From Escherichia phage Av-05: a stretch of DNA of 64,000 nucleotides. How positions within the stretch are numbered: position 1 is the first letter of the stretch; each line of letters starts with the position of its first letter. This document shows, in pieces, positions 1 through 64,000 of the stretch. Below the pieces are notes generated by a model. That model was not told the origin of the DNA. It did not search any database and worked only from the letters and a program-made list of their open reading frames with translations. The DNA is taken from the sequence record KM190144. One strand, given 5' to 3'. A program made the translations under genes and the position numbers.

Positions 1-2
1 TT

Positions 3-275
3 TTGGAAATAACTTATTTTCATTCCACAATGGATTCAGGAACAAGAAGCTATCAAGCATATTTTGAAGTGACAACCAAAGAACAAGAGGTTGTTAGGAT
101 TGCCTTTATAGGGCAGGATGAGTATTATTATCCAGAAGCTGATGCAGGGACAACAATCCTTTGCGATGATGATGGCTGGATACTTTGGGCTAACAAACTC
201 TATTATCTCATCAATTTCCGTTTGCCTCGTACAGGCGACGCAACTTGGTGGAATAAGTGGGCAACTAATGAATAA
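3..275 (+). CDS. structural protein, C-terminal fragment (gene begins upstream of window)
   Basis: ORF open to window edge; followed by terminator; sits upstream of baseplate/tail-fibre genes. Confidence 0.35.
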   Translation: MEITYFHSTMDSGTRSYQAYFEVTTKEQEVVRIAFIGQDEYYYPEADAGTTILCDDDGWILWANKLYYLINFRLPRTGDATWWNKWATNE

Positions 276-278
276 TGG

Positions 279-306
279 AAAGGGGCATAAGCCCCTTTAT
301 TTGTGT
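279..306 (+). terminator. rho-independent terminator
   Basis: hairpin AGGGGC-ataa-GCCCCT at 281-296 followed by T-rich run. Confidence 0.55.
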
Positions 307-380
307 TTACTATTTATAATTAAGACATATTGTGGTAAAATAACCACATCTTATAATAATTTACAAGAGGAGGCATAATC

Positions 381-695
381 GTGGCTGCTCAATTTGGATT
401 AAATGACTACGGTTTTTCAATTCCGTCCCTTGATGACTTGATAACAGATACCAAGCAATCCCTTATTAGAGCTTTTGGTGAAAACTTTAACACCCAAACT
501 AACTCCGTTGTTGATAAGATCACTACTATTTTCAACGAAAGGGAATATCAATTAATTCTTTTGGCTGCATCTATTTATGCAGCACAAACGTTAGCAGGGG
601 CAGAAGGTATATATCTTGACGAGATTCTTGGTCGTCGTGGGATATTCCGTAGAGGAAAAACCAAAGGGTCCGGTACTGGTTCAAATGGTAATTAA
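381..695 (+). CDS. baseplate wedge-like protein, N-terminal segment (possibly one frameshifted gene with 616-1875)
   Basis: GTG start at 381 preceded by AGAGGAGG; ORF ends 80 nt inside the next ORF, which is in the +1 frame; A-run GAAAAACC at about 654-661. Confidence 0.4.
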   Translation: MAAQFGLNDYGFSIPSLDDLITDTKQSLIRAFGENFNTQTNSVVDKITTIFNEREYQLILLAASIYAAQTLAGAEGIYLDEILGRRGIFRRGKTKGSGTGSNGN

Positions 696-1875
696 TAACA
701 CAGTGCCGTATAATATGATTTATGATGCCGCAACATACAGTATTGACGGTGGGAATTTTGTGTTAACAGAAGATACTGCCGTTGCTGGTAATATCATAGC
801 GCAGCAAATAACCAATCAGGATTGGGTTCTTGGTAACTACACCATCCAGATAGTTAACCAGAATGATGGGACAACAAAGACACTGAACCTATCTCTGAAA
901 AACAAAACCCCAAACAGCACCGAATTAAACTCTTTTATGATGGCTATGAAAGAGTTTATAGTCGATAATACAACTTATCTGAACGAAGATAAGATCTTTA
1001 TCGAATCTTCTTCAGGAAGTATGTTTATAGGTTATGATCAAAATAAGAAAATGATTGGTCTTAATGCTCCTGTTGACTTTAGAACATCACCCCTGCTTGG
1101 TCAAAGAACAATAACCATGGATGTTATTGCTGTTGAAGCAGGAGAAATATCTAGAGAAGCAGAGACAGTTACCAACATAAGCCCGACACCAAGTGGTTTT
1201 GTTAGCTTGACGAACAGGGAAGCATTTAGTGATGGTACAGATGTTGAGACGGATACAGAATATAAGCTGAGGGCTTCGAGCACCACATCAACAGGTGCTG
1301 CCGCAACACGGCCAGCTATTGTTTCTGCTGTTTTAAATGTGCCTGGTGTAAGTAAGGTTAAAATTTTCTCCAACAATACTGGTGTGACAAACGAGTACGG
1401 TGTTCCAGCGTATAAGTTTGAGACAGTAGTCTATGGTGGGGCCACAGAAGATATCAGTAAGGCACTTTATAATACCATAGCACTCTCTAATGCTACTTAT
1501 GGTGATGTATTCTATGATGTGACTACAGAAGATGACCAAGTAGAAAGAATTTATCATAGCAAGGCAAAAGTAAGGCAACTTGAAATTCGTGTCAGATATA
1601 AAGGTAAATTACTATCCCTTACAGAACAGAACACGATCAGGGATTCCCTTAAAGCTGTTGTTGATCCTCTTAACATTGCAGATACGTTGTACAATATCCA
1701 ACTTGTTTCTGCTGTGGGGTCATCCATCTCATCAGGTAGATTTACTCAACTTTTAGTAGATGTCAAAAACAAAGGTGAACCAGACAGTACGTATACTAAT
1801 GATGATATTGTTGCTACTATGACAGAAGTTTTCGCTGTAGAGTTAAATGACATAACTTTCCAGCAAGTTCTTTAA
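616..1875 (+). CDS. baseplate wedge-like protein, C-terminal segment
   Basis: 419-codon ORF; track start is TTG; first ATG (682) lacks a Shine-Dalgarno; position in a baseplate-like gene order. Confidence 0.45.
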   Translation: MTRFLVVVGYSVEEKPKGPVLVQMVINNTVPYNMIYDAATYSIDGGNFVLTEDTAVAGNIIAQQITNQDWVLGNYTIQIVNQNDGTTKTLNLSLKNKTPNSTELNSFMMAMKEFIVDNTTYLNEDKIFIESSSGSMFIGYDQNKKMIGLNAPVDFRTSPLLGQRTITMDVIAVEAGEISREAETVTNISPTPSGFVSLTNREAFSDGTDVETDTEYKLRASSTTSTGAAATRPAIVSAVLNVPGVSKVKIFSNNTGVTNEYGVPAYKFETVVYGGATEDISKALYNTIALSNATYGDVFYDVTTEDDQVERIYHSKAKVRQLEIRVRYKGKLLSLTEQNTIRDSLKAVVDPLNIADTLYNIQLVSAVGSSISSGRFTQLLVDVKNKGEPDSTYTNDDIVATMTEVFAVELNDITFQQVL

Positions 1876-1885
1876 GGATGTTATT

Positions 1886-2563
1886 ATGGCAGACTATTTA
1901 AAAGATGTAAATCATATACACACACTGCCAGATTTCGTTGAGGGAGGTATTGACTATCTCCCTGGTGATTTTCTGAAAGAGAAAAAGAATCTTGTAAAAT
2001 TTCTGACAATATACCTTGAAAGATTGAAAGCTGTTGATGAGATGCTTGTAAAGCTATCAGAAGGTAGATTATTAAGGAATGCCGCAGGGCTGAATCTTGA
2101 TGAGATAGGTAATCAGGTTGGTATTGAGAGAAACGGGCTTGATGATGCCACCTATAGGGCAATAATAATGATCTTGGCTGCTGGATCTGCAAGACACGGT
2201 ACAAGACCAGAGTTTATTGAAACATTAAATCAACTGTTTGGTGTTGGAAATTTTACAACTTACAAAGGGGATAATTACCGTTTTGACGTAAACGTATCGA
2301 AAAGCTGTTTCGACTTAGCAGCAGCGATAGATGAGATACTTGACCTATTACCGTTACCAACGCATCTTAGACTAACAGAGTCTGTGGGTTTGGCGTTTGG
2401 TTTTAAGAATGACAAACATGCACTTGGATTCGGATCTGTGACAGAGAAATCAAGAACTGGTGATGGTGGTTTAGCCCATCTAGTTTACGTACCGGATCCA
2501 CCAAGAACATCGGATGACATCCTTATTTATGTTGACAATATTTCTGTAGATGCTACAGAGTAG
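1886..2563 (+). CDS. baseplate/tail protein
   Basis: 225-aa ORF tightly packed between baseplate-like and fibre-like genes. Confidence 0.4.
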   Translation: MADYLKDVNHIHTLPDFVEGGIDYLPGDFLKEKKNLVKFLTIYLERLKAVDEMLVKLSEGRLLRNAAGLNLDEIGNQVGIERNGLDDATYRAIIMILAAGSARHGTRPEFIETLNQLFGVGNFTTYKGDNYRFDVNVSKSCFDLAAAIDEILDLLPLPTHLRLTESVGLAFGFKNDKHALGFGSVTEKSRTGDGGLAHLVYVPDPPRTSDDILIYVDNISVDATE

Positions 2564-2575
2564 AGGAGACCACAT

Positions 2576-4639
2576 ATGACAGAGGCTATTTTCACAGCCA
2601 GAAGAGAAGATGACTCTGTAGCTGTTAGCTTTGACTATGAAACAATATCAAACACAGCTATTGCTGGAAGAGATTATACACCCAAAGTAGGTACGGCAAC
2701 AATTCCTAAAGGGGAAAAGTCTGTACAGATACCTGTGGAGATAAAACAACATCCTAAAAACTCATTACCAAGAGAATTTACCTTGAAAATGAGTAATCCG
2801 TCTTTTGGTGCAAGGCTAGACAGGCTGGCTTCCAGATGTGTTATTAGCACCAAGGAGGATATGTCTGAGTTGGGGTGGGGAACAAAAGAAGAGAAAATGT
2901 TTCTACCTAAATATTGGACAATTGATTCTCAGCCCACAGAAAGTTGCTCTATAATATCTAATGGTAATATACTTACAGCTTATATGACTAATAGAACTGT
3001 AAGCGGTTTAGCAGGGGTTATTTGGAGCACAAAAGATAAGTATGATCATAAAGGGATCTCTTTTCAAGATCACACAGATCTTCGAAACGCTAAACTGTGG
3101 TTCGATATAGAGTTGGGCGACGGAATGCCTGATTTTAATAATGAGAAATTGACCCCGACATTAACTCTTAAACTTTTAGATGGGGCGACCCATTATATCC
3201 CTCTGTACGCTTATGCTGAAAATATCGGTGAGGATTATAAAAGAGCCACAATCAAACTTGATTTTTCAAATTTAAAATCCGGCCCTGATGTGAACGTGCC
3301 AGTGGATACCTCTCAAGTGGATCAGTTTTTCTTTTCTATGATATCTGAGAAGTATGCAGAAGGAGAAGATGTTGTCCCTAAAGAAAATCAGAACCTTATG
3401 TTGAAAATAACTCTTAAAGAGCCTGATACAGGCTATACAATGATGAGAGTTAATAATTTGACAATTCCTGCACATGATGTGCGTATGTGTACATCCTATG
3501 ATGATATGTATAACCTGACACCTGAACGAGTGGTGGACAACTGCTTGAAACTTGGGTACAGGGATATGATAAACCACTATAATGGTATGTCGCATTATTA
3601 CGAGTTCTCTTGGGAAAGCTCCGCATGGAAACTGAACAAAGATGTCCCTGTCAATAATGCAACCCTACAATGGATGAATAACTATTTCGCACTGACACGA
3701 GCAAATGGTTATAAGGTTATCAATTCTATTAGTTTTGAGTTGATGAGTACTGTATGTCCGGCAGAATGGGTGCAGCATGATTGGAATGATGCATTAGCTG
3801 AAACAGGATACACACCACCAAGTTGGGTATTATCTCCTAATATTAATGAGGGTATGCAATATATCCAAAGTGTGATAAATAAAATAGCAGCCACATGCGA
3901 ACAAGCTAACCAGGTTGTTATCATTCAGATAGGGGAGCCTTGGTGGTGGTATAATACTGCTACAAATTTACCTTGTGTGTATGATTATACTACAAAAGCG
4001 CGTTTTAATGAAGAGACTGGATTGTATGCTCAAGACATGGGGACAATTTATGACTTTAAGACCGGAACACCCTATGATGAGTATGTAGATTTTCTAAGAC
4101 AGTGCTTAGGGGAGCGAGTGGTAAAATTCGGTGCTGATCTTAAAAAATCTTATCCTAATGCAAAAATAACACTTTTACCGTTTTTACCATCCATTATTGG
4201 TAATGGTATTATGGAAAAGATAAATTTCCCTAGTGGTAGTTATACACCTGAGAATTTTGATCTCTATTGCTCCGAGTGCTATGACTGGTTACTCCAAGGG
4301 AAAATGGAAAAATCATTCCAAGCCATCACCATTCCGCGAGATGTCTTAAAATTTAAAGAAGATAAGATACATTATCTGGCAGGATTTGTTCCAGACGAAG
4401 GGCTAGCACCATTATACGGATTTGACCCTAATTCTAATTATAGAGAATATCTTTGGAAAATGATTATAGGGAACATTGTCCTTAATGAGTTTAAGTTTCC
4501 AGGTATTTATCAATACATATGGGCGTATCCACAAGTAATGCATGATTCTATAACAGTGCACAACTCTCAATCCGCAGTCTTTCATATGGGGCATACAGCA
4601 TTGAAAGGGTATTTAAAAGATACCCCACCAGAAGTTTAA
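2576..4639 (+). CDS. tail fibre/tailspike-like protein with Calx-beta-like N-terminal segment
   Basis: 687-aa ORF; N-terminal ...GRDYTP...GEKSVQIPVEI... resembles Calx-beta; large Trp/Tyr-rich C-terminal domain. Confidence 0.4.
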   Translation: MTEAIFTARREDDSVAVSFDYETISNTAIAGRDYTPKVGTATIPKGEKSVQIPVEIKQHPKNSLPREFTLKMSNPSFGARLDRLASRCVISTKEDMSELGWGTKEEKMFLPKYWTIDSQPTESCSIISNGNILTAYMTNRTVSGLAGVIWSTKDKYDHKGISFQDHTDLRNAKLWFDIELGDGMPDFNNEKLTPTLTLKLLDGATHYIPLYAYAENIGEDYKRATIKLDFSNLKSGPDVNVPVDTSQVDQFFFSMISEKYAEGEDVVPKENQNLMLKITLKEPDTGYTMMRVNNLTIPAHDVRMCTSYDDMYNLTPERVVDNCLKLGYRDMINHYNGMSHYYEFSWESSAWKLNKDVPVNNATLQWMNNYFALTRANGYKVINSISFELMSTVCPAEWVQHDWNDALAETGYTPPSWVLSPNINEGMQYIQSVINKIAATCEQANQVVIIQIGEPWWWYNTATNLPCVYDYTTKARFNEETGLYAQDMGTIYDFKTGTPYDEYVDFLRQCLGERVVKFGADLKKSYPNAKITLLPFLPSIIGNGIMEKINFPSGSYTPENFDLYCSECYDWLLQGKMEKSFQAITIPRDVLKFKEDKIHYLAGFVPDEGLAPLYGFDPNSNYREYLWKMIIGNIVLNEFKFPGIYQYIWAYPQVMHDSITVHNSQSAVFHMGHTALKGYLKDTPPEV

Positions 4640-4654
4640 GAAGGAGATACTTTT

Positions 4655-5725
4655 ATGGCTATACCAAGTATACCAATCGAGATTTGGGCAGCGGGAGATG
4701 TAATTCTCCCTAATACTCACGGGGAGAACAAAATAAGACCTATTGACGACCTTTGGTTAAAAGGTTGGGATATGGGAGAAAAACCAGCTTGTGAAGAGTT
4801 TAACTATGTTCTTCATATGATGACAAGTTGGATAAAATATGTTACAGGGGATCAAATTCCTGAATTAGATACAAGATTTTTAAGAAGAAGTGAAAATCTG
4901 TCTGATTTAGCGGATAAGGAAACATCCAGAGTCAACCTTGATGTGTGGAGCAGATCAGAGGCCGACAACCGTTACGTGAATGTAACGGGAGATACAATGA
5001 CAGGAGCTTTGTCATTGCCGAGATTGAATTTTCAACCTTCTGAGACAGATACTGCGTATATCACAACTACAAATCCGGCTTCTGACTGGACGTACTGGGA
5101 TTTTGTTCTTGGAGATAATCCAGGAACAGCAGGGACAAACGGTGTAGATTCTATACGTTTCCGATTCTCTCCTTCAGGTAACTCTGGGATGTTCACTATG
5201 ATGGAGCTTAATGCTATTAGCTCCTCAGCGGCTTTGTGTAAAGTAACAGGAAATGTTGTTGCCACAGGCACTGTACAAGGAACAAATGTTAATGGCACAA
5301 ATGCAACATTCACCACAACAAGAACATCCTCTTTGACGGCTACAGGGCAAATTCAAGGTCAAACTGTTGTAGCAACAAGCTCATTAACAACACCATATGC
5401 AAGGGTTAATGGGGAAGCGAATGTAAATTCACTGGTTGTAAATAATAACTCTGCAAGGGTTGCGGGGAGAAATATCGTAAGATCTGTTAATGGTGTAGGT
5501 GCTGACGGGAATGGTAATGTTAACTTACCAACAGGAAGTGTTCAGCAAATAAGACTTGGTAATCGTTTCTCTGCGGGGGTTGTTGAGTCTACGTTTTATC
5601 CTGGACATGTAATGACTGGCTGGGCATTTGGTAATAAAAAGGAATTGAGAGGTGGTACGTATTACACTGCTCCTTTGCAATATCTTGTGAATGGTCAATG
5701 GGTAACAGTAACAAATTTAAACTAA
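4655..5725 (+). CDS. tail fibre protein
   Basis: GDTMTG motif typical of phage tail fibres; Thr/Asn/Gly-rich beta repeats; followed by Tfa-like gene. Confidence 0.55.
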   Translation: MAIPSIPIEIWAAGDVILPNTHGENKIRPIDDLWLKGWDMGEKPACEEFNYVLHMMTSWIKYVTGDQIPELDTRFLRRSENLSDLADKETSRVNLDVWSRSEADNRYVNVTGDTMTGALSLPRLNFQPSETDTAYITTTNPASDWTYWDFVLGDNPGTAGTNGVDSIRFRFSPSGNSGMFTMMELNAISSSAALCKVTGNVVATGTVQGTNVNGTNATFTTTRTSSLTATGQIQGQTVVATSSLTTPYARVNGEANVNSLVVNNNSARVAGRNIVRSVNGVGADGNGNVNLPTGSVQQIRLGNRFSAGVVESTFYPGHVMTGWAFGNKKELRGGTYYTAPLQYLVNGQWVTVTNLN

Positions 5726-5728
5726 GGG

Positions 5729-6280
5729 GTGCATATGTACAAAATCTATGGTAATTTTCAGCCTTACACACCTGAAAGAACAGAGTATAATTCGGCCTTC
5801 ATAGACACAGGGGCAGGTTTCCTTAAAGACAGTGATGGTAGAGATTGGTATGAATTATCAAAAGAACTAGCTGATAACAAAGCGGAAAACCAAAAATTTT
5901 TGCTTCTGACTTCGGATGATATAGTCCTCTGTGTCTCACAAGACCCAACCGCTTATTTTCCTTATGGAATGAAAATAGTAGTTATTGAGAATCTTACTGT
6001 AAACTTAGACCCTAAACTCGGGCATATAAAATTTACAGATGGAGAATTTTTTGATTATAACAAAGAAGCGGTAGAACAAGCTCAATCAATTATAGAAACA
6101 GAAATGATGTGGGCTTCTAATCAAATCTCTACCTTGGAGGATATGATCTCTATGGGATTGGGTACAGAGAGTAGAAAAAAATATCTGGAAAAATTAAAAG
6201 AGTATCGCATAAAACTGTTTTCGTTAGACCCTGAAGAAGATATGAATATTTCTTTACCAGACAGACCTTCTAAAAAATAA
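5729..6280 (+). CDS. tail fibre assembly chaperone (Tfa/gp38-like)
   Basis: 183-aa ORF directly downstream of fibre gene; Tfa-like C-terminus. Confidence 0.5.
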   Translation: MHMYKIYGNFQPYTPERTEYNSAFIDTGAGFLKDSDGRDWYELSKELADNKAENQKFLLLTSDDIVLCVSQDPTAYFPYGMKIVVIENLTVNLDPKLGHIKFTDGEFFDYNKEAVEQAQSIIETEMMWASNQISTLEDMISMGLGTESRKKYLEKLKEYRIKLFSLDPEEDMNISLPDRPSKK

Positions 6281-6291
6281 GGAGACAAGGA

Positions 6292-6606
6292 ATGTCTATT
6301 GACCTATTTGCTATCTTAAAAGCCGTATGGGGTGTATTGACGTTTTTCTTAGTTGGTGTTCTGAAGTTAACATACTCAGACTATAAAAAGACACAGCAAC
6401 GTCTTGATGAACTTGATAGGGACATCATAAGAATTAAGGCAGAGATGGTCACTAAAGAGAAACTTGATGAGATTCTTGATAAAAAACTGAAAGCTGTCCG
6501 CGATGATGTTTCAGATTTTAGAAAAGACTTAAAAGAGGATGTGAGCAGTTTGAGAGTTGATCTTATAGACCAGCTTAAAATTCTTATAGAGAGTCAAATG
6601 AAATGA
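6292..6606 (+). CDS. membrane-anchored coiled-coil protein
   Basis: N-terminal hydrophobic helix then charged heptad-like region. Confidence 0.35.
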   Translation: MSIDLFAILKAVWGVLTFFLVGVLKLTYSDYKKTQQRLDELDRDIIRIKAEMVTKEKLDEILDKKLKAVRDDVSDFRKDLKEDVSSLRVDLIDQLKILIESQMK

Positions 6607-7076
6607 TAAGTTCTGCACTGTACTTTATATGCTTTGCAGTGCTACTTCTTGATAATGACAAAGGGATCCGAGCCATGTCAGTATTTGGCATGGTTCATAT
6701 CGTGGCAGAGAATATACTGTACTGGTGGTTCTGTTCCCATATCTACGCATTTGACTTGTCACTCTACCTAACCTTTTGTTGGTTCTTGGATATATCTCTG
6801 ATTTTCTTTACTGCATGTGCTTTGACAGGATGGAGAAAAAAGCTAATGCTTACACTATCTCTTCCTGTTCTGTTTTGCCAAATTTTAGTTATGCAGTTCC
6901 CATTTATTTTACCAATCGCATTAGGCTTCACGATAAATTCATCATATCCAACATTTATGGAAGTTCTTTTATTATGCGCAGCATACAAAAGCGGCACAAT
7001 AAAAGAATTGCTTGAGACTTCTGTTGTTGTTGGTTTCATAATTATAGCCAGAATTGTTCCTGGAGTAAATTATTGA
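6603..7076 (+). CDS. polytopic membrane protein
   Basis: 157 aa with several hydrophobic segments; start overlaps upstream stop (ATGA). Confidence 0.35.
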   Translation: MISSALYFICFAVLLLDNDKGIRAMSVFGMVHIVAENILYWWFCSHIYAFDLSLYLTFCWFLDISLIFFTACALTGWRKKLMLTLSLPVLFCQILVMQFPFILPIALGFTINSSYPTFMEVLLLCAAYKSGTIKELLETSVVVGFIIIARIVPGVNY

Positions 7077-7091
7077 GGATTCTAATGTATT

Positions 7092-7355
7092 ATGCTAAAA
7101 TCAATATTGAAATTTTTAAAAGACCTTGTCAGATCCCCAGTAAATCCAGAGAAGGCCTCTCACACAAAATTTTGGAGTAATATCGGCTTGGCTGCAATGA
7201 CAGCAGTTTTTTTAGATTGGGGTTTCAAAGGCACATTGACGGAGTGGTATATGTGGGTGTATGCCCCCACAGTGGCTGCTCCACAGTTAATAAGTAAGTT
7301 AATATCTCTACGTTGGGGTGTAGAAGCACAACGTAGGGAAGAATCAGACCAATAA
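7092..7355 (+). CDS. small membrane protein (holin-like?)
   Basis: 87 aa, central hydrophobic segment, charged C-terminus. Confidence 0.3.
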   Translation: MLKSILKFLKDLVRSPVNPEKASHTKFWSNIGLAAMTAVFLDWGFKGTLTEWYMWVYAPTVAAPQLISKLISLRWGVEAQRREESDQ

Positions 7356-7365
7356 GGAGATTCTT

Positions 7366-9120
7366 GTGGCAGACATGACTAAATTTGAACAGGCGGTCGA
7401 TCAGGTTGTAGAAGATTCTGAACGCCTTCATAAAGTTGTCAATGGGGCAGCTACTGAAACTGTAGTTACAGAGGATGGCAGTCTGATACCTACAGTCAGA
7501 AAAGCATTTCTTGACAATTTATTCTTTAAAACACCTCCACTACCGTGGGTTGCTGGACAACAGGCAACGGTATTTAATCAGTTGTATGCTTATACAGGGG
7601 AAAGAGGTGTCCAATGGTGGTATGCACCCGGTGCGACAGAGAGTTCACCTGTAACACTACCTTCTAATCCAGTCAACAATGTTAACTGGAGATTATACAA
7701 CGATTCAGAATCTATGTCTCAGCTATTTGCGCCTATTGACAGCCCTATCTTTACAGGGAACCCTCAAGCACCAACACCATCAGCGGATAGTAACAGTACA
7801 ACTCTGGCAACAACACAATTCGTTACCAGAGCTATTGCTACCGCTTTGGCTGGAATTGCGGGTGGAAATGGTACATTCGCAGATCTTACTGTAACAGGTT
7901 TAGCTAGTCTTAATACGCTTTCTGTTGGCGGTGTATCAACATTTAATGGGCCTGTTAATGCTGACAACCAAACAGGAAAATTCCAGAATCTTATCTTAAC
8001 AAAAGATAATTCAAGCCTATCTTTTGCCTACAGTGATGATTCTAACCCGACGTTTATAAAAACAAGGCTTGAAGCATACTCAGCACAGACCCATCAGTTA
8101 CATACAGATATCATCATAAACGGTGTGCCAGTAGCAGACAATACAACAATGTCTTTCACAGGTCTTGGTAATAATACCTTCGACTATGTTTATATTACAG
8201 GCAACTCTAAAAAAGACCCATCTGAAGCTCGTCTCAAAGTTTCTGGGATGACAGAACTTGAAAACTTAAAGATCACAGGTACTGTAACAGGACTTTCTTT
8301 TTCTGTCAATGGGGAAGACATCTCGCCTAATTCTGTAACAACGGCACAAGGGGTTACTGTAGGTGGTGATTTACAAGTCAATGGTAACACCAATCTCAAC
8401 AGTACAACATGTGAGAGCTTAGAAGTTACTAACAACCTTGTTGTTAATGGACAAACCAGCCTCAAGGATTTCTCCTCTACAACTGGTAATGTCACAGGGC
8501 TATTAACTTTAGGGGAGGGATTCACTGCGACTGGTGACGGGTCTGTAGGTGGTGATCTAACTGTCAACGGAACTTCAACCCTTGGTAAGATAATATCTGA
8601 TGGTGATGTGACTTTAAATAGATCTTCTGGCACAACAACAGTAAACAATTTGGTTGTTAAGGGGACTGTATCTGGTATTACGTTTGATTTGACAGGACAA
8701 AACGTAAACGTAGCATCTCTTTCTGCTCAAAGCAGTGTAACGACAAATCAGTTATTTGTTAACGGCCAGGCACAACTTTCTTCCACCAATGTAAGTTTCC
8801 TAACTTTACAATCGGAAGAGGTTGACGATCCAACAGCAACATGGACACCAAGCGGCACATCCAACATTTATAATATCACAGTGAATAAAAATCTGACAAT
8901 CGGAGCATGGCCTGATCCACAGCAACCTTTCTCCGCTATGATTTATCTGACGCAGGATGCCACAGGTGGACACAGTGTAACTCTGGATCCTAATTATGTT
9001 GTCCTTAACAGTGAAACTGTTAATACGGCAGCAAATTCAGTTACCATCCTTCAATTAACCTTTAATGGTGTTGAAGATGGGGTTGTTGACACCATTATTG
9101 TCCGTAGACCACAACCATAA
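7366..9120 (+). CDS. tail fibre protein
   Basis: 584 aa; ...PIFTGNPQAPTPSADSNSTTLATTQFV... fibre motif; long Thr/Gly/Asn/Val repeat region. Confidence 0.55.
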   Translation: MADMTKFEQAVDQVVEDSERLHKVVNGAATETVVTEDGSLIPTVRKAFLDNLFFKTPPLPWVAGQQATVFNQLYAYTGERGVQWWYAPGATESSPVTLPSNPVNNVNWRLYNDSESMSQLFAPIDSPIFTGNPQAPTPSADSNSTTLATTQFVTRAIATALAGIAGGNGTFADLTVTGLASLNTLSVGGVSTFNGPVNADNQTGKFQNLILTKDNSSLSFAYSDDSNPTFIKTRLEAYSAQTHQLHTDIIINGVPVADNTTMSFTGLGNNTFDYVYITGNSKKDPSEARLKVSGMTELENLKITGTVTGLSFSVNGEDISPNSVTTAQGVTVGGDLQVNGNTNLNSTTCESLEVTNNLVVNGQTSLKDFSSTTGNVTGLLTLGEGFTATGDGSVGGDLTVNGTSTLGKIISDGDVTLNRSSGTTTVNNLVVKGTVSGITFDLTGQNVNVASLSAQSSVTTNQLFVNGQAQLSSTNVSFLTLQSEEVDDPTATWTPSGTSNIYNITVNKNLTIGAWPDPQQPFSAMIYLTQDATGGHSVTLDPNYVVLNSETVNTAANSVTILQLTFNGVEDGVVDTIIVRRPQP

Positions 9121-9126
9121 TATAAA

Positions 9127-9151
9127 AGGCCACAGCAGTGGCCTTTGTTTT
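9127..9151 (+). terminator. rho-independent terminator
   Basis: hairpin AGGCCACagcaGTGGCCT then TTGTTTT. Confidence 0.5.
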
Positions 9152-9161
9152 AGGAGGATTA

Positions 9162-11105
9162 ATGTATCCAATCCCTTGTTTTTATATCATAATTTCCAAT
9201 AACCCTCTAGCCAACTCCATTTCCTTAACCTCCCTCGGTACGTGTCTTAAAGGAGGCAAAGCACAATTAATATGGTCTGTTGTGCCAGAAGGTGCAGACT
9301 TGCATGATATAACATTTACACCAGACAAACCGACAATTGTATCTGTTGATCCTACGGGGCTAGTATCTTTTCTTGAAGATGGTGATTTTATCATCACAAT
9401 GTCTGCAAAGACTGGCAAAGGAGATGAAGAAAAGACCTTAACAGCACAAATCAATGGGCATGTTGACACATTACGCATTGATGTTGATCCTATAGGCAGC
9501 AGAAGCATTAGTGATAGATTCTGGTTTGTCTACAAAGGCGACCCGTCTTTTGACCCAGGCAATCCGAATCCGAATATGATTGGCTTTAACATCTCCCCAG
9601 CAGAAGTTATGGAGGAGGATGACTTTTATGTCACCGCAGTTTCTGAAACACCTGATATATTAAGTCTGGCTCCTAGTGGTATCATTACATGTGTTAGTAA
9701 AGGTGTTGGGCATTGTGGCATGAAAGGAACCTATAAAGATGTGACAGTAACGACGCTTACCGATGTATATGTGGATATAGCACCAGCACTTATAAATCCG
9801 ACTGCTGTAGCCAACAGTTATGGTGACGTTAAGATAGCGTGGGATGTTCAATTTCCCTCCTCGGATGATATTTATACCGTAGAGGTTTATGACCCTAAAA
9901 TGCCAGATGCTGTGTGGAGTAAGAAAACCAAAGACACATTCGTATTCTTTGATGTTACAGAATCAGTGCCTATCTTTGGATTCGCCCCTACATATCTTGA
10001 TGTGGTCATCAAAGGATCAAATCCAGAAACACAACCTATAAGTCCTGATAGGAATATAACTGTTGACGACTCTTTTGTTAAAGAGGTGCTTGTTTTTGCT
10101 GGCGGTGATAACGCAGCAGCGCATTTTAACTCTTTTTCTGGTAGGGATAAAACAACCCAAAGTGCGACCACAGCACGTAATGAGTATGCTCTCAGCAAAG
10201 GGTTTTACCCAGCAGAAGTATTACCAATCAATGCCGCATTCATTACATCTTGTGCAGAAGCACAGGCAAACTCCTCTACAGGGTTAGCCACAAATTACTG
10301 GTATGACGTTAGTTCCTCCACAGCAGGTCCGTGTCTAACACAGTTCCTTGCGAAGGTTAAACCTTATAAGGATAAAATTAAGGCTGTTTTCTGGTCGTTA
10401 GGGGAACAAGATGCCATGGTAGCAGCAGCAAAACAAGAGGGAAAACATAGCGATGATGCTCGTTTTCAGACTGCTATGACCGCCATCTTTGAAAATATCC
10501 GATCTGTTATCACAAATCCTGAAGCCAAGATTGTATTGCAGACACTTGGCAGATGCTTTGATGATGATGTGGAAGTAGGTGGTGTTGAGTGGTATCGTTA
10601 TAGAAATATTCAACAACAGTTAGTGGTAGATTCCAAGGGTGGAGTTATAATTGGCTCTTGGGTTGATGGCGCTGAACACTACGGCAATTATGTTGTTTCA
10701 GGGGCAGGGGGTGGTTTAAGAATACACTACCGACCAACAATTTATAAGAATGCCGCAATATCCTTGGCTAACATGGAGGACTTGTCGAGCACACCTCCTG
10801 CTTGGGTGGATATGAAAGTTCCCATGGGAGGAAAGGCAGTAAGGCAAGCAAACCAAGATATTCTTTTATCATGGGATACCAGAGACTACAGCAAGTTCTC
10901 TCTTTTTAACTTTGATGTCCTGACAGGGGCTGTTATATCCCAACAAACATTGACCACCAATAGTTACACATTTACCTACGCAGATCAAGTAAAACAGTAC
11001 GGGTATGCTGCGGGTACAGTTTTGTTTGGTGTTGCATATGTTCAAACAACCAGTAAAGGTGATATTACATCTCCGTTGGCGAAATTCAATATTAATGTAG
11101 CGTGA
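9162..11105 (+). CDS. tail fibre/tailspike protein
   Basis: ATG at 9162 with TAGGAGGA SD (track start 9138 is a GTG inside the terminator hairpin); large beta-rich protein. Confidence 0.45.
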   Translation: MYPIPCFYIIISNNPLANSISLTSLGTCLKGGKAQLIWSVVPEGADLHDITFTPDKPTIVSVDPTGLVSFLEDGDFIITMSAKTGKGDEEKTLTAQINGHVDTLRIDVDPIGSRSISDRFWFVYKGDPSFDPGNPNPNMIGFNISPAEVMEEDDFYVTAVSETPDILSLAPSGIITCVSKGVGHCGMKGTYKDVTVTTLTDVYVDIAPALINPTAVANSYGDVKIAWDVQFPSSDDIYTVEVYDPKMPDAVWSKKTKDTFVFFDVTESVPIFGFAPTYLDVVIKGSNPETQPISPDRNITVDDSFVKEVLVFAGGDNAAAHFNSFSGRDKTTQSATTARNEYALSKGFYPAEVLPINAAFITSCAEAQANSSTGLATNYWYDVSSSTAGPCLTQFLAKVKPYKDKIKAVFWSLGEQDAMVAAAKQEGKHSDDARFQTAMTAIFENIRSVITNPEAKIVLQTLGRCFDDDVEVGGVEWYRYRNIQQQLVVDSKGGVIIGSWVDGAEHYGNYVVSGAGGGLRIHYRPTIYKNAAISLANMEDLSSTPPAWVDMKVPMGGKAVRQANQDILLSWDTRDYSKFSLFNFDVLTGAVISQQTLTTNSYTFTYADQVKQYGYAAGTVLFGVAYVQTTSKGDITSPLAKFNINVA

Positions 11106-11110
11106 TAGCA

Positions 11111-11141
11111 AAATAAAAGGGAGCTAAAAGCTCCCTTTTAT
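11111..11141. terminator. bidirectional terminator between convergent late (+) and early (-) blocks
   Basis: hairpin AAGGGAGCtaaaAGCTCCCTT flanked by A-run and T-run. Confidence 0.55.
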
Positions 11142-11158
11142 ATTAACAAATGCTACTT

Positions 11159-12331
11159 TTAGAAAGGAATATCTTCATCGTAGTCAAACTCAGGTGCTGG
11201 CGACTCCATATTCGGAATATCGCTGTTAGCACTGTTCAAAGGTTCCTTAGCATCCTGTTTGTTCTCTTGTTGTGTCTTCCCATCACCTTTAGATAAGAAC
11301 TCGTAAAAAGGCTCTGACAGCGTTAGGTAAACATCTTTAGCGGCATTAAGAATGCCATCTTCTGTTAGTTTATCGATTTGATGATACAAAGCACAAGCTA
11401 CTAAGATAGCATTACCCGCACTAGCACCCACCGCATTAGATTCCACATCTTTTCCTGTTCTCTCTGCCACAAAAGCCTTCATAGCTACTGTAGCGTTGTG
11501 AACCATCTTCGCGGCAGAGAGACGATCCTCGATCTTAAAACCAGCTTTAATGAGTTCCTTCACACCGTTGATGCCGTGCCCACAAGCAACACCTAAAGCA
11601 TCATAGCCGCCAGATGACTTCTTAGTCTGCCCAGCAGGACCGTAGGCTTTAAATCCACTTAAGACCGTACCATCACTTAGGTTAACAATCGCAGTGACAC
11701 GACCACCTACTGCAACTTGCGACAATTGCTCATCTGTGAGGACAAGGTTTCCTTGACCATTCTTCTCATCATTAACTGTCACCACATTGCCAACGATTGC
11801 AGCAATCTCACCATAAATTTTAGTGCCTTTAACTTGGGCATTTGCAGGTGATTGGGTCGAAGATTGCTGGCGAGGAGCACTTTGACCAACTTTGCTTTCA
11901 TCAAGAATGCTGAAGGTCTTTCCGTTTAAAGTGCCGTTTGTATACGTTTTATCCACACTCTTAGTAATTTTGAGAGGGAAAGAAACAACCATCCCCGCCA
12001 CAATATCTTTGTATCCAGAATCAAATTTCACCTGAATTTTGTCTGCATGGCTTGGGTGAAGTTTTTTCTCACCCATAGAAATCCACTCACCTTGGCTCTG
12101 TGGGTCAATAACGTTGTTATTATCGTCAACCTCTTGCATCAGGAAACTGATTGAGTGCGTGGCCTCAATAACTTTAGCTGGTTGCCCATTGCGAGCAGGG
12201 ATATGGGTACGCCGGATACCATCTGCGTCAGCGTTTTTCACTGGACGAATATTAACATACTTGATAAAACCTTTCGCAAAATAATCAACTTTTCCGTTGA
12301 TTGGGTTTTTAAATTCATTGATTACGCTCAT
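11159..12331 (-). CDS. DNA-binding protein with SSB-type acidic C-terminal tail
   Basis: C-terminus ...EFDYDEDIPF matches the E. coli SSB tip (DDDIPF); start taken at internal ATG with AAGGAGAG SD. Confidence 0.4.
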   Translation of the reverse strand: MSVINEFKNPINGKVDYFAKGFIKYVNIRPVKNADADGIRRTHIPARNGQPAKVIEATHSISFLMQEVDDNNNVIDPQSQGEWISMGEKKLHPSHADKIQVKFDSGYKDIVAGMVVSFPLKITKSVDKTYTNGTLNGKTFSILDESKVGQSAPRQQSSTQSPANAQVKGTKIYGEIAAIVGNVVTVNDEKNGQGNLVLTDEQLSQVAVGGRVTAIVNLSDGTVLSGFKAYGPAGQTKKSSGGYDALGVACGHGINGVKELIKAGFKIEDRLSAAKMVHNATVAMKAFVAERTGKDVESNAVGASAGNAILVACALYHQIDKLTEDGILNAAKDVYLTLSEPFYEFLSKGDGKTQQENKQDAKEPLNSANSDIPNMESPAPEFDYDEDIPF

Positions 12332-12344
12332 TCTCTCTCCTTTA

Positions 12345-12686
12345 TTACTTAACGCCTTCAGCAGTTTCGTTTCCAACGCTCAACATCTTATCTACCACTA
12401 AATCTTCAACTTGATTTAGCAGGTTCAATGCAAAAGTGGAAGCAGTATTTAATTTCAACAAATTGTTGCGGTGTCCTCGGATCCATGAAATTGCATCCTC
12501 TACCGTTTTATAGTTACCACTTTGGATGAGCTTTAGCATCTCTTCTCGAATTTCTTTCGACCCGATTACTGTTCCCATCTGGTGGCTGGCGCTGGACAAG
12601 TATACAATTGTTCCAAACTGCCCTTCATCAAGATCAAGAAAACGGATATCTTCTTTGCTTTCAGGTGTTTGTTTTTCTTCAGACAT
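12345..12686 (-). CDS. hypothetical protein
   Basis: 113-codon ORF in co-directional array. Confidence 0.35.
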   Translation of the reverse strand: MSEEKQTPESKEDIRFLDLDEGQFGTIVYLSSASHQMGTVIGSKEIREEMLKLIQSGNYKTVEDAISWIRGHRNNLLKLNTASTFALNLLNQVEDLVVDKMLSVGNETAEGVK

Positions 12687-12941
12687 GTCTATTCCTTACA
12701 AGGTTGGTGAGTATTACATCTTACACTATGCGTGTATGTATGTCAAGATGATTTTTTGTCTTTTTCTTGGAGAAAAGACAGGACAAATGCTGTAACCGCT
12801 ATAATCAAAGGTGGCATGACAACAATTGCCCATGGTAGGTATAGAGGGGCAAGAACTAACCACCAAGACCAGTCTATAATCTCACACAACTTCAACGCTA
12901 TGAAGAGAATGCTTAACGCAGATAAAAATCTCATAGAGACC

Positions 12942-13223
12942 TCAAGAGAAAAACTCTTCTATAACTTCCCAAACCCTTTCCGAATCCCCTCCTGAAAGGA
13001 TACTCCAAATAACCATATCTTGATAGCCTTTCTTACACACATCCACTTGTCGAAATGCTTTATGGAAACCCTCTGGACAACTATATTCCACAGGGAGCAT
13101 ATCCACATTATCTTCGAAATATTTAAGTAGCAATTCCTCTTCTAAAGAGGGATTGTTGCGAAGTTTCTCTTTGAGATTCTCAACAAGTTGTGCACCTGTT
13201 AACTTTTTGTTTGTCATGTCCAA
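12942..13223 (-). CDS. hypothetical protein
   Basis: 93-codon ORF. Confidence 0.3.
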   Translation of the reverse strand: MDMTNKKLTGAQLVENLKEKLRNNPSLEEELLLKYFEDNVDMLPVEYSCPEGFHKAFRQVDVCKKGYQDMVIWSILSGGDSERVWEVIEEFFS

Positions 13224-13570
13224 TCTCCATTTTTAATTTCTAGTACATCCACGCTCTCTGTTGGTACAAAACCAACAACAGGCTTCATACATTTCTCTTT
13301 TACATTGTCGAAAACATACATTTCATCCAATGCTTTTTGTGTTGTGCACGATTCCCAGTTTTTTGTGTACTCTTTGTAGCCATCCTCGTAAAGGAGAAAG
13401 TAGTTAATAGTTGTTGCCCCAAGAATAACGAACATAACAAAAGAGACAACAACGTGTTTCCATGTTCCTTTGTACGATAAAATGAAAGCCCAAATAGAAC
13501 ACAACACATAAAACGATAAAGCAGGGAACCAGTTATTATGCACCTGGACCCACTCTAAAAAAGACATCAT
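13214..13570 (-). CDS. membrane protein
   Basis: 118 aa with hydrophobic helices. Confidence 0.3.
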   Translation of the reverse strand: MMSFLEWVQVHNNWFPALSFYVLCSIWAFILSYKGTWKHVVVSFVMFVILGATTINYFLLYEDGYKEYTKNWESCTTQKALDEMYVFDNVKEKCMKPVVGFVPTESVDVLEIKNGDWT

Positions 13571-13574
13571 GTTT

Positions 13575-13868
13575 CTATCCTTTATTCATATATCTCTTCC
13601 AGTCAGAAACAATGTTAGATGCAAGCTGATAAGTTCCGTTGGCATGCCCATCAGCTTTTGCAGCCGCTTTTACATATGGTAGGGCTTGTTCGAGAGCATC
13701 CACAATCAAGGGACACATTGCAATAGCCAAAGCTAGGTTCCCGTTTTCAGCGGTACAGATTGGGGAGTAGCTCTCTATTCCGTTTCCGTATTTCTCAAGA
13801 CTACCTTTAACAATAACTTGGTTTTCACCGAACAAATCCTCGTGATGTTCCCACATTTCTTTGGTCAT
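13575..13868 (-). CDS. hypothetical protein
   Basis: 97-codon ORF. Confidence 0.3.
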   Translation of the reverse strand: MTKEMWEHHEDLFGENQVIVKGSLEKYGNGIESYSPICTAENGNLALAIAMCPLIVDALEQALPYVKAAAKADGHANGTYQLASNIVSDWKRYMNKG

Positions 13869-14090
13869 CTAGTTGTTCCTCAATTTTGCCATTGCATTAT
13901 TAAATATTTTTTCGAGTTTCCTGTATTTAATCTTTTGTTTTATGCTTAACTTTTTTCTCTCTCCGGCAACCATTGCGCCATAATACTTAAATAAAACAAC
14001 ACGTCTATTGCTTACTTTTAATACTTGGGATTCCCTTTTCCTTGGCAGGAGAAGGATTTTAGCTTTGCGATTTTTCAACTTTACCTCCAA
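13869..14090 (-). CDS. small basic protein
   Basis: 73 aa, Lys/Arg-rich. Confidence 0.3.
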   Translation of the reverse strand: MEVKLKNRKAKILLLPRKRESQVLKVSNRRVVLFKYYGAMVAGERKKLSIKQKIKYRKLEKIFNNAMAKLRNN

Positions 14091-14601
14091 TCATCTTATC
14101 CAGTTTTCGCCACATATCCCACACACCACCATTACCTATTGTGTTTTTCGATGGAGTCACACAGGCGATAAATTCCAGATCAGTGCCCTTATTCATAAGA
14201 TATTCAGATACCAACCCTGAAGCGATCAGTTTTATATTTTCAAGGTCTTCTTCAAGCTCCTGAATACGAGCCTGTGCTTTTTCAATTTCTTCCTTATGTC
14301 TTTTGTATTCTTGAAAAGCGTGCCAAGATTGTCCTTTATGAACACTTTCACAAATGGCCTCTACTTGCTCTTTTGAGAGCACAGTGAGTGGTTGAGATGG
14401 GAAAATCATTATTTGTCCACTATCCCAATCGAATCCTGCATGTATAGATTGAACATCAACCGAAGGTGTTGCTCCAACAGTGCCTGGGGAATGAATAACG
14501 ATTGTTACTTTAGTGTCTGGATCCAGATATTGTTTTCCACGTAGAGATGCTATGTGATTAACCAAGTCTGTAAATTTTGAAAATTTCATGTAAAACCTCA
14601 A
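14059..14601 (-). CDS. hypothetical protein
   Basis: 180-codon ORF with C-terminal coiled-coil-like segment. Confidence 0.35.
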   Translation of the reverse strand: MRFYMKFSKFTDLVNHIASLRGKQYLDPDTKVTIVIHSPGTVGATPSVDVQSIHAGFDWDSGQIMIFPSQPLTVLSKEQVEAICESVHKGQSWHAFQEYKRHKEEIEKAQARIQELEEDLENIKLIASGLVSEYLMNKGTDLEFIACVTPSKNTIGNGGVWDMWRKLDKMIGGKVEKSQS

Positions 14602-15008
14602 TATGCAAAATAAACTGTTGCCACGCCGTTATAGTGGTCAAACGATACGGCGTTTACTTCATAGCTGGCCGGGAGCTTCGAGCCGAGAACGTATCTGGGC
14701 CACGTATTCCATGGAGTTTCTATACCCTTACCATTTTTATATACGACACATCCAAGCGAACCTACAACCTCCCCAGAACGTTTGCCACATGTTACGAAAC
14801 CTATATTTTTGTTGCTGTCATTAATAACTATTTGGTCATACCTGACTGATGCATTAGCAGCACGCTGTGCCAGTTGAGTTGCGATATTCGTAGAGTTCGC
14901 AGCAGCCACAGTAGCCATGGTCGCGGCGGTAGATGCCATAATAGCCGTTGAAGCCTGCACCTGTTGGGTAATTGTCAGCAATGCCGCTGCAAAAATGATC
15001 TTCTTCAC
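14598..15008 (-). CDS. secreted protein
   Basis: N-terminal signal peptide MKKIIFAAALLTITQQVQA. Confidence 0.35.
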   Translation of the reverse strand: MKKIIFAAALLTITQQVQASTAIMASTAATMATVAAANSTNIATQLAQRAANASVRYDQIVINDSNKNIGFVTCGKRSGEVVGSLGCVVYKNGKGIETPWNTWPRYVLGSKLPASYEVNAVSFDHYNGVATVYFAY

Positions 15009-15073
15009 TTGTTATCTCCTTGATGAAGCTGGGCAACTAACCTATCACAGATATGCCAAATATTTGTTAATGT

Positions 15074-15328
15074 TCATGCGGCATCGCTATGGTAGATAAA
15101 GTCTTCTTTGAACTGTTTGTATGTTAAGCAGTGCTCTAAATAACCCTCGTTAATTTTAATCAAAGGGAAGTCAGTAATCAAGACATGATTTAAACCAACG
15201 GCAGTAACAAGGTATTTCTGCTCTGGATCCCAAGACAATTTAGACTTGTACAAACAACCTTGTCTAATTTTAAAATCTTCCATATACCCACCCTTCGCAG
15301 TTGTGATCACGACATCCTTCAAAATCAT
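15074..15328 (-). CDS. hypothetical protein
   Basis: 84-codon ORF. Confidence 0.25.
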   Translation of the reverse strand: MILKDVVITTAKGGYMEDFKIRQGCLYKSKLSWDPEQKYLVTAVGLNHVLITDFPLIKINEGYLEHCLTYKQFKEDFIYHSDAA

Positions 15329-16043
15329 AAGGATTGTACTGCCAGGTTATTTTTCCGCAGTGCGGACAATTCCAGCGCACCTTCCCGCTTCGCGACTTCT
15401 TTCTTCTGTTCTGCTTTTTCAACCAGTCAGGCATGACCAAACCTGCGCCCTGAACCATTGTTCTGCGGTTAAAGTTATTGATATTGAACGTCAGGCGCTT
15501 TGCTGAATCAGCAATGGAAAATGGCAACCAAACTATTCCTGGTTCGTTTTTGTTGGCGACGCTAAAGATGGTCGCTTTACTGAAGTCATCTGTTGGCAAT
15601 CCACCGTGTTGAAGCCAGTAAACATCGTTGCCGTTCCAGCTACCTTTTTTGTAGGCCACATACGCAGTGCAATCTGGCTCAATCAGGTTTTCTGTAGGGA
15701 TGTACTGGCAATCAACGTGCCACACAGCCATTGCATCAACGCTATCAGCGCAAACAGGCCGATCGATATCTCGACCACAATTCCAGGCTTTTTGGGCTTC
15801 TTCCAGCGTGTAAACATGGGCGCGATCGATATCAGAACTGTAACCATTACCGTTATGGCAATGGAATGAGGCGTTATTACCTACAGTTTCACGCAAGCAC
15901 ATCATGTAAAAACGATTTTTACACATCTTTAGCAACCACCTGTAGACAAGTGAGTAAACCCATGATAAAAGCACCAATATGCCCAGCAAAAAGCAGCCCT
16001 TTATGAACAGGTAGCCCCGCCATAACCAACGCCACAGGAACAC
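15270..16043 (-). CDS. Cys-rich zinc-ribbon protein (start uncertain)
   Basis: C-terminal CPHCG...CRDHNCEGW; GC-richer codon usage than surrounding genes. Confidence 0.35.
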   Translation of the reverse strand: MFLWRWLWRGYLFIKGCFLLGILVLLSWVYSLVYRWLLKMCKNRFYMMCLRETVGNNASFHCHNGNGYSSDIDRAHVYTLEEAQKAWNCGRDIDRPVCADSVDAMAVWHVDCQYIPTENLIEPDCTAYVAYKKGSWNGNDVYWLQHGGLPTDDFSKATIFSVANKNEPGIVWLPFSIADSAKRLTFNINNFNRRTMVQGAGLVMPDWLKKQNRRKKSRSGKVRWNCPHCGKITWQYNPYDFEGCRDHNCEGWVYGRF

Positions 16044-16257
16044 TTACAAGTGTGAACAGGAATGCCCATAATAATTCTTTCATTATTTTCTCTTATGTTT
16101 TGACTTTCTACGTATCTTAGCTGCTCGTCGTGCCGCTGCAATACCTGTACGGCGTTTCGAGGTTGTGATGCCGTTGCCACCCTTCTCTGGCTCTAGAGTG
16201 CCTGTGGCATCCAAAAACGGATCGGATATGGTAATAAACTACATAATGCCACACGCA

Positions 16258-16716
16258 TTACTCACCTCCTTTGCGAAGCTCTGCGGCGAAATATACGGCT
16301 GCGGAAACAATAGCTGCATGTAGGTTTTCACCATCAGAAAATAAAGGATCCCCCTTAAGTGCATTGACGATACTCTGATGATTTTTTGCCAACATCTCCA
16401 CCCCCTGCGCCCGTACTTCAGCCAAGAAAGCATCTGTTGCCGGAGTTTCAGGAATCAGTCTCCTCATCAGTCCTATTGCATGATTGAACCCGAAATCTTC
16501 AGCAAGAGATACGTCATCCATATTGTCATTGTCGTCCTCAATATCCCGTGGTTCTGGAATTGCAGACTTTATTGCCGCATTCTCCGCAGCCAGCGCCGCA
16601 AGATTAGCTTCCAGTTCTGAGATTTTCTTTTTGTCATGGTATTTCTCTTCTAAAAGAGTTGCACATTTAGCACCAAGGCGTTTGATTTCATCAATGTACA
16701 CCGATTTCTCAGTCAT
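16258..16716 (-). CDS. hypothetical protein
   Basis: 152-codon ORF in GC-richer island. Confidence 0.35.
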   Translation of the reverse strand: MTEKSVYIDEIKRLGAKCATLLEEKYHDKKKISELEANLAALAAENAAIKSAIPEPRDIEDDNDNMDDVSLAEDFGFNHAIGLMRRLIPETPATDAFLAEVRAQGVEMLAKNHQSIVNALKGDPLFSDGENLHAAIVSAAVYFAAELRKGGE

Positions 16717-17056
16717 GGCTAATTACCTCTCCCTTCAACAACTTGACATTAATTTTGAGTTCTGCAATTTGACACATAGCGTCAATATTTGTGTCTTCTA
16801 ACTTCTTAATTTCATCAAGAAGTGCCAGCACAAGCTGGGGCGTGACCATAGCACGGTAGTCAGTTATTTCTTGATGAGTACCACCATCTTTTGCTATCTC
16901 TGCTAACTTACGTAATTCTTGGTAGTCAATTTTCATAACTTGATAAGTCCTGTGTTGTTTTATTGACTGCATTATATGCCTCTTTGAGCACCCAGTCAAC
17001 AGCATCTTTCCATGCTCCGGTTTCGACGGGTGGATTCTCACGCTTAACCTGCTCAT
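16709..17056 (-). CDS. hypothetical protein (start uncertain)
   Basis: ORF overlaps the upstream ORF in another frame. Confidence 0.3.
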   Translation of the reverse strand: MSRLSVRIHPSKPEHGKMLLTGCSKRHIMQSIKQHRTYQVMKIDYQELRKLAEIAKDGGTHQEITDYRAMVTPQLVLALLDEIKKLEDTNIDAMCQIAELKINVKLLKGEVISHD

Positions 17057-17312
17057 AGAAGCGCACTGCTTTAATCAATCCTTCTAAGGTTACAGGTGTG
17101 GTGTATAACGCCTGAATTTCGTAGTTTGGTCTGTCGTTACAATCTTCTTTTGTTGGGACATATTTCCAGTCACCAGTCCACAGATTTCCCTGTTTTACAT
17201 AACGATAGCGCCAAGCAACTGGTTGTTGGGTTGCTGTTTTAAGGCTTGGTGACGAAGGTGGGAGCGAAACATTAGCCATTTCCGAGATGACAGGTTGATA
17301 ACCATTGCTCAT
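16926..17312 (-). CDS. hypothetical protein
   Basis: 128-codon ORF, GC-richer. Confidence 0.3.
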   Translation of the reverse strand: MSNGYQPVISEMANVSLPPSSPSLKTATQQPVAWRYRYVKQGNLWTGDWKYVPTKEDCNDRPNYEIQALYTTPVTLEGLIKAVRFYEQVKRENPPVETGAWKDAVDWVLKEAYNAVNKTTQDLSSYEN

Positions 17313-17487
17313 CTAAATCTCCTCCTGCCTCATATGCCACTTGTAACCAATACATAAATGTTTCAATAGAAACACAACCACAATCCACATCAATCTGGTC
17401 ATGTTGTTGTTCCAACCACTGCTGAAAACGTGATTTTTGAGTGTCATTCTCTGGCTGTTCTTTTATCATTATCACCCCCATCGGCAA
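17272..17487 (-). CDS. hypothetical protein
   Basis: 71-codon ORF. Confidence 0.25.
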   Translation of the reverse strand: MPMGVIMIKEQPENDTQKSRFQQWLEQQHDQIDVDCGCVSIETFMYWLQVAYEAGGDLDEQWLSTCHLGNG

Positions 17488-17551
17488 ACTGAGTACACTG
17501 CAAAGGCTACAGCCATTACAACCCCTACCGTTGTGAATGCTTCAGGCCAAG

Positions 17552-18214
17552 TCATTGATTCATCCCCTTCTTCTTGAGCATGGCGGCACGGCAAGCGTTC
17601 CAGCCATCAACATAATCAAACGTATTACTATCGTCTGGCTCGATTTCATCCGGTACTGCCAATGTCGGCTGGGCGGCAACATTGGCAAAGGCTGCACGCA
17701 ACCCTGTCTTAATTTCCTCTACCTCATCAGCGCCTAGCGATGAATCTGACAGTGCATGATGGAATGCGTATGCCATGTCGTCGTTTACTGTTATCGGTTC
17801 CACTTTCTGTACTGTAAGTGTTGGCGGCACATGATACAACGGGATTACACGACGCGGGTCTGTGCCTTTACCTGGTGGGTACGGCATTATCCAGCCTAAA
17901 CCAATCTGATCAACATCCCGCAACTCCTCTTCGTCCGTCCATCCCACCGGTTCTGCTCTCAACTCCACCTGTGCATTAGGGGAGGTGTAGAGCGGGATTC
18001 CTTTCCTCCCACCAGAAAATTCATTGCGAGCGTTATACTCACGACCATCTGCGTCCTCACACATCCATGCTACAGGCTTTGTCTCCAGCACTGCCAAAGC
18101 AATCCGTGCCAGTTCTTGCGCTTCTTCTGCTGGCAGTACAACGTTGCTACCAAGTCCGTATGTTTCACGCCACTGCTTGATTGTCAGAAGGCGTTCTTTG
18201 GTAAGAATACTCAT
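17552..18214 (-). CDS. hypothetical protein
   Basis: 220-codon ORF, about 50 percent GC. Confidence 0.35.
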   Translation of the reverse strand: MSILTKERLLTIKQWRETYGLGSNVVLPAEEAQELARIALAVLETKPVAWMCEDADGREYNARNEFSGGRKGIPLYTSPNAQVELRAEPVGWTDEEELRDVDQIGLGWIMPYPPGKGTDPRRVIPLYHVPPTLTVQKVEPITVNDDMAYAFHHALSDSSLGADEVEEIKTGLRAAFANVAAQPTLAVPDEIEPDDSNTFDYVDGWNACRAAMLKKKGMNQ

Positions 18215-18216
18215 AT

Positions 18217-18480
18217 CTATTTCACCTTAATCTCAACATTTCTCACATCTAGCTCTACGGGGAGTTCTGCCTTTCCAGTCAGTGCTAATGCAAGATTTTC
18301 TGGAGTAATAATGACAGTTATTGTTTTTCCTCTCTCCAGACGAATAGCCATTCTTATCTTGTCATCATCATCACCTGTGTTAGGTCGAGTAATTGATATT
18401 TGTCCGTTCATATATTTATCCTCTGTTATTAACATGCCAATCCTTAACAAATGGTTATGTGAATGAAAGAAAGCAGCCAA
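18217..18480 (-). CDS. hypothetical protein
   Basis: 87-codon ORF. Confidence 0.3.
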   Translation of the reverse strand: MAAFFHSHNHLLRIGMLITEDKYMNGQISITRPNTGDDDDKIRMAIRLERGKTITVIITPENLALALTGKAELPVELDVRNVEIKVK

Positions 18481-18587
18481 AGAATTGACTCAATAGCTGC
18501 CCAACCAATAACTGCACAAACAACACCAAGAAACAAGAAAAAACCAGGACCTGGCAAATTATTGAACATCCTCACTCCCCTTTGTTA

Positions 18588-18893
18588 TTAGCACGCTGTA
18601 AAAGCAAGTGGTGAAGTGTACACTTCAATTTTTCCGTTATCAATAGGCCATTCTCCATCTTTGATATAGTCGCTTGTACCATCGACTCGCTGCTCTGCGA
18701 TATGGAAAGCACCAATCGGTTTTGCTTCTAATGCATTTAATGCGATCTTGGCAATCTCCAAATCAAGAGATACCATATCAAAAATCTTCTTATACTCATC
18801 CCCAGCCTCACCAACACGCTGTTGGAGGTCTTTCAGATGGTCAACATTAGAGCGCACATGCTTAAGTAGCTTCTCTTTTGTAAATCTTTTCAT
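18588..18893 (-). CDS. hypothetical protein
   Basis: 101-codon ORF. Confidence 0.3.
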   Translation of the reverse strand: MKRFTKEKLLKHVRSNVDHLKDLQQRVGEAGDEYKKIFDMVSLDLEIAKIALNALEAKPIGAFHIAEQRVDGTSDYIKDGEWPIDNGKIEVYTSPLAFTAC

Positions 18894-18901
18894 AAGTCAC
18901 C

Positions 18902-19165
18902 TTATCCTGCTGTACTTGCCACTACCGAGGGAAATGTAATACTCTCTTCAAACAAAGCGCCAAGGTTTTCAACAGCCATGCAAAAATCAAATGCCGTCCC
19001 AGAGTCCAGTGCCTTAAAAATTTCATCTTCACGGCGTAAATCGTACAGATAAATATGCCTATCCCCTATGGTATAAAAACCTATCCTTTTTGGGGATGGG
19101 TAACGATCAATGATGCTTTGAAGGTCTCTTAACCACTTCTTTTCTTCTTTTGTCAGTTTTGGCAT
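18902..19165 (-). CDS. hypothetical protein
   Basis: 87-codon ORF. Confidence 0.3.
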   Translation of the reverse strand: MPKLTKEEKKWLRDLQSIIDRYPSPKRIGFYTIGDRHIYLYDLRREDEIFKALDSGTAFDFCMAVENLGALFEESITFPSVVASTAG

Positions 19166-19167
19166 AG

Positions 19168-19659
19168 TTACTCTTCCCTTTTGAATAATACATCCCGTAA
19201 TACAGGAACGCTTTTATCCATACTTGCTTCAAGTTGCTTACTGTCCGCACTTGCCCATGCATACACAACCATTTTAGCAACGTCGCTCAAAGTTTCATAC
19301 TTATTTCTTAAAGCTCCTTGCTCCTTCTTGAAAAAATCTATATTGTCTTGTACCCATTGCAAGCGTTCTTTGTTCTCATGGCAAGTATTTTTAAACATTT
19401 CTCTACTATAGGGACTTGTCTGGTTAAAAGGCAATCTTTTATCTAGCCCCGCCTTTTCGAAATCATCATGCAGCATGTCTAGTAGGTCATCTCTGTAGCC
19501 GGACAAATGATTCACATTACACCAATCATATAAATTAGCACACAAACCGCAGTCACGAGAGAAAATATCAGAGTCTGGTGCTCCTCTTTTTACCCAAGCA
19601 TCGTAAGAAAGGTAAAAACTTTGTAATAAGACATGTAGCTTTGTAATATCAAAATTCAT
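19168..19659 (-). CDS. hypothetical protein
   Basis: 163-codon ORF. Confidence 0.3.
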   Translation of the reverse strand: MNFDITKLHVLLQSFYLSYDAWVKRGAPDSDIFSRDCGLCANLYDWCNVNHLSGYRDDLLDMLHDDFEKAGLDKRLPFNQTSPYSREMFKNTCHENKERLQWVQDNIDFFKKEQGALRNKYETLSDVAKMVVYAWASADSKQLEASMDKSVPVLRDVLFKREE

Positions 19660-20117
19660 TGCTCGAAATCTCCATTGCGAAGTTGCTCTGCATAAAGAAG
19701 GGCTTGTTTTCCCGCATAGATGATGCTTTCTTCTTGCTCCTGCTCTCCGATACGGATTGTGAGCATACCGTACATATGAACACCTTGAGCCATCATCTCT
19801 GTGGAGAACTTCTTTGTGGCTTCCAAACTGGGCATCAAAGGTGACTGATCTGCTGGGGTATATGCATCAGAGATATCAGATTGTTCCCCATCAAAAACAT
19901 AACAACTCTCACGAATGAACTTCTTTAGGAGTGCATTTTCTGATGCTACGTCAATGAACATACCCTCCAGTTTCTTGTAGTCATCGTAAGAAACCATGTC
20001 TGTACAGAAGGAACTCCCTTGTACAGGGGGTGATAAATAGTCACTTGGTATTGCATGTATCTTTACATTTCTCATAGAAATTCTCCACAAAGTGTCAGGT
20101 AGTGAAATGATACACAA
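19656..20117 (-). CDS. hypothetical protein
   Basis: 153-codon ORF. Confidence 0.3.
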   Translation of the reverse strand: MCIISLPDTLWRISMRNVKIHAIPSDYLSPPVQGSSFCTDMVSYDDYKKLEGMFIDVASENALLKKFIRESCYVFDGEQSDISDAYTPADQSPLMPSLEATKKFSTEMMAQGVHMYGMLTIRIGEQEQEESIIYAGKQALLYAEQLRNGDFEQ

Positions 20118-20141
20118 ACAGATTGCCTATAGCAAGTGTTC

Positions 20142-20513
20142 TTAATTAGCCAATTCAGCATCCAACGACATTATATACTCAGGTAGCTTTCGAATGTTCT
20201 CATACAGCACAATCTCTCCGTGTGTCAATGGCCTGATTTCTTTATCCACACCAACATTATTATGGTAATCCCAATCTGCATCGACATGGACGAAGACCAG
20301 CGTTCCTCTATTGCCAGTCTTAGCGGCCTTTCTTACGATAATCTCTCCGTCTATTGAAGGTAGGCATCTTTTAAAGAACTTGTTTAAAAGTTTTTGTTGA
20401 ATTGCTTCTGCCAAGATCATTTTGTCTTGGCTATCTATGATTCTTTTAATTTCAGAGTTGTTTACTTCAACATCAATAAGTTGTGTTGTTGTCTGGGTTC
20501 CTTTTACTTTCAT
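20142..20513 (-). CDS. hypothetical protein
   Basis: start taken at internal ATG with TAAGG SD just after the HNH stop; longer track ORF overlaps the HNH gene. Confidence 0.3.
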   Translation of the reverse strand: MKVKGTQTTTQLIDVEVNNSEIKRIIDSQDKMILAEAIQQKLLNKFFKRCLPSIDGEIIVRKAAKTGNRGTLVFVHVDADWDYHNNVGVDKEIRPLTHGEIVLYENIRKLPEYIMSLDAELAN

Positions 20514-20523
20514 TATTTTTACC

Positions 20524-21162
20524 TTACTCTGATATAGGGTCTGTTTTTGATCTTCTTTTCTGGACTTTCTTGGGTCTTCCTGTGATATGTGACCATGAGT
20601 ATCCATTATTTAAAGAAGATATTGTATTTCTGGAAACTCCGAATAGTTCCGCAATAGCTTTGTGTGTTATCCCACAATCAATAAGCCGTACAATCTCTAA
20701 AACTTTCTCCTTTGTAAGGACAGATAAATGATAATCATCACCAAATTTTTGGATTCTCCCCATACTATAAGCCACTGTATTGTTATGGCTATAGGTACAC
20801 CACTCAAGATTTTCAACTCTATTATTATGTCTGTTACCATCTATGTGGTTTATAATTGGAACTCCTAGCACAGTTTTTCTGCATTCTTTCTGCAATTCTG
20901 GAGAAGGAGGCTCTTTAAAAGCCTCCGCTACAAGTCTATGGACTGAAAAACTTTTCCCTGAATCTTTACCCCTTTTGTACAAGCACACGCTCGGATAGCA
21001 TTGTGGAGATAAATTTTCACTTTTAGTTTTTAAATATTTCCACATTCCTGATTTAAAAGATCTTACATTTCCATAATTACTTACTTGATAATCAGGATAC
21101 CCTACAATATCCTTCCAAATTTCCTCTACTTCATCAGTGGGAATCTGCCCATGTGTATCCAC
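20524..21162 (-). CDS. HNH homing endonuclease, free-standing
   Basis: YQVSNYGNVRS (NUMOD4-like) and INHIDGNRHNNRVENLEW... (HNH) motifs; overlaps 3' end of polymerase exon 3. Confidence 0.65.
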   Translation of the reverse strand: MDTHGQIPTDEVEEIWKDIVGYPDYQVSNYGNVRSFKSGMWKYLKTKSENLSPQCYPSVCLYKRGKDSGKSFSVHRLVAEAFKEPPSPELQKECRKTVLGVPIINHIDGNRHNNRVENLEWCTYSHNNTVAYSMGRIQKFGDDYHLSVLTKEKVLEIVRLIDCGITHKAIAELFGVSRNTISSLNNGYSWSHITGRPKKVQKRRSKTDPISE

Positions 21163-21433
21163 AAAGATATTCTCCTGTAATTAAAACGGGAAGCCCCATT
21201 ATCTTAGACGCTTTTTCTACACATTTTGTTGCAAGCTCTCCTACTGGGCAATGCAGTATCCTGTATTTCCCATACACATCAGGTTCAACAATAACTTTAC
21301 CTGCTTTCACATAATGTCCGTCGAAACGATGGCCTTTTTCAAGCATCATATCTACATAGCTTTGTGCAGCCTCTAAGTTAGAATGCTCCGTTATTGATTT
21401 AAATCTTTCCGGTACTTGTACCTGTATCTCATC
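21134..21433 (-). CDS. DNA polymerase, family A (T7 gp5-like), exon 3 of 3
   Basis: starts DEIQV (motif C HDE after splicing to ...YYH); C-terminus resembles T7 gp5 end. Confidence 0.6.
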   Translation of the reverse strand, partial: DEIQVQVPERFKSITEHSNLEAAQSYVDMMLEKGHRFDGHYVKAGKVIVEPDVYGKYRILHCPVGELATKCVEKASKIMGLPVLITGEYLCGYTWADSH

Positions 21434-22276
21434 CACTAGTTCAAGGAGTTCGCTACTCTCCCCCGCACCGTTACGTGCATAGCCACAAGATTTCTCCTGT
21501 GGGTCAGACTATATCATAACCCTTTTTCAAGGGTTCCTCCCGTTTGGACCGCGCTTGCTGGCCTACTCTACTCGCTTCTTCACATCAGATGAAGCTGATG
21601 CTATGCTTTCGATAGTCGTTGAACGTCACTTACCAAGTATAGTCTTTAGAGATATGCACCCACAATCTCCGTTGTTTAATTCCTTTTACGGATGGGTAGG
21701 GGTATCCGAGATCTCTAATCTCGCATTGCCTTAGCCCTGACTGTAGCAATTCACAAATCTCTCTCACATCTTTTTCTGTGAGAATGGCATTCGCATTGTT
21801 TTCACCAATAGGTATAACACGTAATCCTGTATCGTAAGCATGTTTTATATTGCTGCCATGTGTCCCCCACTCAAGATTCCACGCTGCGTTATTAAGTTTG
21901 TTTCCATCTTTATGATTAACGCTGGTGAATCTTTCTGGATCTGGATTAGGCACAAAACATTCTGCCACCATCCGATGTATGGCTTTCGTACAGGACTTAC
22001 CGTCTATCCTTATAATTGTACACAGATATCCCCTCCCATTATCAAATACCTGCAAGGGAAGTTTATCTCTTTTTGAAAGAGGCGTGGAACCATCTTCAAA
22101 AACTGTATACCCATGGTAATCTTTTGCTTTTACCATTTTACTATACCTCTTTAAGTTTTCGCTGCGGATTGGCATATTGTCCTTATAACACAATACATTA
22201 TAAGAATCAACTTAGCTTTCCCGACAATTAGAGAGGTTTTCGACATGCATTACTGCATGAAGCCACAATGTTATTT
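21434..22276 (-). mobile_element. group I intron 2 in DNA polymerase gene
   Basis: on sense strand: starts right after exon T, in-frame stop, P-like aattgtcgggaaa, Q-like caatccgcagcg, R-like cgttcaacgactatcg, S-like gatatagtctga, ends in G; boundaries within a few nt. Confidence 0.6.
21630..22136 (-). CDS. intron-encoded HNH homing endonuclease
   Basis: HKDGNKLNNAAWNLEWGTHGSN HNH motif; start at ATG preceded by AAGAGG. Confidence 0.6.
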   Translation of the reverse strand: MVKAKDYHGYTVFEDGSTPLSKRDKLPLQVFDNGRGYLCTIIRIDGKSCTKAIHRMVAECFVPNPDPERFTSVNHKDGNKLNNAAWNLEWGTHGSNIKHAYDTGLRVIPIGENNANAILTEKDVREICELLQSGLRQCEIRDLGYPYPSVKGIKQRRLWVHISKDYTW

Positions 22277-22609
22277 ATGGTAGTAGATAACCCTTCTGAC
22301 ACCCTGGTCGTACCATCCCCGTTTCACCAATTCCCAATGGAACAGGACTCCCATGAGGTCAAACAATGAAGCACCACCGTTTTGTTGGTAAGCATTCAGC
22401 AGAGAATGTTTAGAACGAGTCCAAATTTTACGCCCATCCATACCTGGAATATAGCGTCTCCCATTTGCCTCCCAGAATTTTTCTAACCACTCCCTACGCA
22501 TTTTCAACCCGAAGTTACTATCCCAGAATGCGTCTATTACAGCCTGTGCTCTATTAAGGGGGATACCCAGCATTGCGGCTATCTTAGGAGCTTGTGCTCC
22601 ATACATGAT
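22277..22609 (-). CDS. DNA polymerase, family A, exon 2 of 3
   Basis: IMYGAQ... and GMDGRKIWTRSKHSLLNAYQQNGGASLF align with T7 gp5 motif B region and downstream. Confidence 0.6.
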
Positions 22610-23343
22610 CATATTGTTCAACATGGCTCGCTACACCATGCCCGTCCTTTTAGGAACTGCTACATATTTCTATGCAGATCAGACTATATCTTCATCCTTT
22701 TCAGGATGCCCACCGCTTCGGCAGTCTGAAAGACTGGAGGTTTCCCTCACCGCTTGGCCCTACGCCTTTCGGCTAGTCGTTGAAGTTTCGAATGCTTCCC
22801 AACATTTATGTTCTATTTGATGGCATTTTTTACAAAGTAATTCAAAATTACTTATTTCGTTATTCGTCCTGTCATGGTCAATATGATGAACGCACCATTC
22901 ATCTTTACCTGCATAAAGAAGATCTTTATTACATCTATTACAGTATCTTCTCTGTTCCTTTATGACAGGGGATAACTTACGAAACATCGATATGCCATTT
23001 TTATAAAATTTGGACAATTTCCCACGAGGCTGCCCACCACCTTTTCCTATGCCAACTCTGTCAAGCCTATTTTCTCTTTCGGCCTTTCTGCGTCTATATT
23101 CTCTGGTTTTTATCTTTGAATATTCTCTTCTACAACCTTCAGAGAGACATACTTTTTGATTTTTACCAGTTTTAACACATTGTTCACCGCAGATTATACA
23201 ACAAAATGTGCCCATATTCTCCCTCCTTTTGTAAGAGGGAAGCATTCGCTTACCTGCTGATTATCTTCGACATAACTCGGTCAGATTTCCCAGCAATTCA
23301 ATGGGTGCACCTTACAAATTACTTTGTAAGGGGGCTATCATTA
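22610..23343 (-). mobile_element. group I intron 1 in DNA polymerase gene
   Basis: sense strand begins taa after exon ...ITYG; P-like aattgctgggaaa, Q-like aatcagcagg, R-like cttcaacgactagcc, S-like aagatatagtctga; boundaries within a few nt. Confidence 0.6.
22760..23215 (-). CDS. intron-encoded HNH homing endonuclease
   Basis: Cys-rich N-terminus, CVHHIDHDRTNNEISNFELLCKKCHQIEH HNH motif; ATG with AAAAGGAGGG SD. Confidence 0.65.
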   Translation of the reverse strand: MGTFCCIICGEQCVKTGKNQKVCLSEGCRREYSKIKTREYRRRKAERENRLDRVGIGKGGGQPRGKLSKFYKNGISMFRKLSPVIKEQRRYCNRCNKDLLYAGKDEWCVHHIDHDRTNNEISNFELLCKKCHQIEHKCWEAFETSTTSRKA

Positions 23344-25380
23344 ACCATACGTAATCCCCTTTCCTCCAGAGCGTGTTACCTCCTTTCCTGCTGCTATTGT
23401 GTATGCTCTTGCGTTTCGTTCATGGGCATCCTCTTCCATCATGATACGTAAATACTCACCACCATCAAACTCAAAAGCCCCTGCTGCAGCAATCATACCT
23501 TCTAAGTTAGACCCGTCACAACCCATCAGGTAGTAGCCTTCAGGGACTGTCCAAAGACCCCGCATTTCTTTTCCCAACAAAACCTTCGGATCAGGCTTGG
23601 GCATGTTTGCGCAAACAGTGTGCTTGCACCTGCCCGTGTTAGTGATTCCAGAAAAACGTGCTGGAAGTTTTCCGTCAATGTCTAAACGAGGGTGATTTAA
23701 TAACCCTGTATCCGTCTTGTCCTCATCCATTGGGTCTAAAACAGATCGCCTGTTACGAAGTGATAACCACTTAACAATCTGTTTTGCCATATGCACATCA
23801 ATTTTCTCCAGATTTGGACACAGATGCCCAAAATTATCTTTTAGTTGAGGAGATGTCGGTAACTGGCGTGCCTTACGCCGAAATTTCTTAAATATCTCTG
23901 AATAACCTCTTTCAGATGCATGTCGATGGTCAAACTTACGCTCTGAAATGTTGAATTTCTCATCTGAATCATTAAGGTAGTCAAGAATAAGAGATTTATA
24001 CTCAGACTCAGCCAACTCTTCTATGTACTTCTTAACTAGTACATCAATTTCAGAATCTTCTCTGGCCTTTTTAAATTGATCCTTCGTAACGTCCTTTACA
24101 CGCCACAGTGTAGGTTTCCAACCAGCATCTTTGATCAGATATTTTTTAATGTCATCTTGATTGGAGATTTTCATTGGAACCATTAAATCTGGCATTTTTC
24201 TGTTTCGAAGGTCTTCTTTAGCCTTCTCTAGAAGATCCGGCGGCAAAGGTTCGAGTGTGTTCTCTTTGGTTCGCTGGGAACGAATGAAATTACCGTATAA
24301 AGCCGGATCTTCAATGCCATTCTGGATGCAATATCTCTCCCCTGCTGCACTTACATCCCCATTACTCTTAAAAGCTGTTTTTGGTGGGGCTTTAAACTCT
24401 AGAGCTTCTCTGTTAACAGGATAACCAAGTTTATATTCCAACCAATTCCACCCATGATAAGATATATTACCCGCTGTGTCAAAAGGGTTAGCTGGGAATT
24501 TTGGTTGTTGGGATTTCGTCATCTCTTTTTTTGGAAGAAGTGGTTCTACCTCTTCTTCAATCTCCCGCATCATCTTATCTATGCGGTCTCTTAATTTTTC
24601 TGCCTCCTCTCGATTAAAGTATACACCCTGTATTTCTTGCTCTATCATCAAATAGTCTGTGAGCATTCTCCTACGTAATGCATTTTTCCAATTAATCTGG
24701 TGCATCCCGTGAGGTTTATCAGCATACATGAACTGCTTGTCATCAGGCCATCGCGTACCATTTGACTCGTCAATAAGAGCTTTCCACACAAGTTCGTTAA
24801 TGATAACGTCTTCCCACACACGGTTTACATATTCCCACAATGGTTGATTACGCCAATCATCAATCTGTACTTTCTTGTTTGCCACACGATAACCCCATGC
24901 CAATAAGCCGTGTGGCCCAACCCTATCACGTTTTCCTGTTACAGGGTTTAATACAGAGTCTGGGCAGCCATTAGGCAATGGGCGATCTGGGTAAAGAACA
25001 CGACTCATTGAAAGAGTGTCGTAAAGATTTACCTGTTTATTACCTATCGTCCCCATACATTTTGGGTCTTTGAACATATCATATTCAATCCCAGAAAGTT
25101 TTTTCCACAGACGTAAATCATAGCCAAACAGGTTATGTATTGCTATCCCTCTTGGTTCGGTCTGTAACCAAGAGTAAAAATCATCATAAGAAAGGATTCG
25201 TAAATTAACACCTTCTTTGCTGCGTGCAAAATTAACTGCACTCTGGTATTCCTTGTGAGCAGGATCGAGAAACAACACCCAGTTATTTACAGCATATTCT
25301 TTAAAAAGTGTGCAGTGATATTTAGTTGCCTCTTCTAATAATCCGTCAGCCTCTGTATCGGCTAAAAAAAGTCCTTTCAT
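23344..25380 (-). CDS. DNA polymerase, family A, exon 1 of 3 (3'-5' exonuclease plus N-terminal polymerase part)
   Basis: MKGLFLADTEADGLLEEATKYHC resembles T7 gp5 N-terminus (exo motif I); ends KGITYG at motif B; start at ATG with TAGGAGGAG SD. Confidence 0.65.
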
Positions 25381-25575
25381 ACTCCTCCTATTCAAGATGG
25401 GCTTGACTGTATCGTCGCCCATCTCTTAGTTGGTTATAGATTATGTGGAAAACTACCTATTTTTGATTTATGTTTCTTTGCCAAAGGGCTTCTCTTGGCG
25501 GGAATGTATCCCTCAAGCCCCTTGGCAACACGAATAGCTAACTCATCATATTTTACATGTATCCTCTTTTTTCTC

Positions 25576-27576
25576 TCAAAATGGAGAATCGCTATCTAAA
25601 TCTTCAGGTTGCTCAATCACAACAGCAGGTTCTTGTTGAGGAACAGAAACAGCAATTTTCCCCACAGGTGTTTCAAGTTCCAGACTTTGAATCATTGATT
25701 TAGGTCTTAGCATTACCTCCCCATTAAGTTTAAACATACCATCTTCCCACACCCAACCAGATGCATCAGAAAACTGACCATTATCATCCATAATCAGAGT
25801 ATCCGCTATGCCTAATTTTTTGTGTGGACGGTTTTTCAAAACAACACTACGAATACGCCCACGAGATCGGTCAGGGAGTTCTTCAGGCTCGACACCTAAG
25901 ACAACCCACGATAACTGTTCGAGTGCTGCACTTCCCCTTAAAGATTCTTTTCTCACCGGATACCAGAAAGGTAACAAATTACCTTCTTTATCTTTCGGAA
26001 TTTGTATATCAACACGCTTCATATGACTGATACTGAGGATAAACACGTCATATTTTTTGCAGAAGGCAGCCAATTCCGTCATGATGTTATCTAAATCTCT
26101 TCTCTCGTTATCAGATTTTAATCCTGATATCACCATCGACAAGTGATCTAAAATAATCCACCTACACCCGTCAAGGAAAACCATCTGTTTCAATTTTTGT
26201 AGTAATTGGTCAGTCGGTATTGAACCAAAGTGATCAAAAATTTTAACCTTATCTTCGGCAATCCACCGTTGGTGTATAGCTAAGTGCTGCTCATCGGTAA
26301 GAAATTGCTCTGGATCTGCAACAAATGCTTTCGGGTCAATTTTTAACTCCTCAGCATATAGACTGTTTACAGACTCCTCTTCATCCTCCTCTAGACGGAT
26401 AATTGCAATTTTCTCGTTCTCTTTCCAACCGTCCAGTCGGGGAATATCCATGTTACGGAGGTACTCGATAATTGCATACTCAATCTTTCTTGAGAAAGTT
26501 GATTTCCCAGCTCCAGATGGGCCTGTCAGTGTCCACAATTCTCCTGTTCGTGGGCCTCTTGTTAGTTCATACAAACGAGGAAAGCACGGCAACGGAACGC
26601 CATCTTTTTTCTTTTTACGGAGATTTTCAATAGATATTCTCTCCAACCCAATCAATTTGTCTGGAACATATTTATCCTGCGCTTTAGCAAACATGTTCCA
26701 GATATCCATCCACTTACCTTTTTTGTAAATATCCCGGATATCTTTAACACCATTTGGGTCATTGCGTTCATTTGGGTATCGTGCAACGTAGATATTGTCA
26801 GACAGTAAAAAACCTGCGACATCATCTGTAGCTTCCTTGCCTTTCTTAATTCTGTGTTCTTTTTCCCTTGCTGTGGCTTCATCATTGTCTAAACCAAGGA
26901 CAATCTTTTCATATTCCCTGATAAACTTTTCGTTGTGGGCAAATGTATCTACCGCATTGGCTGTTCCACAGTTCAACCCGATAAAAGGTAATGTCGGGCA
27001 ATTAGAAACCTCCTCACCATCCTGAATGGCTTTGATACCTTTTAAAGCATTGTTTGCCCACTCACGTACTGAACGTGACGTATTAGGATTACTATGAAGA
27101 AATTTAATATACTCAAACCCAGCTTGCCAGCCAGCCGTTACATCGCCTTCCCCCTCAACAATAAAGATCTGTTTTTTACCAGATCCCATAGAGGCCTCAT
27201 GTTGACCAAAAAATTGAGAGGAAGCCTTTACTGTGCCAACAACAGAGAAATGCCCCTTTTTCTCTTTCGGAACAGTCCAGTCTCGTTTCTTGTACCCTGT
27301 CAATTTCCCATATTTGTCATAATATGGAAGATATGTTGCCACTACTGTAGTACCGTCTTTCAAATCTGTTGCAGATCTGATCTTGAAGTACTTAGCTGCA
27401 TCTAAACTAATATCCATTTGGGGGACAGCCAAGATCCTTGTACTATCCAGGACAGACTCTACAGTTTCTTCTTCTTTTTTCTGATAATTCACTTTACCAC
27501 CACTTTTTGTAGGTCGGAATGCTTTTGGGTTCTCACCTTCAAAGTATGCACCAGCCCCCCATTTTGTAATCTTCAT
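25576..27576 (-). CDS. primase-helicase (T7 gp4-like)
   Basis: Walker A GPSGAGKST, Walker B-like WIILDH, acidic C-terminal tail ...DSDSPF. Confidence 0.6.
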   Translation of the reverse strand: MKITKWGAGAYFEGENPKAFRPTKSGGKVNYQKKEEETVESVLDSTRILAVPQMDISLDAAKYFKIRSATDLKDGTTVVATYLPYYDKYGKLTGYKKRDWTVPKEKKGHFSVVGTVKASSQFFGQHEASMGSGKKQIFIVEGEGDVTAGWQAGFEYIKFLHSNPNTSRSVREWANNALKGIKAIQDGEEVSNCPTLPFIGLNCGTANAVDTFAHNEKFIREYEKIVLGLDNDEATAREKEHRIKKGKEATDDVAGFLLSDNIYVARYPNERNDPNGVKDIRDIYKKGKWMDIWNMFAKAQDKYVPDKLIGLERISIENLRKKKKDGVPLPCFPRLYELTRGPRTGELWTLTGPSGAGKSTFSRKIEYAIIEYLRNMDIPRLDGWKENEKIAIIRLEEDEEESVNSLYAEELKIDPKAFVADPEQFLTDEQHLAIHQRWIAEDKVKIFDHFGSIPTDQLLQKLKQMVFLDGCRWIILDHLSMVISGLKSDNERRDLDNIMTELAAFCKKYDVFILSISHMKRVDIQIPKDKEGNLLPFWYPVRKESLRGSAALEQLSWVVLGVEPEELPDRSRGRIRSVVLKNRPHKKLGIADTLIMDDNGQFSDASGWVWEDGMFKLNGEVMLRPKSMIQSLELETPVGKIAVSVPQQEPAVVIEQPEDLDSDSPF

Positions 27577-27727
27577 CTCTTCTCCTTAGAAGGGTTTGGC
27601 AACTACAGCCATATACCAGCCATTACACACAGATATGCCACCTGAGATACAGTAGCCTTTTCTAAACCAAGTGTTTAGTTTTGATTCTAATTCTGAAATA
27701 CTGGTTCCTGTGAGAATCTTGACATTT

Positions 27728-28468
27728 TTATCCACCAACCCTCCTAAAATCATTATATAGGAATACAGCTTTGGCAAAACCTCTTGGGGTTAACGATCTT
27801 ATAACCTTTGTCTTTTTTGATTTGCCACCCAATTTTAGGTGCTGCTCAGAATACCCGTCTAACACGGGGACGGGTAATTTCTCAGGCATCTTAAAACCAT
27901 TGCCTGTCCACAAACAAGTCTTTTTAGGGTAGGCATCTCTGGGTTTTATGTATTCTGGAAAAAATGGATGAACATCATTCTCTGGTAGATACCCGCCGTA
28001 CTCATAAGGATGAAATGAATAGTCTGGTTTACGCCACAGAGAAGATAGAACACTAACTGGATTTTCTATCATGTAAGGGCAGCCGTATTCATCTGCCAGC
28101 CTTGCTGCCACTTTTGCTGTATTTACAGCCTTTATCTGGAATAAAGGGTCTTTTGCAGCTTTTCTTGCGAAATGCGCTGCGCCACTAACAGCCATATCTG
28201 TGCATGGTGGGAATGCGAATATAATACTTGGCGTACATATCCCTATCTCTACTGGGTTAAACTGGTCGTCTATCCAAACATTGATATATTCTATATTTTT
28301 GTGTTTTATTCTGATACTTTCATAACCACCGTGATCAGCGCCATCATAGTTAAGGCATATTACTTTGTACCCATTCTTTGCCCACTCATAACCCATGATG
28401 CCGGATCCGTCAAACATGCACAAAACTGTATCACTCAATACACCTCCTATACCAGAAAACAGGCCCAT
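27728..28468 (-). CDS. DNA (cytosine-5) methyltransferase-like protein
   Basis: FSGIGG (motif I-like), PPC (motif IV-like), ENP (motif VI-like); short, no obvious target-recognition domain. Confidence 0.4.
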   Translation of the reverse strand: MGLFSGIGGVLSDTVLCMFDGSGIMGYEWAKNGYKVICLNYDGADHGGYESIRIKHKNIEYINVWIDDQFNPVEIGICTPSIIFAFPPCTDMAVSGAAHFARKAAKDPLFQIKAVNTAKVAARLADEYGCPYMIENPVSVLSSLWRKPDYSFHPYEYGGYLPENDVHPFFPEYIKPRDAYPKKTCLWTGNGFKMPEKLPVPVLDGYSEQHLKLGGKSKKTKVIRSLTPRGFAKAVFLYNDFRRVGG

Positions 28469-28495
28469 AGCTGGGCCTTTTAAGTTACGCTAAAA

Positions 28496-28717
28496 TCAGT
28501 GCAATACTGCATGAACAGGGCTTCCATCAGCCCCGTAAGGAATGTCTCGTACCTGGGCCAGCCTTTTCACTAAAGTATACACCAGCCAACCTTCAGCTTC
28601 ATGTTGTCCTGCAATATCATAACCATCATCAAGAAGTTCAGCCAGTTTGTTCTCTACTTCTTCTCTTTTTGTTCTGCTAATTTTGAACTCAATGAGTTTA
28701 ACAGTGTTTTTAACCAT
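28496..28717 (-). CDS. hypothetical protein
   Basis: 73-codon ORF. Confidence 0.3.
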   Translation of the reverse strand: MVKNTVKLIEFKISRTKREEVENKLAELLDDGYDIAGQHEAEGWLVYTLVKRLAQVRDIPYGADGSPVHAVLH

Positions 28718-28721
28718 AATT

Positions 28722-29006
28722 CTAGAAACCTTCTTCTCTATTGTAACACCCGTTTATCTCTAGATCTCTCAGGTATTCTCTTAAATGATGGTATAGCACA
28801 TCATCTGGAATGTCAAGATAGATTTGCTTACCGTTTTTGAATACAGCGTAATATTCCAGTTCCTGAAAGCCGTTGTAATCCCAGTCGCTTTCTTTACTGA
28901 AGAAGTCAGGTTTTTGAACAGAAAATAGAGCTTCGACAACCACCAATCCGCAATCCTCATGGTCGTATTCGAACTCAATGTCTACCATAGGGGATTTGCT
29001 ATTCAT
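28722..29006 (-). CDS. hypothetical protein
   Basis: 94-codon ORF. Confidence 0.3.
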   Translation of the reverse strand: MNSKSPMVDIEFEYDHEDCGLVVVEALFSVQKPDFFSKESDWDYNGFQELEYYAVFKNGKQIYLDIPDDVLYHHLREYLRDLEINGCYNREEGF

Positions 29007-29472
29007 ACTCCCCCAACTCTTGTTTTAACTCAATATTTTCTTTTAACAGGGCATTCACAAAAGCTAATATGTGAACAAGAGAACTCTGACAACCATTAGC
29101 ATATAGTTCAGCTTCTACACGCTTTTTCAATTTCGCACCATAACCGTCTAAGTTGTCGAGATGCTCTTTAATTTTATCATAAGCATCTCGTTTTCCTCTT
29201 AGCTCATTAATAATGTACAGAACATTATCTGGGCTTGCGGTGGCAATGTAACTGGCATCGTAGTCATTTTGCCAGTGAGATAAATTCCCAGTTCCCTCAT
29301 GTCTCTTTGCCGGACCCATTTTAGGATCTGTGATGAAAACAGTTTTTACCTCCTTATCATCCTGAAAGGATACCATCGAATGTCCATGGCTATCTATCCA
29401 CCAGTGCCCTCTGGTGGCTTTCTTTGCCAGTTTCTCAATATCTCCGATTAAGATATCAGCTTTTGTCTGCAT
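28999..29472 (-). CDS. hypothetical protein (Ea22-like?)
   Basis: 157 aa; ATRGHWWIDSHGH N-terminal motif and C-terminal coiled coil. Confidence 0.3.
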   Translation of the reverse strand: MQTKADILIGDIEKLAKKATRGHWWIDSHGHSMVSFQDDKEVKTVFITDPKMGPAKRHEGTGNLSHWQNDYDASYIATASPDNVLYIINELRGKRDAYDKIKEHLDNLDGYGAKLKKRVEAELYANGCQSSLVHILAFVNALLKENIELKQELGEYE

Positions 29473-29725
29473 TGATATCCTCCTTCTTCAAGACTAAACT
29501 TGCTCTTGAGATCTCAGAAGAAACATACTCTATGTGACTAATCACATATGTCGTTACTTCGCTTCCATCGCCAAAAATATTATCAAGATCTACGATAACA
29601 AGATCACCATTCTCCGGTTTTTCTACATCATCGGATAAGATAATCACAGCTTCTGCAACCTCCCCAGATTGGTTGAGACGCAGTGTAATATCATGACCAT
29701 TACCCCTATACTCAGTAAAATCCAA
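29456..29725 (-). CDS. hypothetical protein
   Basis: 89-codon ORF. Confidence 0.3.
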   Translation of the reverse strand: MDFTEYRGNGHDITLRLNQSGEVAEAVIILSDDVEKPENGDLVIVDLDNIFGDGSEVTTYVISHIEYVSSEISRASLVLKKEDINADKS

Positions 29726-29938
29726 AACCTTTTTCTGCTTTTTGGTGTGGTGGGAAAAACCACTTAAAGAGCTTCTTCAACATGCATTCGCTCCTTAATT
29801 TCATTTAGGATGTCTTCGTATCGCTGCCACGACTCTTCGGCAGACAACTTTGCTTCGAGAAAGTTGTCTCGTGCAACATCTCGTAATTTCAACAATTTTT
29901 CAGTTGAAACTTGACTCAAATCTGTAAAGTCTTCGACT

Positions 29939-30310
29939 TTAAACATCTTTATTTTCCTTAAAGTAGTTAAATAAATCAGTGATTTTCTCTTCCACACCTT
30001 TATAGAAGAGATACTTTGTGTCTGCCATACGAGAATTATATGCGTCTTGACCTTTTTCCTGCAACCAGAAGAACGCTTGTGCAAACTCACCCTCTTTGAG
30101 GGTCGGGTCATATTCAAAACCAATTCTTTTACAGGCTTGCAAAGACTGATGGATAAGAACATCCAAGGAGTTTATTATATGTGCAGCATTCTCAACATCG
30201 CACGCCATACGATGCTCACCTTTTGCAGAGAGTTCTTTAGAAATCTCCATAAGTCGACGGAAAGTTTCTTCTGCCACTGTTCTTGTACCTTTACTTGTAG
30301 ATATTTTCAT
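29939..30310 (-). CDS. hypothetical protein
   Basis: 123-codon ORF. Confidence 0.3.
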   Translation of the reverse strand: MKISTSKGTRTVAEETFRRLMEISKELSAKGEHRMACDVENAAHIINSLDVLIHQSLQACKRIGFEYDPTLKEGEFAQAFFWLQEKGQDAYNSRMADTKYLFYKGVEEKITDLFNYFKENKDV

Positions 30311-30312
30311 AA

Positions 30313-30738
30313 TTAGTCCTCGAATTTAATCCAACGCTTCTGGGATTTGATCTGACCTTTCTCACCTTTACCTTTCAAACGCTGGACAGCCACCTGTTGT
30401 ACAATTTTACTCCGTAAAGCAAAGCTGATAGCGTCAGGAGCTAAAACACGAGCTTTACAAACACAATTATTATGAAGTGACACAGCATCTTCAAAAGACA
30501 GGTTTAAAGGGTGTTTTTCAGAACCCCAAACACGATAATATCCAAAACGACCATCCTTAACATCTGGGTAGTTAGGTAGTAAACGAGGTGCATATCCTAA
30601 TGCAGCCATCATTTCATCAACCGATGCCATCTGGATATGTGTGGTGTCTTTACCATGATGAGATTCTTTATTATCCCACCAACCCTTTAATTCAGCTTTA
30701 AATTTCTTCAAAAGTTCACTTTTTGAATATGAGGTCAT
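30313..30738 (-). CDS. hypothetical protein
   Basis: 141-codon ORF. Confidence 0.3.
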   Translation of the reverse strand: MTSYSKSELLKKFKAELKGWWDNKESHHGKDTTHIQMASVDEMMAALGYAPRLLPNYPDVKDGRFGYYRVWGSEKHPLNLSFEDAVSLHNNCVCKARVLAPDAISFALRSKIVQQVAVQRLKGKGEKGQIKSQKRWIKFED

Positions 30739-30748
30739 CAGCTATCTC

Positions 30749-32053
30749 CTACTTACCAGGGAAAGTCTCTTCATAAAACTTAACAAGACGTTGATCAACG
30801 ATAATATCTTTATCCCTGATCCTACGTAATAACCTTAATCCTTTTGCACTTGTTGCTCTGCTAAAAGCCACGTATGCCATGCCCGGTGCAAAAGTCCCAT
30901 TGCCAAAGTCAACATTAACTTCCGGTAATGTTAATCCTTGTGCTTTGTGTATTGTAACAGCCCACCCAAGACGAATCGGTAAAGCCCTGTACTCACCAAT
31001 GATAATCTTCTCAATTTCTTCAGTTATTGTACCATCTGGGTTTTTCACCTTTATGGGGTTATACTCAACATTTTCCCACACATAAGGTTCTACGTCAACA
31101 ATATCCCCATTTTCAAGACGGACTCTAACACTGTACCTACGTAGTTCAACAATCTCTCCACGGGAACCATTCACATAGCTTGGTTCATTTAGTCCTTTAG
31201 GGTCATTGACAGTAATCATCACCTGCGCCCCCTCTTTCAGATACAACTCTTCCGGTACAGGTGTCTGGTTAAATTGCCCTGTCTTTTTTGCCTTGTAAAC
31301 TGTTGGGATTCCAGGTATTGCATCAAAACGTTTTTTGTTTATTTTGTCTGCTGCCGCGTTTGTTGAGGTTATTGTTATAGCATCCAAGGGTTTTCCCATG
31401 TTGTAGCAATAAGTATTCATAAACTCAACAATCTCTGGAATACGCTCTCCCTTGCGAAGGCAATTAAGAAGTGTTGAAAAATGAACACTACTTTGCCTGT
31501 ATATTTTATCAAGAAATACAGGATATGGGTTCAATTCTTTCCATGTTTTAGAAAAGCAACAAAGTTCTGTGTCGTGGAACTGGTAGTAGATCTCTTTTTC
31601 TTCACCTTTCAAAACAGGTGGATTCTGTAAGAAATCCCCGAACATGCACACCTGCAAACCACCGAAAGGCTCTTTAGGTTTTTTACGTGCCAGACGACAT
31701 TTCATGTCCATTTCCCAAAGTTTGTCTGCCCTGAACATACTTATCTCTTCAATAATAAGAATCTTCAGTGCTTTACTTTTAAGCAACTTCTTAGCCTTTG
31801 CCTTTATCTCTTCTGCATCTTTTTTAGTGGACACGCCTAATGAAAGTCCGAAAGCTCTGTGTGCCGTCATACCATCCACATTAATGGCAGCAGCCCCTGT
31901 AGGGGCCACTGTCAAGACTGAACCTGCGTATAAGGATTGGATAGTTTTTATGGTATGGCTCTTTCCAGCACCTGCATAACCACTGATAAACACATTTTCA
32001 CCGGACATTATAGCGCCAAGAGCATCTTCAACGCCAACCCCGTATTGAGACAT
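30749..32053 (-). CDS. SF1 DNA helicase (Dda/RecD-like)
   Basis: Walker A GYAGAGKSHT; C-terminal HKAQGLT...AYVAFSRA helicase motifs. Confidence 0.6.
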   Translation of the reverse strand: MSQYGVGVEDALGAIMSGENVFISGYAGAGKSHTIKTIQSLYAGSVLTVAPTGAAAINVDGMTAHRAFGLSLGVSTKKDAEEIKAKAKKLLKSKALKILIIEEISMFRADKLWEMDMKCRLARKKPKEPFGGLQVCMFGDFLQNPPVLKGEEKEIYYQFHDTELCCFSKTWKELNPYPVFLDKIYRQSSVHFSTLLNCLRKGERIPEIVEFMNTYCYNMGKPLDAITITSTNAAADKINKKRFDAIPGIPTVYKAKKTGQFNQTPVPEELYLKEGAQVMITVNDPKGLNEPSYVNGSRGEIVELRRYSVRVRLENGDIVDVEPYVWENVEYNPIKVKNPDGTITEEIEKIIIGEYRALPIRLGWAVTIHKAQGLTLPEVNVDFGNGTFAPGMAYVAFSRATSAKGLRLLRRIRDKDIIVDQRLVKFYEETFPGK

Positions 32054-33066
32054 CAGTCCTCCTTAGATTCTTGTAGATAAATCTCTTCAAGAATTTTACC
32101 CTGTACACCAATGACAATAATATCTGGCGCACCTGCTGGTTTTGGTGTTCCTGTCAGAACTTCATAACGACAGCAACGGCATTTTTTCTGGTTATAGTCA
32201 TAAGGGACACTGACAATATCTGCCGGATCCACAGATACTTCTACAAGTACCCTTGAAGTCTTCTCAAAGGTAGTGGCATAGTCAATAGATGCAACATGCA
32301 AACCTTGGCTACATGTTCTATTGGGATTATCCTCAACCATATTACGTGGCATGGAAATAACTTGCCCTTTATAATTAGGAACTTTACCTGTATGACAATC
32401 TCGTGGGCCATCTACAGTTATCTTAATTTTCTTGTATGCCTTAATATTTCCGTTTTCAAGGATCTCAAGATCATTATGTTTTACAAAATCATAAAGCATT
32501 TTAACAGAAGCATACGACGGGTTGTGTAGCAACTTCTGCATGAATTTGACATATCGTTCGTCAAAGCAATCATTCTCAATATCTTTAATGATTCGTTTAG
32601 CAATACTGCTTTCCTGTTTTTGCCCGTGCCAATACAAAACACCATCTATCAATACTAAATTATCACCAAAATCAATGGTCTTTTTCTTTTCTGCTTCTTT
32701 CTCTTCTAAAATACGTTGTACAGCAGCATCTATTCCTCCTGTCCAAAGGATAACACCAACTTCTTTGAAGATGGGGCTGCTACTATTTAGAGTATATTGT
32801 TCACCATTTAACAAAGTGATATGAATATTGTCTTGGGTAACAAGGACAATTGGTTGTGCAAGAGAATGCACTGGCTTCATAATACCTACAGGATCTTCCT
32901 TGGCCTTTTTGGTTGTCGGCATTCCTTTTTTGGGTGCAACTGTCCAGCGTTTAAGAACATTTAGACCACGATCAACAACCATCATATTATTTTTCTTAGC
33001 GTATTCACGAGCTTCACGACGTGACATGAATAAAGGATTACTCACCTTTTCCTCCTTTGCTGTCAA
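32053..33066 (-). CDS. rIIB: rIIB-like protein
   Basis: C-terminal region ...RTCSQGLHVASIDY...VSVPYDYN... resembles T4 rIIB; directly downstream of rIIA; start uncertain. Confidence 0.7.
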   Translation of the reverse strand: MTAKEEKVSNPLFMSRREAREYAKKNNMMVVDRGLNVLKRWTVAPKKGMPTTKKAKEDPVGIMKPVHSLAQPIVLVTQDNIHITLLNGEQYTLNSSSPIFKEVGVILWTGGIDAAVQRILEEKEAEKKKTIDFGDNLVLIDGVLYWHGQKQESSIAKRIIKDIENDCFDERYVKFMQKLLHNPSYASVKMLYDFVKHNDLEILENGNIKAYKKIKITVDGPRDCHTGKVPNYKGQVISMPRNMVEDNPNRTCSQGLHVASIDYATTFEKTSRVLVEVSVDPADIVSVPYDYNQKKCRCCRYEVLTGTPKPAGAPDIIVIGVQGKILEEIYLQESKED

Positions 33067-35038
33067 TAAATTTACGATACTCTAGCATCTCTGGAGTATT
33101 GAAATGCCTAATATTAATGTATTTTAACAATGGGTAGCGATCTTTCTTAATTTGTAGCAGCTTTTTACCAATTCTCTTCTTGGCCTCTATCATCCATAAT
33201 GCTTTCTCACGGCTATCTTCGTAGCCAGGAACTGAACAATAACTGGGCATGTTTACCTTCATCTCCCATTTTGGGAAACTGGCTACCATCACACCAAAAT
33301 AGCTAAGCTCTTTAACAATGTTATGATACTCATGATCTTTCCCCACTTCTTGATATAAATGATATTCAAGAAGGTTAGTTTTTGCAAGAGCATGAATATC
33401 CTCCTCAGTTATAACCCGTGCCTCATCTGGCAGCCAACTTGATCTGTTTAAAGGCACAATGTATAACTTACCTGCCACACCAAGATGTTTAAGAAATGTT
33501 GGTGGTTGCTTTCTCCAAGTTGTTCTAAGATTGGAAACGTATCCTAACGGGCATAATCCTTTCACCTGCCCACCCCAGTAGACCATAGCCGCCTCAATAT
33601 CTTCAAATTGAGCACGGGAAATACGGGTTACATCTACGGAGCCATCTTGGTTGATTATCCAAACTTTATGACCCGGTTCGTAATAACCATAGCCACCATA
33701 CTTTTTATCTGCTTTTTGCACTGGTCGTTTTTCAAGTTCAGATAACTTGAAAATCATCCCTTCAAAGAATTTATCACTGTATAAGGACAGAGCGTAATCA
33801 GCATCGGTTATAAACGATCTCTTACCGAACTTCTCTGCAAGCCAGTTACATTTAGAACGCACATACTTGCGATCATCATTGTAAACCAGTGGATGACCAT
33901 TCATCAACTCTGCGTATGAATAACGCTCATCCTTACCACGGCGTGAGCCTTCGCCACCATATGTTTCACAGTAATCTATGTAAGAACCATCAGTATAATT
34001 CTTGAATTTATTTGCAATAAAAGCAGCACCGTATTTTGTGGCGAAGTAACCGCCAATAAACTTCATATGATCAAGGACTGCTTTTAAAGTTGGCAGATCG
34101 CTTAATTCTTTTGTGATTTCTTCTCCGCGAAGTCGGATAGCTTTCGTCACAAAACTTTCAAGTTTATCACGGAATCCTCCGTCATTCTTTCCTTCTACTG
34201 TCCATTCTCGGCCTGGGTCTACATTACAATCCCCAATAGGGATAGATACCGTCATCATGGGCAGTTCTTTACGAGTCGAGAGATAATCAGAAAGATATGG
34301 TTGCTGACCCATGATAACAACACTATCCGCGTTTCTTGAAATGCTACTATACATCTCAAGAACCCAGCCAGTCTCCTCATCCTCATAACGATACTGAACA
34401 GGATAAGTGCGATCTTCAATCTGAGTTTTAACAAAAGGATCGTTAATGATATATGGAAATTTAGCATAGCGAAGGCATTTTACAATAGCCAGCCGATAAG
34501 CTCCTGTTTCCCAAGTGTTTACGTTAAATTTAACCTCTACACCATTCTCCTCTGTTGTTTCACAAGAGAATAAAGGCACAACCTCTGGGATTCCACTGTT
34601 TTTATGGACAGAGTATGTTGTTTTCACTCCATCTTTAACAGAAATAACTGTGAACATATCTGTTACTGCAAGAGGCGCTTTTGACCCAATACCTTTCGCG
34701 CCAATCAGATCATTACTGTTTCTTTTTGTGGACTCACCAATCATCATGAATGTACGTGTTACCATCTCATGATCCATACCTAACCCTGTATCCTTAACAG
34801 AATACCAAGGTTCCAAGTCTGTTGGTGAGTGGATGATGATGGGTTTGTCAGAACACCCTGCCTCTGTGTGAGCATCTACAGCGTTGAAGAGAGGCTCTCG
34901 TACTGCTGCTAAAGGTTTATCTTTATAAATTCCATCGATAAGAATACTGAAAGTCTCAGGATTCATTGCAATTGATGCTTGGTATCTTTCTACGTTCCCA
35001 GTTACCTGAACTTTGTTGTCAGATCTTTGAATAATCAT
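33038..35038 (-). CDS. rIIA: rIIA-like protein
   Basis: GHKL/HATPase-like N and G boxes (EPLFNAVDAH, GAKGIGSKAP) as in T4 rIIA; size 666 aa. Confidence 0.7.
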   Translation of the reverse strand: MIIQRSDNKVQVTGNVERYQASIAMNPETFSILIDGIYKDKPLAAVREPLFNAVDAHTEAGCSDKPIIIHSPTDLEPWYSVKDTGLGMDHEMVTRTFMMIGESTKRNSNDLIGAKGIGSKAPLAVTDMFTVISVKDGVKTTYSVHKNSGIPEVVPLFSCETTEENGVEVKFNVNTWETGAYRLAIVKCLRYAKFPYIINDPFVKTQIEDRTYPVQYRYEDEETGWVLEMYSSISRNADSVVIMGQQPYLSDYLSTRKELPMMTVSIPIGDCNVDPGREWTVEGKNDGGFRDKLESFVTKAIRLRGEEITKELSDLPTLKAVLDHMKFIGGYFATKYGAAFIANKFKNYTDGSYIDYCETYGGEGSRRGKDERYSYAELMNGHPLVYNDDRKYVRSKCNWLAEKFGKRSFITDADYALSLYSDKFFEGMIFKLSELEKRPVQKADKKYGGYGYYEPGHKVWIINQDGSVDVTRISRAQFEDIEAAMVYWGGQVKGLCPLGYVSNLRTTWRKQPPTFLKHLGVAGKLYIVPLNRSSWLPDEARVITEEDIHALAKTNLLEYHLYQEVGKDHEYHNIVKELSYFGVMVASFPKWEMKVNMPSYCSVPGYEDSREKALWMIEAKKRIGKKLLQIKKDRYPLLKYINIRHFNTPEMLEYRKFIDSKGGKGE

Positions 35039-35058
35039 TCAATACCTCTATGAACTAA

Positions 35059-35604
35059 TTATGCGTCAGGATGCTTGTAAAAAATATGATTCCCAACCTT
35101 CACTGTTCTCACCATAACTTTTGTCCAAGATGGTCTAACAGTAGTTGCATGATAGTACGTTGCTGATTTTGTGTAGTCAAGAGCTTTGTATAAACTTTTG
35201 TGGTCTTTATGCAATCTCATCAAGATTTTAGCATAAAATTTAGCCCTCAACCATCTATCCTTTTCATAAACTTTAAAGGATTGCCCACCGAATGTCCAAG
35301 AGAATTGCCCTCGCTGATAAACTACTTTCTTGATAGTACGAGGGAAATTTTTGTCATCCTTTCTGTTCAGCGTGGCAAACGCGACACCCATCATTCCATA
35401 ATCGCCTTCACCTCTTCCTTCTTTATACATATTACAGGCAAGAATATTAAGCTCTGTATCATTCTTCTTGCAAATGTGAAGAACTCTGGGCTTCTTTGCA
35501 CTTTCTTTGGCTAGAACAGGAGTAATAGACAGAGAAAGTGCACAGCAAACTGCAAATAATAAAGATCTTATTTTCAAAACTAACTCCAGACAAATAAGCC
35601 CCAT
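35059..35604 (-). CDS. secreted SleB/CwlJ-like cell-wall hydrolase
   Basis: signal-peptide-like N-terminus; GRGEGDYGMMGVAFATLNR and YQRGQFSW motifs; start uncertain. Confidence 0.45.
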   Translation of the reverse strand: MGLICLELVLKIRSLLFAVCCALSLSITPVLAKESAKKPRVLHICKKNDTELNILACNMYKEGRGEGDYGMMGVAFATLNRKDDKNFPRTIKKVVYQRGQFSWTFGGQSFKVYEKDRWLRAKFYAKILMRLHKDHKSLYKALDYTKSATYYHATTVRPSWTKVMVRTVKVGNHIFYKHPDA

Positions 35605-35618
35605 GAAGGGGCTTCTTG

Positions 35619-35960
35619 TTAACGATGGGTAATATCTCCAGATATTGTGTTCACACTACCATGGATCGTATTTGCGCAAACATCACCAGACACCGAAGAC
35701 ACATTGCCTAAAATATCTTTTTCAACATTAATATCCCCAGATGTTGAGATCACACCATTAGAGACATTTCCATAAACATTGATACCACCTGATGTTGTGC
35801 GTACCTCTTTAGCATCACCTTTGATAATAACTGTGATGTTTTTATCGTTTGTGGTGTGAACTAAATCACCATTGATATATACATTATCACCCTTAGTAGT
35901 GATAGAGATACTACCATTGGTATAGTTTCCAGAAATTGTATTGCCGTTAATTGTAATCAT
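35619..35960 (-). CDS. beta-repeat protein (bactofilin-like?)
   Basis: repetitive ...INGNTISGNYTNGSISITT...GDINV...GNVS... pattern; start at internal ATG. Confidence 0.35.
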   Translation of the reverse strand: MITINGNTISGNYTNGSISITTKGDNVYINGDLVHTTNDKNITVIIKGDAKEVRTTSGGINVYGNVSNGVISTSGDINVEKDILGNVSSVSGDVCANTIHGSVNTISGDITHR

Positions 35961-36131
35961 TGTTTTGTTTCTCTTTAACAATATGTGCTTTCTGAACAGA
36001 GTATACAAATGTTTTATTGTCTTCAATAAACTCTCTGCCCTGTTCTTCATTCTCAAAAATAATTGTGTCACACTTTGCCTTTAACATACCACGTTCTACA
36101 GTTGTGTGTGTCGTAGAAACAATTAAAGCCA

Positions 36132-37172
36132 TTAAGACACCTCGTTAAGTTGTTCCATGTACCAGCTACGGGCTTTATTTGTTGTAAATTTTGCCACGTC
36201 TTTCATAGAAAGAGAATTGGCTTCTAGCACATCAGCTTCTTCTTTGTTGATATCTCGGTTAACCCATGCGATAAATGCCCCCAGAGATGCGATGTCCAAT
36301 CCAATCTCTTGCAAACCTTGTTGCAAGCGGTTCTCGGTGACTGCATACTCCACAAAATCTTTGATAGATTGCAGTTTCACAGGATCAACAAAGGCTAGGG
36401 TTTTCACTTTAGAGACAGAATGTTTTTGCCCTTTCACTTTAAACCAAAGTGCAGAAACATGTGCCAAGTGGCGATCTTTAGGTGTCCATACCACACCCTC
36501 ACCAACACCAGATACACCAAAATATTTACCTACTGGGCACTCTTTTTCCACACCTTCGGTGATCTGTGCAATTTCTGATTGCACTGTCTCTGGCATGTTA
36601 AAAGGAATATCCAGTTCCCACTTACCAAAAGTTAAAATATTATAAATGCGTTGTTCTGGTAATCCAATGCCAAGAATATCGTCTAAAGCTAACCATTTTC
36701 GATGGTCATTCTCTTTTCCTACTGCCACACGGAAAATAGTAAAGAAAGGCATGATTTCAGATACCGCAACACCTTTCTGGATACCTTTTCCTGAAAATTC
36801 TCCAGCAATTTCTACTGGGAACTTAAATTCAATACCCCGATCTTCGCAGAGTTGCTTAACTTGCTCCAACAGGAGCTTATGGTCCTTTTCAACCATAAAG
36901 GCCATAAACCCATAATTGTCTTCTTCCAAAGACAAAACGCGTTCTTTGGACTGGTATACAACCTCATCTTCAGAATTAAAGACTACACGGCAATTAGTCC
37001 CGTGAATTTTAACTGTTCCCACATAAGGAATGAGATATTGGTCTGGAGAGGCAACCTTACGCTTTATATTGCCATTCTCATCACGACCATCATAGGTTAA
37101 ACGATCATGAATCGCTCGGATAACATTGCGAAATTGGCTAGTGCTTGGATACTTAGTTACTTGCATTATCAT
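36132..37172 (-). CDS. RNA ligase 2-like (Rnl2 family)
   Basis: nucleotidyltransferase motif I KIHGTN and EFSGKGIQK segment as in T4 Rnl2. Confidence 0.6.
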   Translation of the reverse strand: MIMQVTKYPSTSQFRNVIRAIHDRLTYDGRDENGNIKRKVASPDQYLIPYVGTVKIHGTNCRVVFNSEDEVVYQSKERVLSLEEDNYGFMAFMVEKDHKLLLEQVKQLCEDRGIEFKFPVEIAGEFSGKGIQKGVAVSEIMPFFTIFRVAVGKENDHRKWLALDDILGIGLPEQRIYNILTFGKWELDIPFNMPETVQSEIAQITEGVEKECPVGKYFGVSGVGEGVVWTPKDRHLAHVSALWFKVKGQKHSVSKVKTLAFVDPVKLQSIKDFVEYAVTENRLQQGLQEIGLDIASLGAFIAWVNRDINKEEADVLEANSLSMKDVAKFTTNKARSWYMEQLNEVS

Positions 37173-37539
37173 CTTCCTTATTAATAAAAGTCACACCAAG
37201 AGTTGCCTGGGCAAGAAGTTTCGTGATCTCCTGGCTCCATACAGGACTGGAGATAAAATGTTGTAATTGGAGGCTACCTAAGCGATAGGCACTGTTCATC
37301 GTAATAGCATAGATTTCTCCATCGTGCAGGATCAGACTTTCGACAACAGAAGTCCTGATATTAGAACCACTAAATCCACGCTTTTTGAGGTCATCTGCTA
37401 AGTATCCACAAATGCATCGAACATCTTTTGTATAACCAAAACCGAAATAGGGTTCAGCACCGAACAGGATACCAGCGTATCTCTTCCCACAGACATAGGT
37501 ATCTTTAGATATGCCTGTTACAGATTTACTTTCCATCAT
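37153..37539 (-). CDS. hypothetical protein
   Basis: 128-codon ORF. Confidence 0.3.
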   Translation of the reverse strand: MMESKSVTGISKDTYVCGKRYAGILFGAEPYFGFGYTKDVRCICGYLADDLKKRGFSGSNIRTSVVESLILHDGEIYAITMNSAYRLGSLQLQHFISSPVWSQEITKLLAQATLGVTFINKEDDNASN

Positions 37540-37739
37540 TGGCCCTCCACATCGTCAATATCTTCCATACCATCTTGCCACAGAACTTCATAGCAAGCGT
37601 CATAAATTGCGCTCATAGCATCTTTACGATCTAACACATCTACAATTTTTGGATCAATACTTTTAATTGCTTCCGCAATTTTATCGTAAGCAATATCAGG
37701 ATGCATGTTCTTTTTTGCCATCTGGGATCTCCTCTTCAT
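37536..37739 (-). CDS. hypothetical protein
   Basis: 67-codon ORF. Confidence 0.25.
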   Translation of the reverse strand: MKRRSQMAKKNMHPDIAYDKIAEAIKSIDPKIVDVLDRKDAMSAIYDACYEVLWQDGMEDIDDVEGQ

Positions 37740-38217
37740 TTAAGACATAAATTGTCACATCACAATCATGGAGAACAGATTCTATCATAGTTTCTATGAT
37801 TTTCCAATCCCCACCTGCTAGTCCAGCACCTATTTTTGGCAGCCCGATCTTATAATCAGACATAAAACCATCTGTGTGCCTTTGCAAACAATCTCGCATT
37901 GCTGCTAAGGAATCGTAAAGGGCGTTATAATTCAGATCCCTCACACCCATTCTACGCCCATTATAACCGTATTGTGTGTACAGATTAAAACCAGCCAGTT
38001 TACCTTCGTTCATGACAACCCAAGTATAACTGCCCAGTTTTGTTCGATCACCTTTCTCTGTCTTTAAATCTTCAGCATACATTTTTGGGAATGCATTCTT
38101 TATTTCTTTAGCAATTCCAGACCCCATGGTGCAAAATGTATTACAACCATGAGCTATTACATTAACATCCCTTTTAAGTGCTGCCTCTATTAAGCAACCA
38201 ACTTTATACTTAAGCAT
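37696..38217 (-). CDS. macro-domain protein
   Basis: VIAHGCNTFCTMGSGIAKEI and IGAGLAGGDW motifs; paralog of 54450-54917; start by alignment to paralog. Confidence 0.55.
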   Translation of the reverse strand: MLKYKVGCLIEAALKRDVNVIAHGCNTFCTMGSGIAKEIKNAFPKMYAEDLKTEKGDRTKLGSYTWVVMNEGKLAGFNLYTQYGYNGRRMGVRDLNYNALYDSLAAMRDCLQRHTDGFMSDYKIGLPKIGAGLAGGDWKIIETMIESVLHDCDVTIYVLNEEEIPDGKKEHAS

Positions 38218-38564
38218 TGTCTGATACCTCTTCGCATTCGTATGGATAGATATCCAGTCTTTTCCCATTCCATTCGCAAGAGTAACACTCAAGAAAACTA
38301 CCATTAAATATTTCTTCTCTTACTTCAAGAATATCTCCTGTTTTTGGATATCCATCAACATCCGAAAAATCAGAAATCATTTTAACCTTCATTCACAACT
38401 CCTTTCAAGGAAGGCATTCATACTTTCCAATGCCTCGCTTTTATTTTTAGCACAAACAACAAACACACGCTTATTTTTATAGGTGTATCCTGCCATGACC
38501 ATATCGGATCTTTCAATCCACCATTTCTCATGTAGCTGGTCTTTCTTAAATTTATGTTTTGCCA

Positions 38565-38981
38565 TCAACGATTATACCATACCACATGTGTGGCCCAGTC
38601 TGGTTTTTTATCCCATACTGAAACGTCAGATTCATAGCTATCGTTAGGACACCAGTATCCGTTCCCATCTTCAGGGCTGAAAATCGCAGCTAGGACACCA
38701 AAATTCCAATCATCAAGATCCATCACCTTAGCCCCAGCGGTCTTAAAATTAGCCTCTGTTTTAAGATGATCTTTCAGAAAATCACTGATAGATGGAATTG
38801 GCATGTAAGCAATAACAGGTTCAAAATCAAAGTAGAAAGACCCATTGATGACATGAATAATACAGTTATTGCCTTGATAGGATTCACAAATGCCAATCTT
38901 ACCATCTGCCAAGACGACAAGCCATCTACCAACATCAAGATCTTCAACACCATTGGGAGTTTTTATCCACACATCATTCAT
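38565..38981 (-). CDS. hypothetical protein
   Basis: 138-codon ORF. Confidence 0.3.
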   Translation of the reverse strand: MNDVWIKTPNGVEDLDVGRWLVVLADGKIGICESYQGNNCIIHVINGSFYFDFEPVIAYMPIPSISDFLKDHLKTEANFKTAGAKVMDLDDWNFGVLAAIFSPEDGNGYWCPNDSYESDVSVWDKKPDWATHVVWYNR

Positions 38982-39021
38982 TTAGGTATTCCTAGGAAAA
39001 GCAGCCATTAGGCTGCTGCTA

Positions 39022-40230
39022 TTAATTTAAAATTGCATCTACATCTTTTGCAAAGTTCTTGTGATATTCAGTAATAATCTGCATGACAACAGGATACTTC
39101 TTAAGTAACTTCGCTGGCAGTCTGTCACGAAGGCCATCTAACAAAATACCCTTCCCTGTAGAGCTGTCATTAATAAACGTCATGAAGACAGATGATACAA
39201 AATCACGGTTGGAATGAGCATCATCTTTACCAAAGTTATCATACAGATATTGCAAGAAATTGGCTGAGAAGTCAATAATCTGATCATCTGTGTAGTTGGT
39301 ATTCTTCATAGCCTTACGTAGCCAGATGCAACCTTGTGATCCTAGCGTCCACAATACATCAGAGCTATCAGAGCCAGTGTGTTCTTTAATTGAACCATCC
39401 ATTACTTTCTCAATGGGGACCATATCAGCAACGCGAGTATGGTAATACCATAACTCTTTCATTAATGGCCCACCAATACACCCTTGCAAAGCAGCCATTG
39501 CAAGACGGGAAGTCAGATCACCATCCTCATACGCATACAGAATATCACTTGCAGTAACCCAAGTTCGTGGTGTGGCATATGCAGGACTGTTAATCTCATA
39601 CATGGCCTCGAAGTTTTCCAGTTTATCGGGATTGGCCTGGATAAAACCAATTACTGATGGATGCACATTTTTACGCAACGCATAATCCTGCATCCACACA
39701 GAGGCATCGTAATCAAGTTCCACAACAATAAAACGGTTAGCCAAAGGAGCTTCCATCATGGTCACTGCCGTACCATCACCAGGACGGTTCCCTGCCGCTG
39801 CAAAAACTGCACCTTTTGGAAAGGTGTACTTACCAATTTTATGATCCAAAACAATCTGGAAAGCTACTTTCTGTAAGTAGTTATCTGCATGTAAAAGTTC
39901 ATCAAGGAAAATAATACCTTCCCAATCTGGGTCTTCTGGCCAGAAATCTGGTAGCGCATAGACTGTACGTGTTTTTCCATTGTCGTCTGTTACAGGAATC
40001 TGTACACCTACAACGTCTGTCGGATCTTTATCCGCAAGACGAAAATCAACGAGATTATCATCTCGTTCACCAAACATCTCATTGGCAACTTGCTTCATGA
40101 CTTGACTCTTACCAAGCCCAGCACCACCAAACATCATAAGTGCTTTGTTTGCCTTCTTACAAAATTTCATGAGGCTTGGAATATCACGGAGTGTAACACG
40201 ATGATCTTCAAAAATATTTCTACTAGACAT
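39022..40230 (-). CDS. MoxR/CobS-like AAA+ ATPase
   Basis: Walker A GGAGLGKS, Walker B IIFLDELL, arginine-finger region. Confidence 0.6.
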   Translation of the reverse strand: MSSRNIFEDHRVTLRDIPSLMKFCKKANKALMMFGGAGLGKSQVMKQVANEMFGERDDNLVDFRLADKDPTDVVGVQIPVTDDNGKTRTVYALPDFWPEDPDWEGIIFLDELLHADNYLQKVAFQIVLDHKIGKYTFPKGAVFAAAGNRPGDGTAVTMMEAPLANRFIVVELDYDASVWMQDYALRKNVHPSVIGFIQANPDKLENFEAMYEINSPAYATPRTWVTASDILYAYEDGDLTSRLAMAALQGCIGGPLMKELWYYHTRVADMVPIEKVMDGSIKEHTGSDSSDVLWTLGSQGCIWLRKAMKNTNYTDDQIIDFSANFLQYLYDNFGKDDAHSNRDFVSSVFMTFINDSSTGKGILLDGLRDRLPAKLLKKYPVVMQIITEYHKNFAKDVDAILN

Positions 40231-40465
40231 TCGTCTCGTTCCTTAAATCGTTCTTCTGCTCAAGATAACTTTCAATGATACTGTCTATATCTGCTGATTC
40301 AATATCAGCATACAGATTTGTAATGCTTGATGCAAGGTCTTTGGCAGAAAGATTGTCTACTCTTTCTGCACCAAAAACTAAAAACCATTGTCGCCGTGTC
40401 ATCCTCGCTCTAACAACAGTTTTTAAAAACTCCGCTCTCTCTGAAAAATCAAGAGGTTTTACCAC
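40223..40465 (-). CDS. hypothetical protein
   Basis: 80-codon ORF. Confidence 0.3.
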   Translation of the reverse strand: MVKPLDFSERAEFLKTVVRARMTRRQWFLVFGAERVDNLSAKDLASSITNLYADIESADIDSIIESYLEQKNDLRNETNV

Positions 40466-40707
40466 TTATCCACCCAAACTCTGTTCTCATCACACCAGTC
40501 GTAGAACTCGTTCAAAGCCAGATTGAACTGCTGTAGAGGACTCACGATAAGGTTGGGGTTATCTTCTTTACTACAGATTTCCAAGTATTCCTCATATGTG
40601 AGAATATGCTGCATTTCTTCAAGAATATCATATAACCACCCATCGAAGTCAGCATTCTCTTCATCAGTCTGCTTTGGTAAAAGTCGTTTTACTCTTTTTA
40701 CAAGCAT
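40459..40707 (-). CDS. hypothetical protein
   Basis: 82-codon ORF. Confidence 0.3.
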   Translation of the reverse strand: MLVKRVKRLLPKQTDEENADFDGWLYDILEEMQHILTYEEYLEICSKEDNPNLIVSPLQQFNLALNEFYDWCDENRVWVDKW

Positions 40708-40807
40708 ATCTACAAACAGGTGAATATTATCATCTGCCCAAGGCTCTACCTTACCTTCTACGGGATTACCTTTCCAGATATCACGTAAATCAAGTCGATG
40801 TTTCCTT

Positions 40808-41005
40808 TTATAGCTCCTTAAGAGATTCTAAATCAAGATAGTCAATATCTTCGTCCACTCGTTTACCGTCTTCCTTACGGTATTTTACCTTAGTTTCAAA
40901 TGCTACCCAATAATCACCTTCATCTTTAAAGGTATCTTCCCACCCTAACCGGACTGCTGTCTTCCTGATGGTTCCTTTGTGAGTATATATCTGTTTACAA
41001 TACAT
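40808..41005 (-). CDS. hypothetical protein
   Basis: 65-codon ORF. Confidence 0.25.
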   Translation of the reverse strand: MYCKQIYTHKGTIRKTAVRLGWEDTFKDEGDYWVAFETKVKYRKEDGKRVDEDIDYLDLESLKEL

Positions 41006-41006
41006 T

Positions 41007-41222
41007 CTAATCCTCCCATTTTATCCATAAAGGGTATTCTGCAACATGCACTTTCTTACCCTTTTTGTTAATAAAAGTATACTCAACAAACTTTGCTATG
41101 TAAAACCTATTGTAATCCTCTGTACCTTTAACAGGACAGTCTGTCTTCCTTCTCTCCACCCATTCTCTGTGGATCACCGCTTTGTTCTTTGGATCAAAGG
41201 GGTGTGGTTGATAAACATCCAT
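41007..41222 (-). CDS. small conserved protein (paralog of 54899-55126)
   Basis: QPHPFDPKNKAVIHREW...EYTFINKKGKKVHVAEY shared with the + strand ORF. Confidence 0.4.
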   Translation of the reverse strand: MDVYQPHPFDPKNKAVIHREWVERRKTDCPVKGTEDYNRFYIAKFVEYTFINKKGKKVHVAEYPLWIKWED

Positions 41223-41719
41223 TATTTCCCCTCGAATCTTTTTCTTGCATCAACAAGTTTAAGATGCATTTCATGGTATTTCTTTAACCTTACCAAATCC
41301 TTATCTGATAAGGATTTAAGACGTTTTACGTCCATATTGTCTTTTAAATCAGCGAGTTTTACACGAATCGCATCATAATTAGTACAGATGCCCTCAATGT
41401 ACTCTTCTTCAGTCAGGCTCTGTTTCTTTGTTAGCAGAAGAACTGCATCTTTTACTCTGTTAGTGAACCCCAACATTACCAAATCGTAAGCTGTAACTTT
41501 GGTATCCTCAAGGATATCGTGAAGGACACCGATTGCCATTAGCTGTAAGTCATCATTACCAAGTTCATGCATCACCCTTAATGGGTGAAGAATGTATGGC
41601 ATTCCACCACGATCTTTCTGCTTAAGATGGTTTTCAGAGGCCAACTTTATAGCTAAAGCTAACTCCTGATGGGGTCTTAAATCTTGCATGTTACTAGGGA
41701 CAGACTTCGATTGTACCAT
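41222..41719 (-). CDS. HD-domain hydrolase (small alarmone hydrolase-like)
   Basis: HPLRVMHELG...VLHDILEDT resembles the SpoT/Mesh1 HD motif. Confidence 0.5.
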   Translation of the reverse strand: MVQSKSVPSNMQDLRPHQELALAIKLASENHLKQKDRGGMPYILHPLRVMHELGNDDLQLMAIGVLHDILEDTKVTAYDLVMLGFTNRVKDAVLLLTKKQSLTEEEYIEGICTNYDAIRVKLADLKDNMDVKRLKSLSDKDLVRLKKYHEMHLKLVDARKRFEGK

Positions 41720-42534
41720 TCATATGCCTCTTTCATATCAAAGGGTTTTATACCAATATTATCAAAATCTACAAGAGAATCAAGAAAAAATTCTCCTTTG
41801 TACCCAGCCATTTCTATCATTAAGCGTTCCTCTTGGGTAGGGATCTCCCCCAAGATAAGCTCTTCCAGCTCCTTTTCTACAACACGATGATACATTACTT
41901 CTTGGGTATTACACACCAAGTAGTAGTGCGATTTCTTATTCTCTACGCCTGGTGTGTTGGTTATCTTAATTCCAGCATGGCCTACATAATCATACATCTT
42001 TGTTTGGTAACGCATTCCATAACAACCTACCAGGGAAAAGGGTCCACAACTGGAATTAATCTCCCTGATGTGGAGAATATCTGGGTTTGTTCTGACATAG
42101 GAAGCCTTTATGGAAAACATATTACCATCCCAATGCCCCAATTGGGACAAAACAGACAGGAATTTTTGTGTTCGTGCAGACAACGACCCTGCTAAACATA
42201 TTCCATAATTAAAGCCTTGGAAAGAGATTGTTATTTGCCCACAAGTAATATCATAGCTTGAAAACTCATGCGTTAAGTTTACGCTTGCCATGTAAGCACG
42301 CTCGTCAGCTTCAACATAATATTTCCAATAACATTTCCTATCCCGAGTATCAAAACACATAAGCACAGCATGTTTTATGAGTTCTATTAAAGGGTTTGGT
42401 TCATGGTGGCGACTTTCAACTTCCCTTATAATGGCTTCACGGAGTGCATTAAAATTTATTTTCATAGATTTTGTGTGATGCAGGTAGTCATCAAAATAAA
42501 AATCCCCTTTATAATCCGTCAGCTTCTTCATCAT
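41677..42534 (-). CDS. hypothetical protein
   Basis: 285-codon ORF, first gene of the minus-strand early block. Confidence 0.35.
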   Translation of the reverse strand: MMKKLTDYKGDFYFDDYLHHTKSMKINFNALREAIIREVESRHHEPNPLIELIKHAVLMCFDTRDRKCYWKYYVEADERAYMASVNLTHEFSSYDITCGQITISFQGFNYGICLAGSLSARTQKFLSVLSQLGHWDGNMFSIKASYVRTNPDILHIREINSSCGPFSLVGCYGMRYQTKMYDYVGHAGIKITNTPGVENKKSHYYLVCNTQEVMYHRVVEKELEELILGEIPTQEERLMIEMAGYKGEFFLDSLVDFDNIGIKPFDMKEAYEWYNRSLSLVTCKI

Positions 42535-42644
42535 GTCTGTCCTCTAAAAAACTTTCATTAGCTCTTAAGAGAGTACAGAACTAAAAAATCAAAGTCAACG
42601 CTTGACAAACTGGAAATTTGTGAGATACTACGAACACAAGCTAA

Positions 42645-43460
42645 GTGACAGAGATATTCTGTATGGACTGGAATGAAGAGTTTACAACCAAAGAGATAAG
42701 GTATCTCAAAACACGACTCTTTTTCAAAAAGAGGAATGCCAAAGCAAGGGGTATAGAGTTTAATCTGACAGAAGATGACTGGTTTATGATGGGTAAAGGC
42801 TTACTTGGGAAAGGTGTTTGTGATTACACAGGCCTACCTTTTTCTGCAACACCTAATGACCCTCTCTACCCATCTGTTGAACGAATAGATGACAAAAAAG
42901 GGTATGTTCGTGGAAACGTTTGTGTAGTCGGCAAGAGAGCAAACCAGTTAAAAGATTTTCTTGTAGACAAAAAGAAAGCTCTAACGATTGTAGACCCACT
43001 TGACATGGATATCGTCCAAGGGATGATATTAAATATGTCAAAGGACCACTTGGAAAAGTTAAAACTTAAACACATACCTACGGAAACAGATATGAAAGAG
43101 ACAGAGAATGTAATTATTAATGAGCAGGTTGAAGAGATGAAAGAAAAATCTCTTCCTGACGATGTTGAAATTGCACTTGCATACGCAAACTACTGTAAAA
43201 CATTTGCGGAAGCAGGTATGAATGTTAGCGTTACTTATGCACAATTTAAGGCTAAATATTCAAGAAACACCTGTTCTCTGACAGGGGAGAAGTTAACAAA
43301 AACACCAAAACCTATTCTCATTATGGATTTAGATCTTGGGTTCGCAAAAGACAACTTTATTATTGTTTCTGAAAAGATGGAAACAGCATTAACACAACTC
43401 ATGATCAATACGAAAATGAGTTTACCAAAAATCACAGCTATGCTGAATAAGGTGGTTTAA
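42645..43460 (+). CDS. hypothetical protein with two internal repeats
   Basis: two C.(Y/S)TG... modules; first gene of + early block. Confidence 0.35.
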   Translation: MTEIFCMDWNEEFTTKEIRYLKTRLFFKKRNAKARGIEFNLTEDDWFMMGKGLLGKGVCDYTGLPFSATPNDPLYPSVERIDDKKGYVRGNVCVVGKRANQLKDFLVDKKKALTIVDPLDMDIVQGMILNMSKDHLEKLKLKHIPTETDMKETENVIINEQVEEMKEKSLPDDVEIALAYANYCKTFAEAGMNVSVTYAQFKAKYSRNTCSLTGEKLTKTPKPILIMDLDLGFAKDNFIIVSEKMETALTQLMINTKMSLPKITAMLNKVV

Positions 43461-43663
43461 TGAAAGATTTTCTACCAAAACAGTGTCCATTTTGTAAAAA
43501 TGATGCACTTTTGCTTAAACAGAAACGCTCTGGGCAAACAGTTTTCCACTACATTTATTGTCAGAAATGCGGGACTTCTGGACCCCACGCGCTGAGTGAG
43601 CTTAGTGCTATAAGTTGGTGGAATATCGGCAGCAAGAAATTAAAGGTAAAAATGTATGTTTGA
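43460..43663 (+). CDS. Lar-like zinc-ribbon protein (restriction alleviation family?)
   Basis: CPFC...C.KCG...WN pattern in 67 aa. Confidence 0.4.
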   Translation: MKDFLPKQCPFCKNDALLLKQKRSGQTVFHYIYCQKCGTSGPHALSELSAISWWNIGSKKLKVKMYV

Positions 43664-43919
43664 AGAAATTCTTGGGAGACCAGCTACCCTTCAGGAAGCC
43701 CAGATGATTGAATCTGGAAATAAGCCAAATTTTAAAGTTGGTGATAGGGTTATTTATAAAAATGCAAAGAACATTAAAACTTCTGTAGAAGCTATCGTAC
43801 TTTTTATGTTCCCAAGCCAACCATCAGGAAAGCAAGTTCCTGTATGGGGAGCCAGATTAACTGGTGGTAATAATTTTATGCCGCTTGATACCATAGAATT
43901 ATTTACAAGTAAAAAATAA
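43656..43919 (+). CDS. hypothetical protein
   Basis: 87-codon ORF. Confidence 0.3.
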   Translation: MFEEILGRPATLQEAQMIESGNKPNFKVGDRVIYKNAKNIKTSVEAIVLFMFPSQPSGKQVPVWGARLTGGNNFMPLDTIELFTSKK

Positions 43920-43970
43920 CAAGTATAATAGGCTGTCGAAAGATAGCCTATTTTTGTATGGAGAATAGTT

Positions 43971-45407
43971 ATGCAAAAAGAAGAATATGAAATGATTGCC
44001 AGATTAGAGAAGGATGCTGTAAAAATTATCCAATCGGCACGAATAGCTCTTTTAAAGTACCGACCATTCTACGGTACTTTGTTAAGTTCTCTTCCTTTAG
44101 TTGCGAACTGGAAATGGTTGCCAACAGCAGCTACTGACCACAAAAACCTCTACTTCAACCCTGAGTTTATTATGGGTATGCCTGAAGAAAGGAAGAAGAA
44201 GGTTTTTGAGCGTGTGGATAATCACCCCACAATGACACAACAAGAAAAAGATGACTATAAAGACTATGTGAACGTATTTTATCGTAAGAAAACACCCAAA
44301 GAGGTTGTTGTTATTCTTATGCACGAGCTACGTCATATTACAAATGACCATCTATCTCGTGGAAAAGCATTTGACTCTAAAACCTACAACACAGCAGCGG
44401 ACCACTATATCAATACAGATTTGGTAGTATCAGATCTCGGACCGCGCTCAAACCAGATGTGTTTCTTCCCAATGGGGAAACAGACAATCTTTGACAAAGA
44501 TAAAGAGTTTGGGTTTATGGCTTATTGCTATTGTGATTTTAATTTCCACGGCATGACAGCAGAGGAGATTTACAGTCTCATAAACAAAGGCCAGCCGTCT
44601 GTTGGCAAACCTATGGGCACACACATAGGGGATTATGATCAGGACAGCAATATCCTAGGGTATGAAGATCCTCACCCAGTGCCAAGCCAGACAGAAAAAG
44701 ATGATAATATGTCGTGGTCATCTGGTCTTATCGAAGCAGCAATGGAAGCAGCGGGAGGAGAGGGGCCGAAAGAGGTGCGTGATGTTATTGCAAGAATGCG
44801 TAAACCACACATAAATTATCTTCAGATAATAAAACAGCGTATGCTTTCTCGGATCAAGTCTAACCTGACATACAGGAAGCCATCTCGTAGGTCTGGATCT
44901 ATGACACAGGCACTTCGACAGTACGGAGCTATCGGTAAAAAACAGCATATCGTTTTACCAGGAAGAGAGTACGATAATACTATCGATATAGTTATTGGTT
45001 TTGATGTGTCTGGATCAATTTCGAAGGCAAATTTGGACAAAATCTTTGGAGAAATCGTAGGATTATGCCAGCTTTACCGTGTTTTTCGCGTGACATTGTT
45101 CTGTTGGTCAACAAAAGTCGGAGAGGTTAAAGTTTATACACACGAAAACATCAAGGAAATGCTTGATTATAAAGTGAATTCTACTGGTGGGACTCTTGCA
45201 GCATCAGCTTTTGAGTATATTGAAAATAACATTTTTGATGCAAAAGACGTTATTATTTTTACAGACGGGTATATAGAGGATTTAAGCCACAAGAAAAAAG
45301 ATTGGGGACGCAAATGGGATATTCTTTGGGTTATTTGTGGTCGTGGAAATAATAAATTTGTACCACCTTTCGGAAGGGCTGTAAATTTAGATGAACACGC
45401 AAAATAA
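43971..45407 (+). CDS. vWA-domain protein with N-terminal HExxH metallopeptidase-like motif (CobT/CoxE-like)
   Basis: LMHELRHITNDH motif; C-terminal MIDAS-like DVSGS; likely partner of the AAA+ ATPase at 39022-40230. Confidence 0.55.
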   Translation: MQKEEYEMIARLEKDAVKIIQSARIALLKYRPFYGTLLSSLPLVANWKWLPTAATDHKNLYFNPEFIMGMPEERKKKVFERVDNHPTMTQQEKDDYKDYVNVFYRKKTPKEVVVILMHELRHITNDHLSRGKAFDSKTYNTAADHYINTDLVVSDLGPRSNQMCFFPMGKQTIFDKDKEFGFMAYCYCDFNFHGMTAEEIYSLINKGQPSVGKPMGTHIGDYDQDSNILGYEDPHPVPSQTEKDDNMSWSSGLIEAAMEAAGGEGPKEVRDVIARMRKPHINYLQIIKQRMLSRIKSNLTYRKPSRRSGSMTQALRQYGAIGKKQHIVLPGREYDNTIDIVIGFDVSGSISKANLDKIFGEIVGLCQLYRVFRVTLFCWSTKVGEVKVYTHENIKEMLDYKVNSTGGTLAASAFEYIENNIFDAKDVIIFTDGYIEDLSHKKKDWGRKWDILWVICGRGNNKFVPPFGRAVNLDEHAK

Positions 45408-45825
45408 ATTAAAAGTTTTCGACATGTTAGTGGATATTCACTTCCTGTCTCTGGGGTGTGCTATAGATATATCATGGAAGAGTTGGAACGGTGGCAAATT
45501 TATTTTTGGGTCGCTTAGACAAGATACCACAAAATATTTTGTAAGTTGCACAAGGAAATCTCTTGAAATACAGAAATTTTCTGGGTCTGGTTGGAAAACA
45601 TTAATTGACCCCAGCATGACACTTGACCCACAAAATATCTCAGAGAGTGAAAAACTCTTGGTAAATATCCTCCCAGGACTGACCGATTTTGAGAGGGAAC
45701 TCTACGAAGTGGCTGGGAATGTGGCTAAAATGTGGGCAGATGACCACACACAAGAAACGGATGCAAGGGAGTACGTGAGGAAGTTTCTCCGCAGACATCT
45801 CGATTGGGATACAACAGAAGAGTAA
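45391..45825 (+). CDS. hypothetical protein
   Basis: 144-codon ORF. Confidence 0.3.
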   Translation: MNTQNKLKVFDMLVDIHFLSLGCAIDISWKSWNGGKFIFGSLRQDTTKYFVSCTRKSLEIQKFSGSGWKTLIDPSMTLDPQNISESEKLLVNILPGLTDFERELYEVAGNVAKMWADDHTQETDAREYVRKFLRRHLDWDTTEE

Positions 45826-45928
45826 AATTTAACCACACAGGGAGGCTAACGCACGTAGTCTCCCATATGTCCCCATTTCAGGGACTATGTTATAGTAGTC
45901 CTAACAAAACAACAAAATGGAACCTAAA

Positions 45929-46192
45929 ATGAAAACTTTCAACGAATTCATCTCAGAATCGTCTGGTGTGAAAATTAACAAAGCGGTCAATCAGGTTATT
46001 GCTGATATTCTTAATTTGTATAACATTGACTTAACTCCGCATATCACGCTTGGTAACAAACGAAACTTTTTCATATTTAACACATCCGAACTTGACGAAA
46101 ATCAGTTCAATAACATTCAACGTTTTGCGAATGATAAAGGTCTTCGACATGAGCCTGGTGGCTATAAAAAATACGCAATATATTTGAAATAA
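45929..46192 (+). CDS. internal-protein-like small protein
   Basis: N-terminus MKTFNEFISES resembles the T4 internal protein capsid-targeting sequence. Confidence 0.4.
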   Translation: MKTFNEFISESSGVKINKAVNQVIADILNLYNIDLTPHITLGNKRNFFIFNTSELDENQFNNIQRFANDKGLRHEPGGYKKYAIYLK

Positions 46193-46252
46193 AGGTATAC
46201 AAGCCTATAGGACTATGTTATAGTAGTCCTATTAAAACATGAGGAGAATATT

Positions 46253-46558
46253 ATGAAATTAGGCGAAACCAACCGAATTGGTCTTTTTACAATATTTGCA
46301 TCACCTTTTTACGCAGCTCTTTCTGTTGCAGTATTACAAAAGGCTTACGATATGGATGGTGTTCCTGGTTTTGTATTCTTATCACCATTTTTATTATTCG
46401 TCGGGGCTTTGTTATTATATGCCACGACTAGTTTTGACCATAACGTCTGGGTTAATTATAAATGTAAATTGTCTGAAGAAGAACATGCAGAAGCTCGTAA
46501 AAAAGCTATTGAATCTACCAATCTAGAAAATTTCATTAAAGAATGCCGAGGAAAATAA
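46253..46558 (+). CDS. membrane protein
   Basis: hydrophobic helices. Confidence 0.3.
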   Translation: MKLGETNRIGLFTIFASPFYAALSVAVLQKAYDMDGVPGFVFLSPFLLFVGALLLYATTSFDHNVWVNYKCKLSEEEHAEARKKAIESTNLENFIKECRGK

Positions 46559-46559
46559 T

Positions 46560-47246
46560 ATGAATAGTTCTAAAGTGTTTAATAGTCAAGCTCGTGCAGT
46601 AGGTGGTTTTGCTCATAACGTACAAAATGACCAAATCAAAAATGAACCAATGTTCTTTAACTGTGATTTGAGTTTTGCTTGGGATAACGGTGGTCCAATT
46701 ACTCGTAGCTTTATCCAAAATCTCCCTGACGATTGGAAAGGCTCGGATGTAGTATTTGATTCACGAGTCCACATGCTGATGCCTGGTTGGTATCCTGCTA
46801 TTCCTGGATATCACCATGATGATGTTCCTCGCCCTGATATTCCAGTCGGCCAACACTTTATTACTGCAGGACAACCTGACTATGATAACCCTCGTTACCA
46901 TTCTGAACATATTCTTGGTCTTGTTAACGCTGATGTGTGTCCTACTCATTTTGCAACAGGAACTGCAGAGTTCAGTCAGATTCCTGATGGCGAACTTATC
47001 TATCGCCAGTGGCACAAAGAAGTCCTCGAAAAAATTGAAAAAGGTGAACTAGAGAAATGGGAAGCTCCGGACCGTACTCTTCTTCAGTTTGATTGGCAAA
47101 CATGGCACACTGGTTCTCGTGCAATTAGTAATGGATGGCGTTGGTTCGGACGTGTATCTCGTAATACAGACCGAGTTAAAAAGATTACTAATGAAATTCG
47201 TGTCAATGCTCAAGTTTATCTGGAATTCCCTATGGAAGGCTGGTAA
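46560..47246 (+). CDS. hypothetical protein
   Basis: 228-codon ORF, His/Asp/Trp-rich. Confidence 0.35.
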   Translation: MNSSKVFNSQARAVGGFAHNVQNDQIKNEPMFFNCDLSFAWDNGGPITRSFIQNLPDDWKGSDVVFDSRVHMLMPGWYPAIPGYHHDDVPRPDIPVGQHFITAGQPDYDNPRYHSEHILGLVNADVCPTHFATGTAEFSQIPDGELIYRQWHKEVLEKIEKGELEKWEAPDRTLLQFDWQTWHTGSRAISNGWRWFGRVSRNTDRVKKITNEIRVNAQVYLEFPMEGW

Positions 47247-47737
47247 TGATTAACAAAACATATTGGTCTAATATAGACGACGGTAATGAAGGTATTTCGT
47301 ACTATTCAGTAGATTGGACAGGATGTCCATCCTACTTAGTGAAACGTATTTGTCAAGAATTTAAAATCGACCAGCCAGCAGGTATTATCGTGAACAGATA
47401 CATTAATGGATATCAACCTATCGATGAAGTAATACGAACAACTCAAGCTGAGCTTGAAAAGTTTTTCAATAAGTGCCAATGGATAACAGGATGGATTATA
47501 TTTGTACCGTCGGTATGGTTTTTTAGTACTAAAGTAAGTGCCTTTGCCATACCAGATATTATCGCTATATTATTAGCATCTACTATCGTAAGTATTATTG
47601 GTGGTATTATTGGTGGAGGTACTATAGGCATCATTATTAATCTTGTTAAAAGTAGTTTACAGGAACGTAAAGACAAGATAAAGGCCAAGAATAATGAAGT
47701 TGAACGTTTTATTACCGAATGCAGGAATTTGAGATGA
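47246..47737 (+). CDS. membrane protein
   Basis: hydrophobic segment with GG(I/T)IG repeats. Confidence 0.3.
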   Translation: MINKTYWSNIDDGNEGISYYSVDWTGCPSYLVKRICQEFKIDQPAGIIVNRYINGYQPIDEVIRTTQAELEKFFNKCQWITGWIIFVPSVWFFSTKVSAFAIPDIIAILLASTIVSIIGGIIGGGTIGIIINLVKSSLQERKDKIKAKNNEVERFITECRNLR

Positions 47738-47970
47738 GTATAGCAATTTACATTAAATCAGAATCATGTGATAGTTATCTGTACACATATGATAAAGATG
47801 TGTCAGAAGAAAAAATCAAAGACGATCTTAATATGGACCTTGATATGTTCTGTCCTATTGCAGATTACAAACTTGCGGTTTCTAATAGTGAAAGTCCATC
47901 TAAAGAAACGCGCATTGAAGAATTTATGTCCGAATTAATGGCCAAATCATGGGACCGAGATGATGAGTAA
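47719..47970 (+). CDS. hypothetical protein
   Basis: 83-codon ORF. Confidence 0.3.
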   Translation: MQEFEMSIAIYIKSESCDSYLYTYDKDVSEEKIKDDLNMDLDMFCPIADYKLAVSNSESPSKETRIEEFMSELMAKSWDRDDE

Positions 47971-48418
47971 GAAAAATAAAGTGAAAGAACTATCAGCCGG
48001 TATTATCTTCATGACAAAAGATAAAGAGTTATTCATGGGCCGTGTAACTGGTTCTCGTCCTAAAGGTGCATTAGCTCATCGGTGGGATATTCCTAAAGGC
48101 CGTGTCGAGCCAGGTGAATCTCCTATTGAAGCCGCTATTCGTGAATGCGAAGAAGAAACTGGGTTTACACAATATGACCCTGCCTTCCTGAAAGACCTAG
48201 GCGAACATCATTACTCAGACAATAAGAATATTCATCTATTCCAATATACCATCCCTGTAGAGCACGAGCAATTCAGAAACAGTGTTTGTAATTCCTATCA
48301 TACATTCCCAGACGGACGACAGATTCCTGAATTTGATGCATTCGCTTTAATTAAACCTTCTCAATGGGAATATGTAATGGGCAAATCATTATATAAGGTG
48401 CTCACTACCATCCTATAA
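47960..48418 (+). CDS. nudE: Nudix hydrolase
   Basis: Nudix box GRVEPGESPIEAAIRECEEETG; immediately upstream of e as in T4. Confidence 0.6.
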   Translation: MMSKKNKVKELSAGIIFMTKDKELFMGRVTGSRPKGALAHRWDIPKGRVEPGESPIEAAIRECEEETGFTQYDPAFLKDLGEHHYSDNKNIHLFQYTIPVEHEQFRNSVCNSYHTFPDGRQIPEFDAFALIKPSQWEYVMGKSLYKVLTTIL

Positions 48419-48425
48419 GTAATAA

Positions 48426-48451
48426 ATACCTCCTATAAACGTAGGAGGTAT
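48426..48451 (+). promoter_or_regulatory. SD-sequestering hairpin with late-promoter-like TATAAACG in the loop
   Basis: perfect inverted repeat ATACCTCCTA/TAGGAGGTAT; 3' arm is the ribosome-binding site of e. Confidence 0.5.
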
Positions 48452-48452
48452 T

Positions 48453-48941
48453 ATGAATATATTTGAAATGCTTCGTAATGACGAAGGTCTTAGACTGACT
48501 TTATACAAAGACACCGAAGGCTTTTGGACGATTGGCATAGGCCATTTAGTAACAAAGAACCCGTCTTTAGCCGTAGCTAAAGCTGAACTTGACAGAATGA
48601 TCGGTCGTAAATGCAACGGTACAATTACCCTTGATGAGGCTGAAAAGCTATTTAATGAAGACGTCGATAAAGCCGTTCGCGGAATCTTGGGTAATGCTAA
48701 ACTTAAACCGGTATATGATTCTTTAGATGCGGTTCGTCGATGTGCATTGGTCAATATGGTCTTTCAAATGGGTGTAGCAGGCGTTGCTGGTTTTACTAAT
48801 TCTCTTCGTATGCTTCAACAGAAACGTTGGGATGAAGCGGCAGTAAATCTAGCCCAATCTAAATGGTATCGTCAGACACCTAATCGCGCGAAACGCGTAA
48901 TCTCAACATTTAAAACAGGAACTTGGAAAGCGTATATATGA
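48453..48941 (+). CDS. e: T4-type lysozyme (endolysin)
   Basis: about 80 percent identical by eye to T4 lysozyme (MNIFEMLR...EGLRL...YKDTEG...TIGIGHL...). Confidence 0.9.
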
Positions 48942-49219
48942 AAACATACAGTGAATTTTTATCAGAATCTATTCTTAACGAAGCTACTGACACATTTGCA
49001 ACTAAGCTAGGTGCAGCTTTAGTTGAAGCTGAAAGTCTATTAGCACGTATTTCTGAACTTGCCAGTAAGATAGATACTCGCAAATTTGAGCGCACCAGTG
49101 ATATCGTTAAGCTTGAAGCACTGCTGCGTATGTGCGATAAACCGGAAGAAATCGCTAAGAACGGCTCGTTAATGAAACAACGTCTTGAAAAATATATTTC
49201 AGGCGCTTCAGAAAAATAG
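48938..49219 (+). CDS. internal-protein-like protein
   Basis: N-terminus [11 protein letters not shown]; ATG overlaps the e stop (ATGA). Confidence 0.5.
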
Positions 49220-49220
49220 T

Positions 49221-49250
49221 GTTTACTTCCTCCAAGGGTTTTGATACTAT
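49221..49250 (+). promoter_or_regulatory. T4-early-type promoter
   Basis: -35 GTTTAC, 17-18 nt spacer, -10 TACTAT; spacer is inverted-repeat partner of the denV SD. Confidence 0.5.
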
Positions 49251-49277
49251 ACATCTATCAACTACTTGGAGGAAATT

Positions 49278-49691
49278 ATGACTCGTATCAATTTAACACT
49301 TGTTTCTGAACTGACCGACCAACATCTTATGGCTGAGTATCGTGAATTACCTCGTGTATTCGGTGCAGTCCGTAAACATGTTCAAAATGGTAAACGTGTA
49401 AAAGATTTTAAAATCTCTCCAACATTTATTTTAGGCACGGGCCACGTAACATTCTTTTACGACAAACTCGAATTTTTACGTTTACGTCAAATCGAGCTAA
49501 TAGCTGAATGTTTGAAACGTGGTTTCAAAATCAAGGACACGACAGTCCAGGATATTTCCGACATTCCTGTAGAATTTCGTAATAATTATGTCCCGTCCGA
49601 AGCGTCCATTGCGATAAGTCAAGCACGCTTAGATGAAAAAATTGCTCAACGTCCCACTTGGTACAAATACTATGGTAAATCAATTTACTAA
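49278..49691 (+). CDS. denV: endonuclease V (pyrimidine-dimer glycosylase)
   Basis: near-identical by eye to T4 endonuclease V ([12 protein letters not shown]...[16 protein letters not shown]...). Confidence 0.9.
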
Positions 49692-49697
49692 GGAAAA

Positions 49698-49958
49698 ATG
49701 AAAATGTATCAAGAATTTATCACTGAAGCGGATGCCAAAGACCCCAAATTTAAAGTTAAAGCTTTCATTGGTGATGCGGAAGACTTTGGCTCATTAAAAC
49801 GTAATGGGTATTCTTTCTTAGGTGGCGATGGTAAAGAAATCAACACCTATGCAAAACGTAGTGAAATTGCTTATGTTGTAGCAAGTCCTAAAGTAGATGC
49901 TGATGATATTGGATACGATTTTAACAACTTCGGAATTATTTCTGGCGGTAAAGCTTAA
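49698..49958 (+). CDS. internal-protein-like protein
   Basis: N-terminus MKMYQEFITEA. Confidence 0.5.
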   Translation: MKMYQEFITEADAKDPKFKVKAFIGDAEDFGSLKRNGYSFLGGDGKEINTYAKRSEIAYVVASPKVDADDIGYDFNNFGIISGGKA

Positions 49959-49961
49959 ATT

Positions 49962-49991
49962 GTTTACGCTTAAGTATTAATATGGTATAAT
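49962..49991 (+). promoter_or_regulatory. T4-early-type promoter
   Basis: -35 GTTTAC, about 18 nt spacer, -10 TATAAT. Confidence 0.45.
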
Positions 49992-50021
49992 TACTCTATC
50001 AAAACAAACAAGGAAACAAAA

Positions 50022-50600
50022 ATGAAAACATATAAAGAATTTATCGCCGAGGCCTTTGCAGGAAAAGCTCAAGGCATTAATAAGGACGAGTGGAATTATC
50101 GTGGCGGAAATGGTTTTGACCCTAAAACTGCTCCACTTGAACGATATCTAGCCACAAAAGCTTCTGATTTTAAAGCCTTCGCTTGGGAAGGACTACGCTG
50201 GCGTAACGATCTAAATATTGAAGTTGACGGACTTAAATTTGCTCATATTGAAGATGTTGTTGCTAGTAACTTAGACGCAGCTTTTGTTAAAGCCGACAGT
50301 GACCTTCGTCGCTGGAATTTAAAACTGTTCTCTAAACAAAAAGGCCCGAAGTTTGTGCCTAAAGCAGGTAAATGGGTCATTGATAATAAATTGGCTAAAG
50401 CTGTCAACTACGCTGGTCTTGAATTTGCCAAGCATAAATCATCATGGAAAGGTCTTGATGCAATGACTTTCCGTAAAGAATTTGCCGATGTTATGGCTAA
50501 AGGTGGCTTTAAGGCAGAAATAGATACCTCTAAAGGTACGTTTAAAGACGCTAATGTTCAGTACGCTTACGCCGTCGCTAATGCGGCCCGTGGTAATTAA
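50022..50600 (+). CDS. internal-protein-like protein
   Basis: N-terminus MKTYKEFIAEA matches the T4 capsid-targeting sequence. Confidence 0.5.
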   Translation: MKTYKEFIAEAFAGKAQGINKDEWNYRGGNGFDPKTAPLERYLATKASDFKAFAWEGLRWRNDLNIEVDGLKFAHIEDVVASNLDAAFVKADSDLRRWNLKLFSKQKGPKFVPKAGKWVIDNKLAKAVNYAGLEFAKHKSSWKGLDAMTFRKEFADVMAKGGFKAEIDTSKGTFKDANVQYAYAVANAARGN

Positions 50601-50629
50601 TAAGGCCTATTTACATTTAAAGGAAACAT

Positions 50630-50959
50630 ATGAAAACGTATCAAGAATTTATCACTGAAGTTACATTATCTGCGGAACAGAAAGCTGCTATCGAAGAAGG
50701 TAAAAATCCCAAAGTAACATATAAAGTAAATGGTAAAGGCGTTTTTGATGGCTTGGTTCAAGACCCTGAATTGAAAAAAGCTCTTTCTAAAACTAATGCA
50801 TACTTTGCTCCTAAATTTAACGCAGCTGGTGTACTTATTGGATTGGATGTATTCAACTCTAAAGGTGTTCTATCTAATGCCTTTGGTTATGCCGCTAACA
50901 AAATTACCAAAGCCGCATGGGAATCCAATACCAAACAAGCTCAAAAGCCTAGAGTATAA
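50630..50959 (+). CDS. internal-protein-like protein
   Basis: N-terminus MKTYQEFITEV. Confidence 0.5.
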   Translation: MKTYQEFITEVTLSAEQKAAIEEGKNPKVTYKVNGKGVFDGLVQDPELKKALSKTNAYFAPKFNAAGVLIGLDVFNSKGVLSNAFGYAANKITKAAWESNTKQAQKPRV

Positions 50960-51133
50960 TTCTTGCCTAATAAAGGGAAACGCAACCTCTCCTCATGAAC
51001 GTCGAGTCCTCTGAGTGATGTACCTTTTCCAACCTGTAATAAGGTCGAGCCCAAGTGCGGTAATGGGTTTACATAGCGAGTCGAAGGACCTAACATGTGC
51101 CATGGAATGGCCCCAACCTAAAAGAGAAACTAA

Positions 51134-51673
51134 ATGAGAACATTTTTAACCGGACCTTATCTATCCCTGATGAATGCTTTTACACACCATTCTGATGCTA
51201 GAGTAGAAGAAATTTGTAAGAACGGTTATGCCCCACCATTTGAAGACGTACTCAAGCAGTACTGTACACTTCGTTTAGACGGCGGCAGACAATCAGGTAA
51301 ATCGACCGCAGTAACTAATTTTGCTGTTAATTGGCTGTATGATGGCGGAACAGTTATTGTTCTTTCTAATACTTCAGCTTATTCTAAAATTTCTGCTGGC
51401 AACATTAAAAAAGAATTTTCTCGTTATTCTAGCGACGATATTCGATTCCGTTTATTTACTGATTCTGTTCGTAGTTTTATTGGCAATGAAGGTTCTAAAT
51501 TCCGTGGATTAACGCTTTCTCGTATTCTATACATAATTGACGAGCCTATTAAAGCTCCTGATATGGATAAGATTTACAATGTACATATTAAAACAGTCCA
51601 ACACTGTTGCAAAAGCAAATATTGCAACGGCGGTAATGCTCGTCCTCAATTTTTTGTGATTGGAATGCAATGA
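51134..51673 (+). CDS. P-loop NTPase-like protein
   Basis: Walker A GGRQSGKST and Walker B-like ILYIIDEP. Confidence 0.4.
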   Translation: MRTFLTGPYLSLMNAFTHHSDARVEEICKNGYAPPFEDVLKQYCTLRLDGGRQSGKSTAVTNFAVNWLYDGGTVIVLSNTSAYSKISAGNIKKEFSRYSSDDIRFRLFTDSVRSFIGNEGSKFRGLTLSRILYIIDEPIKAPDMDKIYNVHIKTVQHCCKSKYCNGGNARPQFFVIGMQ

Positions 51674-51978
51674 TGACCACTATTGAAGTTTTTGAGTATT
51701 GTTATAACAGCCCAGTATGCAATAAAAGGGCTCTTGTAGAAAATTACGAGATTTACCATTTTAAACCTAAACGATATCGTTTGACTAAAGGTCCGTTCGC
51801 AGGGCAGCAGGTTCTTTGTACTGCTCCTAATGCACGACTGATGACTAGTATTCCGCATTTCAAAATGGAATTTATTGATGGGCCATTTAAGGGATTAATC
51901 ACTCAAAGTTTAATGGCGTTTAATTCCGACCCATTTTTGATTAAAGAAAAAACTTGGATAAATTTATTTTCTAATTGA
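51670..51978 (+). CDS. hypothetical protein
   Basis: 102-codon ORF. Confidence 0.3.
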   Translation: MMTTIEVFEYCYNSPVCNKRALVENYEIYHFKPKRYRLTKGPFAGQQVLCTAPNARLMTSIPHFKMEFIDGPFKGLITQSLMAFNSDPFLIKEKTWINLFSN

Positions 51979-51984
51979 GGTTAT

Positions 51985-52347
51985 ATGAAAGCATATCAAA
52001 TTCTTGAAGGTACACATAAAGGCACTATTTATTTTGAAGACGGTACTCAAGCCCGGATTATTGTCTCTAAGACTTTTAAAGAAGACGCTATTGTAGACCC
52101 GGAAATTTTCTACGGTTTGAATGCCCGTGAAATTGAAATTGAACATCAACCTAAAGTTAAAATTGAAGGTGGTCAACATCTGAACGTTAACGTTCTGCGT
52201 CGGGAAACTCTGGAAGATGCAGTTAAGCATCCGGAAAAATATCCGCAGCTGACCATCCGTGTATCCGGTTATGCAGTTCGCTTTAACTCTCTGACTCCGG
52301 AACAGCAGCGCGACGTTATCGCTCGTACCTTTACTGAGAGTCTATAA
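51985..52347 (+). CDS. autonomous glycyl-radical cofactor (GrcA/YfiD-like; T4 Y06I-type)
   Basis: C-terminal 60 aa with RVSGYAVRF glycyl-radical motif appears identical to E. coli GrcA; codon usage shifts mid-gene. Confidence 0.7.
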
Positions 52348-52571
52348 TGGCTAAATTGATTATAGAAGGGTCTGAAGATGTTTTAAAATGTTTTGCCGCC
52401 TGGTTTAGTTGCTCAGGCGAGCAATCATTCACTGAAGCATTTAGAATGGGTGATATTACTGGAAACTATCCGACAACTGATATCATTGTACGTGGATATG
52501 GTATTAATGAGCCTATCCAATTGGTCGAATATGACCTTGCCACCGATGAGGAAATTCCTTATGTCGATTGA
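52347..52571 (+). CDS. hypothetical protein
   Basis: 74-codon ORF. Confidence 0.3.
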   Translation: MAKLIIEGSEDVLKCFAAWFSCSGEQSFTEAFRMGDITGNYPTTDIIVRGYGINEPIQLVEYDLATDEEIPYVD

Positions 52572-52827
52572 AGATATTAAAGGCTACAAGCCACATACCG
52601 ACGATAAAATAGGTAAAGTGAACGCTATTAAAGATGCAGAAGTCCGTCTTGGATTGATGTTTGATGCTCTGATTGAAGAAGCCTATATCTTGAAAGAAAA
52701 TGAAACAGAGCATCAAACCAAAGAAGATATGGATGCAGTGCAGGCTCTTAAGTACGCTAAGCAACATCTAAAAGAAGCCAGCATGTGGGCCTGTCGTGCA
52801 GTATTTCGTCCTGAGGAAAAATACTAA
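52560..52827 (+). CDS. hypothetical protein
   Basis: start at ATG 52560 overlapping the upstream gene end. Confidence 0.3.
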
Positions 52828-53042
52828 TGGCTTCTACTATTACTGGGTTATTGGACTTCCAGGAAAAGGTCAACAAAATTTGTAGTGAATACTTAAAGTA
52901 TCTTGAAGAAGACCTTGAAGATTGTAAGGAAGAAGGCGAAGAAGATTATGCTGACCAGCGTCGTCGCCAAATCGAAGAGATGAGACATTTCGCCGATATG
53001 GTATCTAAAGAATCTTGGACTTTAACTCCATTTTATCAATAA
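52827..53042 (+). CDS. hypothetical protein
   Basis: 71-codon ORF, acidic. Confidence 0.3.
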   Translation: MASTITGLLDFQEKVNKICSEYLKYLEEDLEDCKEEGEEDYADQRRRQIEEMRHFADMVSKESWTLTPFYQ

Positions 53043-53046
53043 AGTA

Positions 53047-53075
53047 GTTTACTTCTCCTCTAGTTGTGTTACTAT
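53047..53075 (+). promoter_or_regulatory. T4-early-type promoter
   Basis: -35 GTTTAC, 17 nt spacer, -10 TACTAT; spacer TTCTCCTCTAGTTG is the perfect inverted repeat of CAACTAGAGGAGAA at the regB SD. Confidence 0.55.
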
Positions 53076-53103
53076 AGACCTGTCAACTAGAGGAGAAATA
53101 AAA

Positions 53104-53562
53104 ATGACTATCAATTCGGAAGTTTTTATCCGTCGCAATAAACTCCGTCGAATCTTTGAAACGGAGTTTCGTCAAATCAATGCCGGTATAAAAGATGCTG
53201 CAAAGTCTCTTGGACTACCAGGCTTTCATATCAAGTATTCTCAACATCTCTTAGATCGTGCCATCCAGAGAGAAATAGATGAGAATTACGTTTTTGAATT
53301 ATTTCGTAAAGTAAAAAATCACGTTAAAGAAGTTGCAGAATTTTTATCAATGCCGGCACGTCCAGATGTTGATGAAGATTTTGTCGAAGGTGTCGAATAC
53401 CGCCCAGGCCGTTTAGAAATAACTGATGGAAATCTTTGGTTAGGCCTTACAGTTTGTCGCGAAAATCCGGCATTCAAAATGAAGACTCTTCAATGTAGAA
53501 TGGCTATTATTAACAATAAACGACTACCAGGAAAAGCTTCTAAAGCAGTGATTAAAATCTAG
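53104..53562 (+). CDS. regB: RegB endoribonuclease
   Basis: close match by eye to T4 RegB (MTIN.EVFIRRNKLRR...YSQHLLDRAIQREIDE...LQCRMAIIN..RLPGKASKAVIK). Confidence 0.85.
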   Translation: MTINSEVFIRRNKLRRIFETEFRQINAGIKDAAKSLGLPGFHIKYSQHLLDRAIQREIDENYVFELFRKVKNHVKEVAEFLSMPARPDVDEDFVEGVEYRPGRLEITDGNLWLGLTVCRENPAFKMKTLQCRMAIINNKRLPGKASKAVIKI

Positions 53563-53570
53563 AGGTAAAC

Positions 53571-54113
53571 ATGAGAAAAGCACTACTCGCTGGTCTATTT
53601 GCTCTTTCATTATCAGCACATAGCTCCGAGCATACTTTTAGTAATGTCCAACTCGATAACTTGAATTATGCTTATCAGTTTGGGGAACAATTTTCTAAGG
53701 ACGGAAAATTTAAAACGCATGAAAATATGCATAAGAAAGGACTTGGATACATAATGGCCGCAATACTATGGCAAGAATCATCTGCCGGTATTAATCTTAA
53801 AGATAAGAAAGGTCACCATGCGTATGGAATGTTCCAAAACTATCTACCAACAATGAGGGCAAGAATTAACCAGCTTGGTTATAATATGACTGATGCCCAA
53901 ATTAAGAAAATGCTATCTAAGCGGTCTAATTCAGCCAGATGGGCTTATATCGAATTTTCTTATTGGTTAAATATACATAACGGGGATATAAGAAAAGCTA
54001 TATCCTCATATAATGCGGGATGGAAGACAAGTGCTGGAAGTAAATATGCTTCTGAAGTCCTAGAAAAGGCTAATTACCTTAAATCAAATAAACTACTGGA
54101 AATAAAAGAATGA
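53571..54113 (+). CDS. secreted lytic-transglycosylase-like protein (T4 vs.1-like)
   Basis: signal peptide; position after regB. Confidence 0.45.
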   Translation: MRKALLAGLFALSLSAHSSEHTFSNVQLDNLNYAYQFGEQFSKDGKFKTHENMHKKGLGYIMAAILWQESSAGINLKDKKGHHAYGMFQNYLPTMRARINQLGYNMTDAQIKKMLSKRSNSARWAYIEFSYWLNIHNGDIRKAISSYNAGWKTSAGSKYASEVLEKANYLKSNKLLEIKE

Positions 54114-54457
54114 CCAAAATGTTGGCTTTAATAGTTAGCTTGGTTTCATTTAACGCTCTTGCTAATACTACATATACTGATGTAACGGAGTATACAAACA
54201 GAACGGCGTCTGATTACTGTGGTAAAAGTCAAGAGTGTAAAGTAGATTTTTCACAAAAATTGTTATATGCGTATAAAGACGGAGAAAAAGATGGGGCGTC
54301 TAGTAGGTTCAAGGCGTCTACCTTAATTAAACGATATCATAAAAAATGGCAAATATTAGAATGCTCGGTGGCGGAACCTAAAGATAAGGCAGCATGCAAT
54401 TCTATGGTGGACCGTCTAGTTGACTCTTATACTAGAGGACTTGTAGCAAGTGATTAA
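54110..54457 (+). CDS. secreted protein
   Basis: signal peptide MTKMLALIVSLVSFNALA. Confidence 0.35.
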   Translation: MTKMLALIVSLVSFNALANTTYTDVTEYTNRTASDYCGKSQECKVDFSQKLLYAYKDGEKDGASSRFKASTLIKRYHKKWQILECSVAEPKDKAACNSMVDRLVDSYTRGLVASD

Positions 54458-54917
54458 AAACTATATCAAGGGCGATATTGTCGCCCTGTTTTCTAAAGGT
54501 AATAATATTGCTCATGGGTGCAATTGTTTTCATACAATGGGCGCCGGTGTAGCAGGTCAATTGGCAAAGGCTTATCCAAAAATTCTGGAAGCCGATAAAC
54601 TTCAAACTGAATTCGGAGACGAGTCTAAACTTGGGACTTATTCGGTTTATGAAAAATATTTTAAGACTCATAAAGCTTATTGCTTTAATCTTTATACTCA
54701 GTTTGAGCCGGGACCTAATTTTGAGTACTCTGCTTTAATGAATTGTATAATAGAATTAAATGAATTCGGAAAAAATAAGATAACAAAGCCTGTGATTTAC
54801 ATGCCAAGAATTGGAGCAGGTATAGGTGGTGGAAACTGGGATATCATTGAAGAAATTCTTGATACATATTCCACTAAACTAGAAATTGTGATTGTTGATT
54901 GGGAACCATTGTTATGA
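54450..54917 (+). CDS. macro-domain protein
   Basis: NIAHGCNCFHTMGAGVAGQLAKAYP and IGAGIGGGNW motifs; paralog of 37696-38217. Confidence 0.55.
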   Translation: MIKNYIKGDIVALFSKGNNIAHGCNCFHTMGAGVAGQLAKAYPKILEADKLQTEFGDESKLGTYSVYEKYFKTHKAYCFNLYTQFEPGPNFEYSALMNCIIELNEFGKNKITKPVIYMPRIGAGIGGGNWDIIEEILDTYSTKLEIVIVDWEPLL

Positions 54918-55126
54918 ATGTGCATTATCCTCACCCGTATGACCCAAAGAATAAAGCAGTTATTATTCGTGAATGGGAAGAAATTCGTCAGACTAAGTGT
55001 CCTATTAACACCCCTCACGATGTTGAACGTCGTTATCATGGACGCTTTATGGAATATACCTTTATTGATAAGAAAGGTCGTAAAAAGCATGTCGAAGAAT
55101 ATTGCATGCAGGTCAAATGGTTATGA
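54899..55126 (+). CDS. small conserved protein (paralog of 41007-41222)
   Basis: shared HPYDPKNKAVIIREWEE...EYTFIDKKGRKKHVEEY. Confidence 0.4.
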   Translation: MGTIVMNVHYPHPYDPKNKAVIIREWEEIRQTKCPINTPHDVERRYHGRFMEYTFIDKKGRKKHVEEYCMQVKWL

Positions 55127-55329
55127 GCCAAACAAAAATTCTTACAGGTGCTAAATGCGAAAAATGCGAATGGCCTGTAGTTTTTGCTTTATGCAATGAC
55201 GAAATGGCTTGTGATTTTGATTATTGGTGTTACTGTTCGAACAAAGGTTGTAGCAATCATAAAGGTGAAGGGTTTTACTCAGGATTTTACCCTTACCCAG
55301 ATTTCGTTAAAGAAGGTGAACCTAAATGA
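55102..55329 (+). CDS. Cys-rich small protein
   Basis: 75 aa with CxxC pairs. Confidence 0.3.
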   Translation: MHAGQMVMSQTKILTGAKCEKCEWPVVFALCNDEMACDFDYWCYCSNKGCSNHKGEGFYSGFYPYPDFVKEGEPK

Positions 55330-55508
55330 AATTGACTAAAGAAGAGAAAACTAAACTGTTCGAACTTATCCATGACCTATTGGATGAGCAAGCAGCCACC
55401 AATGCGTACGATGAATATGCTCCTTTAACAGACGAAGAATATCAAGCATTGATGGAATCATTTGACAGGAAAGAACAAGAACTCATTGACTACGTGAATT
55501 CACTATAA
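55326..55508 (+). CDS. hypothetical protein
   Basis: 60-codon ORF. Confidence 0.3.
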   Translation: MKLTKEEKTKLFELIHDLLDEQAATNAYDEYAPLTDEEYQALMESFDRKEQELIDYVNSL

Positions 55509-55517
55509 GGGACTCTT

Positions 55518-56099
55518 ATGGCTAGTTTAATTTTTACCTATGCCGCTATGAACGCTGGTAAGTCTGCTTCATTACTTACTGCCGCACATAACTATAAAGA
55601 ACGTGGCATGGGTGTATTAGTTCTTAAACCGGCTATTGATACTCGCGATTCAAAAGGTGAAATAGTCTCTCGTATTGGTATTCGTCAGGATGCCAATATA
55701 ATTACAAAAGACATGGATATCTTTGAATTTTATAAATGGGCTGCAGCACAAAAGGATATTCACTGTGTATTTGTTGACGAAGCTCAGTTCTTAACTACTG
55801 AAAAGGTGTATCAACTTAGTCGTATTGTTGACGTATACAATGTGCCGGTAATGGCATACGGACTACGAACAGATTTTAAAGGTAATCTATTTGAAGGTTC
55901 TCAAGCATTAATGGCTATTGCCGATAAGCTTGTTGAACTTAAAGGTGTCTGTCATTGCGGTAAAAAGGCCACAATGGTAGCTAGAGTCACGGAAGACGGA
56001 CTTCCAATTACAGATGGCAGTCAAATTGAAATTGGTGATACCGATAGATACGTGTCATTATGCCGGAAGCATTGGAATGATTTGACAGGGTTGTTATAA
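55518..56099 (+). CDS. tk: thymidine kinase
   Basis: MASLIFTYAAMNAGKS P-loop, VFVDEAQF, C-terminal CHCG...C zinc motif; close to T4 Tk by eye. Confidence 0.9.
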   Translation: MASLIFTYAAMNAGKSASLLTAAHNYKERGMGVLVLKPAIDTRDSKGEIVSRIGIRQDANIITKDMDIFEFYKWAAAQKDIHCVFVDEAQFLTTEKVYQLSRIVDVYNVPVMAYGLRTDFKGNLFEGSQALMAIADKLVELKGVCHCGKKATMVARVTEDGLPITDGSQIEIGDTDRYVSLCRKHWNDLTGLL

Positions 56100-56126
56100 A
56101 TACTAATATCTAACCAAGAGGTATAT

Positions 56127-56339
56127 ATGCAGCAATTAAACGAAAGACAACTTCGTAATCTTACTGTAACCCAATTGGACGAAATCCGAAGAGAATTAGG
56201 ACATTCTATTTCTCATTTAAACGAGGATATTCGTCAAACTGGTTCTAAAGCTGATTATACACGCAAGCGCAAGCTGGAAAAATACCTCGCAGATGTTAAG
56301 GCCGTTCAAAGGCGAAAAATAAATACTGGCCAAAATTAA
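56127..56339 (+). CDS. hypothetical protein
   Basis: 70-codon ORF, basic. Confidence 0.3.
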
Positions 56340-56351
56340 CAGGAGGCCTAT

Positions 56352-56654
56352 ATGGCCTTAAGAGCGATAGCTGTCATGGCGATGCTGGGGTTTTTTGCAG
56401 CAACAACTCCTATTGTTGGCACTGCATATGTTGACCCGTACTTTGATAACTTTATGGAATCAGGGATTAAAAACGTATATACTTTGTTCGAAATTCAAAA
56501 TGTTGAGAATTCTGAAAAATTTTATAAGTATATGGCAAAGCATTACAAAAATAGCCCCTGTGATGATGCATTTGAATGTCATGAACAAGGCATAAAAACT
56601 GCCAGAAAATTTGCTGAGTTCATGAAAATAAAATTAGAGCCTACATCTATCTAA
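56352..56654 (+). CDS. secreted protein
   Basis: signal peptide MALRAIAVMAMLGFFAA. Confidence 0.35.
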   Translation: MALRAIAVMAMLGFFAATTPIVGTAYVDPYFDNFMESGIKNVYTLFEIQNVENSEKFYKYMAKHYKNSPCDDAFECHEQGIKTARKFAEFMKIKLEPTSI

Positions 56655-56660
56655 TTTACT

Positions 56661-56690
56661 AGCCCCTTCCGAAAGGTTGGGGCTTTTTTG
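56661..56690 (+). terminator. rho-independent terminator
   Basis: AGCCCC-ttccgaaaggtt-GGGGCT then TTTTTG. Confidence 0.55.
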
Positions 56691-56699
56691 CATCTATCA

Positions 56700-56728
56700 G
56701 TTTACTTCTCCTCAGGTTGTGTTATAGT
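56700..56728 (+). promoter_or_regulatory. T4-early-type promoter
   Basis: -35 GTTTAC, 17 nt spacer, -10 TATAGT; spacer TTCTCCTC is complementary to the downstream SD GAGGAGAA. Confidence 0.5.
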
Positions 56729-56755
56729 AGACCTTACTTACTAGAGGAGAACGTT

Positions 56756-56935
56756 ATGTCACGTAAAGAAAAAATTTCTAAGTTAATGTTTTTGATTGAA
56801 GAGTACGCTAACGCTGTATCCGATTGGGAAAATGCCCATGGGTGTGAAGACGGTGATATCGATATCAATAAGGCAATGAAAAAGATGGCTGATACGCACA
56901 CTGAATTGCAAATGTATGTTAACGAGATTATGTGA
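56756..56935 (+). CDS. hypothetical protein
   Basis: ATG at 56756 with GAGGAG SD. Confidence 0.35.
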   Translation: MSRKEKISKLMFLIEEYANAVSDWENAHGCEDGDIDINKAMKKMADTHTELQMYVNEIM

Positions 56936-56942
56936 GGATATT

Positions 56943-57149
56943 ATGCTTTACGATTATACTGGAAAATCTGAAGACGGTGTACTTGAACTTTTACCTGAAA
57001 GCGCTGAAGATGATGATATGGTGGCGATGTTTTGTAAAAATGGTCCTGGGGATAAGGGATGGATTTATCTTCGACAAGAAAATGACTTAATTGTTTTGGA
57101 CCCTAAACAAGTTGAAGAACTTTATCAACATTTAAAACACAATCGGTAG
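56943..57149 (+). CDS. hypothetical protein
   Basis: ATG at 56943 with GAGGAT SD, overlaps the upstream stop. Confidence 0.3.
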   Translation: MLYDYTGKSEDGVLELLPESAEDDDMVAMFCKNGPGDKGWIYLRQENDLIVLDPKQVEELYQHLKHNR

Positions 57150-57180
57150 TTTACATCTTGGTAGGACTAAAAAAAAAATT

Positions 57181-57690
57181 TTAAGATGCTTCTAATTCAG
57201 ATTTAAGATCAGCAATCATCTTTTCAAAGGATTTGTTCTTAGTCAGTGTAACACCTTTAGAAAGTGCAAACTCAACTAATCTATCTTTACTACCTTTTTT
57301 ATCAGCTTCATCATTCAGAGACATTGCTTCCTCTAAAATCAGATCAATAGATAGATTTTCTTTGTCATCCTTTTTATCTTGCACTTCTACAATCTTGGCA
57401 TCAACTGCCTTACCCATACTATTTGGATTAGGAATATCTTTGTTAAAGAATACAATATAAGAACCCATACGAATAGTAGAGTGCTGTGCATCAACATCAA
57501 GACCAGACATCTCAGCAAGAGCAGTGAAAAACTCAACAGTGTTTCTGAATGCCTTGTGTTGTGTCCCCACACATAAACCATTCAAAGGCAGTCTTGCAGA
57601 TACCGCTGCATTCAATTGTGGTGCATATGCTCCGAAAAACTTAAACAGTTCCACTTTATTAGGGAAAATACGATAATTTTGATTTGCCAT
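57181..57690 (-). CDS. hypothetical protein (head-module associated?)
   Basis: 169-codon ORF downstream of the major capsid gene. Confidence 0.35.
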   Translation of the reverse strand: MANQNYRIFPNKVELFKFFGAYAPQLNAAVSARLPLNGLCVGTQHKAFRNTVEFFTALAEMSGLDVDAQHSTIRMGSYIVFFNKDIPNPNSMGKAVDAKIVEVQDKKDDKENLSIDLILEEAMSLNDEADKKGSKDRLVEFALSKGVTLTKNKSFEKMIADLKSELEAS

Positions 57691-57764
57691 AAAATCTCCT
57701 TTTATTCCTTAGTAAAAACCACTTGACAACACAGGATAAGTGGCTATTATTAAGGTCAGAATGT

Positions 57765-57794
57765 GAAAAAGGGGAGGTGATAATTCACCTCCCC
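57765..57794 (-). terminator. rho-independent terminator after major capsid gene
   Basis: 10-bp stem GGGGAGGTGA/TCACCTCCCC, followed on the minus strand by a U-run. Confidence 0.55.
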
Positions 57795-57820
57795 TCATTA
57801 GAGGTAGCATTTAAGCTATC

Positions 57821-58834
57821 TTATGCGAAAGTACCAGTAGAACGTACAACCAGTTCAGGACGGGTGTTAACCGTCAGGAAGGAAGTTTCAGATTCAACTT
57901 TCTCTTCACGCAGATATGCAGAAGATTTGTACCACAGATACAGTTCTTCAGCTACAGTGTTTGCTTCACGAACATCATCTGCCGGAGCATAATGGATCTG
58001 GAACATATCATCAATACCTTGCGGCAGGATGTATGCTTCACCATCTGGGATATATCCAGAGATGTCTTCAATGTAGGTTACGTTCTTATGAACAAACATA
58101 CGGTTGTTGGCATTCTCAGAACCCATACCCAGACGACGACGCAGCGGTTCTTGGGTAGAAGAGTAATACTGGTAAGCGTTCATGATCAGCGGGTGGGCGA
58201 TCAGAGCAGAGAACCATTTACGAGAAGCCAGAACAATGATATTATAGTTATTGCCGTTATCACCTGCATTGTCGATGATGTATGCACGAGCGTCTTTCTC
58301 AATCAGATCAGACGGGTCAACTGCAACATCTGTGAAGTTGATATTGGCAGTATGCTGGGTAACTCCCCACTCAGTAAAGTAGTTGTACTGTGCGGTCGGA
58401 TCTTGTGGAGACCATGATTTACCCATGATTGCCTGAACCATTGCTTTTTCTTTCAGTTGTTCATGAGAAACGCGAATACGCTTAACTACGCGAGCAACTA
58501 CGTCTTCAACAGTTCTCGGAGCGTCCGTAGTGAAGTATTTACGGAAGTTCTGAACATCTGCCGCAGTGATCTGACGATCCAGAGGGAAGAACGGAATGTT
58601 GAAGTTCTTGATTTGGGCTTTTTCACTACCCACATAGTTACGTTCTCCACCACGACGACGTGCAGGAATATCCGCAACAATTTCGTCAACACGCTCAACA
58701 CGAGCAATTGTGGTTTCACCATGGTAGGCGGTGAACAGATCCATGTTGGTAATCAGGCGATACTGACGTGGAACAAGTTCCAGTGCTGCGCCAAGGTTTA
58801 CGATTTGAAAGTCGTTAGTCTGTACTGCTGCCAT
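57821..58834 (-). CDS. major capsid protein (lambda gpE-like)
   Basis: 337 aa; several segments parallel lambda gpE; highly expressed-type codon usage. Confidence 0.6.
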   Translation of the reverse strand: MAAVQTNDFQIVNLGAALELVPRQYRLITNMDLFTAYHGETTIARVERVDEIVADIPARRRGGERNYVGSEKAQIKNFNIPFFPLDRQITAADVQNFRKYFTTDAPRTVEDVVARVVKRIRVSHEQLKEKAMVQAIMGKSWSPQDPTAQYNYFTEWGVTQHTANINFTDVAVDPSDLIEKDARAYIIDNAGDNGNNYNIIVLASRKWFSALIAHPLIMNAYQYYSSTQEPLRRRLGMGSENANNRMFVHKNVTYIEDISGYIPDGEAYILPQGIDDMFQIHYAPADDVREANTVAEELYLWYKSSAYLREEKVESETSFLTVNTRPELVVRSTGTFA

Positions 58835-58857
58835 TTATAAATTCTCCTTGATGCAAA

Positions 58858-59280
58858 TTAGCTGATAGCCGTTACTTTAATATCTTCAGAACCATCGAAA
58901 TATTTATCGGTGATTTTCAGACCTCTTGCCTCAAGAGCTTTAATAGCAGTCTCGTCAATTCCTGTGGAACCATCAGAGAACACAATCTTGGACTTATTCA
59001 GAGTAAGGCCACGAACAGCAACAACAAAATTATATTTGGTTCCTACTTTGAACGGGGTAACAGGTTCGTATGCAGGTACAAGGTCATGGTCAACCAGAAC
59101 ACCATAAGCCTGAGCAGCATCACCAGATGCAGCTAAAGTACCGTCTTCTTTAACGATCATACCTGCTTTCATACCTGCTGCGTACTGAATCTCCATTTCC
59201 TTGAAGCTATAGCCTTGGTCAGAAGAATCAACTTTACCCAGTACAATGTCAGAGTAGAAACCTTGAATTGGATTAGCCAT
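58858..59280 (-). CDS. head decoration protein (gpD-like)
   Basis: 140 aa between scaffold and capsid genes. Confidence 0.45.
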   Translation of the reverse strand: MANPIQGFYSDIVLGKVDSSDQGYSFKEMEIQYAAGMKAGMIVKEDGTLAASGDAAQAYGVLVDHDLVPAYEPVTPFKVGTKYNFVVAVRGLTLNKSKIVFSDGSTGIDETAIKALEARGLKITDKYFDGSEDIKVTAIS

Positions 59281-59298
59281 TTATTTAATCTCCTCGAA

Positions 59299-60300
59299 TT
59301 ACGCTTTCATTGCAGCCGCTTCGCGTGCACGGGCGCGAGCTTTTTCTACGTTGGCTTTCAGAATATCTTCAGCAGACTTATTAATGTCGTCTGTAGTAGC
59401 TTCAGCACCGGAACCATGTTCAGCGGTAGCAAATTCTTTTTTCACAGTCTTAACTTCTTCTTCAAGTTCCTTAATACGAGCCTGTGCTTTTTCCAGAATA
59501 GCCACCACAGGAGCATTAGCTTTCTCGATAATAAAGTTAGCCAGTGCTTCATGATCAGAGTCAGCAGCGAAAGTGAAAGTTTTTGCTTTATTCAGAGCTT
59601 CTTTCTTTTCCACTTCAACGGCAGCTTTGATAATTTCATCAGCTTTAGCAGCTTTGGCTTCAGCTTCTTCTAATTTTTTAACCAGATCCAGATATTCCTG
59701 AGATTTGGTCACATCAACATTATTAGACACTGAGGTCTCCTCTTTTTTCTTGGATTTATCAACTACAGGTTTTGAACCTGCTTCTTTGACGACCCCAGTC
59801 ACCTGGAGATCTTTATCATCACCCTCTACGAAAGTGACTCCTAATTCTGCAACACCTTTTTCAAACAATTGTTGTAATTTTAGCAACTCATATTGTTTAG
59901 CGAGATCTAATTCTTTACCTTCGTGAGCAGCTTTAGCAATTGTTATTGCTTGCACGCGTTCTTCAAGAAATTCTTGATGTTGTGCATTCCATGCCACAAT
60001 AAATTCATCATCAGGGTTTTGCGCCGCATCGTATTCAAGTTCAGTTTCAAAACCAAGAAGTTTTGCCAGCAGTTCTGCATCATCATGCCACATGTAGAAG
60101 AATCTACGCAGAAATTCTTCAAAGCTCATTGTAACAGTTACTTGCTGGAGGGCTTTGATAACGTCTTTAGTAAGCTGCTCAGGTTTAAGATCAGACTTCA
60201 TAAGAAGTGATACTGGTCTTAAATTAGCAGAATACCCTTGAAGCTCATGACACAGTGCAATACCCTTCTCCTTAATGGCTTTGGCCTTTACAATTGTCAT
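59299..60300 (-). CDS. scaffolding protein
   Basis: 333 aa, Ala/Glu/Lys-rich coiled coil; between protease and decoration genes. Confidence 0.5.
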   Translation of the reverse strand: MTIVKAKAIKEKGIALCHELQGYSANLRPVSLLMKSDLKPEQLTKDVIKALQQVTVTMSFEEFLRRFFYMWHDDAELLAKLLGFETELEYDAAQNPDDEFIVAWNAQHQEFLEERVQAITIAKAAHEGKELDLAKQYELLKLQQLFEKGVAELGVTFVEGDDKDLQVTGVVKEAGSKPVVDKSKKKEETSVSNNVDVTKSQEYLDLVKKLEEAEAKAAKADEIIKAAVEVEKKEALNKAKTFTFAADSDHEALANFIIEKANAPVVAILEKAQARIKELEEEVKTVKKEFATAEHGSGAEATTDDINKSAEDILKANVEKARARAREAAAMKA

Positions 60301-60986
60301 TCGTCCTCTTCCTCTGTTTCATCTAGATAACCCAGACATTCGATACCGAAATCAACATCTGTTATTTCTCCTGTTGCTGTGTCCACACGCCCAGAGCACT
60401 GGATGCTTAAACCACCAACAACATTTGCTTTTTTCAAATCCCACAAAGCAGGATCATTATACTTAACCTTGGCTACCCATGTTCCTGCTTTAATTATCTG
60501 TTCCGTCCCAATGACCACAACATCCAGTTCTTCTTGAATCCAAGTTTTTTCAATAGTGAATGCATCAGTCTCGCTAAGATGGAATAAATTTTCTTTCACC
60601 AAACCAGCAGCGAGTGCCTTATCGTAGGATTCTTTTGCCTTTACTATCGTTTCAGGAGACATCCACTCTCCATGGGCATCCTTAGTGTTTGGCTCATAAA
60701 TAACCTCATAAGAGATCATTTGTTCCGCATCTTTTTGGATATTAACTACAGATGTTTCTTTATTAAGACTCTTTTTAAGATTTAGAGATAAAACTCTCTC
60801 AGAAGCCTTTTCTACAGAAATTTCTGGAGAATGGCCTGAGGCAATCAGGCCATTAGCGATATTCAGTATCTTGCTCTTTTGAACAAGAGACAGATCAGAT
60901 ACTGATGAAGGAAGGTCTTTAATGCTTTTAAATTTCATTATTTCCCCATTAACAGTTATTTTAACATCGTTCTTTTTCTTTTGCAA
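60297..60986 (-). CDS. prohead protease
   Basis: 229 aa between portal and scaffold; acidic C-terminus. Confidence 0.45.
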   Translation of the reverse strand: MQKKKNDVKITVNGEIMKFKSIKDLPSSVSDLSLVQKSKILNIANGLIASGHSPEISVEKASERVLSLNLKKSLNKETSVVNIQKDAEQMISYEVIYEPNTKDAHGEWMSPETIVKAKESYDKALAAGLVKENLFHLSETDAFTIEKTWIQEELDVVVIGTEQIIKAGTWVAKVKYNDPALWDLKKANVVGGLSIQCSGRVDTATGEITDVDFGIECLGYLDETEEEDE

Positions 60987-61007
60987 GTTATTTCAGAAGG
61001 TTGAGTG

Positions 61008-62549
61008 TTAATTCTCTAAATTAGAAACAGAATTATCCCTGACAGTAGATATTTTTGATGTTCCGTTACCTGTTGATCCTGGTGTCATACCATCTCCAGA
61101 ACGGCTTACATCCTGACCAAGAATTTGCAACAATTCATCAAGCTCCATATCTTCAGGGATTTCTTCGTCAAAGCCACCAACCTCAAGAATTTTATTAATA
61201 ACTGTAGGTGTTTTAGGCAAATACCCAACAGCACCAATACGCTGAACAAATTTAGAGAAGCCTTCCATATCGACTTCTTGAATAAGTCCAGGTTTCAGTC
61301 TTGGCATATCTTCGTCAGACAATCTTATATCGTTCAAAGCAAGAAGTTGAGGTATTAAGTTCTTATTGAACGCCTCAACAATAATATCAATATCTCTCTG
61401 GACAAAATGACCATGAATAGTTTGTTTTGATTCTGAAAGATTATAAGATCCTTGCCCATCGTTACCTAAGTTAATAAACCCCGCACCAAAACGATCAAGA
61501 ATAGCCTTCTTGCGAGAATTAACAAGCTCTTGAGTGCTGTATTGTTTACCTGCCCCATCTATCCCTTTGAGGGACATTTCATATTGTTTGCCACCTTGGT
61601 TATTGAGATCAGATGGTAAAATAAAGTAGGCTTGTTCTCCAGCATGTGCGTTAGCAGCATCTGCCATTAATCCTTGCACCATAGCAGCTTCTGGTGATGT
61701 TGGATCTATTGCTGCTTTATTAAGGATTTGGGAAGGTATTTTAAGTTCTATGATACCACCAAGGTCTTTAGATGCCCCAATAGTCTCCAAATTTTCTATA
61801 AGGATCTTCTCTCGGAATGCCCTATAACAACCCACTAATGGTGATACCCCAGCCGGGTTTGATTCTGTGCCTCCCAAACTCATTATCATTAACTTATTAA
61901 CTGGAATAAAAACATCATCACCATTAGTTAATTTACGGATAATGCTTAAAGTGTCACCTAGCATTCCGTTTTGTAAATTAGAGAAAGCCAAACTGCTTTG
62001 GTTAATGCCCTTCAGCGTCTTGCCATCGGCATCAAATACCCAAGGCTTTGATCTAGAAAGGCTGCACTGTGGCCTGAATGCAATTTTATCAATCGTAATA
62101 TACCCAGCATACCTTGAAGTCTCTGACTCAGTACGATAAACTTTTTCAAATATCGAAAACCCATACTCATTGAACGTTGCTGCGCTTCGGGCTATATCAC
62201 GCAGAGTTTGTTGGTTAGCAAGATTCTTCAGCGCATACTCCACAAACTCAGCAGCTTTCTTAGATTTTCTGCTACCTCTGTTGTACAAGATTTTAAAATC
62301 ATTGAATGCTTTGGTCACAAAGACATACTTTGTATCAAGGGCTGTGGAAACTGTATGGTCTTGCTTCATGGCTTCAACAGTGGCGATGAAATTAGGCCAT
62401 CTCAACTCCTTAACTTTCATAATCTCTGATTCAGCCCTAAGTTGAGAAAGAGCACCAGAGCCTAACTCTCCGGTGCGAAGACGACTAACAGCAAGTCTCT
62501 CATTACCTGCTTTAGAAATCTCTTCTTGTTGTGCAAATCTTGTTGACAC
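61008..62549 (-). CDS. portal protein
   Basis: 513 aa immediately downstream of terminase fragment. Confidence 0.55.
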   Translation of the reverse strand: MSTRFAQQEEISKAGNERLAVSRLRTGELGSGALSQLRAESEIMKVKELRWPNFIATVEAMKQDHTVSTALDTKYVFVTKAFNDFKILYNRGSRKSKKAAEFVEYALKNLANQQTLRDIARSAATFNEYGFSIFEKVYRTESETSRYAGYITIDKIAFRPQCSLSRSKPWVFDADGKTLKGINQSSLAFSNLQNGMLGDTLSIIRKLTNGDDVFIPVNKLMIMSLGGTESNPAGVSPLVGCYRAFREKILIENLETIGASKDLGGIIELKIPSQILNKAAIDPTSPEAAMVQGLMADAANAHAGEQAYFILPSDLNNQGGKQYEMSLKGIDGAGKQYSTQELVNSRKKAILDRFGAGFINLGNDGQGSYNLSESKQTIHGHFVQRDIDIIVEAFNKNLIPQLLALNDIRLSDEDMPRLKPGLIQEVDMEGFSKFVQRIGAVGYLPKTPTVINKILEVGGFDEEIPEDMELDELLQILGQDVSRSGDGMTPGSTGNGTSKISTVRDNSVSNLEN

Positions 62550-62564
62550 GAATTATCCCCTCTG

Positions 62565-63350
62565 TTATATTCTTTTATACAAGGTAGGAGCTACAATTTT
62601 TGGAATAACAACAGGTTTGACTATTTCTTCTTTTTCAAGATAATTTATCCCAGAAGAAATGGCGTCGACCCAATCGTCTTTTCTTGTCGTCGTACTCCTT
62701 TCCCCATTGAACTTTTCAAGCTCTGTCATAAGGGCTTCATAAGTTTTAGGATCAAAACTATCACGAACTATTCTCACCATACCTGCTTGAGCAAGTTTTG
62801 CAAACGGTGTGAATCGTGTTAATTTTGATTTATTGCTTGGTGTAGGATCTTTTTCTACTGTAAACCCTTCCGCTATTAGTTCACGGGAGCTTGTTAAAAA
62901 TTCACTTATTCCTGCTTGTCCTGGGTCAACACTGAAAATTATGGTGACATCATCACCATCAAAATAAGCCTGTTTCTTAATGATAACATCACGTTCCCCA
63001 GCTTTTTTACAGAATCTTCCCTGCGTTTGAGTCGAATATCTACCATCATCAAAAAATTCAGGACAATAATCACCAGACAAGTAGTAAAAACCATCATTGT
63101 CTTTACTTACCTTAACAGATGCTGTAAAGTCAGGATATCTGTTTCCAGATGTTCTTTCTGTACCTGCTTTATCATACGGACGAACAGATACAACACCGAG
63201 AGGTAAGCAGGGAACCTCTTTTAAATAAGATCTCTGGAAATAGTTTGCCCCTTCAGGTCTTGCATTCCAGTTCCCATGCAACAACTGGGCTTTTTCTACC
63301 TCTGGAAGACCTTCAAGGAATGCTAGATAATCTGGGTTATTCTCCAGCAT
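62565..63350 (-). CDS. terminase large subunit, nuclease-domain portion (N-terminal ATPase portion not contiguous)
   Basis: RNase H-like motifs incl. ...RKDDWVDAISSG...; no Walker A/B; reading frame open only to 63374. Confidence 0.55.
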   Translation of the reverse strand: MLENNPDYLAFLEGLPEVEKAQLLHGNWNARPEGANYFQRSYLKEVPCLPLGVVSVRPYDKAGTERTSGNRYPDFTASVKVSKDNDGFYYLSGDYCPEFFDDGRYSTQTQGRFCKKAGERDVIIKKQAYFDGDDVTIIFSVDPGQAGISEFLTSSRELIAEGFTVEKDPTPSNKSKLTRFTPFAKLAQAGMVRIVRDSFDPKTYEALMTELEKFNGERSTTTRKDDWVDAISSGINYLEKEEIVKPVVIPKIVAPTLYKRI

Positions 63351-63398
63351 GGGAGGATTATCGAATCCTTGTATTCAAGGTTGGACGCAACGCCAACC

Positions 63399-63450
63399 CC
63401 CGCACCGCTACGTGCTGCTGCATGTCACCAGCAGCACGTAGTGGTGCGGG
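63399..63450. repeat. 22-bp palindrome with 8-nt loop (one G-T pair)
   Basis: CCCGCACCGCTACGTGCTGCTG / CAGCAGCACGTAGTGGTGCGGG; each arm continues into sequence resembling the 3' end of pol intron 2. Confidence 0.8.
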
Positions 63451-63864
63451 ATAAGAGTAGCGATCTTATCTGAACAAAAAACGACACAATTCACATGGTC
63501 ACAGATAGATTATCTGATATCTCGTCTACGTTCAAACTCTAAATATCCGAGCAGGATGGTTATTTCTTGTAACCCTGATCCAGATCATAAGATCAAGGAG
63601 TTGATTTCTTGGTATTTAGATGATGAGGGATATCCTATACCTGAACGCGATGGGGTGATTAGATGGTTTATAAGACGTGACGGGGAGTTTATCTGGGGTG
63701 AATCAGAGCAAGAATTAATTGAAAAGTATTGGGATGGCAAGGATGAGAAAAGAAAGCCTAAACCACTTTCATTTTCCTTCATTTCCGCAACCATTAAAAG
63801 AATAGTGGCTTCATGCAGTAATGCATGTCGAATAACTTCGTTAATTGCTGGAAACTCTCAATAA
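63442..63864 (+). other. open frame on opposite strand with possible terminase ATPase motif-III-like segment
   Basis: frame open 63442-63864; ...SRMVISCNPDPDH... loosely resembles terminase ATPase motif III; ends with TAA directly before intron-like core. Confidence 0.3.
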
Positions 63865-64000
63865 GAGACAATCAGCAGCGAAGCGTCTATTGACGAACGT
63901 TCAACGACTATCCCGTAAGGGAGTAGAGCGCAAGCTAATGGCGTTCGAAAAGCGAAGCACCCATTATGTGTGGGTGGTGATATAGTCTACTCTGCATGGT
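63865..64000 (+). mobile_element. group I intron-like core on + strand, truncated by window end
   Basis: Q-like caatcagcagcg, R-like cgttcaacgactatcc, S-like gatatagtctac in plus orientation, near-identical to pol intron elements. Confidence 0.5.

Follow-up and report, generated by a model that had tools for sequence, protein, structure and literature searches.

The 174 nucleotides that precede the vs.8 homologue of Escherichia phage Av-05 probably constitute the gene for a structured non-coding RNA, which lies on the + strand. We analysed a 64,000-nucleotide window of this genome (record KM190144), in which the gap between an internal-protein-like open reading frame (ORF) and vs.8 runs from 50960 to 51133. 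The original prediction had drawn these boundaries correctly: the preceding ORF (50630..50959) ends at 50959, and the ATG of the vs.8 homologue is located at 51134. Both flanking genes have the same direction (+) as the structured RNA. The explanation that we favour, and hold to be somewhat likelier than its competitors taken together, is that the gap carries a phage-borne, SroH-like small RNA, i.e. a folded module that probably acts in trans.

Architecture and covariation of the RNA

Conservation and covariation of the gap region across phages are far beyond chance. The core of the RNA (50972-51078) comprises an H-type pseudoknot (P1/PK) around a hairpin, P2, followed by a three-way junction (P3/P4/P5) that sits on the strand joining P1 to the 3′ strand of PK (Table 1). 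Within the core, the motifs CCUGNRAWAAGG, C-N-A and GGUAA are invariant, the last two of them in all copies that were found; the unpaired nucleotides of the junction (C-N-A, GGUAA) and the GNRA-like hexaloop of P4 are essentially invariant.

Table 1. Parts of the proposed RNA and of its 3′ flank in Av-05 (positions in the window).
Feature	Position	Strand	Details
P1, 5′ strand (AAAGG)	50972..50976	+	Pairs with 51023-51027
Pseudoknot, 5′ strand (CGC)	50981..50983	+	Within P1 loop; pairs with 51076-51078
P2, optional hairpin in P1 loop	50990..51018	+	P2a UCCUCA/UGAG(U)GA; P2b GAAC...GUCC; 88.6% of cells paired
P1, 3′ strand (CCUUU)	51023..51027	+	Partner of 50972-50976
P3, 5′ strand (UCC)	51028..51030	+	Closes three-way junction; pairs with 51065-51067
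P4 hairpin (ACCU-GUAAUA-AGGU)	51032..51045	+	GNRA-like hexaloop; 100% of cells paired, 70 sequences
J4/5 (CGA), mini-hairpin P5 (GC-CCAAGU-GC), J5/3 (GGUAAU)	51046..51064	+	Sequence conservation and P5 covariation
P3, 3′ strand (GGG)	51065..51067	+	Partner of 51028-51030
Linker UUUACAUA and pseudoknot, 3′ strand (GCG, 51076-51078)	51068..51078	+	PK pairing by covariation
3′ tail, T4-like phages only	51079..51114	+	ANGGA 51084-51088; hairpin GCCAU-GGA-AUGGC 51099-51111; then CCC
Spacer, weak Shine-Dalgarno, vs.8 start	51115..51136	+	Shine-Dalgarno AGAGAA 51123-51128; in-frame TAA 51131-51133; start codon 51134

Among 70 distinct sequences, 90.2% of cells were paired, compared with 24–43% when the partners were slid, and 14 pairs changed on both sides. 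The covariation score was 0.255 as against 0.087 in shuffles, and none of 500 shuffles reached it. Compensatory changes preserve the fold among phages of different families; they affected all 12 pairs of P1, PK, P3 and P5, plus one pair of P4 (70 distinct homologues). A hand-curated helix table of 31 rows was left out of these statistics because its rows had been built by seeking complementarity. G-U pairs occurred on the + strand only, which fixes the transcribed strand. Two other procedures yielded no information: a window-based search that compared the longest PK helix with shuffles parsed seven of 22 sequences and gave a combined p of 0.2, and RNAalifold recovered no fold from the raw MAFFT alignment of mixed types, in which the types were misregistered.

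Each of the four modelled P1 pairs varies on both sides, with 98.9% of cells paired among the 70 distinct homologues; besides the SroH forms of the helices, which are given below, the variants include AAAGC/GCUUU, GGGAA/UUCCC (T4), GGGAG/CUCCC, GGGG/CCCC, GAAUG/CAUUC and GUGUAU/AUACAC. Likewise, four of four PK pairs change on both sides, with 91% of cells paired in a structure-blind MAFFT alignment (A1), and the same pairs covary in alignment A2, whose model structure excluded the PK columns. The pseudoknot is formed, for instance, by ACAC/GUGU, CCG/CGG, CCUG/CAGG, CUCG/CGAG, CUG/CAG (T4), CCAG/CUGG (rV5-like), GGGU/ACCC, CAAGAA/UUCUUG or CGGAA/UUCCG. P2 is shorter in T4 (CCUCAU/AUGAGG) and WG01 (CCUCAC/GUGAGG), is absent from a family of ∼46-kb contigs, and exhibits a matched deletion at loci L027 and L050, where one base is gone from each strand (CUA/UAG).

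In the junction, P3 has two modelled pairs, each with changes on both sides (CUGG/CCAG, GCC/GGU, ACC/GGU, ACU/AGU, AGCC/GGCU and CAC/GUG). The outer pair of P4 turns from A-U to G-C in three of the 70 sequences, and its loop, found as GUAAUA, GUAAAA, GUGAAA, GUGAUA or GCAAAA, follows the pattern G-N-R-A-W-A. The inner pair of P5 changes from C-G to U-A in five sequences, and this mini-hairpin also occurs as GUC-CGU-GAC and GCC-CGC-GGC. The stretch from J4/5 to J5/3 falls in a 40-nt core that is 97–100% identical between T4-like and rV5-like phages, T4 and WG01 included.

Coding potential, DNA signals and short repeats

The T4 record annotates Vs.8 (216 aa) across the homologous sequence, and the gap of Av-05 itself contains a 40-codon ORF with a GTG start (51015..51137) that overlaps the vs.8 ATG as ATGA, an arrangement typical of translational coupling. 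That the gap is protein-coding, as the N-terminal part of Vs.8 or as this short ORF, is nevertheless extremely improbable. Because a TAA codon stands directly 5′ of the vs.8 ATG (Table 1), an N-terminal extension of Vs.8 is ruled out in Av-05, and only T4 has the 153-nt in-frame extension (0–63 nt elsewhere). No reading frame is conserved: on either strand, a single frame is open in at most 26 of 72 homologues. Moreover, the substitutions are pairwise-compensatory rather than synonymous, and phages of different families share the core as identical DNA.

The gap had originally attracted attention through repeated CCAACCT and GTCGAG motifs and a GTTTAC element, for which a small RNA, a promoter or leader, or the remnant of a mobile element was offered as explanation. 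All these motifs are present (CCAACCT at 51029 and 51113, GTCGAG at 51001 and 51044, GTTTAC at 51067-51072), but not in excess of chance. CCAACCT occurs 11 times in the window, with 7.0 ± 2.7 copies expected, and GTCGAG nine times, with 11.2 expected; by estimate, one repeated 7-mer per 174 nt arises about once by chance. The second CCAACCT is not kept even in the closest relative, mar005P1. A repeat search of the gap found one 12-nt copy at 83% identity and the 7-mer, nothing else, and no inverted repeat. Of the explanations offered, the small RNA is the one that our data support, in the form of a conserved, covarying structured RNA with apparent homology to SroH; since the short repeats are at chance level, this support does not stem from the cues that had suggested it.

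A signal at the DNA level, be it an early promoter of T4 type (GTTTAC) that would serve vs.8 or the decayed remnant of a mobile element, is very unlikely. It could draw on the promoter-like score of GTTTACA-17-TAACAT, on a better GTTTAC-type promoter-like sequence that we read at the equivalent place in BF15, and on the gene upstream of the element, which varies between phages. Yet the Av-05 site matches at only 9 of 12 positions, and seven such sites occur in the region as against 4.9 expected. Neither its -10-like hexamer nor GTTTAC is conserved among relatives, so that TTTACA-17-TAACAT was rejected as a T4-type early promoter: the -10 position reads TAAACA or GAATTA, GTTTAC is missing from T4-type and rV5-type copies, and the T4-type copies read GGGTAAATAC. 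Within the RNA, GTTTAC spans the 3′ end of P3 and the following linker. The linker sequence UUAC is kept as RNA in several lineages, including 24-kb contigs and tandem second copies, and is absent from T4-type and rV5-type copies. Terminal repeats are absent, and purifying selection, accompanied by compensatory changes, acts on the element; both observations speak against a mobile-element remnant; covariation with strand-specific G-U pairs points to RNA. A promoter/terminator scan revealed no terminator-like site in the gap. This lack, together with that of a convincing promoter of its own, counts against the SroH-like RNA that we favour.

Comparison with SroH and other known RNAs

Standard searches failed to recognize the RNA. 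An Rfam 15 scan of the window at gathering thresholds returned only a group I intron (63785-64000); permissive scans (E ≤ 10) of the gap, the T4 copy and a minimal copy gave noise apart from a weak sroH lead; and a scan of eleven diverse loci at E ≤ 1 gave nothing on the RNA. ARAGORN predicted no tRNA or tmRNA gene in the window, and no tRNA/tmRNA match overlapped the RNA in any locus examined. The minimum free energy (MFE) of the single sequence was no better than that of shuffles (z = +1.35 on the + strand and +0.65 on the - strand). Thus, of the checks proposed at the outset, Rfam, a tRNAscan-type search and RNA folding were all negative and, taken alone, would have led us to dismiss the RNA wrongly; single-sequence MFE folding is uninformative on both strands because of the pseudoknot.

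Covariance models indicate that the phage RNA is a distant homologue of E. coli SroH. Since blastn shows no similarity between SroH and the phage RNA in either direction, the homology rests on these models and on manual mapping. Specifically, our first model, R1, gave sroH 22 bits, and model R2, made from phage sequences only, scored it at 34.3 bits with E = 8.4e-7 in 164 kb (∼5e-5 when scaled to the whole E. coli genome, with rough calibration). With the Rfam sroH model (RF00372), which has no annotated structure, the best phage copy (∼46-kb contig type L040) reached 9.5 bits (E = 2) compared with a gathering score of 80, and positions 50500-51600 of the window gave no match at E ≤ 10.

SroH has all of the helices P1, PK, P2, P3, P4 and P5, in the same order as in the phage RNA, and the same invariant nucleotides (ACCU...AGGUC-A-AG...GGUAAUG). 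Assigned by eye, its helices are P1 GGAUG/CAUCC, PK CAGA/UCUG, P2 CUGAA-GAAA-UUCAG, P3 CGC/GCG, P4 ACCU..AGGU and P5 GG..CC, with GGUAAUG as J5/3. In contrast to the phage RNA, SroH has an 11-nt extension hairpin in place of the P4 hexaloop and a flipped inner P5 pair, as well as a terminator hairpin with a U-run, a 5′ leader, an extra 3′ hairpin and a promoter-like site of its own, predicted from sequence. It is a stand-alone unit, whereas the phage gap lacks a terminator and has its 9/12 promoter-like match inside the RNA itself. The loci also differ: sroH lies on the chromosome between yjaZ and thiH (RF00372; b4691), and the Av-05 copy has the internal-protein-like ORF on one side and vs.8 on the other. 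SroH carries an sRNA annotation and is made as a discrete RNA of 161 nt, and no gene follows on its strand; of 5,426 complete E. coli genomes, 3,740 have it as a single copy with ≥ 99% identity. Both full-length and processed forms have been reported (PMC5389530). As SroH is an orphan sRNA, homology to it supplies no mechanism. No bacterial copy was found by blastn of the gap against E. coli genomes or by a core-pattern scan of 100,044 species genomes, both of which missed sroH because its P4 loop differs; seven core-pattern matches in the species genomes were rejected as chance, being apparently coding sequence and devoid of P3.

We also considered other RNAs. T4 rnaC and rnaD (species 1 and 2) resemble the present RNA in being phage-encoded, structured, stable RNAs that travel with tRNA genes, but they have other sequences and folds; R1 and R2 match nothing in the T4 tRNA/rnaC/rnaD region, and in T4 the present RNA is found about 6 kb away, beside vs.8. 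Drum, skipping-rope, GOLLD and ROOL RNAs are associated with tRNAs and phages. The likeness extends to phage genomes, tRNA proximity and complex conserved folds, but no Rfam family matches the phage RNA at permissive thresholds. Mimicry of the 16S rRNA 530 loop, for which C-N-A-[GC..GC]-GGUAAU would have to resemble helix 18, was rejected, as R1, applied unfiltered to the E. coli rrnH operon, had no match at helix 18 (its best scores, 2.9 and 2.5 bits, lay away from it) and R2 was also without match in the rRNA operon. The words shared with twister (CCCAAG loop), tmRNA PK2, the SRP Alu UGUAAU motif, the TPP riboswitch and RNase P were structurally non-equivalent or unconserved. In the literature, including an exact-sequence search, we found no described phage RNA at this site; the supplements of PMC10690425, which publishes a catalogue of 10,006 candidate viral RNAs, are outside this statement.

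As a compact fold that has a pseudoknot and some 20 invariant unpaired nucleotides, the RNA invites comparison with self-cleaving ribozymes or with other processing modules that cut polycistronic transcripts, e.g. tRNA-cluster precursors. The strand order P1-PK-hairpin-P1′-domain-PK′ resembles that of double-pseudoknot ribozymes, the gene contexts are varied, copies sometimes lie in tandem, and in the 360-kb contigs (L056/L082) and L086 the RNA begins 35–50 nt after a tRNA. Theta/HDV-like ribozymes adjoin phage tRNAs (PMC10879173), and the processed SroH forms (PMC5389530) would suit such an activity. However, we consider a ribozyme or processing module unlikely. No known ribozyme family matches, and despite the similar strand order the mapping onto HDV-like/theta ribozymes fails: there is no 3-bp P3 with L3 abutting P1, the hairpin in P3 position having 5–6 bp or being absent, and the J4/2-equivalent linker (UUUACAUA, AAAUA or nothing) has no conserved C. 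Furthermore, full-length SroH of 161 nt accumulates in E. coli, and in these clusters the spacing of the tRNAs already suits cleavage by RNase P and RNase E.

Genomic context and possible function

By blastn of the gap, the core is present in about 1,075 phage records. Its carriers include T4-like and rV5-like phages, a Klebsiella phage of N4-like type, a Pseudomonas phage of 151 kb, and metagenomic contigs, among them some of 360 kb. Outside the T4-like phages, the RNA lies in or beside tRNA clusters, on the tRNA strand; in the N4-like Klebsiella and the Pseudomonas phages the stem halves that flank tRNAs also enclose the RNA, and in rV5-like phages it is situated between two sigma-70-like promoters, one of which matches at 11 of 12 positions. 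Tandem copies occur, including upstream of vs.8 in Karamvirus-like genomes. No Vs.8 homologue was found near the RNA in 30 loci of phages that are not T4-like, and a linkage to Vs.8 outside the T4-like group was rejected. Because BF15-type Tequatroviruses lack the core, it is dispensable, at least in some hosts, and this too weighs against the reading that we favour.

Copies in T4-like phages carry a 3′ tail that is absent from all others and contains AAGGA (51084-51088) and AUGGA (51102-51106), the latter in the loop of GCCAU..AUGGC. Both ANGGA motifs, with variable N, occur in 30 distinct T4-like sequences at a spacing of 17–19 nt, which is exactly 18 nt in 25 of the 30; at a distance of 18 nt, two sites are best bridged by a single CsrA dimer. 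The tail is kept in BF15 (without the core) and in L033 (with a different downstream gene). Its stem flips from GCCAU/AUGGC to GGCAU/AUGCC in CHI14, although support for the helix is weak. Judged by its sequence, the tail looks like a dual CsrA-type binding site, having the features of a CsrA target (two or more A(N)GGA motifs 10–63 nt apart, at least one of them in a hairpin loop). It resembles CsrA/RsmA-binding leaders and sponge RNAs in that two A(N)GGA motifs are 18 nt apart and the second sits in the loop of a short hairpin, but differs in that only two sites are present and neither overlaps the Shine-Dalgarno sequence.

This arrangement bears on the leader option of the original prediction, which survives as a minority alternative for the T4-like phages only. 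A cis-acting 5′ leader of vs.8 would comprise the core as an aptamer or protein-binding operator (riboswitch-like) and the ANGGA tail as the expression platform for vs.8 and the following genes. In all T4-like genera examined, the vs.8 start comes immediately after the element, the second GGA is 24–32 nt from the AUG, and the tandem copies of Karamvirus-like genomes resemble tandem riboswitches. T4-like phages also use RNA pseudoknots as translational operators, as in the gene 32 mRNA. We nonetheless regard a leader as doubtful, because the same core occurs without a nearby Vs.8 homologue in other phages, where tRNAs or a strong promoter follow, and because SroH ends in a terminator with no following gene on its strand. 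L033 keeps the RNA though its downstream gene is replaced, and BF15 keeps vs.8 without the core; within the tail, neither ANGGA overlaps the Shine-Dalgarno sequence and no terminator/antiterminator alternative is evident. As for the T4-like position directly 5′ of vs.8, it fits a leader equally well and in that respect counts against the reading that we prefer.

According to this preferred reading, an SroH-like small RNA, the phage RNA would work as a self-contained folded module, like SroH, and not through DNA or a protein product. In Av-05, it would probably be co-transcribed with the upstream internal-protein genes from a promoter-like site at 49963-49991 and would then either stay 5′ of the vs.8 message or be cut out. 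Its invariant junction may bind a conserved host factor; as the RNA accompanies tRNA clusters in other phages, this partner may belong to the machinery of translation or tRNA handling. The tail of the T4-like copies may couple the RNA module to vs.8 expression.

More speculatively, and with a small chance of being right, SroH-like RNAs could form an unrecognised catalytic or factor-binding class that E. coli has in common with many lytic phages. The pseudoknot would hold the invariant GGUAA/C-N-A junction in place, either for cleaving RNA or for contact with some part of the tRNA or translation machinery, and the phage copies in tRNA islands would take over or replace the function of host SroH in infection. 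In RNase P, the tRNA 3′-ACC end is bound by the GGU of loop L15, and under a factor-binding or catalytic reading the same end is a possible partner here.

These results give a feature to a part of T4-like genomes where annotation is otherwise lacking or, in T4, shows the N-terminus of Vs.8, and they place the same RNA module in several unrelated phage families, usually inside tRNA islands. If the homology holds, the orphan SroH gains a structure supported by covariation, a pseudoknot with a three-way junction, and an extensive set of relatives in phages. What SroH and the small stable phage RNAs do, a question since the description of T4 species 1 and 2, would thereby become testable through host–phage comparison, BF15-type deletions and compensatory mutants.

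A covarying RNA fold in the gap upstream of vs.8

The gap at 50960-51133 is bounded by a 109-codon ORF on its left and the homologue of T4 vs.8 on its right, all genes around it run left to right, and 1.1 kb around it is 100% identical to the reverse strand of phage phiC120 (Mosigvirus, KY703222). Its G+C content is 46.6%, against 39.7% for the window (94th percentile among 174-nt windows), and no terminator was found in it. The original prediction had singled out this gap for repeated short motifs and a GTTTAC element. The latter is present, at 51067, and the repeats are real (CCAACCT at 51029 and 51113, GTCGAG at 51001 and 51044), but neither word is enriched in the window (11 occurrences versus 7.0 expected, and 9 versus 11.2, respectively). 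The only direct repeats in the gap are a 12-mer (83% identity) and a 7-mer, and the second CCAACCT is not retained in the nearest relative. Of the checks proposed, a single-sequence fold was uninformative (z = +1.35 on the + strand, +0.65 on the - strand), ARAGORN called no tRNA, and no Rfam family matched the gap even at E ≤ 10; on these alone, the finding would have been thrown out.

Paired changes are visible, however, when the copies are read side by side. When 17 long-type copies were aligned with MAFFT without structural information, six helices were supported: pairing holds in 93.6% of cells, compared with 24-45% after sliding of the 3' partners, and all four pairs of the pseudoknot (PK) show changes on both sides. 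R1, a covariance model from this alignment, located a single copy in the window (50970-51088, 131.6 bits) and recovered every other locus, with only ∼15 bits for two chance controls (loci L058 and L062). Among 70 distinct sequences gathered via R1, 90.2% of cells are paired, 14 pairs show changes on both sides, and the covariation score is 0.255 versus 0.087 in shuffles, a value reached by none of 500. P1 is 98.9% paired with 4/4 pairs covarying, covariation extends to P3, P4 and P5, and the PK columns, which lie outside R1's structure, yet again show both-side changes in 4/4 pairs. Because of its G-U pairs, the RNA is assigned to the + strand. One lineage lacks P2 and T4 has only a short one, so the minimal unit is ∼70 nt.

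Features of the gap, its surroundings and E. coli sroH (coordinates of P1, PK, P2, P3, P4 and P5 verified)
Feature	Position	Strand or direction	Remarks
Sigma-70-like promoter	49963-49991		TTTACG-17-TATAAT; TG before -10; upstream of internal head protein gene
109-codon ORF	50630-50959	left to right	phrog_3966; 'internal virion protein' in NC_055718
P1	50972-76 with 51023-27	+	
PK	50981-83 with 51076-78	+	
P2	50990-51018	+	
P3	51028-30 with 51065-67	+	
P4	51032-45	+	G-N-R-A-W-A hexaloop
J4/5		+	CGA
P5	51049-58	+	
J5/3		+	GGUAAU
T4 vs.8 homologue	51134-51673	left to right	phrog_1488; annotated unknown function
sroH	4190327-4190487	minus	E. coli K-12, between yjaZ and thiH

No conserved reading frame was found on either strand, none being open in more than 26 of the 72 homologues, and in phiC120 a TAA directly precedes the vs.8 ATG. 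A 40-codon GTG ORF (51015-51137) has an ATGA overlap with the vs.8 start that resembles translational coupling, but its frame is unconserved in the homologues. Coding and promoter readings of the gap, the latter raised in the original prediction, are effectively excluded. In T4, the annotated Vs.8 is 216 aa long and extends across the RNA from a start 26 nt after denV (locus L003, 1487-2137; MT984581, 64242-64892). The in-frame extension is 153 nt in T4 only and 0-63 nt in relatives, so this start is probably mis-set; the conserved start is MRTFLTG, giving ∼179 aa. Alternative starts, ORF 64.0 and 64.0(1), were already given in the old record X04567.

Kinship with E. coli SroH

The useful lead was an sroH alignment at 9.5 bits, returned when a minimal copy was scanned against Rfam at permissive thresholds. 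R1 scored 22 bits on E. coli K-12 sroH, and R2, a model rebuilt from the 70 phage sequences only, scored 34.3 bits (E = 8.4e-7 in 164 kb, or, with rough calibration, ∼5e-5 scaled to the genome); R2 had no match in an rRNA operon or the T4 tRNA region. By eye, SroH has every element of the phage RNA: P1 (GGAUG/CAUCC), PK (CAGA/UCUG), P2 (CUGAA-GAAA-UUCAG), P3 (CGC/GCG), P4 (ACCU..AGGU, with a hairpin in place of the phage hexaloop), J4/5 (CAA), P5 (GG..CC, inner pair flipped) and J5/3 (GGUAAUG), followed by an extra hairpin and then a terminator. Searched by blastn, sroH showed no similarity to phages. As the phage element lies below the Rfam membership threshold for sroH and passes the reciprocal structural test, we file it as a variant of the SroH kind rather than a curated member.

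The sroH gene is single-copy, with at least 99% identity, in 3,740 of 5,426 complete E. coli genomes. It is missing from ∼31% of them and nearly invariant where present (locus L095, 1828-1988), and occurs at five places on plasmids. That a structured RNA has all its relatives in lytic phages suggests horizontal acquisition. Treated as uncharacterised in the literature searched, SroH is patchily distributed in E. coli (PMC3318445) and of unknown function; its deletion is sensitive to envelope stress, and polyadenylation is seen on the full-length RNA as well as on processed forms (PMC5389530). In vitro, SroH binds kbl mRNA (PMC6172242), and it is enriched in Hfq PAR-CLIP (bioRxiv 10.1101/2020.06.29.178624).

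The strand order of the phage element resembles that of HDV-like ribozymes. Their defining P3/L3 and catalytic C are missing, however, so this identity was rejected. Self-cleavage of the RNA is considered unlikely. T4 rnaC and rnaD are different RNAs. Twister, tmRNA PK2, TPP, SRP Alu and RNase P share only word-level likeness at non-equivalent positions, and a likeness of C-N-A-[GC..GC]-GGUAAU to the 16S 530 loop was unsupported when tested on the E. coli rrnH operon. Separately, the window's 63785-64000 matches the group I intron family RF00028 (71.2 bits, E = 4e-16), cut by the window end.

Distribution and genomic setting

A blastn search with the gap matched 1,075 phage records. Across the T4-like genera examined (Tequatrovirus, including T4, Mosigvirus, Dhakavirus, Jiaodavirus, Karamvirus, Winklervirus, Kanagawavirus, Gelderlandvirus and Tegunavirus), the element lies directly upstream of a vs.8 homologue regardless of the preceding gene, as a vs.8 leader would. 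Outside T4-like phages, by contrast, no Vs.8 homologue was found near it, and we consider a leader function unlikely. The vs.8 homologue of ESCO10 (L006) bears a probably spurious 'GnsA/GnsB toxin' label, and the genes beside it are given unrelated names.

Over a 40-nt core (51029-51068), WG01 and the otherwise unrelated rV5-like Vequintaviruses show 97-100% identity. Pattern scans yielded 41 further IMG/VR and 27 metagenome loci, and blastn from a metagenomic copy led to the N4-like Klebsiella phage KpCHEMY26 and the 151-kb Pseudomonas phage PsgM04F. Among 100,044 species genomes of bacteria and archaea, none held a genuine match to the core pattern; seven hits were apparently coding, lacked P3 and equalled the chance expectation. 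Divergent tandem second copies, with a shortened P2 and a P5 of GCC-CGC-GGC or GUC-CGC-GAC, follow the first within 15-30 nt (L021 9101-9196; L028 5076-5170; L078 443-538; L035, whose second copy was missed by the model; L051/L084, with two copies). Two antisense 'hypothetical protein' ORFs over the PsgM04F RNA (L092, 2508-2826) are probably spurious.

T4-like copies share a 3' tail (51079-51114) that is missing in other lineages. In 30 distinct T4-like sequences it carries two A-N-GGA motifs (N variable) 17-19 nt apart, exactly 18 in 25/30, the second in a GCCAU..AUGGC loop 24-32 nt before the AUG. For these putative sites, recognized by sequence only, such spacing matches the preferred geometry for a CsrA dimer bridging two sites. 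In the Tequatrovirus BF15, the tail is kept with vs.8 and the core is lost; a GTTTAC-type early-promoter-like sequence plus TTGGAGG replaces the core up to P3 (L015, 912-1052), and this phage could act as a ready-made deletion control. In locus L033, the tail is kept with the RNA though the downstream gene differs.

Outside T4-like phages, the element shares its strand with the tRNAs. It is located ∼600 nt upstream of the tRNA cluster in rV5-like phages, 200-400 nt upstream of tRNA-Arg/Met in a family of ∼46-kb contigs, between tRNAs in 24-kb contigs and PsgM04F, 35-50 nt past a tRNA in the 360-kb contigs L056/L082 and in L086, and 1 kb past the cluster in KpCHEMY26. A long stem (GUGCUCUU..GUUGUG / CACAAC..GUAAGAGCA) encloses it in KpCHEMY26, PsgM04F and the ∼46-kb family; the halves of this stem recur around neighbouring units, one directly 3' of a tRNA, and these shared halves indicate that the element is packaged like tRNAs. 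The halves, GUGCUCUU(U/A)UCGUUGUG ... CACAAC..ACAG(G/A)UAAGAGCA, flank the motif, neighbouring units and at least one tRNA (loci L093 2920-3240, L092 2430-2700, L038-L040, L045, L068-L071, L080). The arrangement resembles an array of distinct RNA modules presented in a shared precursor stem, which perhaps serves RNase III-type processing.

In the rV5-like CarlMeissner, the element has a promoter-like site on each side, at 2320-2348 and at 2617-2645 (the second matching 11/12 positions). A repeat, CCC(U/A)UAGAGGGCUUGA(U/A)AGUGC, flanks the RNA on either side in rV5-like phages and their 130-kb relations (L004 2425-2465; L088/L089 flanks); as a sigma-70 promoter it was rejected, its TTGATA-12-TAAAAT spacing being too short. 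The unannotated 1-kb gap after the tRNA cluster of KpCHEMY26 (Schitoviridae; L093, 3400-3640) holds, besides the motif, a tmRNA-like tag frame, GCA AAC GAT GAT GTT GTT CTG ATG GCT GCT TAA (ANDDVVLMAA*), preceded by a T-arm-like TTAGGTTCAACTCCTAAACCA. This region scored 33.7 bits with Rfam tmRNA_permuted (gathering 47), gave no ARAGORN call, and may be a two-piece phage tmRNA. In the tRNA-rich metagenomic contig L075, an abiF RNA motif (RF03085; 220-251; 45 bits, gathering 37) precedes the SroH-like element by ∼2.2 kb.

Collectively, the covariation and the SroH match support the small RNA among the original suggestions: a genuine RNA under strong constraint, related to SroH and carried by phages, lies in the gap. 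No paper on the phage element or its sequence turned up in the literature searches, and its pseudoknot and three-way-junction fold and wide phage distribution appear undescribed so far. The contexts outside T4-like phages argue for a self-contained RNA over a regulator of one gene. Considering that SroH is annotated as a stand-alone sRNA with a terminator-ended sequence, together with the tRNA-island context and the independence from the downstream gene, we infer that this folded, self-contained RNA most likely acts on a conserved host factor by way of its invariant junction.

Follow-up and report, generated by a model that had tools for sequence, protein, structure and literature searches.

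T-even coliphages, as known for T4, degrade the DNA of their host and use modified cytosine, and T4 marker rescue and insertion/substitution recombination give a laboratory precedent in which the recombination enzymes of T4 swap short homologous segments of the phage genome with cytosine-containing non-phage DNA of the infected cell. The closest known kind of system to the one considered here is psbA of marine cyanophages, a host-derived metabolic gene that is mosaic in T4-like phages and whose patchy GC content has been explained by recombination with host-type sequence within the gene (PMC3900582). According to the account given in PMC8683613 of the work of Wagner et al. 2001, the T4 protein Y06I is activated by the activase of pyruvate formate-lyase (PFL) and restores oxygen-cleaved PFL. 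In E. coli YfiD (GrcA), residues 1–60 are disordered and aid binding and activation, and residues 61–127 form the structured radical domain (PMC8683613).

Here we describe the gene for a GrcA-like protein in Escherichia phage Av-05. Very probably, it is an old phage copy of grcA in which nucleotides 179–353 have been replaced by the E. coli gene via homologous recombination, and the same happened independently in the Jiaodaviruses of Klebsiella.

The analysed sequence

The window, that is, the whole stretch of DNA analysed, comprises 64,000 nucleotides of record KM190144. Its positions 46,206–64,000 are 100% identical to phage phiC120 (Mosigvirus), and the gene in question lies 6 kb inside this T4-like part. 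The region from ~6.3 to 45.9 kb belongs to a different myovirus type: it is ~95% identical to Escherichia phages TH18, 18-1-2, 19-1-2 and 24-2-1, and carries a family-A-like polymerase, primase/helicase, rIIA and tail fibres. As related records end at the junction at ~45.9 kb, it looks like a site where two contigs were joined; the gene itself is not affected. The E. coli megablast matches at 14.3–18.4 kb belong to the unrelated phage of the first 46 kb.

Two candidates for other kinds of signal were considered and rejected. The GC-rich intergenic segment 50960–51133 does not behave as a structured RNA or a host patch (fold z-scores +1.2 and +0.7; no tRNA, Rfam or E. coli match). For conservation at the RNA level, there was no Rfam match in 50500–53500 at E ≤ 1, and promoter- and terminator-like sites were not above the shuffled expectation.

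The vs.6 gene and its product

By its open reading frame, homology and synteny, the CDS at 51985–52347 (plus strand) is the ortholog of T4 vs.6, the gene of Y06I, and encodes a 120-aa stand-alone glycyl-radical protein of the GrcA type. A GAGG ribosome-binding site at 51977–51980 precedes it, and its stop codon overlaps the start codon of vs.5 (TAATG). The gene is 100% identical to phiC120 gp230 ("autonomous glycyl radical cofactor GrcA") and 94.2% identical to its homolog in RB51, where it is named vs.6. The local gene order, as given by the phiC120 and RB51 annotation, is that of T4: e, denV, the internal proteins (ip), vs.8-vs.7-vs.6-vs.5-vs.4-vs.3-regB-vs.1-vs-tk.4 and tk; this retained position in the cluster, together with 93.7% nucleotide identity to T4 over all 363 nt, places the gene in the orthologous group of T4 vs.6.

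The flanking small ORFs are unrelated to it, and the product is a separate protein of ~14 kDa, without a catalytic barrel. The Pfam family PF01228 (Gly_radical) is matched by aa 59–101 with 67.3 bits, well above the cut-off of 22.2, and the NMR structure of E. coli YfiD (PDB 6owr) is matched at E = 2e-42, compared with 3e-26 for PFL. The glycyl-radical motif RVSGYAV, invariant in 85 of the 85 bacterial GrcA sequences listed, occupies aa 92–98 (52258–52278, plus strand), with Gly95 (codon 52267–52269) as the radical glycine. The C-terminal tail coincides with that of E. coli GrcA and is of the GrcA type, not the PflB type; residues E61–L120 are identical to E68–L127 of the E. coli protein (60 aa). 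Thus, the original prediction, made from the letters of this DNA, was right in calling the gene GrcA-like (family, structure and motif matches, stand-alone size), in stating that the product of its last 60 codons is identical to E. coli GrcA/YfiD, and in naming T4 Y06I as a GrcA homolog, as the gene is the ortholog of Y06I and encodes a spare part of the GrcA type.

With 159.1 bits the protein falls short of the equivalog cut-off of the NCBIfam family TIGR04365 (spare_glycyl; 170 bits), because its N-terminal half has diverged; this half alone matches no family. It is encoded by the phage-native 5' part of the gene (nt 1–178, aa 1–60; 51985..52162, plus strand; GC 35%, GC3 24%), for which there is no DNA-level match in any of 5,426 E. 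coli genomes. When the N-terminal half was compared with that of YfiD, hhalign gave a probability of 94%, with 32% identity across 44 columns and, for this single target, E = 9e-8; BLASTP yielded 35% identity over 40 aa. This similarity is weak but real and consistent, and marks the half as a diverged homolog of YfiD residues 1–60. The N-terminus MKAYQILEG... is common to the homologs in Jiaodavirus, Slopekvirus and Pseudotevenvirus. The first 60 codons had been described as AT-rich and divergent; they are, at 35.0% GC and with no E. coli DNA match, but given the remote homology they are not foreign to GrcA.

By analogy with T4 Y06I, the protein would acquire a radical from PflA and rescue cleaved PFL. 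The host activase PflA would install the glycyl radical on the C-terminal domain, which would then plug into host pyruvate formate-lyase cleaved by oxygen at its own radical glycine, and fermentative production of acetyl-CoA and formate would thereby be kept running during infection. The gene and its biochemical role were already known from T4, and therefore no new functional insight follows. The identical C-terminal 60 residues are encoded with different codons in EC-F2 (an Enterobacter phage), JC03 (a Cronobacter phage) and 150040 (a Klebsiella phage), and 2 of the 60 differ in RB43. As phage-native versions encode the same C-terminal residues, the recombination was not the origin of the spare-part function, which predates the exchange, contrary to the initial suggestion that recombination had given the phage this protein.

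The host-derived tract and its breakpoints

Nucleotides 179–353 of the gene (52163..52337, plus strand), encoding the structured glycyl-radical domain, coincide with E. coli grcA at 173 of 175 positions, and the tracts of T4, RB51 and OES_C-3 at all 175; the alignment to E. coli grcA, proposed with the original prediction as a check, thus confirmed the host-identical 3' half. The break is sharp and falls between nt 178 and 179 of the gene (52162/52163 in the window): 20 of the 46 positions in nt 133–178 are mismatched to E. coli grcA (26 match, ~57% identity), compared with only five differences in nt 179–363 (195, 219, 354, 357 and 360; 97.3% identity). This is a sharply bounded block of host-level nucleotide identity inside a phage gene, as in mosaics of the psbA type. 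The 5' breakpoint corresponds to E. coli residue 67/68, at the onset of strong protein conservation and a few codons from the boundary between the disordered and structured parts of YfiD.

The 3' end of the host tract also lies inside the gene. The last 10 nt (52338..52347, plus strand) have the phage-native states G354, T357 and A360, all of which are also present in the Slopekvirus and Pseudotevenvirus homologs, and two of which (G354 and A360) are also present in Jiaodavirus. The mosaics of these 10 nt differ between phages: we observe G354/T357/A360 in phiC120, A354/T357/T358 in T4, G354/T357/T358 in RB51, and G354 only in OES_C-3.

The two differences within the tract are private synonymous substitutions, CAC to CAT at gene nt 195 (52179, plus strand) and CGT to CGG at gene nt 219 (52203, plus strand). 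Each state occurs in 0 of 5,426 E. coli genomes, the best identity of the tract to this collection being 98.9%; the closest relative, L101, has neither T195 nor G219, and its tract is 175/175 E. coli. Since both states are absent from the E. coli genomes and from L101, they appear to be new mutations in the phiC120 lineage. A different E. coli donor allele was considered as their source and rejected, as no genome carries either.

When the remainder of the T4-like part was compared with the same 5,426 genomes by megablast, no other host-identical DNA was found, and hence the vs.6 tract is the sole host-identical DNA in this part.

Composition

Ranks of composition were recomputed on the T4-like (phiC120) part of the window alone. 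Among the 175-nt windows of these 18 kb (38.6% GC), the tract ranks in the top 0.85% by GC content, and by the size of its GC step the breakpoint ranks in the top 0.3% of positions. The GC content is 35.0% (GC3 24%) in the 5' part versus 49.1% (GC3 41%) in the tract; E. coli grcA over the same 175 nt also has 49.1%. CTG accounts for 5 of the 6 leucine codons in the tract, versus 11–15% in phage ORFs. Thus, the mid-gene compositional break that had been reported from the letters is real, both as a step and as a CTG bias, but it is only partly diagnostic of host origin: as the native RB43-type tracts (RB43 and EC-F2) reach the same 48–49% GC, we treat the step as supporting evidence. Composition is informative only through the Karamvirus-like loci, with ~41% GC in the tract, and Jiaodavirus, with 54–57%.

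Donor and direction of the transfer

The C-terminal 60 residues of GrcA vary hardly at all among Enterobacterales, Pasteurellales and most phage homologs; hence, protein identity proves little, and synonymous sites decide. As a reference we used 80 bacterial grcA genes with the addition of Salmonella, Cronobacter and several Klebsiella alleles. The identity of the window tract to grcA decreases from 98.9% for E. coli to 94.3% for E. albertii, 92% for Citrobacter, 91.4% for Salmonella and 86.3% for Klebsiella; among 83 non-E. coli grcA genes, whose C-terminal peptides are nearly identical to this one, it is at best 94.3%, with a median of 85%. The overall ranges of tract identity are 98.9–100% (E. 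coli), 94–95% (E. albertii), 91% (Salmonella) and 86–87% (Klebsiella). At synonymous sites the T4 tract does not differ from E. coli (dS = 0), compared with dS values of 0.18 between E. coli and E. albertii and 0.46 between E. coli and Salmonella. Judging from these sites, the donor of the tract is E. coli proper. The E. coli gene itself is too uniform to separate donor alleles.

The two halves of E. coli grcA are 97.5% and 95.4% identical to E. albertii, and 88.4% and 91.4% identical to Salmonella, following the same gradient. Among the phage records searched with host grcA, none extends over 80% or more of its length. As the halves share one gradient and no phage record reaches this coverage, the transfer was from host to phage and involved the 3' block only. 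The original prediction of a recent recombination with the host gene therefore stands in its core, an E. coli-derived 3' tract joined to a phage 5' half, although the event is not private to Av-05.

Distribution and age of the tract

The last 185 nt of E. coli grcA are present at 95–99.5% identity in at least 486 phage records of Tequatrovirus and Mosigvirus, including T4, and in every phage record among the matches listed the similarity begins at E. coli nt 200, corresponding to nt 179 of the phage gene. By way of baseline, the Karamvirus-like phages, Slopekvirus, Pseudotevenvirus (RB43, EC-F2, JC03), Krischvirus (RB49) and T5-like phages are 73–86% identical to the best host, and the same range was observed for other lineages in a sample of 80 IMG/VR loci, with the exception of one contig with a bacterial-type gene. 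It had been proposed that an identity to host grcA no higher than that of other T-even Y06I genes would speak against recombination. Taken literally, this is what we see in comparison with T4, which itself carries the tract, but not in comparison with the distant T-even relatives and their 73–86%.

Over 7 kb around vs.6, phiC120 (Mosigvirus) and RB51 (Tequatrovirus) have a mean identity of 78.5%. The flanking vs.7 and vs.5 are 63–82% identical, and the 5' part of vs.6 is ~90% identical; the tract, with 98.9%, is the regional maximum, in the top 0.3% of windows. Between phiC120 and T4 there are 18 differences per 178 nt in the 5' part versus 2 per 175 nt in the tract (Fisher p = 3e-4), and dS is 0.40 in the 5' part versus 0.07 in the tract (p = 0.005). 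On this evidence, the tract is younger than the split of the phages that carry it.

The donor corresponds to the host for the E. coli-type tract in Tequatrovirus and Mosigvirus and for the Klebsiella-type tract in Jiaodavirus; it does not for the phages of Enterobacter, Cronobacter and Salmonella. Enterobacter and Cronobacter phages keep native tracts, and Tequatroviruses isolated on Yersinia, Citrobacter and Salmonella carry the E. coli tract. No Salmonella-type tract was found in any sequenced phage searched. A Salmonella-derived tract was considered and rejected: phage sequences match Salmonella grcA at best in the 90–95% band, where the E. coli-type tract falls (91%). Since there is no Salmonella-type tract, and the tracts of Enterobacter and Cronobacter phages are native, the exchange is not universal.

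The Klebsiella-type tract and repeated exchange

In the Jiaodaviruses KEN25_1, Roth66, KP179 and PSE-D1 (a Salmonella isolate), the gene has the same N-terminal type and a Klebsiella-type tract at the same place. These tracts are 95–97% identical to alleles of the Klebsiella pneumoniae complex, which differ from each other by 1–7%, and 86–89% identical to E. coli; they have the Klebsiella-specific LLDAVEH codons and a GC3 of 54–62%. One Klebsiella grcA allele is matched by 60 phage records at 95–99%. The Jiaodavirus tract starts at about nt 181–186 and ends at about nt 342, PSE-D1 being host-like through nt 348; past the tract end, all Jiaodaviruses keep a phage-native end encoding TEAL. As this Klebsiella-type tract is independent, exchange with a host occurred at least twice. 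At the protein level the exchange is neutral in the E. coli phages, and two host-specific residues were imported in Jiaodavirus.

The two halves of the gene have discordant histories, as seen by Fisher tests in three phage pairs, and the discordance goes in both directions. In addition to phiC120 and T4, with fewer differences in the tract, these are KP179 and Roth66 (2/178 differences in the 5' part versus 10/175 in the tract, p = 0.02) and the Slopekviruses SnakeER16 and 150040 (5/178 versus 22/175, p = 5e-4). Such discordance suggests that the exchange was repeated. The 3' endpoints vary among Jiaodaviruses and among Tequatroviruses. In three close Jiaodaviruses, 4 of 7 polymorphic sites coincide with Klebsiella polymorphisms, which in so small a sample is suggestive only. 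The data are compatible both with many events of transfer from host to phage and with fewer such events and subsequent reshuffling between phages at the same hinge.

Mechanism and alternative explanations

A possible mechanism starts from the protein. Its constraint would keep the DNA of the C-terminal half of the phage and host genes ~80–85% alike, while the disordered N-terminal half would drift freely; uninterrupted matches of RB43 to E. coli, as read from the mismatch list, extend to ~17–20 nt at most. Through the residual homology the phage may be able to recombine with the host chromosome, in a natural form of 'marker rescue', and a rare pairing would swap the whole homologous block, with the 5' stop where the homology ends and the 3' stop ~10 nt short of the stop codon. 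With the tract host-identical over 175 nt, its re-conversion would be much easier, and we propose that it is for this reason that an almost unmutated E. coli tract is present both in Mosigvirus and in Tequatrovirus, which are ~21% apart locally. Today hardly any homology to the host is left beside the tract (57% at its left, 10 nt at its right), and a simple crossover would therefore need annealing-and-trimming or a more host-like ancestor.

Three explanations would do without any transfer from host to phage. If the gene were simply ancient and its 3' half frozen by purifying selection or by selection for host-preferred codons, the near invariance of the C-terminal 60 aa across Enterobacterales, Pasteurellales and most phage homologs, and the 48–49% GC of native phage tracts, would be accounted for. 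However, bacteria with the same peptide differ at 5–25% of bases, phage-native tracts with the same peptide reach only 73–86% identity with any host, dS is 0 from the T4 tract to E. coli but 0.18 from E. coli to E. albertii, and no Rfam family or nucleotide-level element was found in the region to impose a constraint; this very improbable reading is already refuted, as the identity at synonymous sites points to one host species in particular. Identity alone gives no direction, and one could suppose vice versa that E. coli acquired the 3' half of grcA from a T-even phage. This is hardly credible, as the E. coli tract follows the species tree (E. albertii, then Citrobacter and Salmonella, then Klebsiella) with both halves alike, the phage-native state in other genera is far from E. 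coli, and Klebsiella phages carry the Klebsiella-type sequence. Finally, the window is a composite of two unrelated phages, and hence the quality of the source assembly is questionable; host reads might have been merged into the phage assembly at the conserved motif. The chance of that is negligible: hundreds of genomes that were sequenced independently, those of T4 and the RB phages among them, have the same in-frame mosaic, the private substitutions are absent from all 5,426 E. coli genomes, and the junction at ~45.9 kb is 6 kb away.

Two further readings concern what happened after the host DNA had entered. The 3' half of vs.6 may be under continuing gene conversion by the chromosomal grcA of the current host, so that the phage gene evolves in concert with the host gene; we consider this plausible but advance it tentatively. 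Alternatively, an ancestor of T4 and Mosigvirus could have captured the tract once, recently, after which it spread from phage to phage in co-infection, without continuing exchange with the host. Though we find this rather doubtful, several observations agree with it: the identical 5' breakpoint (E. coli nt 200, phage nt 179) in at least 486 records, among the matches listed; the star-like pattern of private substitutions that constitute the differences from the E. coli allele; and free recombination among T-even phages, with the whole of vs.6 (90% in the 5' part) better conserved between genera than its flanks (63–82%). One identical 5' breakpoint, in particular, fits a single ancestral event with phage-phage spread as well as it fits many independent events. 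On the other hand, the 3' endpoints differ among phiC120, T4 and OES_C-3, PSE-D1 is host-like through nt 348 and other Jiaodaviruses only to nt 342, and the independent Klebsiella-type tract requires at least two exchanges with hosts. If the conversion by the host gene does continue, the tract would be a molecular record of the recent host genus of the phage, and a natural, measurable read-out of recombination between a virulent phage and the host chromosome.

Replacement of the 3' block by host DNA, the reading we prefer, makes vs.6 a clean and quantifiable example of DNA exchange, inside a gene, between a strictly virulent T-even phage and the host chromosome. Both boundaries of the tract would be set where protein constraint preserves homology, and the phages of E. 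coli and those of Klebsiella provide independent replicates of the exchange. The suggested rule is that extreme protein conservation keeps the phage and host copies recombinable; possible uses are a host-genus marker for T-even phages and a 175-nt system with marked synonymous sites for measuring phage-host recombination, in nature as well as in the laboratory. In the literature searched, which deals with what Y06I does and with how vs.6 is conserved among T4-like phages, we found no description of the vs.6 mosaic, although an earlier mention is possible.

Comparison with known systems

T4 Y06I and the window protein have the same length, the same neighbours (vs.7 and vs.5) and the same C-terminal 60 aa, and their genes share the E. 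coli-derived tract and its 5' breakpoint. The proteins differ by six amino acids, all in the N-terminal half; at the DNA level the window tract, unlike that of T4 vs.6, has two private synonymous changes, and the mosaic of the last 10 nt is different. E. coli GrcA/YfiD (6OWR) is like the window protein in combining a disordered N-terminal half with a structured radical domain and in having identical residues 68–127, whereas the N-terminal half of the phage protein is only ~32–35% identical and 7 residues shorter. The genomic settings are also different, as vs.6 is in an early-gene cluster of the phage and E. coli grcA lies between ung and eamB.

In comparison with cyanophage psbA, the hosts here are enterobacterial, and the exchanged DNA forms one block of 175 nt, which ends where the homology imposed by the protein ends. 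T4 marker rescue, in turn, uses cloned, fully homologous T4 fragments on plasmids, whereas vs.6 would have drawn on a diverged paralog in the chromosome, and this in a natural event.

Composite structure of the window

The window combines sequence from two unrelated phages. Its segment at approximately 6.3-45.9 kb shares about 95% identity with Escherichia phages TH18, 18-1-2, 19-1-2 and 24-2-1; these phages carry a PolA-type polymerase, a primase/helicase, rIIA and tail fibres. The segment 46,206-64,000 is 100% identical to phiC120, an Escherichia phage of the Mosigvirus genus. The two phages meet at about 45,890-46,206, near the end of the stretch 1-46236. Since related records end exactly there (positions 19 and 71), the data suggest that two contigs have been joined, rather than that the window represents a natural recombinant.

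The non-T4 phage of the first part shares a module with phage-like elements of E. coli, as follows from the region 14,278-18,411: out of 5,426 E. coli genomes, 1,302 contain DNA that matches it at 83-94% identity. Such matches are situated both on chromosomes and on plasmid records of roughly 92-100 kb, and the matching plasmid records have phage-type annotations (ead/Ea22-like, DUF968, metallophosphoesterase and DUF4752).

Tract types at the vs.6 locus

Among the listed records, the E. coli-type 3' tract of the GrcA-like vs.6 gene, at 97-98%, was observed in phages isolated on Yersinia (PYps32T), Citrobacter (PhiZZ6) and Salmonella (SG1), and phage PSE-D1, a Jiaodavirus isolated on Salmonella, has a Klebsiella-type tract. 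The tract may be a better indicator of a phage's host history in evolution than the host on which it was isolated.

Two slopekviruses, Klebsiella phages Snake_ER16 and 150040, are 97% identical in the 5' part of the gene, whereas their tracts differ. The tract of Snake_ER16 is of the native type except that it encodes the Klebsiella-type residues LLDAVEH (CTG at gene nt 229-231 and G at nt 241), and phage 150040 has EDAVKH at the same place (gene nt about 229-243). The residues LLDAVEH in Snake_ER16 could result either from a micro-conversion or from convergent adaptation to the Klebsiella PFL/PflA.

Bacterial-type sequence was found on some IMG/VR contigs classified as viral (L128 and L169-L176). 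L128 has a gene that includes a bacterial-type N-terminus, MITGI, and a tract 91% identical to a Yersinia allele; L169-L176 contain longer ORFs (124-184 aa), with the same domain at the C-terminus. All these sequences probably stem from host DNA or from the flanks of a prophage, and not from phage genes.

Other features of the T4-like part and of the junction

At 63,785-64,000 there is a group I intron, truncated by the end of the window, which scores 71.2 bits with the Rfam model RF00028 (gathering score 50). Judging by the T4 map order, this intron may belong to the gene for anaerobic ribonucleotide reductase, which is a glycyl-radical enzyme too.

Upstream of vs.8 there is a 175-nt intergenic region (50,960-51,133) that is GC-rich (about 50%, compared with 38.6% for the genome) and partly conserved in phage RB51 (Tequatrovirus). 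Neither a tRNA, nor an Rfam match, nor a match in E. coli was found for this region, and its fold z-scores were +1.2 and +0.7.

Between the TH18-type and phiC120 matches lies an ORF for a T4-type internal head protein (45917-46192), with a copy of a palindromic intergenic TAGGACTATGTTATAGTAGTCCTA-like motif on either side, at 45,882-45,911 and 46,207-46,236. Further copies occur in phiC120 at 157,282-157,311 and 158,580-158,609. The motif is similar to the promoter/stem-loop cassettes for which a role in the shuffling of modules in T4-type genomes has been proposed.

Follow-up and report, generated by a model that had tools for sequence, protein, structure and literature searches.

At the end of the stretch of DNA analysed here (the window; 64,000 nt from the sequence record KM190144 of Escherichia phage Av-05), two terminase-like reading frames lie on opposite strands, arranged head to head around a palindrome, and each of them adjoins what resembles a piece of an intron. 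How could parts of a single terminase gene come to be arranged in this way? An earlier note on this DNA, which had drawn attention to the layout, offered three explanations: an inversion between the palindromic hairpins of two introns, trans-splicing of separately transcribed halves, or an assembly fold-back artefact. Here we identify the pieces on either side of the palindrome, compare their order with that in related phages, and weigh these explanations against the composition of the record as a whole.

Results

TerL exons and group I introns in the window

The intron-less terminase (TerL) of phage 4MG (L018 5067-6566, minus strand) served as the ruler for the exon bounds, and the features obtained are collected in Table 1. 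The nuclease ORF at 62565-63350 on the minus strand (261 aa) had been described as a terminase without its ATPase part, and Terminase_6C was indeed its only Pfam match (E 1.9e-8). The true start of this last exon is 63366 (FDNPPM...), as against the ATG at 63350 of the called ORF, with the N-terminal FDNPPMLENNPDYL at 63365/63366. The plus-strand frame at 63442-63864, in which a terminase motif had been suspected, is likewise terminase-like: it matched Terminase_6N (E 1.6e-5), and its SCNP segment falls within the alignment to 4MG. A segment of the ATPase domain (Terminase_6N) and the nuclease domain (Terminase_6C) are both recognised in the window, and the exons with Walker A and B lie outside it. 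The two translated pieces align to adjacent residue blocks of 4MG TerL (130-233 and 234-499), and the terminase-like exons seen on opposite strands are consecutive exons of one TerL gene, the last on the minus strand and the middle one on the plus strand. An Ile codon is split between them (AT|A), and joining them yields an uninterrupted frame, ...SFISATI-FDNPPMLENNPDYL, that is 87-89% identical to 4MG TerL 130-499; the ligated exon junction is predicted to read ...GCAACCAT|ATTCGATAAT.... The middle exon region is 96% identical to TH18 65869-65472 (reverse strand).

The group I intron elements noticed earlier in plus orientation were recovered by the Rfam covariance model RF00028, which matched 63785-64000 (plus strand) with 71.2 bits against a gathering score of 50; the match lacks the 3' end of the intron because the window stops there. 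This intron, inserted at SATI|FDNP, is here called intron C, and the one preceding the middle exon, at DEG|TQF, intron B. A full-length homologue of intron C (L009 9705-9933) scored 95.8 bits, and intron B in the same contig (L009 8985-9352) 67.4 bits. In the window the 5' part of intron C is without a homing-endonuclease ORF and stops 10 nt into a repeat, R, that is described below; the 3' end of the same intron, on the minus strand, includes the 3' half of a P9-like hairpin as well as two small hairpins and closes with a G at 63367. The tail of intron B is homologous to the 3' tail of intron 1 of phage RudolfGeigy. The boundaries follow the group I rule, with an exon-terminal T at 63794 and an intron-terminal G at 63367 (minus) and 63483 (plus), and removal of the introns restores the frame of the intron-less homologue. 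Profile matches and boundaries alike indicate that TerL is split by group I introns, and self-splicing is predicted. Three further RF00028 matches below the gathering score of 50 (47.5, 41.1 and 24.5 bits) lie at 21486-22863 (minus strand) in the DNA polymerase gene region; they agree with the split DNA polymerase annotation of TH18 and with the pol introns mentioned in the earlier note.

Table 1 Features of the window, with their coordinates, strands and supporting matches
Feature	Position	Strand or orientation	Evidence or remarks
rV5-like block 1	1-45885	reversed	TH18 43361 down to 71
Hairpin motif ATGTCCCCATTTCAGGGAC ending rV5-like block 1	45867..45885	+	
T4-like (Mosigvirus) block, 11.3 kb	45886-57168		Foreign DNA between rV5-like blocks
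rV5-like block 2	57169-63434	forward	TH18 58377-64645
Last TerL exon (RNaseH-like nuclease domain, stop codon included)	62565..63366	-	Pfam Terminase_6C; alignment to 4MG TerL 234-499, 89% identity
3' end of group I intron C, cut from its own 5' part	63367..63429	-	Matches L009 9916-9985 and TH18
3' tail of group I intron B (DEG|TQF site), final G at 63483	63430..63483	+	Near-identical to L009 9351-9403, L008 and L014
TH18 TerL middle exon and intron parts	63484-64000	reversed	
Middle TerL exon, 311 nt, TQFTW to SFISATI, SCNP motif inside	63484..63794	+	tblastn vs 4MG TerL 130-233, 87% identity; Terminase_6N
5' part (206 nt) of group I intron C, P1 to 5' half of P9	63795..64000	+	RF00028; collinear with L009 9705-9924

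TerL in related phages

At least 23 public contigs encode a last-exon product identical to the 261 aa of the window, and in all seven of the long independent ones (L008-L014, from ENA and NCBI assemblies) the TerL exons are collinear on one strand. The rV5-like parts of the window are 95-97% identical to the nearest GenBank records, TH18, 18-1-2, 19-1-2 and 24-2-1 (Vequintavirinae; 24-2-1 is entered as Avunavirus), which match it in the last exon, portal and head genes. Records of the TH18 type (96-97% identical) also encode the identical last-exon protein, and on one and the same strand they have this last exon, an HNH-containing intron, the middle exon, a further intron and the first exon; TH18 differs from the window in having no intron at DEG|TQF but one 33 nt upstream instead, in the HNH gene within its intron C, in its collinear exons and in the absence of T4-like DNA. 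The TerL exons of RudolfGeigy (MZ501102) also lie on one strand and are annotated as a three-part join, with two full-length group I introns (RF00028; 84 and 96 bits). The window thus shares with rV5 and other Vequintavirinae (PMC3606486; MZ501102) the same gene and the insertion sites DEG|TQF and SATI|FDNP with the split Ile codon, and with RudolfGeigy and rV5-like phages the same intron family (RF00028), in which a homing endonuclease is optional in the downstream intron. An HNH homing endonuclease gene is present in intron C of TH18, L008, L010, L011, L013 and L014 and absent from that of the window, L009 and L012 (compared over window 63795-64000 with 63367-63426, and over L001 8534-9220). 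The TerL introns of rV5, of which one bears a homing endonuclease, have been known from the literature since 2013 (Kropinski et al.; PMC3606486), and, judged by its sequence, the TerL of the window is an ordinary, already described intron-split gene of an rV5-like phage of the Vequintavirinae.

What sets the window apart from rV5-like TerL genes is that the middle exon and the flanking intron parts stand on the opposite strand, which we attribute to mis-assembly (see Discussion). Window 63429-64000 aligns unbroken, at 95-96% identity, to the coding strand of L009 and L012 directly 5' of the last exon. When 63430-64000 is followed by the reverse complement of 62565-63426, the un-flipped sequence aligns to L009 9351-10786 in one HSP of 1,433 nt (97.9% identity) and to L012 in one HSP of the same length (97.6%), the two pieces overlapping by 3 nt (GGT). 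Read along one strand, the gene would pass from group I intron B through the middle exon and group I intron C to the last exon. The geometry of an inversion by exchange between the hairpins of two introns, as proposed earlier, correctly describes this difference between the window and its relatives.

The palindrome and the shared repeat

The 22-nt palindrome reported at 63399-63450 is present, with arms (63399-63420 and 63429-63450) that are complementary at 21 of 22 positions (95%) around an 8-nt spacer, and its predicted hairpin energy is -48 kcal/mol. The arm occurs at two sites in the 64 kb, both of them here, where none was expected (100 shuffles). Comparison with introns B and C of the relatives bears out the proposal that each arm is the 3' region of one of two related group I introns. 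R of intron C, in reverse complement, forms the left arm; R of intron B forms the right one, which continues into the intron B tail and then into the middle exon. A single base (C versus T) distinguishes the arms, and they therefore derive from two different intron copies.

The repeat R is 38 nt long (TCTGCATGGTGACATGCAGCAGCACGTAGTGGTGCGGG) and common to the paralogous introns B (DEG|TQF) and C (SATI|FDNP). It contains the P9-like hairpin CTGCATG-GTGA-CATGCAG, at which the Rfam model ends, and downstream of it the two introns diverge into distinct 3' tails. Both introns carry R in six of the seven long contigs, exactly in L008, L009, L011, L013 and L014 and with one base off in the intron C copy of L012; the intron C copy of the window also differs at one position. 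In the relatives the two arms are direct repeats approximately 575 nt apart on one strand.

The position of the mis-join is 63429/63430, inside R, and the block 63430-64000 starts 21-22 nt before the end of R of intron B. Its other end, the last base of the window, lies 10 nt into R of intron C, at the exact point where it would rejoin the left piece; an arbitrary cut of the window would give such a coincidence with a probability of about 1e-4, and it is expected if a contig ends there. The junction sequence, ...CTGCATGTCAC|CAGCAGCACG..., lacks 4 nt (CATG) that a clean exchange through the hairpin stems would have retained, and each junction end directly follows a CATG.

The window junction was not found in IMG/VR, JGI metagenomes or GTDB genomes (scanned with a 41-mer and a 22-mer), in E. 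coli genomes or plasmids (searched by megablast), or in 50,697 phage records, and the palindromic pattern of a clean hairpin-exchange inversion had 0 matches in IMG/VR. The exact 38-mer of R is absent from IMG/VR, so this database is uninformative for the lineage. Exact-protein look-ups of the 102-aa plus-strand ORF and of a 144-aa ORF beside the first junction of the window returned no record.

Composition of the record

A T4-like Mosigvirus block within rV5-like sequence (Table 1) shows the record to be chimeric, and by this composition the window is best described as a two-phage chimera, rV5-like and T4-like. Window 46206-57169 is 99.98% identical to phage phiC120; the T4-like block has a GC content of 37.6% as against 40.1% in its flanks, and its genes include tk, regB, denV, lysozyme and internal head protein. 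The near-identity to phiC120 suggests that a related sample was involved; phiC120 was itself assembled de novo in Geneious from 100-bp reads, and unusual rearrangements were reported for it (PMC8022965). The two rV5-like blocks run in opposite directions relative to each other, and the module of structural genes is severed after the gene adjoining the major capsid gene. Block sizes descend along the window (at least 45.9 kb, then 11.3, 6.3 and 0.57 kb), which is the pattern of a concatenated contig list, and there are no N characters at the joins.

The first rV5-like block ends in the hairpin motif ATGTCCCCATTTCAGGGAC. Contigs with TH18's version of the gene beside this join (six, collapsed to one place) end approximately 140 nt past the gene, and the TH18 record starts where those contigs end. 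Inverted copies of ATGTCCCCATTTCAGGGAC in TH18 lie at 74-92 (minus) and 79427-79445 (plus), where TH18-type scaffolds and other public contigs end, and the motif is possibly a repeat of terminator type, or a physical genome end may be close by. Each boundary of the T4-like block falls within the repeated T4 early-promoter hairpin motif GGACTATGTTATAGTAGTCC, and the block is composite in its own right: 45882-46239 matches one G2469 locus and is followed by a jump of approximately 7.4 kb to the phiC120-like part. This internal jump, at 46206-46239 (and 45882-45912), runs through a 34-nt copy of the GGACTATGTTATAGTAGTCC motif; either a natural deletion of DNA between promoter repeats or a collapse during assembly could explain it. 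The third block starts directly after the T4-like DNA at an A10 homopolymer (57169-57180), where TH18 has A11, and this start gives the impression that a read or contig stopped in the homopolymer.

Discussion

We consider it highly likely that the head-to-head layout of TerL is a mis-oriented terminal block in a chimeric, concatenated assembly, a reading that includes, as a sub-case, a chimeric fragment formed during library preparation. The assembly would have broken at both copies of R, and the 571-nt block between them (63430-64000: intron B tail, middle exon and 5' part of intron C) would have been attached backwards at the end of the sequence; flipped in this way, the block would place the 3' parts of the two R copies head to head and so create the 22-nt palindrome. 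The join was presumably made by an assembler, by a scaffolder or by manual contig concatenation, and we infer that the record ends at window position 64000. This reading builds on the identity of the exons and introns, on their collinearity in every relative examined, on block ends that coincide exactly with R, and on a window that is chimeric. Two Logan contigs (k=31), L016 and L017, have their first base exactly 30 nt before R ends, and R is a reproducible assembly breakpoint in this lineage. The window resembles mis-joined or concatenated draft phage contigs in that its blocks end at repeats, hairpins and homopolymers, that it includes a block from a foreign phage, that block orientations are inconsistent and sizes descend, and that other assemblers break at R. 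It differs from them in that the junction fits no single k-mer overlap rule and the joins are made without Ns; the junction sequence, shortened as it is by 4 nt, speaks against a simple assembler error. Three particular ways of making the join were considered. A de Bruijn unitig or pure k-mer overlap was rejected, as the three block ends are situated 30/31, 21/22 and 10 nt into the repeat and no single k fits. A seeded overlap mis-join is not supported, since no word common to R and its reverse complement exceeds 7 nt. A restriction-ligation chimera is conceivable from the CATG at both junction ends, a pattern that the other junctions do not have on both sides.

Among the explanations put forward earlier, it is an artefact in general that fits the evidence, and neither the fold-back form of it nor trans-splicing. 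A simple fold-back (snap-back), in which the plus-sense block would be a reverse-complement duplicate made at the hairpin during library preparation or in a duplex long read, would account for a palindrome at the junction and for its position near a contig end. Yet complementarity stops after 22 nt, the right arm has T where the left has C, and the right arm enters the intron B tail and the middle exon, whereas the sequence to the left contains no reverse complement of either. Rather than a duplicate, the block is the upstream neighbour that is otherwise missing; the two flanks of the junction belong to different loci and are unrelated beyond the arms, and we regard a fold-back as refuted by the sequence and its probability as negligible. 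We give just as little credence to trans-splicing, in which each exon would have a transcript of its own, one from either strand, and intron C, divided at the L9 loop, would reassemble in trans from its halves and so ligate the exons. Group I introns that splice in trans are known to accept interruptions at peripheral sites of this kind, and the split here does lie in a peripheral hairpin loop, L9; the organellar examples, such as mitochondrial cox1, also have exons on different strands and intron halves broken in a peripheral loop. Here, however, the close relatives, at 96-98% identity, are all cis-spliced and collinear, and the layout is unique to one chimeric record. The 3' fragment of intron B starts inside the P9 3' stem and is therefore left without an arrangement for its pairing partner. 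A promoter consensus scan upstream of the plus-strand exon gave 2 sites against 2.9 expected, neither suitably placed, consensus scans being weak evidence.

A genuine inversion of the 571-bp cassette, in the phage or in a subpopulation of it, deserves more weight, although we still judge it improbable. It could have come about through hairpin or cruciform exchange at P9 of introns B and C or through replication template switching, either of which would leave a long quasi-palindrome. The geometry is exact, with both breakpoints in the hairpin-bearing R, the C versus T difference between the arms is that of two different intron copies, and the loss of 4 nt by the palindrome centre resembles the centre deletions that long palindromes undergo. 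Set against this, an antisense middle exon would destroy an essential gene, so that such a phage could not be the propagating majority, and the junction is unique among all assemblies examined. Moreover, GGT stands at both block ends, whereas after a conservative inversion the window should finish in 1-2 different bases; the same record contains unrelated joins to T4-like DNA; and the far breakpoint would have to coincide by chance with the window end. Nor does the segment look like an invertible segment of the Hin/Gin/Cin type: its sole inverted repeat has arms 8 nt apart at one block end rather than flanking the block, the same sequences are direct repeats in the relatives, and the annotated genes around it in the relatives include no recombinase. 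The narrower proposal, that the cassette with the middle exon was inverted in phage DNA specifically by exchange between the P9 hairpins of the two paralogous introns, is to our minds very improbable. If it were true, intron hairpins would be recombination hot spots able to flip an exon, and the result would be a class of defective genomes or, with both orientations coexisting, a switch or a trans-spliced essential gene; a real inversion would, against the evidence, be a rare case of intron-hairpin-mediated exon inversion in an essential phage gene.

With a mis-oriented terminal block as the preferred reading, the opposite-strand arrangement is very probably not biological. The gain for biology is small, as group I introns, optional homing endonucleases and an intron-split, collinear TerL are already known and documented for rV5-like phages. 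What the analysis does provide is a flag on the source record, a chimeric and mis-oriented contig concatenation from at least two phages (rV5-like and T4-like), which is unsuitable for inferences on gene order, recombination or host range, together with a recurrent assembly breakpoint in this lineage, namely paralogous introns with a common 38-nt hairpin-bearing repeat.

The relatives show further variation in TerL. Some carry three TerL group I introns: in L009, intron A lies at 8778-9021 and intron B at 9055-9403 (region 8778-9403), with a 33-nt mini-exon between them (LQYTFIGFDEG) that holds the Walker B motif. Intron B is absent in TH18 and L010, and intron A is absent in Vequintavirus phages. 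In addition, the first TerL ORF of the relatives (L009 7700-8782) has an in-frame insertion of approximately 241 aa within the Walker A P-loop, GGAAG-[CLSKDHEVLTPSGW...VVVTGN]-SGKSY. A Pfam scan of this ORF for intein domains gave no match; the ends of the insertion are intein-like (Cys1, a terminal Asn and a +1 Ser), and on these sequence features we regard it as a putative intein, which is longer in TH18 (448-aa ORF).
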